Shown here one piece after another: positions 1-32,585 of a DNA stretch of 32,585 bases. Made by a program: the position numbers and the translations under genes. Numbering within the stretch: the stretch's first letter is position 1; every line of letters begins with the position of its first letter. The notes below the pieces were generated by a model that ran no database searches, was not told where the DNA came from, and saw only the letters and a list, made by a program, of their open reading frames with translations. The DNA is from Trueperaceae bacterium (GTDB lineage Bacteria > Deinococcota > Deinococci > Deinococcales > Trueperaceae), in assembly GCA_007130855.1 (NCBI GenBank), contig SLRS01000103.1, positions 1 to 32,585 on the forward strand, read 5' to 3'.

Positions 1-338
1 CGTCCGGGCTGCCGGCCCGCGGGTAGAACGACGCGAACAGTGCGACAGCCTCCCCGACGCGCAGCGCATCGGGCAGCGCCGCCTCCTGGAGCTGCACTCC
101 GATGCGCTCACGCACGGCGTAGCGATCGGACTGTGGATCGAGCCCGAGAACCCGCACCCGCCCTGCGTCGGGTCGGCGCAGGCCCGTGATGCACTCGAGG
201 ACCGTGGTCTTGCCGGCCCCGTTCGGGCCTACGATTCCGAACACCTCGCCGCGGGTCACCTCGAAGCTGACGTCGGCGGCGGCGACCATGGGTCCGTACG
301 CCTTGCGCAGGGCTTCGACCGTCACGACCGGTTCCATG
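1..338 (-). CDS. ABC transporter ATP-binding protein (partial; 3' end beyond window edge)
   Basis: Minus-strand translation from ATG (plus 336-338) reads MEPVVTVEALRKAYGPMVAAADVSFEVTRGEVFGIVGPNGAGKTTVLECITGL..., with Walker A GPNGAGKTT. GGAGG RBS lies 5 nt upstream (plus 341-349). The opposing + ORF 186..1832 carries the 'VVLPAPFGPT' antisense signature of an ABC ATPase. Confidence 0.85.
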
Positions 339-407
339 CTGCCTCCTCGGACGAGGCGACCGCGCTTGCGTGCTTCGCGAACCATTCGGGCGCGCCGGGG
401 GCGCCGC

Positions 408-1844
408 TCAGCGCACCGGGAACCACGCCCGCAGCCACCGCGTGATCGTCTCGAGCACGATCGGGTCGATCGTGATCTCGATCGCGCCGTACTCGTCGAG
501 GCCACCCGTGACTGCAGGCTGCAACAGGTGGTTGAGGCCGGCGAAGGTCACCACGCTCGCGCTCGGGTTGCCTGCGAGCGCCTCGCGCATCGGAGCCTCG
601 CTCTGGTCGGCCGGGACCTGCAAGTCGAGGTCGCCGTAGATGGCGAGGGTCGGGATGGTGAGGCGACGCAGGTAGGGCTGCGGGTCGAAGGTGACGAACG
701 AGCGGAATGCCGGGCTCGCGACGCCCTCCTGCTGGAGCGCGATGAAGTCCTCGAGCAGCGCGCCTTCCAGGCGCTGCTCGGCCTCCATGGCGGCCATCTC
801 GTCCTCGATGCGTTGCCGCACGAGCGCGCGTGCGCCGGGGACGTCGTCGGCGAGGAAGCGCTCGTAGAGGGCCTCGAGGAAGGCGAGCTGGCAGTCGATG
901 ACCGCTGCGATCGCCTCATCGCTGATCGTCGGGTCCGCTGCGCGCATGCTGGCCTCGAGTATGCGCTCGTTCTGCGCGGCCAAGACGCTGAAGCCGTCGA
1001 GCGCGGGACCGGCGAGGAGGATCGCGAAGGCGACACCGCCGTCGGACTCGAGCGCCGCGACCGGAGCGAGGTAGCCGCCTTGGCTGTGCCCCAGCAGGCC
1101 GACCCGCTCGGCGTCCACGCGCGAGTGCGATCGCAGCAGCTCGACGCCCGCGAGCACGTCGCCGATCATGTCCTCGAAGGTGGCGTCGGCGTCGGAGCCG
1201 CTGCTCCCACCCACGCCGCGGTCGTCGACGCGCAGCACGGCGTAGCCGGCACGGGTGAGATGGTCGGCGATGACCAGGAAGGGCTTGTGACCCAGGATCT
1301 CCTCGTTGCGGTCTTGGGCGCCGCTGCCGGCGATGAGGAGGAGCCCTGCGGCGGGGGACGACGCCCTCGGGAGCGTGAGCGTGCCCGCCAGGACCACGTC
1401 GCCGCTGGCGAACGTCACCTCCTCTTCGTCGTACGGGAACGGCGGCAGCGGCTCCTGCGGACGCAACGACGCGCCGGTATCGTGCTCGCGCGCGAGGATG
1501 AACGGCAGCGGCTGGCCACCCTGAACGAAGGTGCCGTCGATGACGTCGTCGGCGACGACGCCCTCGAAGGTCGGGTCGCCGGGGACACCGGGCATGGCGA
1601 AGCGGATGGTGTCGCCGTCGAGCGTGACGTCGGCCAGCGGGAAGCCGAGCAGCCCTTGGGCGGGGATGTCGAGCGAGGCCGTGAGGCCGGTCCCGGACTC
1701 ATGGGCCGCGAACGACACACGGATCTCGAGGTCGATGATCCCCGGGCCGATGGCGCCACGCCAGGCGCCGTGGATGCCTGCGTCGGCGAAGGCGATCGCG
1801 AGTGCGAGAGCGAGCGTGAGCATGAGGGATAGGCGTCGGGTCAT
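408..1844 (-). CDS. Secreted alpha/beta-fold hydrolase (S9/dienelactone-hydrolase-like serine hydrolase)
   Basis: 478-aa ORF with N-terminal signal peptide (MTRRLSLMLTLALALAIAFA) and nucleophile-elbow motif GHSQGG. GAGGAG RBS upstream. ATG overlaps the upstream gene stop as ATGA (1841-1844), indicating translational coupling. Confidence 0.85.
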   Translation of the reverse strand: MTRRLSLMLTLALALAIAFADAGIHGAWRGAIGPGIIDLEIRVSFAAHESGTGLTASLDIPAQGLLGFPLADVTLDGDTIRFAMPGVPGDPTFEGVVADDVIDGTFVQGGQPLPFILAREHDTGASLRPQEPLPPFPYDEEEVTFASGDVVLAGTLTLPRASSPAAGLLLIAGSGAQDRNEEILGHKPFLVIADHLTRAGYAVLRVDDRGVGGSSGSDADATFEDMIGDVLAGVELLRSHSRVDAERVGLLGHSQGGYLAPVAALESDGGVAFAILLAGPALDGFSVLAAQNERILEASMRAADPTISDEAIAAVIDCQLAFLEALYERFLADDVPGARALVRQRIEDEMAAMEAEQRLEGALLEDFIALQQEGVASPAFRSFVTFDPQPYLRRLTIPTLAIYGDLDLQVPADQSEAPMREALAGNPSASVVTFAGLNHLLQPAVTGGLDEYGAIEITIDPIVLETITRWLRAWFPVR

Positions 1845-2125
1845 GGCGTCTCCTCGTGGGGGTCGGGCGGTGTGGGGGGCGCAGCGGCCCGGTCGGTCGC
1901 TGGGTCGGCCTCGGGCGTTCGGGGCGGGCGACCTCGGCGGGGGAGCGCGCTCGCATCAGCGGCGACGCCGGAGGGGAGCCTTCCCGCCTGCGCCAGGGCA
2001 CGCCGCAGCAGGAACTCGATCTGGGCGTTGGCGCTGCGCAGCTCGTCCGCCGCCCAGCGCGACACGGCATCGTGGACCGCGGGGTCGAGCCGCAGCAGGA
2101 CCGGCTTGCGCGCCTTCGCCGCCAC
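1841..2125 (-). CDS. Small ribbon-helix-helix (Arc/MetJ-like) DNA-binding protein with Pro/Ala-rich C-terminal tail
   Basis: C-terminal 94 codons of ORF 1841..2629 read MAAKARKPVLLRLDPAVHDAVSRWAADELRSANAQIEFLLRRALAQAGR..., a classic Arc-like RHH beta-strand plus two helices. Candidate GTG start at 2125 with GAGG about 10 nt upstream (TTG at 2134 also possible). The rest of the long ORF upstream is Arg-rich out-of-frame junk overlapping the SPFH gene. Confidence 0.55.
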   Translation of the reverse strand: MAAKARKPVLLRLDPAVHDAVSRWAADELRSANAQIEFLLRRALAQAGRLPSGVAADASALPRRGRPPRTPEADPATDRAAAPPTPPDPHEETP

Positions 2126-2136
2126 CCCCAGCAACC

Positions 2137-3054
2137 TCAGGTGTAGAGGGTGCCGGTGTTGACGACCGGCTGCGTGGCCTGCGTCCCGCACAGCACCACG
2201 AGCAGGTTGCTGACCATGGCCGCACGCCGCTCGTCGTCGAGCTCGACGACGCCGCGCTCCTCGAGCCGCTCCAGCGCCATCTCGACCATACCGACCGCGC
2301 CCTCGACGATCTGCTGACGGGCAGCGACGACGGCGCTCGCCTGCTGCCGCTGCAGCATCGCCTGCGCGATCTCCTTGGCGTAGGCCAGGTGCGTGATGCG
2401 CGACTCGACGATCTTCACGCCGGCCGATGCGACCCGCGCGGCTACCTCCTGCGACAGCTTCTCGGTGATCTCCTCGGCGCTGTCGCGCAACGAGATCTGG
2501 CCCTCCACCCGCGCGTCGTAGGGGTAGGAGGTCGCGATCTGGCGCACGGCGGTCTCCCCTTGGACCGTCACGAACTGCTTGAAGTCGTCCACCTCGAACA
2601 CCGCGCGGGCGGTGTCGTCGACCTGCCACACCACGACCGCGGCGATCTCGATCGGGTTGCCGTCGGCGTCATTCACCTTCGACACCGTCGTCTCGTGGTT
2701 ACGGATCCGGGTGGAGACCTTGCGGCGGGTGCTGAACGAGTTCACGAAACGCAGCCCGGGCTCGCGCACGGTGCCGGCGTAGGCTCCCAGGAACTGGATC
2801 ACGCGCGCTTCGCGCGGGGCAACCACCGTGAGCCCGGCGTAGAGGAGGCTGACCCCCAGGAACAGGACGACGGCGGCGACGATCGGCCAGCGCGGCGCGA
2901 TGGTCGTCTGCAGGTGGATGAGATAGCCGGCGAGCAGCGTGCCCGCGATGGCGACGCCCAGGACCGGAAGCCCGGGCAACGCCCAGGCCGGCCGCTCCCG
3001 GACCTCCGGGACGGGCATGTCGAGCGCGAAGGGCGAAACGTCGACGGTGGTCAT
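2137..3054 (-). CDS. SPFH/band-7 (stomatin/prohibitin/HflC-like) membrane protein
   Basis: 305 aa with an N-terminal TM segment, then a typical SPFH core ([31 protein letters not shown]...[11 protein letters not shown]...) and a coiled-coil C-terminus. AGGAGG RBS upstream of the ATG at 3054. Confidence 0.85.
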
Positions 3055-3059
3055 GGCTC

Positions 3060-3125
3060 CTCCTGCGCGGGCCCGCTTCGCGCTGCAATCAATACGATAT
3101 CACATTGCGGGCGAGGGCCGCGGTG
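3060..3125 (-). promoter_or_regulatory. AT-richer promoter/operator region upstream of SPFH operon (gcaat-N17-attgc inverted repeat around a gatatc core)
   Basis: The only AT-rich patch in kilobases (caatcaatacgatatcacattgc) sits immediately 5' of the minus-strand SPFH start. It contains a short inverted repeat that could be an operator, possibly for the co-transcribed RHH protein. Confidence 0.3.
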
Positions 3126-3280
3126 AGCGCCTCGCCGCCCGATCGGCGCGACGCGCGATCGGCTGGCTGCGGGCCCCGACTGGCTGCGCGATGCGAGCCA
3201 CGTGGACGCGCGCCAAGTGGGTCGAGTCGCGCCGCAGGCGACTCCCCACCGTCGGCGCCTGGGCGGGCGTGCGGCACGAT

Positions 3281-3988
3281 TCAAGGCAGCGAAGCGAGCA
3301 GGACCTGCGCGGCAGCGCCAGCGTCGATCATGATGTGGACGATCACGAGGTAGGGCAGGAGGCGCGGCCGGCGATCGAGGACGACAGCGAGAACGAGTGC
3401 GAACGGCAAGAACATCACCGCCCGCCAGACGACGAATCGCCAGTCGAACATCAGCGGTAGGGTGACGTGCTGCAGGGAGAGCGCGGCGGCGGTGACGAGG
3501 ATGGCTGGCAAGTGCCGGCCGAGGTGCCGTCGCAGACGTGGGAGCACGTAGCCGAAGTACACCGGCAACTCGCTGAGTCCGATCGCGACGGGGAACGCGA
3601 TCAGAAGCGTCCACGCTGCCCCCGAGGGGAGTGGTCGTACGAGCATGTTCAAGGCGATCGCGGGATCACCCCATAGGAGCGCAGCCAGGCCGATGTTCGG
3701 AACGAGTGCGAGCACCGCGATCGCGGCGATGAGGAGCAGCGTGGTTCGCAGGTCGCTGCGGAGGTTCGCGCGATCGAAGCGCAGCAGATCGCGGTAGCGA
3801 CTGCCTTCGAGATGCAGGCTCCTCCGCAGCAGGGCGAGACTACATAGGCCCGTGATGGCTGCGGTGAGCGGCCACCAGGCGATGCTCCGCTCCCAGGCGT
3901 CGCCTGCGCCAACGAGCCAGAGTCCGAACGCGATCGCTCCCTGCACCACGGCGAACAGCACCAGCCGATGCACGAGCATCCACCACAT
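3281..3988 (-). CDS. CPBP-family (CAAX protease / Abi-like) intramembrane metalloprotease-like membrane protein
   Basis: C-terminal ~235 aa of ORF 3281..4657 is polytopic membrane protein sequence with CPBP-like motifs (SELPVYFGYVLPR; F...LQH; HIMID near the C-terminus). The N-terminal 223 codons of the ORF are low-complexity Arg/Pro-rich and were rejected. Start taken at MWWM (3988) or MLVH (3979); no clear RBS. Confidence 0.5.
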   Translation of the reverse strand: MWWMLVHRLVLFAVVQGAIAFGLWLVGAGDAWERSIAWWPLTAAITGLCSLALLRRSLHLEGSRYRDLLRFDRANLRSDLRTTLLLIAAIAVLALVPNIGLAALLWGDPAIALNMLVRPLPSGAAWTLLIAFPVAIGLSELPVYFGYVLPRLRRHLGRHLPAILVTAAALSLQHVTLPLMFDWRFVVWRAVMFLPFALVLAVVLDRRPRLLPYLVIVHIMIDAGAAAQVLLASLP

Positions 3989-4408
3989 CCAGGCGCGGCG
4001 CGGCGCCACCGAAGCAGCGGCAGCCGACGCGTCGGTGGCCGTGGCCGGGCGGAGAGACTCGGATCCTGACGTAATGCGGACATCATCGCCGACGCACATG
4101 GCCGGCACCCACGGTCCGATCCGTGTGCGGGACACAGGAGGAGTGCATAGCTGCCTCGGCGTACGAGAGACGCCGGCCTGCGCGACGAGCTCGAGCGTCG
4201 CGGCGCCCTCGGCTACCTCGAGGTCTGGGCCTCGCACGTAGCCCCCCTTCGACGCGTTCGCCGGCCACGAGTTCGAGCACCTGGCATAGGTCGAGTCGGC
4301 GAACCGCGCGTCGCGACAGAGGATCGACACGGAGGAGCGCTTTGGCGCGAGAGGCCCCACCAGCACGCGCCATGATCCGCTCACGGCCGACGCTCGAGGC
4401 GGTGGACC

Positions 4409-4685
4409 ATGCGGATCGCGCTCGTACCGATCGGGTCCCAGGGCGACGCCCTGCCGGTGCTCGCCTTGGCGCAGCGGCTGCAACGGGCGGGGCACGGAGT
4501 CCGCCTGATCTCGGGCAACGATGAAGCCGCGCCGGCGGCGGAGGCCGAGTTGCCATTCCGGTCCATCGGCCCCCGACGCCGAGATGCGGCTTCGGGCGCG
4601 CGGCCTCGCGGCTCTGATCGAGGCCGAGGACCGCGCCGGCACAGCCGTCCGGATCATCGAAGAGGTGGTCTCAGCGCGCCGCTGA
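4409..4685 (+). pseudogene. Collapsed GT1-family (MGT/UGT-like) glycosyltransferase remnant: N-terminal ~55 aa joined to C-terminal ~35 aa in a different frame
   Basis: Frame 1 gives MRIALVPIGSQGDALPVLALAQRLQRAGHGVRLISGNDEAAPAAEAELPFRSIGP, a typical GT1 N-terminus. From about 4572 the +1 frame reads DAEMRLRARGLAALIEAEDRAGTAVRIIEEVVSARR*, a typical GT1 C-terminus, ending at the TGA at 4683-4685. The ~300-aa catalytic core between them is missing. Confidence 0.55.
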
Positions 4686-4794
4686 CCGTAGCGCGCAACC
4701 CGTGCGCCCGGTGCGCAACTCGAAGCAGCGGAGGATCTCCCAGCGCGCGATCAGCGCCGCCGCTCGCCAGCGCGTCACGGCCTAGCCACCGGCG

Positions 4795-4817
4795 CTCGAG
4801 GAGGGCCGCTCCTCGAG
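4795..4817. terminator. GC-rich hairpin (9-bp perfect stem ctcgaggag / ctcctcgag, 5-nt loop) between convergent genes
   Basis: Seen directly in sequence. It lies downstream of both the GT remnant (+) and the 4895..5629 CDS (-). There is no U-tract, as is common in high-GC genomes. Confidence 0.35.
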
Positions 4818-4894
4818 TGCTCGGGCCGAGCGAGCTTCACGTCCGACCGCGATGCGGCGAGGGCGCGACGTGCGCCGCTTCCGCGCGCTGGATC

Positions 4895-5629
4895 TCACGG
4901 CGGCTCCGCCCGAACCACCAAGGCACCGCTCCCGACGGCCTCGCTCCCCTCGTCGGCGCCGTAACCGACGGTACCTTCCTCGTCGCCCCGGATGCTGGTG
5001 GCCTGCAGCTGGGCATCGAACCCGATCCACAGCTGGACGCGGGCATCAGCCATCGAGCCGAAGGCGTCGCTGCCGGTCACGTGGAAACCGTCTTCGGTCA
5101 CCGGCGGGAACCCGGGCGCCGTCGCCGCCATCTCGCTGAACAGCGGCATCCAGGTCCCCGCGTGCCAGGGCTGACCACACCGGAGCAGCTTGAGCTCGGC
5201 GGCCGCGGCCGAGTAGACCGGGCGATTGCCGGCCACGAGACCGGTCGCCCGCCACTCGACCCCCAGCTCGAACTCGACGCCCCCGGGATTCTCGACGTCG
5301 AGCAACAGGCGCCGGTCGAAGTCGAGCTCGTCGTCGAGCCGAAGGAAGCTGAACTGGGTGAACGCCGTCCCGATCGTGTCGTGGCTGGCGCGCAGCACGG
5401 GCTCTGCCGTCGCCTCGAGTTCGTAGGCGAAGCCGACGCCGCGGTGCGGCGCAGCCTCGAAGCTGGTGAGTTCCAACGACACGAGGGCAGCGATCGAGCC
5501 GGTCTCGCCGGTGAGATCCGGCAGTCGCGCCGTGTGGCCGAACACCAACCAGTTGAGGAACTCGGTGGTTCGGAAGTCACACGCTGCGTCGCTGACGACG
5601 AAGGGATGCTCGGCCTCGGCCATGCGCAT
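4895..5629 (-). CDS. Hypothetical protein (acidic, Phe/Trp-containing; no family recognised)
   Basis: 244 aa starting MRMAEAEHPFVVSDAACDFRTTEFLNWLVFGH..., with a strong AGGAGGAGGG RBS directly upstream (plus 5630-5640). Codon-position pattern is coding-like (GC2 about 50%, GC3 about 85-90%). The in-frame upstream extension to 5710 is Arg-rich junk. Confidence 0.7.
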   Translation of the reverse strand: MRMAEAEHPFVVSDAACDFRTTEFLNWLVFGHTARLPDLTGETGSIAALVSLELTSFEAAPHRGVGFAYELEATAEPVLRASHDTIGTAFTQFSFLRLDDELDFDRRLLLDVENPGGVEFELGVEWRATGLVAGNRPVYSAAAAELKLLRCGQPWHAGTWMPLFSEMAATAPGFPPVTEDGFHVTGSDAFGSMADARVQLWIGFDAQLQATSIRGDEEGTVGYGADEGSEAVGSGALVVRAEPP

Positions 5630-5829
5630 ACCCTCCTCCTCGGCGACCGCGCACTCTGCGCCGCGGCAGGTGTTCGCACGCAGACGCCCTCGACGATGCG
5701 CATGGCGCAATGGACCCGACGTCGGCAGGTTGGGCGTCTCGGCGACGGACGAAAACTGTAGCGGCTCCCTCGCGGTATGTCAACGCGCCTCGGCCACCCC
5801 GAGCGGGCGATCGCCTCGTGCTCATCGGC

Positions 5830-6207
5830 CAGCGCCCGCTCGAGCTCGGCGAGCGGCGCAGGGCGCCACGGCGTGCGGTGCGGTGGCCACGAGAAGCCGA
5901 CCCAGCTCGGCATGCTCGGCCGCTGATACACGTCGTCGACGTCGGTGGCATAGGGGCGCTCGAGCCGCCGCCGCGCGCCCGGCAGGAGCGTGGGCCACGG
6001 CGAGACGACGGGCCAAGCCACGTTCAGCAGCCGACGGAGGCAGGCGTTGAGCGCTCGGGTGTGGTCGAGGTGCTCGCCGGGAGACCACTTCTTCGGAGCC
6101 GGACGCTGCCACAGACGATCCTCTGCGACACGCTGAGGACGATCGAGCGGGGGGTGTCTTCCGCCCGACGTCGACGCGCTGGGCACAGGACACCTGCCGA
6201 CTCCCAT
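5830..6207 (-). pseudogene. Possible gene remnant (Trp-rich hypothetical) lacking an in-frame stop
   Basis: The minus frame from ATG 6207 (AAGGA RBS upstream) reads ...KKWSPGEHLDHTRALNACLRRLLNVAWPVVSPWPTLLPGARRRLERPYATDVDDVYQ... with a coding-like GC1/GC2/GC3 pattern. Composition degrades to Ser/Arg/Pro junk by about 5800 and no stop occurs until 5098, deep inside the next gene. This suggests a decayed or frameshifted gene; the 3' boundary is approximate. Confidence 0.3.
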
Positions 6208-6226
6208 GTTCGCGGACGTCCTTGCG

Positions 6227-7183
6227 TCACACCACGAACGGCGGATCGGAGCCAGCGAGCAGCCGCTCACGCAGGAACGCGGCTTGTTCCGCCGCGAAGG
6301 CCCGTGCGAGCGGGGTTTCGACCGCCAGGACGTCGAACCCGTGTGGGGCTCCGGCGACCTCCAGCAGCTTCACCGGGACTCCGGAGCGCTCGAGCCGCTG
6401 CGCGTACGAGCGGCACTCGTCCAGGAACAGGTCCAGATCGCCCACGCCGATCCAGGCCGGCGCCAAGCGCCCCAGGTCGGGGCAGCGAGCCGCGGCGGCG
6501 TAGGCGGGAAGCTTCGGCCTCGCTGGCTCGCCCAGATACGCAGCCCAGCCCGCGCGGTTGCTGCGGTTGTGCCACACGAGGTAGCCGGCGTCGTCGAGCT
6601 CGCGGCGAGCCGCCGTGCGATCGTCGAGCATCGGGTACACGAGGAGTTGGGCCGAGGGTTGCGCGCCGTCCTCGTCCCGTAGGCGTTGCGCTAGACAGGC
6701 AGCCAGCCCGCCCCCGGCGCTGGCGCCGCCCACCGCGACACGCGTCGGGTCCACGGTCAGGGCCGTGGCCGCTCCTTGCAGCCACCTCCAGGCCCGATGC
6801 GCGTCGTCGAGCGCCGCCGGGAACGGATGTCCCGGCGCCAGGCGGTAACGCACCGACACCACGACCAGGCCGAGCTCACGCACCCAGGACCCGCAGCGCC
6901 AGTCGTCCGCACGCGGCGTACCCATCATCAGACCGCCCCCATGGAGCCACAGCAGCGCGGCACCCGAGGCGCGCCCGTGAGGCCGGTAGATCCGAACGGC
7001 CACGCGCCCATCCACGTGCTCGCTGACTTCGACCGCCGCTCCGGCGGGCGGCCTAGACAGGCGCATCGCCAGCCGCCAGGCCGGCAGCGCCCAGCGCCAG
7101 TGGAACGGCATGGGGACGACGCGCGCGCCACGCAGGTCGTGATGGAGGCGCGCGCGCTGCGCTCGGCGAGCAGCCTCAGCCAT
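6227..7183 (-). CDS. Alpha/beta hydrolase fold-3 esterase/lipase (HGGG oxyanion motif, GASAGG nucleophile elbow)
   Basis: ORF 6227..7249. Motifs LLWLHGGGLMMG, VAVGGASAGGGLAA and a C-terminal APHGFD are typical of the bacterial HSL-like esterase family. Start chosen at ATG 7183 (MAEAARR...); an alternative start is upstream at 7249. Confidence 0.8.
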   Translation of the reverse strand: MAEAARRAQRARLHHDLRGARVVPMPFHWRWALPAWRLAMRLSRPPAGAAVEVSEHVDGRVAVRIYRPHGRASGAALLWLHGGGLMMGTPRADDWRCGSWVRELGLVVVSVRYRLAPGHPFPAALDDAHRAWRWLQGAATALTVDPTRVAVGGASAGGGLAACLAQRLRDEDGAQPSAQLLVYPMLDDRTAARRELDDAGYLVWHNRSNRAGWAAYLGEPARPKLPAYAAAARCPDLGRLAPAWIGVGDLDLFLDECRSYAQRLERSGVPVKLLEVAGAPHGFDVLAVETPLARAFAAEQAAFLRERLLAGSDPPFVV

Positions 7184-7369
7184 CGGCCTGGGGCCGCAGC
7201 AGAAGGGACCGCCGCGCGCGGGAGACGCGCTGACACCACCAGGCGTCAAGCAGCCGCGCGCCTCCCACCGCGACCGTCACGACCTCGAACACCTGGTGCT
7301 CCATGGAGCGCGCTTCCGATCCGCGATCGGCCGATCGCCGCGGGGCTGGTGGTTCATGGGGCCCAGCAT

Positions 7370-7703
7370 GGCAGACGCGCGTCGTGCTCGTGGACGTCGA
7401 CGCTGCGCTGCAGCAGGCCGCCGCCGAGTTGCTCGCGCCCTGCGCCGAGGGGTTCGAGCGCCGCGTCGCGTGGCGTGGGAAGATCGAAGCGAGCTTCGAG
7501 CGGTTCGAGGCGTCGATCGAGTCCATGCTTCGGCACCACGCCGAGCTCGATCCGATGCCTTGGCCGGGTCGCGCCGGGAGCGCATCGGTTGGCGCGGCAT
7601 CGAGATCTTGGTCCCACCGCTCGACCTCCAGCTCGCCGTGACGCGGCGTCGCAGGTTCGCCGCGCGAGCACGCCTGATCGAAGAGGCCATCAGCGCTGCC
7701 TGA
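7370..7703 (+). pseudogene. Frameshifted remnant of an unidentified gene
   Basis: Frame a (7372-7560) gives the coding-like ...TRVVLVDVDAALQQAAAELLAPCAEGFERRVAWRGKIEASFERFEASIESMLRHHAELDPM (GC2 about 35%, GC3 about 95%). This continues sensibly only after a 1-nt frame shift: ...RERIGWRGIEILVPPLDLQLAVTRRRRFAARARLIEEAISAA*. No intact start; upstream in-frame sequence is Arg/Gly junk. Confidence 0.3.
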
Positions 7704-7955
7704 TGCCCCGCGCCTGGGGCTCGGCCCTCGCGACCTGGCCCGTCGTCACCATGGTCTGACCGCCACCGTGCGTCACGATCGGCGTCTTCTCCTGAGTCGT
7801 TGCGCGCCGCCGTGCGGGTCCATGGCACACGGCACGATGAACTGCTCGCGCAGATGGGAGGGAGGCATCCCAGCCGGTTCGACGCATGCCGACGCCCGCG
7901 GGTGAAGCCGCGCGGGCGGCGACGGCAATGCGGCCGCTGGGCACGAGCCGTCCCA

Positions 7956-7984
7956 TTGACTCGCATGCCCAATAGCGCTACGCT
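7956..7984 (+). promoter_or_regulatory. Putative sigma70-type promoter (TTGACT-17-TACGCT) for the cytochrome/C_GCAxxG gene
   Basis: Hexamers with 17-nt spacing about 90 nt upstream of ATG 8073. The region is relatively AT-rich. A cacac..gtgtg hairpin and a gaaaggg direct repeat overlap the RBS (8050-8072). Confidence 0.35.
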
Positions 7985-8072
7985 ACCGCCACATGTTCCT
8001 TCTTTCACAAGCGCGTCCACGTTGACGGCTCGCTGGCTACCTCCGAGTTCACACGGAAAGGGTGTGAAAGGG

Positions 8073-9194
8073 ATGGAACAGAGGGTGCTTTCACGTAAGG
8101 AGTTCCTCAGGACGGGCGCAAAGCTGGCGGTGGGGCTCACCGCAGGTATCGGGGCGATGACCCTGTTCCCGAAGCGAGCCGCCGGGGCGCCGAGCACCAT
8201 CCCTGACCTGCCCTGGCCGTACGTGGAACTGGATGTCGAGGAGGCCCGCAGGCGCGGTCATCAGGGTTTCTACTGCTCCGACCGGGCGTGCTCGTACGGG
8301 GCGTTCCACGCCATCATCTCGATGCTGCGCGAGGAGGTCGGCGAACCGTACACGCTGATGCCGACGGGATTCTTGGAGTGGGGTCGGGGAGGCGCCTGGG
8401 GCTGGGGCACCTTGTGCGGCGCGTTGACAGGCGCGCTCACTGCGATGAACATCTGCCGAGGCAAGAGCACCGCCAGCAAGCTCGGCGACGAGCTGTTGGG
8501 TTGGTATACACAGGTGGAGTTCCCCACCGACATCAGCAACCGTTATGCCGCCGAGGGTAGGTTCTACGACACGAGGAACCGTGACGAACAGGTGCAATCG
8601 ATGTGCGGGTCGCCCCTGTGTCACATCTCCGTCAACACCTGGGTGGCAGCCGCGAACGTCGACGCTACGGGTCCTGAACGACGCGAGCGGTGTGGCCGGC
8701 TCACCGGCGATGTCGTCGCATATGCCGTGCAGATCATGAATGACGATCTAAAGGACAGCTTCGCACCGCTCTACGTCGCTCCGGCTTCGGTCGCCTACTG
8801 CATGAACTGCCACGGCCGCGACGGGTTGAACGATTCGCTCGGCAAGTTCGAGTGCACGCAATGTCACGGCGACCATACTGGACGACTCGCAAACAACTGG
8901 CGCGAGAGCCTGGCTCCCACCCATGCAGCGGGAGGACACTACCCGGTCCCGTTCATCCCCAGGACGACCATCCGCGTCACCATTCCGTCGGCGGGAGCCG
9001 TGTGGCTTGCCGTGTACGACATCCACGGCAGACTGGTCAAGAACCTGATCGATCTCGAGCACTTCGCCCAGGGGCTTCACGACGTGTCGTGGGACGGGAC
9101 CGACAACTTCAACGAGCGCGTAGCGAGTGGTACGTACTTCTACCGCCTGCAGGTGGGAAGCCACACCGAAACGCAGCGCATCGTCCTCGTCTAG
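8073..9194 (+). CDS. Secreted multidomain redox protein: Tat-like signal + C_GCAxxG_C_C family domain + two CxxCH c-type haem motifs + C-terminal T9SS/FlgD-Ig-like sorting domain
   Basis: - Start: MEQRVLSRKEFLRTGAKLAVGLTAGIGAMTLFP, a Tat-like (S-R-K-x-F-L) signal with an AAAGGG RBS.
- Middle: YCSDRACSYGAF...GGAWGWGTLCGALTGALTAM matches the C_GCAxxG_C_C family.
- Haem motifs: CMNCHG and CTQCHG.
- Last ~80 aa (IRVTIPSAGAVWLAVYDIHGRLVKNLIDLEHFAQGLHDVSWDGTDNFNERVASGTYFYRLQVGSHTETQRIVLV) match the Por_Secre_tail / FlgD Ig-like CTD.
- The ORF-track start at 7800 was rejected because the upstream section is Arg-rich. Confidence 0.85.
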   Translation: MEQRVLSRKEFLRTGAKLAVGLTAGIGAMTLFPKRAAGAPSTIPDLPWPYVELDVEEARRRGHQGFYCSDRACSYGAFHAIISMLREEVGEPYTLMPTGFLEWGRGGAWGWGTLCGALTGALTAMNICRGKSTASKLGDELLGWYTQVEFPTDISNRYAAEGRFYDTRNRDEQVQSMCGSPLCHISVNTWVAAANVDATGPERRERCGRLTGDVVAYAVQIMNDDLKDSFAPLYVAPASVAYCMNCHGRDGLNDSLGKFECTQCHGDHTGRLANNWRESLAPTHAAGGHYPVPFIPRTTIRVTIPSAGAVWLAVYDIHGRLVKNLIDLEHFAQGLHDVSWDGTDNFNERVASGTYFYRLQVGSHTETQRIVLV

Positions 9195-9213
9195 CAGTCC
9201 CTCATGCCCACCT

Positions 9214-9243
9214 CCCCTTCCGACGAGCGCTCGTCGGAAGGGG
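9214..9243. terminator. Perfect 30-bp palindrome (ccccttccgacgagc|gctcgtcggaagggg) immediately downstream of the cytochrome gene
   Basis: Seen in sequence. 15-bp arms starting 20 nt after the TAG stop (9192-9194). Likely an intrinsic terminator or insulator upstream of the FGGY kinase promoter. Confidence 0.45.
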
Positions 9244-9331
9244 AGGCCGTGTGGTGGTCGCGCGGTGAGCACATTGCGAAGCCCTCCGTGGACGACGGCG
9301 CTTCAGCAGCTCCAGGAGCCCAGCCGTGCGG

Positions 9332-9360
9332 TTGACAAGGCTCGGTGCCGCCGTTGTAAT
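9332..9360 (+). promoter_or_regulatory. Near-consensus sigma70 promoter TTGACA-17-TGTAAT upstream of FGGY kinase
   Basis: A perfect -35 hexamer and a 5/6 -10 hexamer with 17-nt spacing. AGGAGA RBS and ATG 9383 follow about 20 nt after the -10. Confidence 0.55.
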
Positions 9361-9382
9361 CAGCGCGTCAGGAGAACCCTCC

Positions 9383-10885
9383 ATGAAGCACGCTCTGGGG
9401 ATCGACATCGGCGGAACGACGGTCAAGGCATCGGTCTTCGATGCCCGGGGTCGAGAACTGGGCTCCGCAGGAGAGACCACGCCGGTGGTGACCGACGAGC
9501 CGGGCAAGGTGGAGCGGGACCTCGCCCGCACCTGGCAGGGAATCCTCCAGGTGATCGCGGGAGCCTGCCAAGCCGCCCGCGTGGACCCCGCCACCATCGA
9601 CTACGTCGCTACCACCGGGCACGGCAAGGGGGCCTACCTGCGCTTCTCGGGAGAAGCGTGGCCCTCGGTGGGGATCGTCTCCAGCGACAATCGCGCCGCA
9701 CGGCTGGCGGCGGAGCTGGGATCGACGGCGGCGTACCGCAGCAGCATCCTGCCACGCATCACCCAGCCCCTGTGGCCCTCGCACTCCTCGGTCCTCCTGG
9801 CCTGGCTGCGCCGGGAGCAGCCGGAGCGCTTCGGCCGGATCGAGCAGGTCCTCTTCTCCAAGGACTTCGTCAACTGCATGCTGACGGGCGTGGCGTCCAC
9901 GGACGACACGGCCGCCACGGCCAGCGGCCTCTACCGCACCGACGACAACATGGTGGACCCCGAGGTCCTGGAGTACTTCGGCCTGACCAGCCTCGCAGCC
10001 GCGCTGCCCGAGGCGTCGCCGTCGCACCAGGTCATGGGCGCTGTCCGCCGCGAGGTGGCAACCGCGACCGGACTACGCGCGGGCACCCCCGTCGTAGCGG
10101 GTCTCTTCGACGTGAACGCCGCGGCGATCGCCTGTGCGATCCGGACCGACCGCGACCTGAGCCTCGTGGCGGGAACGTGGAACATCGCGACGGCAACCAC
10201 GACCAGCCCGGATCGCTTCGCCGCTTCGTGGGAGTCCCTGGCGGTGCAATCGCACTGCATCCCCGGGCAATGGATGGTCCACGAGGGAAGCCCCACATCG
10301 GCGAGCAACCTCGAGTGGTGGGCGCAGCGCCTCTTCGGCCTCGCTGGCATCGCCTCCTGGGACGTCATCAACGACCACGTCTTCCGGACCGAGGACACGT
10401 CTGTCCTCTTCTTCCCGTACATCTACGGCAGCCCGGGCGACCCGAAGGCCACGGGCACGCTCATCGGACTGCAGTCGGGCACCACGACCGGCGAGGTGAT
10501 CCGGGCGATCTACGAAGGCATCACCTTCCAGTTGCTCGAACACGCTCAACCGACCCTGCAGGTCGTCCCCGAGATCGACCACCTGCGCCTCGCCGGAGGT
10601 ATCAAGCGCTCTCGGCCCTGGGTGCAACTGGTAGCGGACACGTTCGGGAAGACGCTTGCGGTGGCACCGACCGACGAGATCGGCGCCCTCGGAGCGGTCA
10701 TCTGCGGCGCCGTCGGCATCGGGGCGTACGCCGACTACCCGACGGCAGTGGCGCGCATGACCAACTTCATGGATCCCTTGGAGCCGAACCCCGCACAGCA
10801 TGAGAAGCTGGCGCGGCGCTACGAGAAGTTCATGCGCACCCGGGCATCCCTCACCGCCTCCTGGTCGGCCGCCGACGACGCGTAG
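9383..10885 (+). CDS. FGGY-family carbohydrate kinase (xylulokinase/rhamnulokinase-like)
   Basis: N-terminal MKHALGIDIGGTTVKASVFD, internal ...VAGTWNIATATT... and C-terminal LRLAGGIKRSRPWVQLVADTFGKTLAV motifs match the FGGY N- and C-domains. About 500 aa. Start chosen at the ATG with RBS, not the ORF-track start at 9326. Confidence 0.9.
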   Translation: MKHALGIDIGGTTVKASVFDARGRELGSAGETTPVVTDEPGKVERDLARTWQGILQVIAGACQAARVDPATIDYVATTGHGKGAYLRFSGEAWPSVGIVSSDNRAARLAAELGSTAAYRSSILPRITQPLWPSHSSVLLAWLRREQPERFGRIEQVLFSKDFVNCMLTGVASTDDTAATASGLYRTDDNMVDPEVLEYFGLTSLAAALPEASPSHQVMGAVRREVATATGLRAGTPVVAGLFDVNAAAIACAIRTDRDLSLVAGTWNIATATTTSPDRFAASWESLAVQSHCIPGQWMVHEGSPTSASNLEWWAQRLFGLAGIASWDVINDHVFRTEDTSVLFFPYIYGSPGDPKATGTLIGLQSGTTTGEVIRAIYEGITFQLLEHAQPTLQVVPEIDHLRLAGGIKRSRPWVQLVADTFGKTLAVAPTDEIGALGAVICGAVGIGAYADYPTAVARMTNFMDPLEPNPAQHEKLARRYEKFMRTRASLTASWSAADDA

Positions 10886-12455
10886 GCGCGCCGCGCCAGC
10901 GGTCGAGGGCACGTTGCAGCCTGAACACGGAGCCCTCGCGCATACGGAACTGCCACATCTCGTCTGCCGTGGCCACCTGGAGCGTGTCGGTGCGCTCGGT
11001 CGAGGTCGTGCGCAATGATGCGAGGGGGACCGCCAGGCCGCCGAAGCGCAGCGCGTTCGGCGTGATCTCGAGCCAGTCCTCGCCCAAGCGAACCAGCGGC
11101 GCGATCGGTCCGAACGCCGAAGGCTCGTGGGCGCCTCGCGCCCACCCCCGGAGCGCACCCACTTCCTCCGCCTGCCACACGGGTCGCGCGAGCTCCGCCA
11201 GGGTCACCTCGGCCGCGGGGCAGCCGGCGGATCGGAACCTGCCCCCCGGACTCGGCTGCCAGGCCGCCCCGCAGGCCCCGCAACGCAGCTCGGCGGGCCG
11301 CCACGACGCCTCGTCGCGGCAGGTAGGGCAGCGCCACAGTACGCGTCCGAGCTTGGCGCGATCGAGCCCGCCTACGTGCACCGACTGGGGGTCCTCATCG
11401 AGGAGTTCGCCGATGGCGCGGTCCACCACCTTGGCAGCGGCGCCCCCGCCGAACGTGACCGGCGCGCCGATCCGCACCCGCACCGGGCGCAACCGCAGAC
11501 GCTCGGCCCACCGCGGTCCCGCGTCGTAGTTCCCGCAGATACCGACCGGGACGACCGGCACGGCGAGCGTCCCGAGCATGCGCGCCACCTGCGGCAACGC
11601 CCCCTGGTAGACGCCCAGCGGCGAGCGCTCACCCTCGACGAAGACGCCCACGAGCGCGCCCTGGTCGAGCCGCCGCAGCAGCTCGCGGGTCGCCGCCGGG
11701 TCGACGCGATACCGACGCAGGGGCACCGCCGCGGTGCGCCGCATGGCCCAGGCCAGTGCGCCGCCGCGGAACGCCTCGGCCGTCGCCAGGAAGTGGATCC
11801 GCCGCCAGGTCACGCACTGCAGGAACACGGGATCGGCGTAGCAGGCATGGTTCGCCACCAAGACAGCGGCGCCCGTGCGCGGAACGTGCGCCCGTCCCTC
11901 GACTCGCAGCGGCAGCGCGACGCGGGCCAACACCTGCGCAAGGCGGTAGACGTCCAACCGCGGCAGCAACCCGACCTGACGCTGGTAGCTGTGGTACGCC
12001 GCGCCGAACCGCCTGCGCAGACCGCGCTCCTCGACCAGGGCGTAGCCGACCCAGGCAGGCAGGAGGGCGGCACCGACGACCAACGCCATGCCTGCGGAGC
12101 CGATGACCAACCCGGCACCGACGACGGTCAGGTGGAAGCCTACGTACACCGGATGCCGCACCCAACGGTAGGGACCTGACACGACCAAGCGCGGTGGCGG
12201 CAACGCGCTCACGGGTAGGCCCCGTCCCCGCACGCCCAACGCCAGGATGCTCGCCAGCATCAGCGCGCCACCGCACGCCACCACGATCCAGCCTCCGGAC
12301 CACGCCTCGAGCGCGACCGGCAGGCGTCCGTCGAACCAGGTGCCCAACCACCACAGCAGGAGCGGCAAGGCCACCCAGAACACCGCGACGTACACCAGCA
12401 CGATGCCGGCGCGCGCCAACCTCGAGCCACGTTGCGCGCTCACGACCGAACCCAC
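10851..12455 (-). CDS. Fusion protein: ICMT/PEMT-like membrane methyltransferase domain + lysophospholipid acyltransferase (PlsC/LPLAT) domain + C-terminal zinc-ribbon region
   Basis: - N-terminal polytopic region with PPRLVVSGPYRWVRHPVYVGF...EERGLRRRFGAAYHSYQRQV (ICMT/PEMT signature).
- LPLAT motifs follow: NHACYAD (HxxxxD), FVEGERSPLG, VPVVPVGI.
- Then CPTCRDEASWRPAELRCGACG (four-Cys ribbon).
- GTG start with AGGAGG RBS.
- 3' end overlaps the convergent FGGY kinase by about 35 nt. Confidence 0.8.
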   Translation of the reverse strand: MGSVVSAQRGSRLARAGIVLVYVAVFWVALPLLLWWLGTWFDGRLPVALEAWSGGWIVVACGGALMLASILALGVRGRGLPVSALPPPRLVVSGPYRWVRHPVYVGFHLTVVGAGLVIGSAGMALVVGAALLPAWVGYALVEERGLRRRFGAAYHSYQRQVGLLPRLDVYRLAQVLARVALPLRVEGRAHVPRTGAAVLVANHACYADPVFLQCVTWRRIHFLATAEAFRGGALAWAMRRTAAVPLRRYRVDPAATRELLRRLDQGALVGVFVEGERSPLGVYQGALPQVARMLGTLAVPVVPVGICGNYDAGPRWAERLRLRPVRVRIGAPVTFGGGAAAKVVDRAIGELLDEDPQSVHVGGLDRAKLGRVLWRCPTCRDEASWRPAELRCGACGAAWQPSPGGRFRSAGCPAAEVTLAELARPVWQAEEVGALRGWARGAHEPSAFGPIAPLVRLGEDWLEITPNALRFGGLAVPLASLRTTSTERTDTLQVATADEMWQFRMREGSVFRLQRALDRWRGAPTRRRRPTRRR

Positions 12456-12730
12456 CCCGTCGCCCTCCTACCCCTCGACGGACCACACGCGCCGACCGAC
12501 ACCCTCCATCGCTGCCTAGAGCACCAGGTCCGCATCGACCCTGCCCCTTCCCCCCGTGCCCGAGCGGGACGCCGACAACGCCGCACCCCGTACCACACCT
12601 CCGATGCTGCCACCATCATGGTAGTTCGAGCGGCGCCGCCGCAGGCGAGCGAAGGCAGTCCACGAACCCCTCGAGCAGCGCTTCCCATGAGCTCACGCTC
12701 GTCGGTGGTCGCCGTCGTCAAGGCGCGTCA

Positions 12731-12749
12731 CGTGGGCGCCGAACGCCCA
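12731..12749. terminator. Hairpin (7-bp stem gtgggcg/cgcccac, 5-nt loop) just downstream of serine hydrolase stop
   Basis: Seen in sequence, 6 nt beyond the minus-strand stop at 12755-12757. Confidence 0.3.
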
Positions 12750-12754
12750 CCGAG

Positions 12755-14680
12755 TCAGAACAGCAGGTTCCAGTACGCCAGCACCGACAGCAAGACCAGG
12801 GCGAGAGCCGCGAGCAGCGTGAAGTGGAGGCGCGCCAGCACGTGCCAGAAGCGGCGGTACCAGGCGACGACGGCGAGCGGCGTGAGGGCGATGCCGGTAA
12901 CGATCAGCAGCACCTCCGGCACGTAGAGCAGCGGGCTCCAGGCCGGCTCGACGCCGAAGGCCGCCAGCGGCTGGCCGAGGATCGGGTCGACCGAGCCGGC
13001 GATCAGCACCACGCCGAGCAGGCTGACCAGGACCGAGCCGGCGAAGATCGCGGCGGTCCAGCGAGCGACCCGCGCCGAGCGCGGTTGCGCCCCGCGGCGT
13101 CCCCGGATCGCGCGCAGGCCGGACGCGAGCGACCAGCCGACCAGGGTGAGCAGGCAGACCAGCGCCGTACCGCCGACGGCGAGCAGCGTGACGCCGGTGG
13201 TCGCGTACCAGGGAGCCGCCGCGTACGAGACTTTGCCGTCGGTGAAGAGCAACGTGCGGCCGGTGTCGTCGCTGGCGAACACGAGGGTGTTCAGCGCACC
13301 GTAGGGGAAGACGCTGTGGCCCTCGCGCACTGCCGTGTAGACACCGGGTTCGATCTCGGCGAAGCGCGTCGACTCACCCAGGACGCTGACGCCGAGGAAG
13401 CCGTCGGCGTCGACGCGGACGTGCATGGCCTCCATCAGCCCGAGGAGGCTCTCGTCGCTGGAGTAGCTGCGCCGGTTGGCGTGGTACTCGCCGACGAACG
13501 CTCGGCTGCGCTCGGCGGCGCCGCCGGCCTGGCGTGGCGGCTCGCTGGGCGTGTCCGGGAAGAACGCGTCCAGGAGCGTGTGGAACAAGGTGAGCGGCTC
13601 GGCGTAGCCGCCGCCGCTGTACGAGACGAACAGGCCGAGGTCGTGCTCCGGGAGTAGGAACAGGCCGCTCTGGTACGAGAAGATGTCGCCGCCGTGGAAG
13701 AGCACCCGCTGGGCGTTCACGGTGCGCTCGACGAACCCGAAGGCCATGCCGTCCAGGCGCGGGTGGTGACCGAACTGCCGCGCGTGCATCATCTCGAGCG
13801 TCGCGGGTGCGAGCACGCCTCCGCCGTCGCCGAGGTGCGCGAGCATGAAGCGCGCCATGTCGTTGGCCGTGGTGCTCGTGCTGCCTGCGGGTGTCATCCC
13901 GGTGAAGACGAAGCGGTCGCGCTGCAGCTCGCCACCCACGACGCGTGAGGCCCGCGCCAGGTGAGGCGCGAGGTCGGGGGGCAGGGGTTGGGCGAAGGTG
14001 CTGCGGTCCATCGACAGCGGCGCGAAGACGTGCTCCTCGACGTAGCGCGAGAAGGGCTGACCGCTGACGCGCTCGACGATGTAGCCGGCGAGCGCCGCGC
14101 CGTAGTTCGAGTAGGCGACGGCCTCGCCCGGTCGGAAGATGCGCAGCGGCATGCGCTCGCGCAGCGCGTCCGCCAGGCTCGGCACGTCCGAGGCGTCCAG
14201 GGAGTAGCCGCCGCGGGCGTCCTCGAAGCCGGCCGTGTGGGTCAGGAGGTGCGCGAGGGTGATGGGGCCTGGCTCGCCTCGGAAGGGGTGGTGCTCGAGC
14301 GTGCGCGGTAGCGCGAAGTCGAGGTAGGTGGTGATGTCGGCGTCGAGATCGAGCAGGCCCTGCTCGACGAGTTGCATGACGGCCGTGAAGGTGAAGAGCT
14401 TCCCGATCGAGCCGATCCGGAAGAGGGTGTCGGCGTCTGCGAGGCGTCCGTCGACGAGATCGGCGTAGCCATAGCCCTCGGCCACGATGGTCTCGCCGTT
14501 CATCACCACCGCGACCGTGGCGCCGGGGATGCCGGACGCATCGAGTTGGCCCTGGACGACCGAACCGACGAGCGCCTCGACCGTCTCGGGCGTCGGCTCC
14601 ACCGACGACGCCAGCGCCGTCGACGCGAGTCCACCGAGCATCAGGAACGCGACCAGGAGACCGTTGACCGTTGTGCGCAC
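12755..14680 (-). CDS. Beta-lactamase-family serine hydrolase (class C / PBP-like, SxxK) with signal peptide and C-terminal multi-TM membrane domain
   Basis: - GTG start (14680) with GGAAGGA RBS gives the signal peptide MRTTVNGLLVAFLMLGGLASTALASS.
- Motifs FRIGSIGKLFT (SxxK), YSNYG and HTAG-like elements.
- The last ~170 aa are four hydrophobic helices (WYATTGVTLLAVGGTALVCLL...LLSVLAYWNLLF).
- The 25 codons of the ORF upstream of the GTG were rejected. Confidence 0.85.
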   Translation of the reverse strand: MRTTVNGLLVAFLMLGGLASTALASSVEPTPETVEALVGSVVQGQLDASGIPGATVAVVMNGETIVAEGYGYADLVDGRLADADTLFRIGSIGKLFTFTAVMQLVEQGLLDLDADITTYLDFALPRTLEHHPFRGEPGPITLAHLLTHTAGFEDARGGYSLDASDVPSLADALRERMPLRIFRPGEAVAYSNYGAALAGYIVERVSGQPFSRYVEEHVFAPLSMDRSTFAQPLPPDLAPHLARASRVVGGELQRDRFVFTGMTPAGSTSTTANDMARFMLAHLGDGGGVLAPATLEMMHARQFGHHPRLDGMAFGFVERTVNAQRVLFHGGDIFSYQSGLFLLPEHDLGLFVSYSGGGYAEPLTLFHTLLDAFFPDTPSEPPRQAGGAAERSRAFVGEYHANRRSYSSDESLLGLMEAMHVRVDADGFLGVSVLGESTRFAEIEPGVYTAVREGHSVFPYGALNTLVFASDDTGRTLLFTDGKVSYAAAPWYATTGVTLLAVGGTALVCLLTLVGWSLASGLRAIRGRRGAQPRSARVARWTAAIFAGSVLVSLLGVVLIAGSVDPILGQPLAAFGVEPAWSPLLYVPEVLLIVTGIALTPLAVVAWYRRFWHVLARLHFTLLAALALVLLSVLAYWNLLF

Positions 14681-15128
14681 GCTGCTTCCTTCCCATCCGG
14701 CCGGGCGACGGTGTGTGGAAGCACCGTGGTCCGGCCAACGCCCACGATAGGGCACGACGAGGACCGCCGGGCAGGACCATCCGCCCCCGACGCCTCACCA
14801 CCGCGCGCGCCGCCACCGCTCCTCGACCCCATTGCCGCGGACGTGCCCGCGTCGCGCCCGGCTCGCCACGAAGGCCCAGCGCGCCGAGCCGACGTGCATG
14901 GTCGCCCAGGTACCGCAGTATGCGAACGATCCGAGCCGTCGGCCGGCGCCGCGCCGACTCGAACGACGGAGCACGTGCGACCGTCCATCGTGGGCCACAT
15001 CAGCCCCGCCACGACCCTTCGTGCGATCACGCGACCAGCCACGGGGACGCGCCTCAGGCGTGAAACCGCCGAGCCGCTCCGAGGGGGCGTGCTAGCCTGA
15101 GCGCATCTCGAGCGTCGGAGGCTCCGTC

Positions 15129-18100
15129 ATGCCATCGGTGAGCCGTGTTCCATTTCATGTTCGAAGCACTTTCTGGGCTGGCCAAGGGCCGGACACTGCC
15201 TGGCAGGCGACCCTCCTCTGGCGCCTGGCGCTGCTCGCGCTGGCGTTGGCCTGCACGCCGCTGACCGCCCGGGCGCAAGACGCCCCGATCCCCGCGCGCT
15301 TCGCCACCACCCACAGCGCCACCGACTACCCCGGCGGCGACCTGATGCCGATCTTCAACATCACCCTGGAGCAATGCCACGCCACCTGCCTGCGGCTGCA
15401 CGATTGCCTTGGCTTCACCTTCGACCAGCGCAACGACGCCTGCTTCCCCAAGCGCAGCCTGGGCGCGCCGATCCCGTTCGAGGGCGCGCTCTCCGGCGTG
15501 ATCTCGCACCACGGTGCGGCCGCGCTCGACCAGGCCCGAGCGGCTGCCGCAACGCTGAGCTTCCTCGACGGGTACGACTTCCAGGCCGCACGCGAACAGG
15601 CCACGTCCATGGCCGAGCGCTACCAAGCCGATGGCAGGACGGAGATCGCGCTCCTGGACGCGGCGCGCGGGCCGTCGCCAGCCCCAGTCGTCCAGTCGAC
15701 CGGCGCGGCCGTGACCGTGGCCGATGGTGGCGCGGCCTGGCTCGCCCATGCGCGCGCGCTGGCCGACGATGCCGCGCGCAACCGGAGCCGGCAGTACGAG
15801 TCGAGCCGGCAGGCCGCACTCGCGGCGCTCAATGCCAGCCTGCGCCTGCCCGAACCGGACCGCGCCCAGGCGCTGGCCGTCATGGCACGCGCGTTGGAGG
15901 CGACGTATCGGGGCGAGGCCGCCTTGAGCGCGCTGCGCCTCGCCGACCAGCTCAGCCCGAACGTCGCCTCCGACGAACTCGCACGCCTGCGCGAGCGCTT
16001 CGGCTTCCGCGTGCTGTCGCACGACGTCGACGCCGGCACCGCTACGCCCCGCATCTGCGTGCGCTTCTCGGAGGATCTCTCGCCCACGCGCGATCATGCG
16101 CCCTTCGTGCGCAGCGACACGCGCGCGCTCGCGCTCGAGATCGAGGGCCGGCAGCTGTGCGTGACGGGTGTCGCCTACGGCGAGAGCTACAGCCTGGTCT
16201 TGCGCGCGGGTCTTCCCAGCATCACCGGCGACGCGCTCGCGCGCGACGTGCCGCTCGAGGTCTACATCCGCGACCGCGCGCCGTCGGTGCGCTTCCCGGG
16301 CCGCGGCTACGTGCTGCCCGCCTTCGGCCCGCGCGCCCTGCCGGTGGAGACCGTCAACGCCGATGGGCTCGAGCTGCGGCTGCTGCGCGTCTCGGATCGG
16401 AACCTGGTGAACGCCATCCGCGAGGGCGCCTTCGCCCAGGCCATCAGCGTCTGGGAGGGCGAGCGTTTCGAAACGCTGCTCGCCGAGAGCGTCTGGCAGG
16501 GCGAGGCCCGGCTCGAAGGTCAGCTCAATCGCGCCACCACGTCGCGCCTCGCGCTCGATGACGTCGGCCCGCTCGAGCCCGGCGTCTACGTGCTGCGCGC
16601 GACCGTGCCGGCGACCGAGCCGTGGGACGTGGCGCCGGCCACGCAATGGTTCATGGTCTCCGACTTGGGCGTGACGACGCTCTGGGGCACGGACGGCCTG
16701 CACGTGGTCGCGCAGCGCCTCTCGGATGGCCAGCCCGTCGAAGGTCTGCGCGTGGCGCTGCTGGCGCGCTCGAACCGGCTCCTCGGCGAAGGCCACACCG
16801 ACTCGCAGGGCCACGTCCGTTTCGCGGCGGCGTCGACGCGCGGCACGGGCACGGCGGCCCCGGCGATGGTGTTGGTCGAAGGGGCCGACGACATGGCGGT
16901 GCTCTCGCTCGAGGAGAGCGAGTTCGACCTCTCGGACCGCGGCGTCACGGGGCGCCCAGCCTCTGGCCCCGTCGACCTCTTCCTGACCACGGACCGCGGT
17001 GCGTACCGTCCGGGCGAGGTGATCCACGTCACCGCCCTCGCCCGCGATCACCAGGCGCGCGCCATCCACGGTCTGCCGCTCACGGCGCGGCTGCTGCGCC
17101 CCGACGGGGTCGAGTACGCGCGCGTCGTCTCCGGGCACGAACGTGCCGGGGGGCACGTGATCTCGCTGCCGCTCGGCTTCGACGTACCGCGCGGAGCCTG
17201 GCGGGTCGAGATGCGCGCCGACCCGGACGCGCCCGCCCTGGCCAGCCAGACCGTGCTGGTCGAAGACTTCCTGCCCGAACGTATCGACTTCGAGCTGTCG
17301 CTGGCAGCTGACGGGCCGGTCGACCCCACCGCCCCGCCCGACGTGCTGATCACGGCGCGGCACCTCTTCGGCCCAGCCGCAGCGGGGCTGGCCTTGTCGG
17401 GCAGCGTGAGCGTGTACGCGACCCCCGAACTCGACGGCTGGCCGGGGTTCCACTTCGGCCGCTCGGATCAACGCATCGACGCTCAACGCCGCACGTTCGC
17501 CGGCGGCTTGCAGACCGATGCCGACGGGCGCCTCGCGGCTCCCCTGCCGCTCGATCGCATCACCCTCGACAACCGCCCCTATGCGCTTGACGTGAACGCC
17601 ACACTCGTCGACGGGGCCTCACGCCCGGTGGAGCGCAGCATGACGCGCGCGCTGCGGCCCGTAGGCCCCGTGATCGGCATCCGCCCCGGGTTCGACGACA
17701 GCCTGCCCGAGCACGCGGAGGCCACCTTCGACCTGGTGCTGGTCGACCCAGCCGGCGCAGCGATGCCCGGCGAGTTGCGTTGGCAGGTGGACCGCGTCCA
17801 CACCCGCTATCAGTGGTTCAGCCAGGGCGGGCGCTGGCATTGGGAGCCCGTGCACGAACGTCAGCGCGTCGCCGAAGGCGTCGTCACCGTGTCGGACGGT
17901 CCGATCCACCTCGCCGTACCCGTGACCTGGGGCCGCCACGACCTGCGCGTGACCTACGAGGGCGCGGCGCACGCCTCCGCCTCGCTTCCCTTCTCGGCGG
18001 GCTGGTACGCCGTCGCCGCGACCCGCGAGACGCCCGAGTTGCTCGCCCTGTCGCTCGATGCGACCGAGTACGCGCCCGGCGACGTGGCACGGTTGCGCAT

Positions 18101-20597
18101 CGTCCCCGAGGGCGCGGGTATGGCGCTCGTCTCGGTGCTCTCGGACCGGGTGGTCGACCTGCGCCTCGTCCCGGTCGAGGGTGAGACCACCGTCGAGTTG
18201 CTCGTGACCGACGACTGGGGCGTGGGTGCCTACGTCACCGCCAGCCTGATACGCCCCAGCGACGGTCCGGAGCACGTCAGCGCGCGCAGCCTCGGGCTGG
18301 CCCATGCCAGCGTTGCGCCCGGCGACCGCGCGCTGCACGCGCTGCTGAGCGCACCCACGGAGGTGAGGTCGAACGAACGGCTGGAGCTGGTGCTCGAACT
18401 GACGGGCGCGGCCGACGGACCCGCCTACGCCACCGTCGCGGCGATCGACCTCGGGGCGCTCACGCTCACCGGGTTCGCGTCGCCCGACCCGCTCGACCAT
18501 TACTTCGGTCAGCGGCGCCTGGGCGTGGCGATCCGCGACCTCTTCGGGCGACTGATCGACGCGCGTGCGGGCGCGATGGGGCAGGTGCGCTCCGGCGGCG
18601 GCCTCGACGCGGGCGACGCCCACCGCGACGGCCCCCTCCCGGCCGAAGACCTGGTGGCGTTCTTCACCGGCCCAGTGGAGCTGCACGACGGGCGCGCGCA
18701 CATCGGCTTCGATCTCCCGGCCTTCAACGGCACCCTGCGCGTCATGGCGATCACCTGGACCGACCACGCCGTCGGCCAGGCGCAGGCCGACGTGCTGGTA
18801 CGCGACCCGGTGGTGGTGCAGCCCAGCCTGCCGCGCTTCATGACACCGGGCGACGTCAGCCGCATCAGGCTGGAGTTGACCCATGCCACTGGTCCTGTCG
18901 GTGAGATGGCGCTGGCGGTGGTCGGCCACGGCGTGGGCGAGGTGCCGCCGAGCGTCACGCTACTCGAGGGCGAGCGCGCCGTGCTCGACCTGCCCCTGCG
19001 ACCCACCGCGGTCGGCGATCACGTCTACCAGATCGCGCTGACTACGCCCGACGGGCGCGTTCTGACGCGTGAGGTGCGCCTGAGCGTGACGCACACCGAC
19101 CCCGAGATCGCGCTGTCGACGCAGTTCGTGCTGGCGCCGGGCGAGAGCTACCGCTTCGACGAGGAGGCGCTGGCCGGCTTCCGAGCGGGCACCGCGCGGG
19201 CGACGCTGAGCGCCGGCGCCGGCGCCGCGCTCGACCTGCCGGGTCTCCTCCAGCGCCTGCTCACCTACCCCTACGGCTGCACCGAGCAGATTGCGTCGAG
19301 CCTCCAGCCGCTGTTGCTGGCCCGCACGCAGATCGCGGAACTCGGGCTCATGCGCGAGTCCGAGCTGCGCGAGCGGCTGCAGCTGGGCGTCGACCGCCTC
19401 CTCACGCGGCAGGGTCGCAGCGGCAGCTTCGGGACGTGGGGCGCGGGCGGGTACGACCTATGGCTCGACGCCTACGTCACCGACGTCTTGCTGCGCGCCG
19501 AGGCGCAGGGCGCGAGCGTCCCCGCGCAGGTGTTGCGCATGGCGCTGAACAACCTGCGCAACCAGGTGGCCCAGGCGGGATCGATCCACGACGGGGCCGC
19601 GGCCTATGCCTACGCCTTCTACGTGCTCGCGCGCGCGGGCGAAGCCGCGATCGGCGACCTGCGCTACTACGCCGACACGCTGGCCGAGCGCTTCGACACG
19701 CCGCTGGCGGCGGCCCAACTGGGCGCTGCCTTGGCAGCCTACGGCGAGCGGGCGCGCGCCGACGCGATGTTCGAGCGGGCGCGCGACCTGGCGCTCGCCA
19801 GCGCCGACGCGGGCGGCTGGCGAGACGACTACGGCACCCCCCTGCGCGACCGGGCCGGGCTGCTCGCGCTCGCGGTCGAAGCCGGCAGCGGCGTCGTGGA
19901 CCGGCTGCAGATCGCGAGCCTGCTCGCGCGTCGTGCTCCGGCGCATCAGCTCTCCACGCAAGAGGCCGCCTGGGCCCTGCGGGCGGCGGTCGCGATGGGC
20001 GCCGCGGGCCAGGGGCTCATCCTCGACGGCCGGCCGGTGGTCGGCGACGTCGTGCGGCTCGTCGGCGGCGAGCCTGCAGTCATCCGCAACGTCGGCAGCG
20101 CCAACGTGACGGTGACGCAGACCGCCTTCGGGGTGCCTGACGTCGCACCCGAAGCAGGCGGCATCGGCTACACGATCCACCGCCGTCACTCCACGATCGC
20201 GGGCGAGGAGGCCGACCTGAACGCCGTGCGCGTCGGCGACCGGGTGGTCGTCGACCTCGAGGTCCGGCCGGATCGAGGCGTGGCCGGCGGGCGGTTGCTG
20301 ATCGACGCGGCACTGCCGGCGGGGTTCGAGATCGACAACGCCAGCTTGCTGCGCGAGGGCGACATCCGCGCCCTCGACTGGCTGGCGGTCCACGTCTCGG
20401 CCGAGATGACCGAGGCGCGCTCGGATCGCTTCCTGGCGGCGGTCGATTGGGTCACGGAGGTGCCACTCCGGCTGGCCTTCGTGGTGCGTGCGGTCTCGCC
20501 GGGCGACTTCCACTACCCGGCGGCCGCGGTCGAGGACATGTACCGGCCCACCAACCGCGCGCTCAGCGACACGGGCCGCGTACGCATCGGCCCGTGA
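15129..20597 (+). CDS. Bacterial alpha-2-macroglobulin family protein (YfhM/ECAM-like) with N-terminal PAN/apple domain and CTEQ thioester motif
   Basis: - 1822 aa with GGAGG RBS and a signal/lipobox-like LALALAC.
- A PAN/apple-like Cys pattern sits near the N-terminus (FNITLEQCHATCLRLHDCLGFTFDQRNDACFPK).
- Long MG-domain-like beta-rich body.
- Thioester region LLTYPYGCTEQIASSLQPLL, followed by an alpha-helical TED-like domain and a receptor-binding-like C-terminus. Confidence 0.9.
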   Translation: MPSVSRVPFHVRSTFWAGQGPDTAWQATLLWRLALLALALACTPLTARAQDAPIPARFATTHSATDYPGGDLMPIFNITLEQCHATCLRLHDCLGFTFDQRNDACFPKRSLGAPIPFEGALSGVISHHGAAALDQARAAAATLSFLDGYDFQAAREQATSMAERYQADGRTEIALLDAARGPSPAPVVQSTGAAVTVADGGAAWLAHARALADDAARNRSRQYESSRQAALAALNASLRLPEPDRAQALAVMARALEATYRGEAALSALRLADQLSPNVASDELARLRERFGFRVLSHDVDAGTATPRICVRFSEDLSPTRDHAPFVRSDTRALALEIEGRQLCVTGVAYGESYSLVLRAGLPSITGDALARDVPLEVYIRDRAPSVRFPGRGYVLPAFGPRALPVETVNADGLELRLLRVSDRNLVNAIREGAFAQAISVWEGERFETLLAESVWQGEARLEGQLNRATTSRLALDDVGPLEPGVYVLRATVPATEPWDVAPATQWFMVSDLGVTTLWGTDGLHVVAQRLSDGQPVEGLRVALLARSNRLLGEGHTDSQGHVRFAAASTRGTGTAAPAMVLVEGADDMAVLSLEESEFDLSDRGVTGRPASGPVDLFLTTDRGAYRPGEVIHVTALARDHQARAIHGLPLTARLLRPDGVEYARVVSGHERAGGHVISLPLGFDVPRGAWRVEMRADPDAPALASQTVLVEDFLPERIDFELSLAADGPVDPTAPPDVLITARHLFGPAAAGLALSGSVSVYATPELDGWPGFHFGRSDQRIDAQRRTFAGGLQTDADGRLAAPLPLDRITLDNRPYALDVNATLVDGASRPVERSMTRALRPVGPVIGIRPGFDDSLPEHAEATFDLVLVDPAGAAMPGELRWQVDRVHTRYQWFSQGGRWHWEPVHERQRVAEGVVTVSDGPIHLAVPVTWGRHDLRVTYEGAAHASASLPFSAGWYAVAATRETPELLALSLDATEYAPGDVARLRIVPEGAGMALVSVLSDRVVDLRLVPVEGETTVELLVTDDWGVGAYVTASLIRPSDGPEHVSARSLGLAHASVAPGDRALHALLSAPTEVRSNERLELVLELTGAADGPAYATVAAIDLGALTLTGFASPDPLDHYFGQRRLGVAIRDLFGRLIDARAGAMGQVRSGGGLDAGDAHRDGPLPAEDLVAFFTGPVELHDGRAHIGFDLPAFNGTLRVMAITWTDHAVGQAQADVLVRDPVVVQPSLPRFMTPGDVSRIRLELTHATGPVGEMALAVVGHGVGEVPPSVTLLEGERAVLDLPLRPTAVGDHVYQIALTTPDGRVLTREVRLSVTHTDPEIALSTQFVLAPGESYRFDEEALAGFRAGTARATLSAGAGAALDLPGLLQRLLTYPYGCTEQIASSLQPLLLARTQIAELGLMRESELRERLQLGVDRLLTRQGRSGSFGTWGAGGYDLWLDAYVTDVLLRAEAQGASVPAQVLRMALNNLRNQVAQAGSIHDGAAAYAYAFYVLARAGEAAIGDLRYYADTLAERFDTPLAAAQLGAALAAYGERARADAMFERARDLALASADAGGWRDDYGTPLRDRAGLLALAVEAGSGVVDRLQIASLLARRAPAHQLSTQEAAWALRAAVAMGAAGQGLILDGRPVVGDVVRLVGGEPAVIRNVGSANVTVTQTAFGVPDVAPEAGGIGYTIHRRHSTIAGEEADLNAVRVGDRVVVDLEVRPDRGVAGGRLLIDAALPAGFEIDNASLLREGDIRALDWLAVHVSAEMTEARSDRFLAAVDWVTEVPLRLAFVVRAVSPGDFHYPAAAVEDMYRPTNRALSDTGRVRIGP

Positions 20598-20629
20598 GCC
20601 CACCCCGGCTCGCACCGCGAGCGCGAGCG

Positions 20630-22657
20630 ATGCCGGCGCGCTCGATGCGCGCGGGTCTCGCGCTCCTGGCGCTCGCGCTGCTGCTGTGGTTCGGCGCCGA
20701 CCGCTGGGTGGCCACGACCGACGTGCCGCCGCTGGCGCTCGAGACCTCCGTCGAGGTGCTGGCGGCGAGTGGTCAGCTGTTGCGCGCCTTCACGGTCGCC
20801 GACGGGCGCTGGCGGCTGGCGCTGGCGTCGGAGCGGGTCGACCCCGGCTACCTGGCCATGCTGATCGGTTACGAGGATCGTCGCTTCTTCGAGCATCGCG
20901 GGGTGGACCCGCTGGCGCTCGCGCGCGCCCTTTGGCAAGCCGTGTCGAGCGGCCGACGGGTCTCGGGCGGGTCGACCCTGACCATGCAGGTCGCACGCCT
21001 GCTCGAGGATGGCTCGACCGGCTCCTGGACGGGCAAGCTGCGCCAGATCCGGCTCGCCCTGGCGCTCGAGCGCGTCCTCTCGAAGGACGAGATCCTCTCG
21101 CTCTACTTGCATCACGCGCCGATGGGCGGCAACCTCGAGGGCGTCCGCGCGGGCGCGCTCGCCTGGTTCGGCAAGGAGCCCGGCCGGCTGACCGAGGCGG
21201 AGGCGGCGCTGCTGGTCGCACTGCCGCAGGCGCCGAGCCTGCGCAGCCCCGACCTCCACCCCGAAGGGGCGCGCGTGGCGCGCGACCGGGTGCTGACACG
21301 CTCCGCGGCAGTGGGCGTGATCAGCGCCGATGCGGCGCGCGCCGCGCTGCGCGAGGCGCTGCCCAGCGTGCGCCGCCCCTTCCCGGCCCACGCACCGCAC
21401 GTGGCGGACCGCCTCCGCTCGGTCGAGCCCGAACGGCAGGTCCACCGCACGACCATCGATGCGCAACTCCAGGCGGCGCTGGAGGAACTGGCCGCGGACG
21501 CGCTGCGCGATCTGCCACCGCAGGCGACGCTCGCGCTGCTCGTCGTCGAGTTGGAGAGCGGCAGCATTCGGGCCAGCGTCGGCTCGGCCGACTACACCAG
21601 CGACGCCCGGCGCGGCTTCGTGGACATGACCCAGGCGCTGCGCTCGCCCGGGTCGACGCTGAAGCCGCTGGTCTACGGACTGGCGTTCTCCGACGGGATC
21701 GCCCACCCGGAGACGCTGCTCAACGACCGACCCGCCAGCTACGCCGGCTACGCGCCGCGGAACTTCGACCACACCTTCCGTGGACCCGTCAGCGCGCGCG
21801 AGGCGTTGCACGCCTCGCTGAACCTGCCGGTCGTCGAACTCACGCACGCCCTGGGCCCGGCACGGCTGATGGCGGCGCTGCGACAAGCGGGGATCCAGGC
21901 CGAGGTGCCCGGCGACACGCCGGGGCTGGCGGTCAGCCTGGGTGGTGTCGGGATGAGCCTCGAGGGCCTGGTGCAGCTCTACGCCGGCATCGCCCGCGGC
22001 GGTGAGGCGCTGGCCCTCTCGCTCGTCGAAGGTGCAGCCCAGCCGCGGGCGCGGCTGGTGACGCCCGCGGCTGCCTGGCATCTCGGCGCGATCCTCGCCG
22101 GGACGCCGCGCTCCGCACGGCTGCCCGACTGGCCCCTGGCCTTCAAGACCGGTACCTCGCACGGCCACCGCGACGCCCTGGCGCTCGGCTTCGACGGCGC
22201 CTTCGCCGTCGGCGTGTGGGCGGGGCGCGCCGATGGCGCCCCCGTGCCGGGCATGTACGGGGCCGAGGTGGCGGCTCCCCTGCTCTTCGAGACCTTCGCG
22301 CGACTCGGCGAACGGCCGGCGGCGTTGCCGCCCGCACCGCCTGGGACGCTGATCGCCTCCAGCGCCGAACTGCCTGCGCCGCTGCGGCAGTTCGGCACGA
22401 GGCTGGTCCAGACCGAGGACGCGCCGCGCCTCACCTTCCCCCCGGACGGGGCCGCGCTCGCACCGCTGGCGGGCGGGATCCTGACGCGGGTCGAGCGCGG
22501 ACGCGCGCCCTTCACCTGGTTCGCCAACGGCGCGCCCGTGCTGCTCGCGAGCCATGAGCGCGAGGCGCGGCTGGACCTGGAAGGCCCTGGCTTCGTGACG
22601 CTCGCCGTGGTCGACGCGGAAGGGCGTTCGGCGCGGGTGCAGGTCGAACTGCGGTAG
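20630..22657 (+). CDS. pbpC: Penicillin-binding protein 1C (glycosyltransferase family 51 transglycosylase + transpeptidase-like + PBP1C C-terminal domain)
   Basis: - N-terminal anchor MPARSMRAGLALLALALLLWF.
- GT51 motifs LIGYEDRRFFEHRGVDP and RVSGGSTLTMQVARLL.
- TP-domain motifs (GSTLKP, KTGTS).
- Sits immediately downstream of the A2M gene, the conserved yfhM-pbpC arrangement.
- Start 20630 vs 20645 is uncertain. Confidence 0.85.
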   Translation: MPARSMRAGLALLALALLLWFGADRWVATTDVPPLALETSVEVLAASGQLLRAFTVADGRWRLALASERVDPGYLAMLIGYEDRRFFEHRGVDPLALARALWQAVSSGRRVSGGSTLTMQVARLLEDGSTGSWTGKLRQIRLALALERVLSKDEILSLYLHHAPMGGNLEGVRAGALAWFGKEPGRLTEAEAALLVALPQAPSLRSPDLHPEGARVARDRVLTRSAAVGVISADAARAALREALPSVRRPFPAHAPHVADRLRSVEPERQVHRTTIDAQLQAALEELAADALRDLPPQATLALLVVELESGSIRASVGSADYTSDARRGFVDMTQALRSPGSTLKPLVYGLAFSDGIAHPETLLNDRPASYAGYAPRNFDHTFRGPVSAREALHASLNLPVVELTHALGPARLMAALRQAGIQAEVPGDTPGLAVSLGGVGMSLEGLVQLYAGIARGGEALALSLVEGAAQPRARLVTPAAAWHLGAILAGTPRSARLPDWPLAFKTGTSHGHRDALALGFDGAFAVGVWAGRADGAPVPGMYGAEVAAPLLFETFARLGERPAALPPAPPGTLIASSAELPAPLRQFGTRLVQTEDAPRLTFPPDGAALAPLAGGILTRVERGRAPFTWFANGAPVLLASHEREARLDLEGPGFVTLAVVDAEGRSARVQVELR

Positions 22658-22699
22658 GCGCCGGCCCTCGGGCTCGTACCCGATCGTGCACTGGTGTCC

Positions 22700-23638
22700 T
22701 CAGTCGGTGCCGCCCGCGAACACGCTGCTGGCCCCAGCCGCCCCCTGCGCCCGCGCCAGCTCGATCATCCGCGCCGGAACGATGAGCCCGTCGCCATGTT
22801 CCGCGCCTGCGGCCAACAGGGCGGCGAGGTCACTGGCGTGCAGCTCCGGCGCCACCTGGAGCGCCAGGGCCAGCACACCCACGAGGTACGGAGCCCACTG
22901 GCTGTCGCCGCCCTCGACATCGTAACGGTAGTGTCTCGCGTGGTGATGGCCCGCCACCGTCCGGTGATGGGCGGGAGCGTAGACGGTGACGTAACCGAGT
23001 TCCGCGTCCGACGCAGCTCGGCGTGCCAACACGTCAGCGACCGACTCATCCTTGGCGCGCCAGAAGGCGGCCTCCCCCGGCGAGAAGGTGAACGCCTCCG
23101 GCAGCCTGCAGTCGCGCCACGGCGAACAGCCGAGCCCGCGGATCGCGAGCGGCGGATCCAGGAACGCCAGCGGGTACACGCTCAGCAACACGAAGACGTC
23201 GCTGTCGATCGCGCGCCGGATCGCTGCATCGACCACGGTACGCTCCTCGTCTCGGTACCCGGTCGACGCGCTCAGCAGACGCACGCGCTCATCGTGCGGC
23301 AACGTGCGGTTGCGGTCGACGACGTGATCGATCGCCATAGCGAGGCGCTCCGGCGTGAGCCGCGCGAAGTCGACGGCGAAGTAGTGCAGCTCCGCGCCCG
23401 GAGCGACGCCGACGGACCGCCCCACCAGGAGACTGGCCATCGCCGGGCCATGCATCTCGAACGGCAAGCCGGAGAAGTCGTCGAGTTCCTCGTAGTGGCG
23501 GAGCCGGTCGGCGTACTCCACGTGATCACGTCGGACCTTGCCGTCGATGATGGCGACGGCGACACCGGAGCCCGTCAAGCCCTGGGCGTGCAGGCCCCGT
23601 ACGCCGAGCCCAGGGTCCTTTGCGCGCTCGCGCTGCAC
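22700..23638 (-). CDS. Subtilisin-like serine peptidase (S8 family), apparently without signal peptide or propeptide
   Basis: - Catalytic-triad motifs: GLTGSGVAVAIIDGKV (Asp), HGPAMASLLVG (His), GGDSQWAPYLVGVLALAL (Ser).
- The upstream ~100 codons of ORF 22700..23962 are Arg-rich.
- Start tentatively at GTG 23638 (MQRERAKDPGLGV...); alternative GTG at 23695. Confidence 0.65.
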   Translation of the reverse strand: MQRERAKDPGLGVRGLHAQGLTGSGVAVAIIDGKVRRDHVEYADRLRHYEELDDFSGLPFEMHGPAMASLLVGRSVGVAPGAELHYFAVDFARLTPERLAMAIDHVVDRNRTLPHDERVRLLSASTGYRDEERTVVDAAIRRAIDSDVFVLLSVYPLAFLDPPLAIRGLGCSPWRDCRLPEAFTFSPGEAAFWRAKDESVADVLARRAASDAELGYVTVYAPAHHRTVAGHHHARHYRYDVEGGDSQWAPYLVGVLALALQVAPELHASDLAALLAAGAEHGDGLIVPARMIELARAQGAAGASSVFAGGTD

Positions 23639-23698
23639 GCTCCGCTGCGAGCGCTTCCGCCAGCCTCTGCCGGCCTGCGTCGCCGGGCGCGCCACCCT

Positions 23699-23736
23699 GC
23701 ATCGACCGGGGTCGATGGAACGCCAATGGAACGCCA
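23699..23736. promoter_or_regulatory. Inverted repeat (catcgac-cggg-gtcgatg) immediately followed by a perfect tandem direct repeat 2 x atggaacgcca in the divergent intergenic region
   Basis: Seen in sequence. Lies between the divergently oriented S8 peptidase (-) and the secreted tandem-domain protein (+, ATG 23847). An operator-like architecture. Confidence 0.4.
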
Positions 23737-23846
23737 GGCCGCTAGGCTTACCGACCTCGGATGGCAGGCGCCTGCCACGGCGTCGGCCGTGCGACCGAGT
23801 GGGCGCGGGAAAGCGCGTCACACCGCACACCGAGGAGGGGGTAGAC

Positions 23847-24533
23847 ATGCGACGAGGATCGACCATCATGACCATGGCGGCTGCTCTGGTGCTGGCCGGC
23901 GCCGCGCAGGCGACGGACGAGCGGCAGGTGGCTCGCACGATCGACGAGTTCATCGCGCTCAATCCAGCCCTCGAGCACTACGGACCGCTGCACGAGGAGT
24001 GGTCGCCGGCGATGGGCATCCACTGGGGCGCACCCGGCCCACACGTCACCCTCGGGGTCGGCCACGGCGACAAGGTCGTGGTGATCGAGGTGATATACCC
24101 CGAGCAGATCGGCTGGCAGCCGTGGTTCGACCAGCCCGAGGGCGAACCGATGGAGTTACCCGGCTTGGGCATGGCCTACACGCAGCACATCTGGATCACC
24201 GAGCCGGACTCGGTCGTGCCCGGTGGCGATCCCGAGTTCGTGCCGCTCACCCTCGAGGCGCTCAGCGAGGTCAACCCCGCCCTCGAGGGATACGCACTCC
24301 TCTCGCCCGAGTACGTGCCGCACATGGGGTACCACTACGGGGTGATGGGCCCGGGCCTCGTGCTGGCCGTGTCGCCGCAGGGTGACATCAACGCGTTCGA
24401 ACTGCTCTTCCCGGTGGAGGGCGGCCACTACCCGTGGTTCGACCAGCCCGAAGGCGAACCGATGGACCTGCCCGGGCTCGGCCTGGTGTACTCGCAGCAC
24501 GTGTACGTGGTCGATCCGATGTCACTGCCCTGA
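23847..24533 (+). CDS. Secreted hypothetical protein consisting of two homologous ~105-aa repeats (shared PWFDQPEGEPM-LPGLG motif)
   Basis: - Strong GAGGAGGGG RBS and signal peptide MRRGSTIMTMAAALVLAGAAQA.
- Repeat 1: ...NPALEHYGPLHEEWSPAMGIHWG...WQPWFDQPEGEPMELPGLGMAYTQHIWITEPD.
- Repeat 2: ...NPALEGYALLSPEYVPHMGYHYG...HYPWFDQPEGEPMDLPGLGLVYSQHVYVVDP.
- No family recognised. Confidence 0.75.
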   Translation: MRRGSTIMTMAAALVLAGAAQATDERQVARTIDEFIALNPALEHYGPLHEEWSPAMGIHWGAPGPHVTLGVGHGDKVVVIEVIYPEQIGWQPWFDQPEGEPMELPGLGMAYTQHIWITEPDSVVPGGDPEFVPLTLEALSEVNPALEGYALLSPEYVPHMGYHYGVMGPGLVLAVSPQGDINAFELLFPVEGGHYPWFDQPEGEPMDLPGLGLVYSQHVYVVDPMSLP

Positions 24534-24633
24534 TCGACCGGTGACATAGCGCGCGGTGACCCGACAGCGCATGCCTGACGGCCGGGCGGCCCCCCGAAGG
24601 TGGAGGGCGGCCCGGCCGACTCGCCTCAGCTCG

Positions 24634-25257
24634 TCAGAACCACGCTTCGACGATCACCACCCGGTCCAGCGAATGCGCGCCGTGGTGGGCCCGGTGGAAC
24701 ACCCGCCACACCGGCGTGCCGTGATCGATCGGACCCACGACGGCCGAGCCGTCGTCGCAGCCGTAGTCGATGCGCATGCCGGCGATACCCGCGGTCGCGC
24801 CGGTCAGCAGCCCGCAGCGCTGCCCGCCCTCGAGCACCAGCGCCCAGGCGCGCGCAGACGGGTAGTCGGGATCGATCGGCTCCGCGGACCGCTCAGGCAG
24901 GTCTTGCAACACGGTGAGCTCGACCACCTCGAGCGAGAACGGCTCGCGCGCGCAGTGGAGCACCGCCCCGCCCACCATCGGATCGAGGAAGCACGGGTCG
25001 AGGATGGCGGAACCGGCCTCGCAACGATAGGCGTCGGGCCGCTCCGGGCTCGCGAGCGAGCGGGCAAGACACGATCCCTCGACGTGCTCGACCACCTCGA
25101 TCCCGGTCGTGAGACGACCGGCCACCGATGGTGTGAACACGCGCAGCTGCGTGACGGCCACCGGCTGCGCGAGCGCGGGCGTGGCGCTGCCAAGGACGGC
25201 GACGAGGGTGGCCGCGATCGTCGTCAGCGCCAGCACGTTTCGAAGCGGTGTGGGCAC
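24634..25257 (-). CDS. Secreted Cys-containing hypothetical protein
   Basis: GTG start with TGGAGG RBS. Signal peptide MPTPLRNVLALTTIAATLVAVLGSATPALA|QP. About 180-aa mature protein with 7 Cys. Lies 54 nt downstream of the ABC-2 permease on the same strand. Confidence 0.7.
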   Translation of the reverse strand: MPTPLRNVLALTTIAATLVAVLGSATPALAQPVAVTQLRVFTPSVAGRLTTGIEVVEHVEGSCLARSLASPERPDAYRCEAGSAILDPCFLDPMVGGAVLHCAREPFSLEVVELTVLQDLPERSAEPIDPDYPSARAWALVLEGGQRCGLLTGATAGIAGMRIDYGCDDGSAVVGPIDHGTPVWRVFHRAHHGAHSLDRVVIVEAWF

Positions 25258-25311
25258 GGGAGCCTCCAGGTGAACGGGGCGGGGCTGGTTCGTGGACAGC
25301 TGTCGTCGCCG

Positions 25312-26121
25312 CTAGAGGAACAGCGCGCCAGCCGCGTACGGCAGCACCACCAGCGCGCCCCACGCCGCCCGCACGCGCCGTCCCTCGGCGTGGCGGTCCC
25401 ATTGGAACAGCCGCACCGCGAGGACGACGGCGAGTACCGCGCCCGTGACGAGCACCGCCAGTGAGCCGACCGGCGAGAAGGCCGTCGTCTCGCCGAAGGC
25501 GAGGCCGCGCATGGCGTTCATGGCGTGGGTGGCGGGCAGGAGGCGCGCGAGCATGGCCAGCGTGTCGGGGATGACCTCCGATGGCACCATCAGCCCGCCG
25601 AGCATCACCGACGGCAGGAACACCAACTGCCCCCAGAGGATCGTCGCGCGGGTGCTGGCCGACACCACTGCGATCAGCAGGCCCAGGCCAGCGTGGGCCG
25701 CGGCCGCCGCGAGGTACACGAGCAGGTAGGCGCCAGCATGCGTTGGCGGCGGTGCCCCGAACAGGAGCGGCGCCGTCACGGTGATGATCGCCGAGACCAC
25801 CGTCAGGTGCAGCAGCGTCGCCGCTCCCGGCAGCAGCAGGATGCTCACGGCGGGCACCCCGTGGATCTTGAACGAGCGATAGATACCTGCCTCGCGCGCG
25901 GTCACGATCGGGTCGGGCAGGCCGAGGAGGCACCCCGCCATGAGCGCGAAGACGACCATCGCGGGGACCACCGTCTCGCGGAAGCCCGGGTTGAGGGCGA
26001 CCATCAGCGACCCGGCCATGAGGTAGAAGCCGAGCGGGAAGAGGTAGAGCAGCAGCAGCATGGCACGGTTGCGCAGGCCGCTCGCGAGTTCGAAGCCAGC
26101 GTGGTGGAGCAGGGCCATCAT
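25312..26121 (-). CDS. ABC-2 family transporter permease
   Basis: MMALLHHAGFELASGLRNRAMLLLLYLFPLGFYLMAG..., six hydrophobic helices. The ATG overlaps the ATPase stop by 4 nt. The remainder of ORF 25312..27186 is an antisense/other-frame artefact. Confidence 0.85.
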   Translation of the reverse strand: MMALLHHAGFELASGLRNRAMLLLLYLFPLGFYLMAGSLMVALNPGFRETVVPAMVVFALMAGCLLGLPDPIVTAREAGIYRSFKIHGVPAVSILLLPGAATLLHLTVVSAIITVTAPLLFGAPPPTHAGAYLLVYLAAAAAHAGLGLLIAVVSASTRATILWGQLVFLPSVMLGGLMVPSEVIPDTLAMLARLLPATHAMNAMRGLAFGETTAFSPVGSLAVLVTGAVLAVVLAVRLFQWDRHAEGRRVRAAWGALVVLPYAAGALFL

Positions 26122-27032
26122 GCTGCGGCTCCCGCGCTGGTGAGCTCCAAGAAGCGCTCCTCGAGCGACGGTCGCTCCACCCGCAGATCGATGAGGGGAT
26201 CGCTCGCCTCCTCGAGTGTCCGCAGGATCGCGGCGACGGTGGGACCGATCGCGTCGGTGAAGAAGACGTCGTACCCGTCGTTGCGCAGCTGGCGGCTGAC
26301 GCCCGGGTACGGTGTCGAGCGCGTCGCGAGCGTCTCGAGCTCGGAGCGCACCGAAACCCGCGTCAGGTCGGAGGCGGCCGCGGTGAGTGCTCTGGGCGTG
26401 CCGCTCGCCACGATGCGGCCGGCGAGCAAGATGGCGACGCGGTCGGCGAGCTTCTCGGCCTCGGCCATGTCGTGCGTCGCCAGGACGAGGGCCACGCCAC
26501 GCTCGCGGAGCTCGCTCACGAGCGCGTGGAGCTCGGCACGCGTCGCCACGTCGAGGCCGGCGGTCGGCTCGTCGAGGAACACGACCGGCGGATCGTTGAC
26601 CAGCGCCAAGGCCAGCGCCAGGCGGCGCTGCTGACCGGTCGAGAGGGTGCCGTACTCGATGCGCCGCCGCTCCTGCAACCCGAAGCGCTCGAGCAGGTCC
26701 CACCGCGGCGCACGCTCGTGGTAGGCGCAGAAGAAGCGCATCGCCTCGTCGACGCGCATCGTCTCGGGCAGGCCCGACGTCTGCAGCTGTACCCCCGTGA
26801 CGTCGCGCAAGCGGCGCGGTTCGCGCGCGGGATCGATGCCACGCACCCGCAGCCTCCCCGCGGTGGGGAAGCGCAGTCCCTCGAGGCATTCGAGGGTCGT
26901 CGTCTTGCCAGCCCCATTCGGACCGAGCAGCCCGAAGACCTCGCCTGGCGCCACGATGAAGTCGATGCCATCGACGGCGACGACGTCGCCGTACGTCTTG
27001 CGAAACCCCTCGACGACGATCGCCGGCTCCAT
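26118..27032 (-). CDS. ABC transporter ATP-binding protein
   Basis: MEPAIVVEGFRKTYGDVVAVDGIDFIVAPGEVFGLLGPNGAGKTTTLECL...LSTGQQRRLALALALVNDPPVVFLDEPTAGLD...: Walker A, signature, Walker B and H-loop motifs. Confidence 0.9.
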   Translation of the reverse strand: MEPAIVVEGFRKTYGDVVAVDGIDFIVAPGEVFGLLGPNGAGKTTTLECLEGLRFPTAGRLRVRGIDPAREPRRLRDVTGVQLQTSGLPETMRVDEAMRFFCAYHERAPRWDLLERFGLQERRRIEYGTLSTGQQRRLALALALVNDPPVVFLDEPTAGLDVATRAELHALVSELRERGVALVLATHDMAEAEKLADRVAILLAGRIVASGTPRALTAAASDLTRVSVRSELETLATRSTPYPGVSRQLRNDGYDVFFTDAIGPTVAAILRTLEEASDPLIDLRVERPSLEERFLELTSAGAAA

Positions 27033-27064
27033 CGACCGAGCATGCGCCCCCAGGGCCGGGACGT

Positions 27065-27553
27065 TCAAGCCTGTCGTTGTGCCCAGCTGCGGGCCGGGTA
27101 GGACGCCAGCAGCACGAGCCCGTCGACCACATCCGGGCTGCGCTTGACGAACTCCGCCGCCATCGCCCCACCCAACGAATGCCCACCGATCAGCCAGGGG
27201 CTCACCTCCGGGAAGGCTGCAATCACGTCGGCCGCGCGAGCCACGCCGAACACCGCCAGTTCGAGCGGCATCGGCACGAGCACGCTCAGCACCCCGCCGT
27301 CAGCGCGGCGCCGCAGGAGCGGCGCGTACGCCGCCGCATCGACCAAGCCGCCGGGGTAGAACACCAGCCCCGCCAGCGGCTCCCCCTCAGGCGCGAACAC
27401 GTACCAACCGCGCAGACGCTCGGCGTCCTGTGCGAGCGTGACCGCCTCCGGAAACCCGCCATAGCGAGCTGCTCGCGTCCAGCCGTAGAAGCTGGTCGCC
27501 CCGAGCGCCAACAACGCCAGCGCAACCACTGCAACCTTGAGCCACCTGTTCAT
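27065..27553 (-). CDS. Short alpha/beta-hydrolase-like protein (GHSLGG), signal-anchored; possibly truncated
   Basis: - Start MNRWLKVAVVALALLALGATSFYGW, with a GAGG RBS.
- Motifs FYPGGLVDAAAY and IGGHSLGGAMAAEF.
- Only about 45 aa follow the nucleophile Ser before the stop, so the Asp/His of the triad may be missing. Confidence 0.6.
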   Translation of the reverse strand: MNRWLKVAVVALALLALGATSFYGWTRAARYGGFPEAVTLAQDAERLRGWYVFAPEGEPLAGLVFYPGGLVDAAAYAPLLRRRADGGVLSVLVPMPLELAVFGVARAADVIAAFPEVSPWLIGGHSLGGAMAAEFVKRSPDVVDGLVLLASYPARSWAQRQA

Positions 27554-27849
27554 CGAAACCTCGCTGTGCGGCCATGCGCGCGCGATGCGCGTGCACTCGA
27601 CGAGTGTACCGGCGCGCAGGGCGACCACGCGGTCGACCTGGAGGTGCCTCTCGCCATGCTCCTCGGTGGACTCGAACGGAACGCGCCGAGATAGGGCGCA
27701 ACGGCCCCTCATCGATCTCGGAGCAGCGGCCGATCTCGGGACGTTCGTCCCTGGAGGCGGTGGCTCGACTCGGTGCGTCGTGAAGTCGACGAGGCTGGTT
27801 GGGTTGCGAATCGCCGATGACGCGACGGACGTCGCGGAAGGGACGGCTC

Positions 27850-29493
27850 ATGGCGATCGTCACGCGAGGTCTTCTTGCAATCCTCGTGCTCACCGTCGGC
27901 GGCCTCGCGTGGGCCGGGGCGGTGTCGCGGCTGTCGGCCACCGGTTGGCCGATCGTCATCGACGGGTTCACACCGGGAGCGAGGTACTCGTTGTCGGTGT
28001 ACGGGACGGTGGCGTACCCGGGGACGATGGAACGCCCGCTCACCGTCTACCGAGACGCATGTTTCGAGTACGAGGGCCCAGGCTTCGTCACGTACCCTGG
28101 GACGCCGGCGGCAGTGTTCCAGAACGACTTCGGGGTGGAGGTGTGCGGGGTTGACCCGGGATACCGGGACGGCGCGTATCGGACCCTGGAGCGGGTCGAG
28201 TTCGTGGCGCCCCGAGAACGGATGGTGGCGTGGATGGTGCCGCCGAACCTGCCGGAGCGCGACCTGGTCGCCGCGGGGTGGCAGAACCTGCAGGTGTTCG
28301 TGCGGGCGCTGGATCGGCAGCACGTGGGCCCTCCACCCGAGCAGCTCAACTACTGCCTGATGCGCCGACCGTTGTCGATCCAGCCGACGAGCGGCCCGCC
28401 GGTGTGCTTCGAGTTCAGGCGGGCGTTCGCCTTCGCCGTGGTCGATCGCCTGGTTGACGTCGACTTCGACACCTGCCTGCTGACCGACCTCGCGCTCCGT
28501 CAGGGCTGGGAGCTCGATCCGTCCTTCGGTGGGCCCTACGGTGGTTACAGGCGCGCGGAGGAGGCGTACTTCGTGGTCACCCCGCTTCGGTACCCGCGCC
28601 CGACAGGCGACTTCTACCGCTGCCGCGGCGCGCCGCGGGCGGTGCCAGATCCGGCCCCTGATCCGGCCGCCGACCCGCTGCTGAGCGATCCCTCGGGCTT
28701 CGATCCGTTCCGATGGTCGGCCACGCCCCCGTTCGACCCTTCCCGCGTCGATCCCGACCCGTTCGCTCCCGCCTTCTTCGATCCACGGAGCGTCGATGCC
28801 GCCGTGCTCGCCGCCTATGGTGTCTTCGGTGCGAACTCGTGCCCGTGGGCCTTCGACGGCGAGTGCGACGAGCCTGGGATCGGCACCGGCCTCTGCGCCG
28901 CCGGTACGGACACGTTCGACTGTCGCGGCGTCTCGTTCGATTGGTCGAACAGCTGTCCCTGGGCGTTCGATGGGGAGTGCGACGAGCCCGCCATCGGGAC
29001 GGGCCTCTGCCTGCCGGGCACCGACACGTTCGACTGCGCTGGCGCCTTGGCCGTCGCGCCCGCGCCCGCACCGACACCGGAGCCGCCGACCGCCGAACCG
29101 CCGCTGCCAGCGGACGTCGAACGCCGCGAACGTGCGTTGGATGCGTGCGACGTCTGGTCGGTGGCGAACTCTGGCGGCGCCGAGGGCACGGTCGACGTGT
29201 GGGACATCCGCGCCATCCCCGATGGCGCCGTCTTCGACCTGCGCTTCGATGCCCGCTCGGAGCCCGACCGCTACCGCGTGACACACGCCGGCGTGCAGGT
29301 GTACGACAGCGGTTGGCGTGGTGCGAGTCACTTCGATGGTGATGTGCGCTTCGATGGCGGTCTCGCAGGCCCGGGGCGAGGTGAGGCGCTCGATCTGTTC
29401 GTGAAGCGCGGCCAGGCCGACTTCACGGTGACGGTGGTCGGTGGTACGTCGAGCACGATCTGGGATTACCGGGTCCGGTGTCGCCTGCCATGA
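27850..29493 (+). CDS. Large secreted hypothetical protein: N-terminal ~260-aa domain, Pro/Asp-rich linker, two tandem 4-Cys repeats (SCPWAFDGECDEPxIGTGLC..GTDTFDC), Pro/Ala/Glu linker, C-terminal ~150-aa domain
   Basis: - GGAAGGGA RBS and signal peptide MAIVTRGLLAILVLTVGGLAWAGA.
- Repeat units at about residues 340-372 and 385-417 are nearly identical.
- Linkers: DPAPDPAADPLLSDPSGFDPFRW...DPSRVDPDPFAPAFFDP and APAPAPTPEPPTAEPP.
- The ORF-track start at 27799 was rejected. Confidence 0.75.
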   Translation: MAIVTRGLLAILVLTVGGLAWAGAVSRLSATGWPIVIDGFTPGARYSLSVYGTVAYPGTMERPLTVYRDACFEYEGPGFVTYPGTPAAVFQNDFGVEVCGVDPGYRDGAYRTLERVEFVAPRERMVAWMVPPNLPERDLVAAGWQNLQVFVRALDRQHVGPPPEQLNYCLMRRPLSIQPTSGPPVCFEFRRAFAFAVVDRLVDVDFDTCLLTDLALRQGWELDPSFGGPYGGYRRAEEAYFVVTPLRYPRPTGDFYRCRGAPRAVPDPAPDPAADPLLSDPSGFDPFRWSATPPFDPSRVDPDPFAPAFFDPRSVDAAVLAAYGVFGANSCPWAFDGECDEPGIGTGLCAAGTDTFDCRGVSFDWSNSCPWAFDGECDEPAIGTGLCLPGTDTFDCAGALAVAPAPAPTPEPPTAEPPLPADVERRERALDACDVWSVANSGGAEGTVDVWDIRAIPDGAVFDLRFDARSEPDRYRVTHAGVQVYDSGWRGASHFDGDVRFDGGLAGPGRGEALDLFVKRGQADFTVTVVGGTSSTIWDYRVRCRLP

Positions 29494-29532
29494 CGCCGGC
29501 TGGCTGAGTGTGCTGGGCGGTAGGCTGCCGGA

Positions 29533-29558
29533 TGATCGCGGAGAAGGTGATCGCGGAG
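29533..29558. repeat. Direct repeat 2 x tgatcgcggag separated by 4 nt
   Basis: Seen in sequence, about 120 nt upstream of the small ORF at 29676. Possible transcription-factor site. Confidence 0.3.
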
Positions 29559-29675
29559 CGCGACCTTGGCGCCCTGCTGCCCGAGTCCGCTGTCGCCGGC
29601 CTGCACTTCGTCCCGGCCGCGACCCTTCCGGCCGCGCGGTTTCCGCCCCGTCGCCACAGACCGAGGAGGATACGG

Positions 29676-29912
29676 ATGACCCAACTGCTGGCGTTCGCCA
29701 AGCCACAGCCGTTGCTGACGTTCTTCGCGCTGACGTTCGCCATCTCCTGGGGCGGCATCCTCATCAGCGTCGGGGTCGACGGGCTCTTCGGTGTGTCGGA
29801 GCTCGATGAGGCCCGACTGCCGTTCGTCTATCTGGCGATGCTCGCCGGCCCGAGTGCCGTGGCCGACAGTAGGCAGCGTTTACGGCGGCGGTTCTCGAAC
29901 CGGGCTGTCTGA
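29676..29912 (+). CDS. Small hydrophobic ORF (78 aa), possibly the truncated 5' fragment of a membrane-protein gene
   Basis: A strong GAGGAGGA RBS sits 5 nt before the ATG. MTQLLAFAKPQPLLTFFALTFAISWGGILISVGVDGLFG... is membrane-like, but the C-terminal 15 residues are Arg-rich junk before the stop. Confidence 0.35.
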   Translation: MTQLLAFAKPQPLLTFFALTFAISWGGILISVGVDGLFGVSELDEARLPFVYLAMLAGPSAVADSRQRLRRRFSNRAV

Positions 29913-30089
29913 GGAGCCCCTGAAGACGACCGCTGGTCTTCGGGGTCGCTTCGCGCGATGCAGGGCGCCGCGCCGCGGTCGGCTCATGCGCCTGCGTGGC
30001 CATCACATGGAGCGCACCGGCCCCAGATGCGAGCGGCGCGATCACACGCGGTCTTCGGATCTCCGCCAGCGGTCGTCCACCGGACGCCT

Positions 30090-31298
30090 TCATGACCCAC
30101 GAGCGACTGGCCTGCTACCGCCTCGCGCACCTGCGCGCTGCGCCAGCGGCGACATCGCCCGCAGCCAGCGCCCCACCGAACGGAACGGTAGCGGCCCGGC
30201 GTTCACCTGATCGACCGTGCCCACCAGATCGACGTCGAGTACCGGGCAATGGAACGCCCACGAACCGGTCGAGCCCGTGTGCCCTACCACCGCCGGCGGC
30301 CGGTTGATCGGCGCAAGCAGCCACGGCAGATCGAAGCGCATCACGCCATGCCCGTACTCGATGGGCCACCCCGGCCGCCGCAGCGCCGCAGGGTCGAAGC
30401 CCTGCCGGAAGCGACGGAACGGCCCGGCCATGCGCTCGAAGGCACCGGGGTCGCCGTCGAAGAGCCGCCCCTCCACCAAGCCGCGCAGCAAGGACAGTTG
30501 GTCCTCGAGCGTGCTGTACATGGCGTACGTCGAACGCAGCGTGGCCGGGGCGTCGAACGGCTCGGTACCGGCCCAGAGCGTGGCGGCGGCTGCGGTCCGC
30601 ACGTGCTGCGGGTCGTCGTGCGACGCCACCCAAGTGGCGTCCATCCGCAACGGCTCGAACACCAGCGAGCGGTATGCCTCCGCCACGTGCCGGCCCTCGA
30701 CCACCTCGAGGATCGTCTTGAGGGCCAGGTAGTTCGTATCGCAGTACTGCGCCCGGGCCTTCGGGCTGCTCAGGTCCTGGGGCGGGTAGTGCGGCCGAAG
30801 CTGCTCGCGCACACGCGCGAAGGCCGCTTCGCGCGACCAGCCCGCGTCGCCCTGGGCGAGCGTCTCCTCCACCAGGCTGCGGCCCCCCTTCGGCCGGTCC
30901 TCGAGGTAGTCGGCCAAGCCCGAGGTGTGGCTCAGGAGGTGACGCACGGTGACCTGGTCCGTTCGGTCGGTGCCGCCCATCACGTGCAGGCCGGCGCCGA
31001 GCCCGGCCGGTAGGTACGCCAGCATCGGCGCGCCCAGGTCGAGGCTGCCCCGCTCCGCCAGCAGGAACAGCGCCGTAGCCGTGACGAGCTTGTCGACGCT
31101 GGCGACGAAGTAGGGGGTCTCGACGGTCATCGGCATGCCATCGGGGCGGGCCTCGCCGAGGGCGCCGCGCCAGATGAACGAGCCGTCGCCACTGCGCACG
31201 GCAAAGGTGGCGTGGGCGACATCGGGCCGGGCGACGAGCCGCTCGAGGCACTCATCGAGCCCTTCGCGCGCGCGCTCGTGTCTCGCGAGATCGGCCAT
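30090..31298 (-). CDS. Beta-lactamase-family serine hydrolase (class C-like, SxxK = SVDK)
   Basis: The ATG at 31298 is preceded by GGAGG 7 nt upstream. MADLARHERAREGLDECLERLVARPDV...YFVASVDKLVTATALFLL...YCDTNY... matches the family. The ORF frame stays open upstream to 31586 through a hydrophobic stretch (see findings). Confidence 0.8.
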   Translation of the reverse strand: MADLARHERAREGLDECLERLVARPDVAHATFAVRSGDGSFIWRGALGEARPDGMPMTVETPYFVASVDKLVTATALFLLAERGSLDLGAPMLAYLPAGLGAGLHVMGGTDRTDQVTVRHLLSHTSGLADYLEDRPKGGRSLVEETLAQGDAGWSREAAFARVREQLRPHYPPQDLSSPKARAQYCDTNYLALKTILEVVEGRHVAEAYRSLVFEPLRMDATWVASHDDPQHVRTAAAATLWAGTEPFDAPATLRSTYAMYSTLEDQLSLLRGLVEGRLFDGDPGAFERMAGPFRRFRQGFDPAALRRPGWPIEYGHGVMRFDLPWLLAPINRPPAVVGHTGSTGSWAFHCPVLDVDLVGTVDQVNAGPLPFRSVGRWLRAMSPLAQRAGARGGSRPVARGS

Positions 31299-31362
31299 CA
31301 ACAAGCCTCCAGGTGCGCCCGTCCCCAGGCGGGATCGAAGCGGGACGTCCGCCGCCTGGACG

Positions 31363-31818
31363 CTACCTGGGTGGAGGGCCAAGCGGCCGGCGCGGGCCGC
31401 CCAACGCACCACCGAGGGGACGCAGAGCGGACGCACCTGATGCTGACGCGCGAGCGCCGCCAAACCCACGGGCACGAAACCCGCTACCGAGTAGTACCAT
31501 GCGGCCCCCAGTGCGCCTCCAGCCGCCGTCGCGCCCGTCACGTGGAAGGCGGGGACGCGGTTCATCGGACCCAGGTACCAGAGCACCAGCCACCGACCGG
31601 GTAGAAGCGGCGAGCGACAGGAAGAAGCCGAGCGTGGTCGCCATCAGGGTGCCGATCCAGGCCGCGTCGTAGACCCCTCGGTATGCCCCCAGGCGCAGCA
31701 TGAACACCTCGCTCACGATCGCGTAACCGAGCAGCACCGCCAGCGCCACGATCACCACGAACGAGAAGCGGCGCACCTCACGGAAGTCGGCGGCAGCCAC
31801 ACCGGCGACAGCGTTCAT
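31363..31818 (-). CDS. Small membrane protein ORF; probably frameshifted, with only the first ~78 codons coding-like
   Basis: MNAVAGVAAADFREVRRFSFVVIVALAVLLGYAIVSEVFMLRLGAYRGVYDAAWIGTLMATTLGFFLSLAAS has a coding-like GC2/GC3 pattern and two TM helices. Thereafter this frame becomes Arg/Gly junk, while the +1 frame (the hydrolase ORF frame) becomes hydrophobic and coding-like (LVLWYLGPMNRVPAFHVTGATAAGGALGAAWYYSVAGFVPVGLAALA). Confidence 0.3.
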   Translation of the reverse strand: MNAVAGVAAADFREVRRFSFVVIVALAVLLGYAIVSEVFMLRLGAYRGVYDAAWIGTLMATTLGFFLSLAASTRSVAGALVPGSDEPRPRLPRDGRDGGWRRTGGRMVLLGSGFRARGFGGARASASGASALRPLGGALGGPRRPLGPPPR

Positions 31819-32057
31819 GCCGCGCCGACGGCGCCTGAGCCCACCGCGTGGAGGTACGCATCCTCGAGCGTCGCTGCCACCGGTGAGAGACAGCAGGCGC
31901 AGTGGAAGTCGTTGACCGAGCGTGTCGTCGCGCTGCGCCGACGTACCGGCGCTCGCCGCGTGTACCGTCGTTGTGCGACGGGTACGGCGCGCGACGCAGC
32001 CGTCCAGCACCTGTTCGGGGGCTGGACAGCAGTCGCCGCAGCCCCCGCAGCGCTACC

Positions 32058-32585
32058 GTGAGGTCATGCGCACCCTTGCACTCATCCTCGTCGTGCTCGC
32101 GCTCGGCGCCTGCGTCCCCACCGTCGACGGCGTCGGCGACGACGCCGTCATCCCCGGCGCCGGCGTCGCGTCGGTACCGTTCGGAGACCTCACCACCGGC
32201 TACGAGGTGCTCGGTAGCGGCCCACCGGTGGTGATGGTGCACGGCATCGGCGGCGGCTCGAGCGTCTTCCAGTACCGCCTCAACGCCCCCACCGTGGCGG
32301 CCGCCGGCTACCGCGTCTACGCCCTCGACCTGCTCGGCTTCGGCCGCTCCTCGCGTCCCGAGCAGCGCAGCACCCAGGACGACCTCGTCGCGCAGGTGAC
32401 CGCGTTCCTCGAGGACGTCGTCGGCCAGCCAGCGGTCCTGGTCGCGAACGGGCTCTCCGCCGCCCACGCGATCCGCATCGCCGCCGAGCGGCCCGAGTTG
32501 GTCTCGGGCCTGGCGCTCATCGCGCCCACCGGCTACCGCAGCCTGAACCGTCCCCAGGACGCCGCGCGCGAGCGCACCTTCGACG
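32058..32585 (+). CDS. Alpha/beta hydrolase lipoprotein (partial; continues beyond window)
   Basis: MRTLALILVVLALGAC has an L-G-A-C lipobox. This is followed by VVMVHGIGGGSSVFQY...YRVYALDLLGFGRS...ANGLSAAHAIRIAAERPELVSGLALIAP, typical alpha/beta-hydrolase (HGxGG, nucleophile-elbow-like) features. The frame stays open to the window end. Confidence 0.75.

Follow-up and report, generated by a model that had tools for sequence, protein, structure and literature searches.

Although split-Soret cytochrome c was described decades ago, no function has, to our knowledge, been assigned to it. [quoted passage not shown] The cytoplasm is the usual site of iron-sulfur centre assembly, Tat signals with a single R-to-K replacement can work, and attachment of c-type haem reportedly requires, as a rule, an unfolded apoprotein exported by Sec (Sanders et al. 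2001). The split-Soret cytochrome (Ssc) of Desulfovibrio alaskensis G20 has no mutant phenotype (PMC4215793). Surveys have found no T9SS outside Bacteroidetes or the FCB phyla, i.e., the Fibrobacterota-Chlorobiota-Bacteroidota group, and species without T9SS are reported to lack proteins with the cognate C-terminal domain (CTD) (PMC4793230; PMC11285876). The C-terminal motif is reported to be important for T9SS function, and T9SS cargo is described as Sec-dependent (PMC11285876).

The gene considered here lies in a 32,585-nt stretch of DNA from a Trueperaceae bacterium (GCA_007130855.1 SLRS01000103.1:1-32585), which is referred to as the window. With moderate confidence, we take its product to be an exported redox protein of the split-Soret type that was acquired horizontally and has kept a sorting domain in a host with no known T9SS, where the latter statement about the host rests on literature surveys of genomes other than the three Trueperaceae bins described below. 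The open reading frame runs through 373 residues with no internal stops, and its start codon is set by the N-terminus MEQ..LSRKEFL, which is kept among homologues. All strings quoted in an earlier, sequence-only reading of this DNA are present in the translation: SRKEFL (aa 7–12), YCSDRACSYGAF, GTLCGALTGAL, CMNCH, CTQCH, and the C-terminal AVWLAVYDIHGRLVKNL...ASGTYFYRLQVGS. The features of the locus are as follows.

7956..7984, plus strand: putative promoter, with TTGACT (-35, 7956-7961), a 17-nt spacer and TACGCT (-10, 7979-7984; fits TANNNT), by direct reading.
7989..8013, plus strand: conserved block CCACATGTTCCTTCTTTCACAAGCG between the -10 element and the ribosome-binding region, possibly an operator or 5'UTR element.
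8046..8072, plus strand: purine-rich ribosome-binding region AGTTCACACGGAAAGGGTGTGAAAGGG directly 5' of the ATG, kept in four of four orthologues.
8073..9194, plus strand: coding sequence, 373 aa and stop, for a dihaem cytochrome c of the split-Soret type that ends in a sorting-type domain (translation, profiles, homologues).
8073..8189, plus strand: leader, aa 1-39, with S7-R8-K9-E10-F11-L12-R13, a weakly hydrophobic h-region rich in G, A and T (aa 18-32), and a basic c-region P-K34-R35 followed by A-A-G-A (sequence, homologues).
8193..8882, plus strand: split-Soret cytochrome c core, aa 41-270, in which a C-terminal haem-binding segment follows the helical C_GCAxxG_C_C domain (profile, PDB match, model).
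8259-8261 and 8622-8624, plus strand: candidate distal haem ligands, the near-invariant H63 and the invariant H184, respectively (alignment of 109 homologues).
8289..8693, plus strand: four invariant cysteines, C73 (8289-8291), C115 (8415-8417), C183 (8619-8621) and C207 (8691-8693), candidate ligands of non-haem iron (2Fe-2S-type) (alignment).
8799..8813, plus strand: predicted haem c site 1, C243-M-N-C246-H247, invariant in the 109 homologues and aligned with CGECH of 1H21.
8853..8867, plus strand: predicted haem c site 2, C261-T-Q-C264-H265, likewise invariant and aligned with CTPCH of 1H21.
8883..8957, plus strand: disordered linker, aa 271-295 (pLDDT < 50 for aa 272-292).
8958..9191, plus strand: C-terminal beta-sandwich, aa 296-373, of the T9SS type A CTD / FlgD-Ig family, in which the end motifs are degenerate (profiles, model, Foldseek).
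9211..9246, plus strand: perfect 18+18 bp palindrome (36 bp), 17 nt past the stop (repeat analysis, RNA folding).

The evidence supports a monocistronic unit, as the sequence-only reading had proposed, and the promoter TTGACT-17-TACGCT that it gave is present, with TTGAC and TAC[GC]CT found in register upstream of four Trueperaceae orthologues; a sigma-70 consensus scan made no call on this promoter, the -10 element matching at three of six positions. The block downstream of the promoter is near-identical in the window and in two orthologous loci (L009 and L016) and partial in a third (L020), within flanking upstream DNA that is unalignable. The palindrome had been described as 30 bp ending at 9243, and is indeed perfect but longer. 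As RNA it folds with -46.8 kcal/mol (z = -4.6) and has no T-run, it occurs only once in the window and is not a repeated element, and a different GC-rich hairpin occupies the same place in each orthologue; it is likely a factor-independent terminator hairpin without a U-tract. An Rfam search gave no matches. Among the neighbours of the gene in the window there is no redox partner, Ccm or T9SS gene, and a conserved operon context was rejected, as neighbourhoods vary between genomes.

As for the core, residues 41–267 match the NCBIfam profile NF047622 (E = 2e-50, model positions 41–263 of 275), and residues 48–267 align with chain residues 19–235 of 247 in PDB entry 1H21 (E = 1.1e-35). Structure prediction agrees with this assignment: the AF2 model has a pLDDT of 85.6 overall and above 95 in the core, and its top Foldseek match is 1h21_A (E = 3.9e-16, TMt 0.81, rmsd 2.4 Å, 224 columns). 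The NF047622 score of 171.8 bits lies far below the 400-bit equivalog cut-off, in the same region as nine environmental homologues, eight of them CTD-less (161–194 bits), and the protein is a distant homologue of the Desulfovibrio protein rather than an NF047622 equivalog. The C_GCAxxG_C_C domain named in the sequence-only reading is recovered by PF09719 (38.2 bits; GA 27) but not by TIGR01909 (22 bits, below the cut-off of 47.4), and its dihaem cytochrome module finds no backing from generic cytochrome c profiles, all of which stay below cut-off for the 373-aa protein. C73, C115, C183, C207, H184 and both CxxCH motifs are invariant in 109 aligned homologues, and the four cysteines align with cysteines of 1H21. 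The roles of these Cys and His residues as ligands are candidate assignments, based on the title of the 1H21 entry and on Abreu et al. 2003. Because H63 is near-invariant in this family and its counterpart in 1H21 is an Asp, haem ligation may differ from that in 1H21. The same reading had described three modules that are not normally combined. All three exist in the sequence, but since a C_GCAxxG_C_C domain with two C-terminal CxxCH motifs defines split-Soret cytochrome c (1H21; NF047622), the first two represent a single known family and the protein consists of two modules, not three; a three-way novel fusion was therefore rejected.

The leader motif [ST]-R-[KR]-x-F-L is kept family-wide, with 74 RK and one RR among CTD-bearing members, and 17 RK and 18 RR among CTD-less members. 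The window leader (S-R-K-E-F-L-R), where consecutive arginines are absent, gives no match to TIGR01409 at E ≤ 10, and neither does the RK homologue P0084; four RR homologues (P0100, P0109, P0118 and P0119) pass this profile at 18.2–21.8 bits (cut-off 16.7). The NF047622 alignment runs from model position 2 through the leaders of RR members, and leaders are alignable across the whole family. The mean Kyte-Doolittle value of the h-region is 1.50 in the CTD-bearing group, almost all RK, and 1.54 in the CTD-less group with both RK and RR, and K or R is present in the c-region in 81% and 69%, respectively; dN/dS of the leader is 0.04–0.28. The Tat-like leader of the sequence-only reading is borne out by its motif and by its homology to RR leaders that pass TIGR01409. 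It is Tat-derived, with RK replacing RR, and constitutes a family trait that takes the form of a true RR in distant members and of RK in the window clade. The conflict between Tat export and c-type haem attachment that had been raised for this gene belongs to the family as a whole, because CTD-less relatives carry RR leaders that pass TIGR01409. We found no literature on Tat-exported c-type cytochromes; reviews touch on Tat only generically.

The linker that follows the core has the highest dN/dS within the gene (0.40–0.60). The domain beyond it ends at the stop codon and is modelled with six predicted strands at a pLDDT of about 90. Its earlier description as a T9SS-type/FlgD-Ig beta-sandwich holds, with scores of 30.3 bits for the TIGR04183 T9SS type A sorting domain (cut-off 23) and 33.3 bits for PF13860 FlgD_ig (GA 27), and PF18962 Por_Secre_tail scores 16.4 bits, below its cut-off of 27. 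Foldseek places FlgD (3osv) first, followed by weak matches to the CTDs of PorU, PorZ, NucA and RgpB. The end motifs expected for this CTD subfamily are NYPNPFNP at the start and K-x-x-L-x-K at the end; the window CTD starts with HYPVPFIP and ends with ...QRIVLV, lacking the terminal Lys. A terminal K or R is found in 77 of 82 CTD-bearing members and is missing in the Trueperaceae clade (P0001–P0004) and in one aberrant sequence (P0065), and among the aligned members shown NYPNPFNP is missing only in P0001–P0004. Across three Trueperaceae species, dN/dS is 0.05–0.24 for the CTD compared with 0.11–0.17 for the core, at a dS of about 0.5; values well below 1 led us to reject a pseudogene or a decaying CTD. 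Loss of the end motifs together with purifying selection that maintains the fold suggests that the domain has a role in structure, anchoring or alternative sorting. The CTD itself appears to be a generic terminal module: an exhaustive phmmer search gives 178,979 representative proteins that match at E ≤ 1e-3, unrelated cargo, including a cytochrome with roughly 10 haems, ends in single CTD copies of 50–57% identity, and neighbouring genes in FCB loci end in the same CTD.

The fusion of core and CTD is not unique to the window, but occurs in about 80 clusters at 90% identity. The named clusters all belong to Ignavibacteriae or Bacteroidota, and the only annotations are the generic 'C-GCAxxG-C-C family (seleno)protein' or 'T9SS type A sorting domain-containing protein'. 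What is genuinely novel is the CTD on a split-Soret core, not the combination of dihaem segment and C_GCAxxG_C_C domain. Literature combining T9SS, cytochromes and extracellular electron transfer, or type IX secretion and haem cytochromes, was not found. A scan of genome contigs with the window protein confirmed four loci, all of them CTD-only matches in Ignavibacteria genome bins. The exact protein is found on SKRZ01000031.1, with orthologues on SKWW01000224.1 (82%) and PXAU01000093.1 (75%). All three corresponding bins are classified as Trueperaceae in the supplements of PMC6704655 and PMC6146748 and have a GC content of 70–71%, which places the window clade in three independent genome bins of Trueperaceae (Deinococcota). 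In the window, the GC content of the gene is 63.6% compared with 71.6% in the flanks, a dip that recurs in L009 and L016 and is absent from FCB loci; across Trueperaceae loci the gene lies 4–8 points under its flanks, a difference that could partly reflect amino-acid composition. A quick neighbour-joining tree, which carries no support values, nests the Trueperaceae clade among CTD-bearing FCB sequences and has a patchy CTD presence in its middle part. No other CTD ORFs occur in about 75 kb of Trueperaceae DNA, and the FCB-type loci L011, L014 and L015 have 1–4 per 21 kb, with none in L013. The core+CTD fusion would have arisen, and is common, in Ignavibacteriae/Bacteroidota-type bacteria, and the Trueperaceae lineage most likely acquired the gene horizontally.

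The anomaly of the host would vanish if the contigs were a binning artefact and derived from a high-GC FCB bacterium with a T9SS, e.g., a member of Gemmatimonadota. The host assignments do all rest on metagenome bins that are 61–82% complete, two of the three NCBI contigs span no more than 2.7 and 8.3 kb, and a neighbouring FGGY kinase has its closest named relative (67%) in a 'Spirochaetaceae bacterium'. Such an artefact is nevertheless highly improbable, given orthologues of 75–100% identity in three separately assembled bins from two studies, all Trueperaceae with 1.3–1.6% contamination and one with a Truepera-like 16S fragment, a contig GC content (68–72%) in agreement with that of the bins, shared synteny with A2M, PEMT-acyltransferase and aminotransferase genes, and the lack of other CTD proteins on the contigs. 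With regard to function, both haem sites are invariant and the cysteines are homologous to those of 1H21, the title of which gives an iron centre, which makes it very unlikely that electron transfer is secondary to thiol or metalloid redox chemistry, for example in the handling of arsenic, selenium or disulfides, with the C_GCAxxG_C_C cysteines as active site. This proposal draws on the NCBI family label '(seleno)protein' and on three FCB loci where the gene lies 0.3–9 kb from ArsR-Usp-ArsB and ArsR-thioredoxin-DsbD_TM-ArsP_1-Thioredoxin_3 clusters; two of the three come from one sample, however, and the association with ars genes is missing from all Trueperaceae loci as well as from L013 and L015.

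The export route offers more room for disagreement. The RK leader could be an ordinary Sec signal that retains a likeness to Tat signals by ancestry only, in which case the apoprotein would be exported unfolded, Ccm would add the haems, and the four-cysteine site would be empty, hold another metal, or be loaded outside the cytoplasm. We consider this rather unlikely. The reported need of c-type haem attachment for an unfolded apoprotein speaks for Sec, but the assembly of iron-sulfur centres in the cytoplasm, together with the invariance of the four cysteines, speaks against it. Of the 75 CTD-bearing members in which the motif can be recognised, 74 have RK in place of RR, but single R-to-K Tat variants are able to function. 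The Sec dependence of T9SS cargo (PMC11285876), and the lack of a TIGR01409 match for both the window leader and P0084, have to be set against the conservation of F-L in the motif, of the weakly hydrophobic h-region and of the basic 'Sec-avoidance' c-region, against the low dN/dS of the leader, and against the close similarity of the h- and c-regions in the CTD-bearing group, almost all RK, to those in the CTD-less group, half of which is RR. A further alternative is that a T9SS, or a system of equivalent function, has gone unrecognised in Trueperaceae, and that the holo-cytochrome is guided by its CTD through the outer membrane and onto the surface, to serve in extracellular electron transfer. 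The domain passes TIGR04183, forms a beta-sandwich in the model at the extreme C-terminus, is under purifying selection in three Trueperaceae species and follows a disordered linker as in typical T9SS cargo, and other cytochromes elsewhere bear the same CTD. All the same, we regard this alternative as quite unlikely, since surveys locate T9SS genes in Bacteroidetes/FCB phyla only and report that CTD proteins are absent where T9SS is absent (PMC4793230; PMC11285876), no further CTD ORF is present in about 75 kb of Trueperaceae DNA, and the C-terminal motif reported to matter for T9SS (PMC11285876) and NYPNPFNP are both lost in exactly this clade.

Under the favoured reading of a horizontally acquired, exported split-Soret-type protein, a helical core of roughly 230 residues would hold a non-haem iron centre coordinated by C73, C115, C183 and C207, and two c-type haems would be bound towards the C-terminus of this core, at C243xxCH and C261xxCH. 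The iron-sulfur domain would fold in the cytoplasm, export would take place with the short haem-binding segment still unstructured, and the cytochrome c maturation system would then attach the haems on the outer side of the membrane. In Ignavibacteriae/Bacteroidota-type hosts, the CTD would pass the folded holoprotein on to the T9SS, which would display it on the surface, where it would act as a low-potential electron carrier. Surface display or T9SS export, as the sequence-only reading proposed, is accordingly plausible for these homologues, but doubtful in the window host because this belongs to Trueperaceae (Deinococcota) and the surveys give no T9SS outside FCB (PMC4793230; PMC11285876). 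From the lack of a known T9SS it follows that the Trueperaceae protein is probably periplasmic or envelope-associated. Family membership, fold, conserved ligand residues, homology of the leader, the spread of the architecture, the host assignment, the compositional anomaly and selection on the CTD are results of this analysis, whereas cofactor content, export route, location in the cell and physiological partner are inferred from them.

At present the locus stands as a well-supported re-annotation with an unusual host and architecture. The widespread core+CTD subfamily suggests that a low-potential redox protein, loaded with its cofactors, is exposed on the surface of some Ignavibacteriae/Bacteroidota. 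This poses a problem of biogenesis, in that the iron-sulfur centre argues for Tat and the c-type haem for a segment that is unfolded, and the holoprotein, once folded, has yet to cross the outer membrane. The Trueperaceae copy amounts to a natural experiment, with a conserved CTD fold stripped of its end motifs in a lineage without reported T9SS, and can separate CTD features that serve secretion from those that are structural. A bolder view, distinctly unlikely in our judgement, is that a phylum beyond the FCB superphylum captured a T9SS-type CTD, remodelled its end motifs and retained it by selection, either as part of an unrecognised CTD-dependent route to the outer membrane or surface in Deinococcota, or in a new role that anchors a redox protein in the envelope, and that in parallel the roughly 75 FCB homologues are the first T9SS cargo family to need Tat export, periplasmic haem attachment and T9SS in series. 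If true, a surface-exposed dihaem/iron-sulfur carrier of low potential would be a new component of extracellular electron transfer.

Compared with Ssc of Desulfovibrio desulfuricans ATCC 27774 (1H21; NF047622), the window protein is homologous over aa 41–267, with 32% identity over the Foldseek structural alignment, the same fold (TM 0.81), four cysteines followed by two CxxCH motifs near the C-terminus, and an N-terminal export leader of common descent. It differs in scoring 172 bits against an equivalog cut-off of 400, in having RK rather than RR, in the conserved H63 that is replaced by Asp in 1H21, and in the addition of a 25-residue linker and a 78-residue beta-sandwich CTD; its host is an aerobic-type Deinococcota lineage and not a sulfate reducer. 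The stand-alone C_GCAxxG_C_C domain (PF09719 / TIGR01909) is similar in its helical structure, and shares the C...CGAxxG...C...C pattern at a score above the Pfam gathering threshold, but the window protein falls below the TIGR01909 cut-off, is fused to a dihaem segment, and is predicted to be exported. The FlgD Ig-like domain (PF13860; 3OSV) provides the best Pfam and Foldseek match to aa 304–363 (33.3 bits; E 1.7e-4). This is a likeness at the level of fold only, since the window gene has no flagellar context and the domain is single and terminal. The T9SS type A CTDs (TIGR04183 / PF18962) resemble the window domain in their position at the extreme C-terminus, their length of about 80 residues, the Ig-like beta-sandwich and the preceding flexible linker; the window CTD passes TIGR04183, and its close homologues cap many unrelated proteins. 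Unlike these CTDs, however, it has lost NYPNPFNP and the terminal Lys, it is found in a phylum with no reported T9SS, and its cargo is a presumably cofactor-bearing redox protein with a leader that is Tat-like rather than Sec.

The gene under study and its immediate surroundings comprise the following features.

7956–7984: putative TTGACT-17-TACGCT promoter pair, read in the sequence
7989–8013: 25-nt block CCACATGTTCCTTCTTTCACAAGCG, downstream of the putative -10 and ahead of the RBS, conserved upstream of three orthologues and in part upstream of a fourth
8073–9194, + strand: ORF, 373 residues
9211–9246: palindrome, perfect 18+18 bp repeat

Every string quoted in the sequence-only reading is present in the 373-residue product, and the finding itself is genuine, with its position in the window given correctly. 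The description of the protein as three modules that are not normally combined is overstated since the C_GCAxxG_C_C putative redox domain and the dihaem segment constitute a single known family, on which profile, reference structure, model and alignment agree. Decisive for their identity is the match to NCBIfam NF047622 (split-Soret cytochrome c; E 2e-50, 171.8 bits, aa 41–267), which spans the C_GCAxxG_C_C region and both CxxCH sites. PF09719 (C_GCAxxG_C_C) also scores above threshold (38.2 bits, GA 27, aa 80–220), but TIGR01909 does not (22 against a cut-off of 47.4), and generic cytochrome c profiles return noise only. The split-Soret cytochrome c (Ssc) of Desulfovibrio desulfuricans (PDB code 1H21) is matched at E 1.1e-35 over aa 48–267, and in this alignment the cysteines and the two haem sites coincide. 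In an AlphaFold2 model computed from 109 homologues, aa 41–267 have pLDDT > 95, and the top Foldseek match of the model is 1h21_A (E 3.9e-16, target TM 0.81, rmsd 2.4 Å). C73, C115, C183, C207, H184, C243xxC246H247, and C261xxC264H265 are invariant in the 109-sequence alignment, and H63 is nearly so. The score is far below the NF047622 equivalog cut-off of 400 bits, and a further nine environmental homologues, of which eight lack the C-terminal domain (CTD), score 161–194 bits; the window protein belongs to a distant branch of the split-Soret family and does not count as an equivalog of Ssc from Desulfovibrio. Its cofactors, location, and function are all predicted.

The CTD call is supported by PF13860 (FlgD_ig; 33.3 bits, GA 27, aa 306–359) and TIGR04183 (T9SS type A sorting domain; 30.3 bits, cut-off 23, aa 290–372), but not by Pfam Por_Secre_tail (16.4 against 27). 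In the model, a disordered segment (aa 272–292, pLDDT < 50) is followed by a six-strand β-sandwich (aa 298–372, pLDDT ~90). Its structural neighbours in Foldseek are FlgD (3osv, E 1.7e-4) and, with weaker scores, the CTDs of RgpB, PorU, PorZ, and T9SS-complexed NucA. With aa 288–373 as query and a threshold of E ≤ 1e-3, an exhaustive phmmer search retrieved 178,979 representative proteins, and the best matches include many unrelated proteins, each ending with a single CTD copy that is 50–57% identical (NYPNPFNP...VASGTYFYRLEAGSYSETKRMVLIK). At homologue loci of the Fibrobacterota-Chlorobiota-Bacteroidota (FCB) type, adjoining genes end with the same CTD. These single terminal copies on unrelated proteins and neighbouring genes show the CTD to behave as a generic sorting module. 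Because the same CTD (51% identity) also terminates P0389, an unrelated 668-aa multihaem cytochrome with eight CxxCH and two CxxxCH motifs in two repeats, split-Soret proteins are not the sole cytochromes with this sorting domain.

The architecture was examined in the 120 best-scoring of 218 database clusters (E ≤ 0.001). About 80 of these 120 combine core and CTD (364–391 aa), and the fusion is therefore recurrent; the remainder (265–310 aa) end 3–17 residues past the second CxxCH. Among the clusters listed, all named CTD-bearing members come from Ignavibacteriae, Bacteroidota, or Sphingobacteriales genome bins, and are labelled only “C-GCAxxG-C-C family (seleno)protein” or “T9SS type A sorting domain-containing protein”. 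In the same set, members without the CTD that carry a name belong to Blastocatellia/“bacterium HR10” (labelled split-Soret cytochrome c), Chloroflexota, Aminicenantales, and Spirochaetes. Full-text literature searches returned no description of the fusion.

The Trueperaceae (Deinococcota) host changes the interpretation of the CTD. One survey detected T9SS genes in 60 of 97 genomes of Bacteroidetes but in none of the other clades, and Deinococcus-Thermus had T5bSS only (PMC4793230); a 2024 paper reports T9SS genes as absent outside FCB phyla, and CTD proteins as likewise missing from species without T9SS (PMC11285876). The protein and two orthologues occur in the following bins.

SKRZ01000031.1, Trueperaceae bacterium CSSed162cmA_502, bin GC 70.9%: exact window protein
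SKWW01000224.1, Trueperaceae bacterium CSSed162cmB_22, bin GC 70.7%: 82%-identical orthologue
PXAU01000093.1, Trueperaceae bacterium T3Sed10_22m, bin GC 70.1%: 75%-identical orthologue

CSSed162cmA_502 is assigned to GTDB p__Deinococcota, f__Trueperaceae (76.7% completeness, 1.6% contamination; PMC6704655 supplement), and T3Sed10_22m includes a partial 16S sequence that shares 96.6% identity with a clone of the Truepera group (PMC6146748 supplement). A binning error is unlikely, since the assignment is the same for three bins in two studies, the GC of the contigs matches that of the bins, and synteny is shared among the contigs.

The Deinococcota lineage probably obtained the gene from FCB bacteria. 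Its GC content is 63.6% compared with 71.6% in the flanks (GC3 0.81 versus 0.83–0.94), a dip that is repeated in both of the further Trueperaceae loci for which DNA was at hand (67.4 versus 71.8% and 64.2 versus 67.9%), and in FCB loci the gene has the GC of its surroundings. In a neighbour-joining tree of the core, the proteins of the Trueperaceae clade (P0001–P0004) are nested among CTD-bearing sequences, with a protein from a 51%-GC contig (P0006) as sister. The chromosomal position differs across three Trueperaceae genomes, which suggests a variable region. PIN-domain toxin/PhdYeFM antitoxin pairs lie directly downstream of the orthologues in two of these genomes, at loci L009 (11326–11991) and L016 (11274–11911); no such pair adjoins the gene in the window. 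In ~75 kb of non-redundant Trueperaceae DNA the gene is the only CTD ORF, and three of four FCB-type loci scanned (~21 kb each) contain 1–4 others each; the fourth, L013, contains none.

A decaying CTD is ruled out by a dN/dS of 0.05–0.24 between Trueperaceae orthologues (dS ~0.5), with 0.11–0.17 for the core and 0.40–0.60 for the linker. The lineage instead keeps the domain in altered form. Both end motifs are changed in exactly this clade: NYPNPFNP is replaced by HYPVPFIP, HAPIPFTP, or HDPGPFAR, and the terminal Lys is lost (QRIVLV, QRLVIY, QRIIIF, QRINLF), where 77 of 82 CTD-bearing members have K or R at the C-terminal end. The C-terminal motif is reported as important for T9SS function, with loss of one or two terminal residues tolerable (PMC11285876), and the motif loss is suggestive rather than decisive. 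In a further reading, of low probability, the domain would serve a CTD-dependent route or have become an anchor outside the FCB superphylum, and FCB bacteria would have a surface cytochrome family of the Tat+Ccm+T9SS type.

The conflict between Tat-type export and covalent haem attachment, previously ascribed to this gene, is real but family-wide, since the Tat-like leader ([ST]-R-[KR]-x-F-[LI]) is kept at the same position in essentially all homologues. CTD-bearing homologues have 74 RK leaders and one RR, and CTD-less homologues 17 RK and 18 RR. Members with RR score above the cut-off of the Tat-signal model TIGR01409 (18.2–21.8 bits against 16.7), and the NF047622 alignment extends through the leaders of these proteins, starting at model position 2; the window RK leader gives no TIGR01409 match. 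Six CTD-less RR proteins (P0100, P0110, P0113, P0116, P0118, and P0120) add a lipobox (e.g., LVSCG, LAGC) to a true RR Tat motif and are predicted Tat-exported lipoproteins, a leader type that would provide an alternative means of membrane tethering for the same core. The RK subgroup may have switched to Sec export. Mean h-region hydrophobicity is 1.50 in CTD-bearing members, almost all RK, versus 1.54 in CTD-less ones, G/A/T/S content is ~57% in both, and a basic c-region residue occurs in 81 versus 69% (P-K-R in the window protein); leader dN/dS (0.04–0.28) indicates purifying selection. A literature search found no paper on Tat-type export versus haem attachment in such proteins. The most economical resolution would be that the iron-sulfur domain folds in the cytoplasm, that the short C-terminal haem-binding segment remains flexible during export, and that this segment is matured outside the membrane; for the window protein itself, the route is one that we infer.

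As proposed from the sequence, the gene is monocistronic. The four Trueperaceae upstream regions compared are unalignable except for four blocks, namely TTGAC, a TAC[GC]CT hexamer 17–18 nt downstream, the 25-nt block, which may be an operator or leader element, and the ribosome-binding region. A GC-rich hairpin, different in each orthologue, follows soon after the stop codon, and together with the conserved blocks this marks the gene as an independently transcribed unit. The promoter pair was recovered, and the palindrome is perfect, but slightly larger than stated; it occurs once in the window and folds as RNA at -46.8 kcal/mol (z = -4.6), without a T-run. About 820 bp upstream of the gene (7250–8072) have no convincing coding signal: a called 247-aa minus-strand ORF (7277–8020) has GC3 0.66 versus 0.83–0.94 in real genes, no Pfam match, and no similarity to the DUF2293 gene at that position in L016. 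At L009, the start called for the orthologue P0002 (10001–11110, 369 aa, MLSRKEFL) probably lies four codons too far downstream; the upstream in-frame ATGGAACAGAGG yields MEQRMLSRKEFL, as in other orthologues.

Around the gene, the window encodes hydrolases, beta-lactamase-family proteins, an FGGY kinase, a PEMT-acyltransferase, and a pair of alpha-2-macroglobulin and PBP1C; it contains neither a redox partner nor any Ccm or T9SS gene. Of these neighbours, only the 534-aa PEMT/ICMT phospholipid methyltransferase-acyltransferase fusion (10851–12455, - strand) keeps synteny with the gene in the Trueperaceae loci (window, L009, L010). The alpha-2-macroglobulin (15129–20597, 1822 aa) has the full MG/bait/TED domain set and an N-terminal PAN-like match, and is followed by PBP1C (20447–22657; transglycosylase-transpeptidase-BiPBP_C) in a classic A2M/Pbp1C pair; at L017/L018 an A2M gene lies ~5.6 kb from the orthologue. 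Homologue neighbourhoods are not conserved, except for ArsR(HTH_5)-Usp-ArsB and ArsR-thioredoxin-DsbD_TM-ArsP_1-Thioredoxin_3 clusters 0.3–9 kb away in three FCB loci (L021, 11373–18569; L011, 15959–20136; L014, 5886–9988), a weak lead to metalloid or thiol redox functions. At L013 the gene has ferredoxin-like genes on one side and, on the other, genes for iron-sulfur assembly (SufC/SufD, Mrp, and NifU).

Ssc is regarded as a periplasmic low-potential carrier. Ssc mutants of D. alaskensis G20 have no phenotype (PMC4215793), family members are counted among the c-type cytochromes of iron-reducing archaea (PMC8105010, PMC4600277), and one is the sole electron-transfer candidate described for a soda-lake acetogen (PMC8359318). 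The window protein, as a split-Soret-family cytochrome c, is of an already known kind, of which the form with a T9SS-type CTD is a recurrent yet undescribed variant.

Follow-up and report, generated by a model that had tools for sequence, protein, structure and literature searches.

The gene at positions 27850 to 29493 on the forward strand of the window (the whole 32,585-nucleotide stretch of Trueperaceae DNA analysed here) encodes an exported protein built from four independently mobile module types with Pro/Asp-rich spacers between them. One of these modules, a four-cysteine, Asp-rich repeat present in two units, is a widespread, strongly constrained and very acidic mini-domain. None of the four module types was matched by any entry in Pfam, NCBIfam or the PDB. 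The gene itself is real and conserved in uncultured Trueperaceae, and its features are as follows.

27836..27843, forward strand: Shine-Dalgarno-like sequence GGAAGGGA, 6 nt 5' of the ATG, read from the sequence
27850..29493, forward strand: gene for the secreted mosaic protein, 547 aa, stop codon included
27850..27915, forward strand: Sec-type signal peptide, aa 1-22 (MAIVTRGLLAILVLTVGGLAWA, followed by G), read by eye from the translation
27919..28314, forward strand: sub-domain A, aa ~24-155, with Cys71 and Cys99, supported by AF2, stand-alone occurrences and hhalign
28327..28635, forward strand: sub-domain B, aa ~160-262, small alpha/beta domain with Cys169, 186, 209 and 258, supported by alignments
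28636..28827, forward strand: linker 1, aa 263-326, DP/FDP-rich, predicted disordered
28828..28929, forward strand: repeat unit 1, aa 327-360, core C331, C339, C349 and C358, found by regular expression and HMM
28942..29043, forward strand: repeat unit 2, aa 365-398, core C369, C377, C387 and C396, found by regular expression and HMM
29044..29106, forward strand: linker 2, aa 399-419, PAPAPTPEPP-type Pro-rich spacer
29107..29490, forward strand: C-terminal beta-sandwich, aa 420-547, with invariant Cys433 and Cys544, ending in T-x-W-x-Y-x-V-R-C-R

Gene, export and domain layout

The first-pass annotation had described a 547-residue secretory protein at this position with two four-cysteine units, linkers rich in Pro and Asp, and globular parts to either side, and this outline is borne out. 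Its placement of the gene on the forward strand holds as well, with a GC3 of 0.84 in that frame, a database entry (P0001) identical to the window protein, and about 25 clusters of full-length homologues at 36-76% identity. The longest frame in the open reading frame list begins at a TTG (27799..29493, forward strand, 564 aa); the ATG at 27850 (MAIVTRGLL), which gives the 547-residue protein, is the start used in P0001 and in all homologues. The 665-aa antisense frame in the same list (27709..29706, reverse strand) is a typical high-GC shadow open reading frame. Neither a sigma-70-like promoter nor an intrinsic terminator was found within 27500-30100. The gene stands alone: neither three distant loci nor fourteen loci in genomes showed conserved neighbours, and synteny is confined to near-identical contigs. 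We rejected an operon or system context, the nearby alpha-2-macroglobulin/PBP1C pair, ABC-2 transporter and hydrolases not being linked to the family, and also a phage origin or use, as neither the repeat nor the C-terminal domain was found in IMG/VR contigs.

The signal peptide, read by eye, is hydrophobic, ends in A-W-A before a Gly, lacks a lipobox Cys, and is the sole hydrophobic segment of the protein. Homologues have equivalent hydrophobic N termini ending in A-x-A in the alignment, which supports the earlier call of an exported protein. All 16 cysteines of the window protein fall in even numbers per module. The N-terminal region, initially taken as a single domain of ~260 aa, divides in alignments into two (A, ~24-155, and B, ~160-262), and the C-terminal domain, put at ~150 aa, has 128. 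Of the "two unassigned globular domains" proposed at first, the description as unassigned stands and the number does not, because there are three, each also found alone elsewhere. Both linkers named in that proposal are present. Of the 64 residues of linker 1, 14 are Pro and 10 are Asp/Glu; this linker has an AF2 pLDDT <50 and differs in length and sequence among homologues; linker 2 contains 8 Pro in 21 residues and varies among homologues too.

The Cys/Asp repeat

The two near-identical four-cysteine units noted at first reading have cores at aa 331-358 (nt 28840-28923) and aa 369-396 (nt 28954-29037). Both contain four Cys, and they are 82% identical as protein and 73.5% identical as DNA, with 12 synonymous and 6 nonsynonymous differences among the 18 codons that differ. 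Recent slippage was rejected as their source on the basis of this DNA identity, the mostly synonymous differences, and a blank result from TRF, which did not detect the two units in the DNA. The repeat follows the motif C-x-[WYF]-A-x-D-[GN]-E-C-D-E-...-C-x2-G-[TS]-D-x2-D-C, and the window units match a profile made from other proteins' units at 2e-19 and 2e-18. A regular expression found 525 units in 120 proteins, with the C, D and G positions invariant, and both window units fit the consensus of these 525 (C-x7-C-x9-12-C-x8-C, with invariant D6, D10, G22, D24 and D27). Near-invariance across phyla extends to W/Y/F at position 3, A4, D6, E8, D10, E11, G22, T23, D24 and D27. The repeat region is strongly charged, with 13 acidic residues and 1 basic residue among 72.

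All four cysteines are kept in 663 of 665 units found by HMM. The two exceptions come from two related kinases, lack Cys1 and Cys3 together, and retain the rest of the motif. This paired loss favours disulfides C1-C3 and C2-C4; the co-loss in the two kinases is probably one evolutionary event. In the full-length AF2 model the repeats reached a pLDDT of only 35-43 and were unusable, so a dedicated alignment of the tandem pair was used instead. With its 64 rows, AF2 gave a model with pLDDT 87.3 (about 88-93 in the units) that is compact and nearly free of secondary structure, with one 4-residue helix per unit. Two fold searches returned no structural neighbour for the repeat.

The repeat is not confined to this protein but is a widespread mobile module, mainly of proteobacterial secreted trypsin-like peptidases. 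A single word-filtered search, which scored the 8,000 candidates that shared most words, gave at least 182 matches. The carriers are secreted trypsin-like peptidases, caspase/PG-binding proteins and kinase ectodomains with 1-9 copies, and the partner architectures comprise Trypsin, Peptidase_C14 with PG_binding_1, Pkinase with PEGA, and LCCL.

The original remark that the repeats are unlike the common Cys repeats is upheld by Pfam and NCBIfam scans at E<=1. In the window protein no family matched at all, and there and over the repeats of 9 and 6 other carriers this includes the TSP_3, Excalibur, EGF_CA, dockerin and myxococcal Cys-repeat models. Literature searches found no paper with the motif strings, and keyword searches gave nothing relevant. 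Like thrombospondin type-3 and Excalibur modules, the repeat is short, Asp-rich, Cys-containing and extracellular, and may be rigidified by Ca2+. Its D-G-x-C-D/E segment recalls the Excalibur motif, D-x-D-x-D-G-x-x-C-E, but it lacks the Dx[DN]xDG register. Identity with CysRRep was also rejected, since that repeat has six Cys and a different spacing, Cx6-9Cx5-7Cx8-11Cx7-8CC (bioRxiv 10.64898/2026.06.07.730663), in contrast to the four-Cys unit here.

Homology with the LDL-A module was raised by a local likeness of 14 residues to an LDL-A module of enteropeptidase (E about 0.5), and was dropped after a profile comparison and the empty fold searches. With regard to the C-terminal acidic Ca2+ cage of LDL-A (D-x-x-x-D-x-x-D-E type), this short likeness is all that was observed. 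With a verified LDLR alignment, the repeat gave an hhalign probability of 3.9% over 13 columns. In Pfam scans at E<=1, neither the window protein nor nine further repeat-rich proteins matched PF00057, while the LDLR sequence, as positive control, gave 7 LDL-A hits at 1e-95. The two modules share a length of ~35-40 aa, an extracellular location, a disulfide-rich and very acidic composition, tandem arrays, and little regular secondary structure save a short C-terminal helical turn. Both also occur N-terminal to trypsin-fold protease domains (for LDL-A in enteropeptidase, TMPRSS and corin), and C-x2-G-[ST]-D-x2-D-C in the repeat locally resembles C-x-D-G-S-D-E-x2-C in LDL-A. However, LDL-A has six Cys (C1-C3, C2-C5, C4-C6), whereas the repeat has four invariant Cys with other spacing and is without the N-terminal beta-hairpin lobe. 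The relation is at most an analogy, not membership.

The flanking domains

Sub-domain A, which small stand-alone secreted proteins carry as an independent module, is predicted by AF2 to contain strands (pLDDT 55-80). Comparison with the PA-IL family gave a moderate hhalign probability of 56% (E 1e-4, 99 columns); the C-terminal domain, as a control, gave 0.1%. The PA-IL hit is absent from Pfam scans, and hmmsearch of the sub-domain A profile against the PDB reached PllA only at E=2.1. Sub-domain A is a predicted beta-sandwich, possibly with a remotely PA-IL/LecA-like lectin fold. The family loop DTDYRDN (D-T-D-Y-R-D-N-S-G in the alignment of other members), retained for example in P0272, aligns with the Ca2+/galactose-binding loop of LecA (…N-D-V-P-G-T-Y-G-N-N-S-G…). 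The window protein does not have the LecA loop; PPNLPERDLVAAG stands in place of DTDYRDN (aligned as P-P-N-L-P-E-R-D-L-V-A-A-G), and the putative sugar/Ca2+ loop is likewise replaced in its closest relatives. In comparison with the galactophilic lectins PA-IL (LecA), PllA and EclA, the sub-domain A family has an invariant NDACYEFNAKGYPDPLPV motif of its own, and a Cys pair that LecA lacks.

Sub-domain B is a rare four-Cys domain with only three outside homologues, and comparison with PDB sequences gave chance-level hits and no relative. It is duplicated in P0010, P0013, P0015 and P0267. The first copy in P0267 is missing Cys1 and Cys3 together, which suggests disulfides C1-C3 and C2-C4 in this domain.

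The C-terminal domain is the best-conserved part of the protein (AF2 pLDDT 80-94) and was found in 376 representative clusters at E<=1e-3. No Pfam or NCBIfam model covers it, either in the window protein or among 78 carriers, and comparison with PDB sequences gave chance-level hits only. Its partners are PKD (31 of 78), Big_1/2, He_PIG, Invasin_D3 and SLH, and it mostly ends PKD/Big stalks. Proteins built from PKD, Big_1, Big_2, He_PIG and Invasin_D3 repeats carry it distally, a layout like that of surface proteins of the invasin/intimin and PKD-stalk type. In such a layout the ligand-binding tip is usually the last domain, as is established for invasin and intimin. There the tip is a C-type-lectin-like domain, whereas here it is a jelly-roll-like beta-sandwich with the Cys433-Cys544 pair. 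The window protein also lacks an Ig-like stalk, a beta-barrel or another anchor, and Cys knots and Pro/Asp linkers replace the stalk.

Function and copy number

We hold with moderate confidence that the protein is a soluble, Sec-exported, disulfide-rich mosaic that acts as a lectin- or adhesin-like binder outside the cytoplasm. After export, each repeat unit would form the disulfides C1-C3 and C2-C4, and the invariant carboxylates D6, D10, E11, D24 and D27 of its core could chelate Ca2+. The Ca2+-bound unit would be a rigid bead, comparable in function to LDL-A or thrombospondin type-3 modules. One to six such beads, together with extended linkers, would set the spacing or the orientation of the two terminal beta-sandwiches, A and C, and these may recognise a glycan or a surface ligand. 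Proteobacterial carriers would use the beads to tether or display their trypsin-like, caspase-like and kinase-sensor domains. The initial proposal of a surface adhesin is consistent with the partner domains of the modules, but no recognisable anchor (LPXTG, SLH or lipobox) was found in the window protein, so that "binder" could be right and "adhesin" still wrong. The alternative proposal of cargo binding found no support.

A broader reading that we advance only tentatively is that the four-Cys, six-carboxylate unit represents a family of extracellular disulfide knots in bacteria that bind Ca2+, are new in structure and have not been described before. They would be a convergent counterpart of the eukaryotic LDL-A module, and bacteria would build mosaic secreted serine proteases, caspase-like proteins and receptor kinases with them, much as animals do with LDL-A; unequal recombination would tune their copy number rapidly. 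The Trueperaceae protein would then add two further undescribed families of lectin-like domains.

Among the other explanations, the one that survives best, though we think it unlikely, is that the repeat is an envelope-targeting module that attaches to a polymer of the cell wall or S-layer, perhaps by Ca2+ bridges, and so keeps its host protein at the cell surface; the window protein would then be a wall-associated scaffold and not a binder of external ligands. Caspase and GYF_2 proteins do carry the repeat together with PG_binding_1, it also occurs with kinase ectodomains, the arrays of the peptidases begin directly behind the signal peptide, and the window protein has no other anchor. However, a second wall-binding module would be redundant beside PG_binding_1, most partners are trypsin-like peptidases with 4-9 copies, more like spacers or avidity arrays, and no similarity to wall-binding repeats (SLH, LysM, SPOR, choline-binding) was found.

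Somewhat less probable again is a purely structural role, in which ligand-free rigid beads serve as a spacer and their number tunes the reach between the end domains. This would suit a copy number that is highly variable even inside one population, the low-complexity linkers on both flanks, and the apparent independence of the beads in the tandem AF2 model, where confidence dips between units and pTM is 0.47. A mere spacer would not be expected to have such unusually conserved surface-exposed residues, near-invariant across phyla, nor to make up proteins such as P0031, P0040 and P0053, which contain hardly anything besides repeats.

We consider it improbable that the C-terminal beta-sandwich serves as a tag for secretion or sorting like the C-terminal domain (CTD) of the T9SS, with the protein exported as cargo by an unrecognised pathway. 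In 114 of 146 representatives the domain stops no more than 12 aa before the C terminus, with the conserved terminal W-x-Y-x-V-R-C-R, and many carriers are large multi-domain surface proteins. Yet it is internal in the remaining 32 of 146, occurs in up to six tandem copies in P0122, and leaves no cargo in 14 proteins of <=200 aa that are essentially signal peptide and C-terminal domain. In the Pfam and NCBIfam scans of the window protein and 78 carriers it matched neither the T9SS CTD nor any other sorting-domain model, and it is not bound to the extreme C terminus; its carriers, in Deinococcota, Myxococcota and Balneola, have no common dedicated system and, to our knowledge, include phyla without a T9SS. 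Binding of Zn, Cu or Fe by the four Cys of each unit in place of disulfides, as in a periplasmic metal buffer or sensor, is very improbable: four invariant Cys and many carboxylates in 28 residues would suit a metal site, but all carriers are exported, C-x7-C-x9-12-C-x8-C has no His or CxxC knuckle spacing, and the exact loss of Cys1 and Cys3 in two units fits paired disulfides and not a Cys4 site.

The lectin- or adhesin-like binder that we prefer is not a new kind of biology; current understanding stands, and the protein is one more modular secreted protein. What it exposes is an annotation gap, with four domain families outside Pfam, NCBIfam and the PDB, of which the Cys/Asp repeat and the C-terminal sandwich are widespread. 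Naming these families would improve the annotation of "hypothetical" and "trypsin-like peptidase" entries in marine and saline bacteria. As a compact and confidently modelled knot, the repeat is also a cheap target for structure determination and for tests of a probable new Ca2+-binding scaffold.

The first-pass annotation suggested checking whether homologues vary in repeat copy number, and they do, with 1 to 6 units across the family. Two and three copies occur at loci with flanks that are 99-99.8% identical, with two breakpoints. In a DNA comparison with the three-copy allele at locus L018, unit 2 of the window protein is a chimera of units 2 and 3, and the switch from one to the other falls in unit positions 62-108. 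In the three-copy allele these two units agree at 107 of 114 nt and are recent. Repeat copy number shifts when units recombine unequally; the two copies seen here may reflect either variation within the population or a three-copy allele that collapsed during assembly. The 2-versus-3 copy polymorphism, with two breakpoints in one population, offers a small, clean case of repeat-number change in a surface-type protein.

Target gene and its product

The target gene occupies a plus-strand ORF at 27799..29493. The 547-aa protein proposed to begin at the ATG at 27850 is borne out, with the start agreeing with the identical database protein (P0001) and with all homologs, and GGAAGGGA lies 5' of this ATG at 27836-27843. 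The frame has a GC3 of 0.84, as expected for a real gene in a window of 70% G+C, while the antisense ORF of 665 aa noted in the first-pass annotation (27709..29706) is a typical shadow ORF. Judged by eye, the N terminus, MAIVTRGLLAILVLTVGGLAWA/G, looks like a Sec signal peptide. The target is a real, exported, modular, and disulfide-rich protein, with the following features:

aa ~24-155: sub-domain A, a β-sandwich with Cys71 and Cys99
aa ~160-262: sub-domain B, with four cysteines
aa 263-326: linker 1, of 64 residues, 14 of them Pro and 10 Asp/Glu
aa 331-358: first 4-Cys unit of the Cys/Asp repeat
aa 369-396: second 4-Cys unit
aa 399-419: Pro-rich linker 2
aa 420-547: C-domain, modeled with pLDDT 80-94

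The two units and the second linker were found as previously described, and that description of the protein was accurate. Its cautious interpretation was largely reasonable, but the repeat is a common module that lacks a name, and the "domains" on either side of it are likewise reusable. The protein is composed of four mobile modules rather than "repeats plus two domains".

A search of 5.8 billion proteins recovered the complete architecture in about 25 clusters with 36-76% identity. Among named reference genomes, MAGs of uncultured Trueperaceae (Deinococcota) alone carry the full-length family, which makes Trueperaceae the very probable source of the window. No conserved gene neighborhood surrounds the homologs beyond near-identical contigs, and the genes flanking the target in the window are unrelated envelope and hydrolase genes; the target is a stand-alone gene. 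A small plus-strand ORF at 29508-29912 (134 aa; called as 126 aa in the near-identical contigs L018, 4797-5177, and L019, 4683-5063) starts 15-40 nt past the target stop in the window and these contigs, and may be co-transcribed with the target. It encodes a hydrophobic stretch (…LLTFFALTFAISWGGILISVGV…), has no Pfam match, and was seen at near-identical loci only and not beside more distant homologs.

The Cys/Asp repeat

The repeat is not peculiar to the target, with 525 units identified in 120 proteins (668 units by HMM), at 1-9 units per protein and a period of mostly 38-40 aa. The consensus is [GD]-[DN]-[DN]-[ST]-C-x-[WYF]-A-x-D-[GN]-E-C-D-[ED]-P-x-[IYF]-G-[TG]-G-x-C-x2-G-[TS]-D-x2-D-C. 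The overwhelming majority of carriers are secreted trypsin-like peptidases from Rhodobacteraceae and other Pseudomonadota, in which the array immediately follows the signal peptide; the remainder are caspase + PG_binding_1 and GYF_2 + PG_binding_1 proteins, one LCCL protein, and Ser/Thr kinase ectodomains. No curated Pfam or NCBIfam model matches the repeat, and its motif strings were found in no searchable paper. The sole resemblance found was to the C-terminal half of LDL-A, a relationship that fails in profile-profile comparison (3.9%).

AlphaFold2, given a 64-row tandem-pair alignment, predicted two independent compact beads (mean pLDDT 87.3) with a single 4-residue helix per unit. All four cysteines are retained in 663 of 665 units, and the other two lack Cys1 and Cys3 together, a joint loss that favors C1-C3/C2-C4 disulfides. 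Alternatively, the cysteines could be metal ligands instead of forming disulfides. The Ser/Thr kinases P0096 and P0119, which have PEGA ectodomains and C-terminal Cys/Asp units, each contain one degenerate unit with Cys1 and Cys3 gone and the acidic motif kept; these units appear to be natural single-disulfide variants of the knot. In the target, the repeat region carries 13 acidic residues versus one basic residue in 72 residues.

Within the target family the number of units is 1, 2, 3, or 6. The two window units are old: they share 73.5% DNA identity, and of the 18 codons at which they differ, 12 are synonymous, which shows purifying selection on the unit peptide. A contig from GCA_007118245.1, with flanks 99.8% and 98.8% identical to those of the window, encodes the target protein with one additional exact 38-aa unit, and its units 2 and 3 are identical at 107 of 114 nt. 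Window unit 2 is a chimera with the crossover inside unit positions 62-108, and in a third contig (99.1% identical) the crossover falls inside positions 6-60. The difference between two and three copies reflects either assembly collapse or real unequal recombination inside a single population. At 47-55 nt, the identical stretches are shorter than k=141, the value implied by the name of one contig, which mildly favors real variation. The repeat is an acidic knot, widespread and under strong constraint, whose copy number is labile.

Sub-domains A and B and the C-domain

In a profile search with the N-terminal region, sub-domain A was found as secreted proteins of its own (123-160 aa) and as part of other fusions, with NDACYEFNAKGYPDPLPV and DTDYRDNSG as invariant motifs. 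Pfam is silent on this sub-domain, and hmmsearch reaches only E=2.1, with PllA. However, profile-profile comparison aligned it end to end with the PA-IL family (probability 56%, E 1e-4; rows LecA, its sequence confirmed exact, PllA, and a third homolog), compared with 0.1% for the C-domain as a control. Kinship with PA-IL is thus a moderate lead, although the loop aligned with the sugar/Ca2+ loop of LecA is replaced in the target and its nearest relatives. The secreted proteins P0272, P0273, P0276, and P0277 (123-160 aa) consist of sub-domain A alone, with both motifs near-invariant, and are candidates for an unrecognized family of small PA-IL-like lectins in diverse bacteria. Sub-domain B has almost no relatives outside the target family; some target relatives have two copies, and one duplicate copy has lost Cys1 and Cys3 together.

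The C-domain is the most conserved and best modeled part of the target. An exhaustive HMMER search across 1.84 billion representatives identified 376 carriers, including 111 at E<=1e-30. The domain is not represented by any Pfam, NCBIfam, or PDB-sequence model. Among the 146 matches listed, the Cys repeat is absent from every carrier outside the Trueperaceae family, and the domain is C-terminal in 78%. It could be a sorting tag, but it also occurs internally, alone, or as a tandem array of up to six copies. It is combined with PKD (31/78), Big_1/2, He_PIG, Invasin_D3, SLH, FG-GAP, and LCCL, in the stalk-plus-tip layout of surface binders. The giant proteins P0122 (1884 aa, six tandem C-domains) and P0192 (2737 aa, three) depart strongly from the usual single terminal copy. 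In P0148, P0152, P0168, P0195, P0201, and P0205 an extra tail of 25-35 aa follows the domain, ending in …ALRQFPVLREGR in P0195 and P0205, and could be a separate C-terminal signal.

The target thus comprises four domain families, all without annotation. What is new is this missing annotation and the lack of a structural neighbor, not a new type of system.

Proposed role and other window genes

We propose that the knots would be oxidized beads loaded with Ca2+, which either space two lectin-like sandwiches or assist them in binding an extracellular ligand. By analogy, the beads in Pseudomonadota might play the role of the LDL-A modules of animal mosaic proteases. The repeat could instead be a module that targets the envelope, or a spacer without a ligand of its own.

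Other window genes include the following:

15129-20597, plus strand: bacterial alpha-2-macroglobulin, 1822 aa, with bMG2/3/5/6/10, bait region, TED, and a weak N-terminal PAN-like match
20447-22657, plus strand: adjoining PBP1C-type penicillin-binding protein (Transgly + Transpeptidase + BiPBP_C)
22700-23962, minus strand: S8 subtilase

The first two form the well-known A2M/PBP1C pair; given an overlap of ~150 nt between their ORF calls, PBP1C probably begins downstream of 20447. Another five ORFs (207-458 aa), at 3281-4657 (-), 4895-5710 (-), 7277-8200 (-), 23538-24530 (+), and 24634-25257 (-), have no Pfam match at E<=1e-3. Judged by GC3, only part of this set is likely to be real genes: 4895-5779, 23526-24533, and 24634-25311 pass, but the ORFs at 3281-4657 and 7277-8200 do not. 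Serine-hydrolase-type genes are unusually dense in the window, with, besides the S8 subtilase listed above, four α/β-hydrolases and two β-lactamase-fold proteins at 408-1844, 6227-7249, 12755-14755, 27065-27712, 30090-31586, and 31916-32584.
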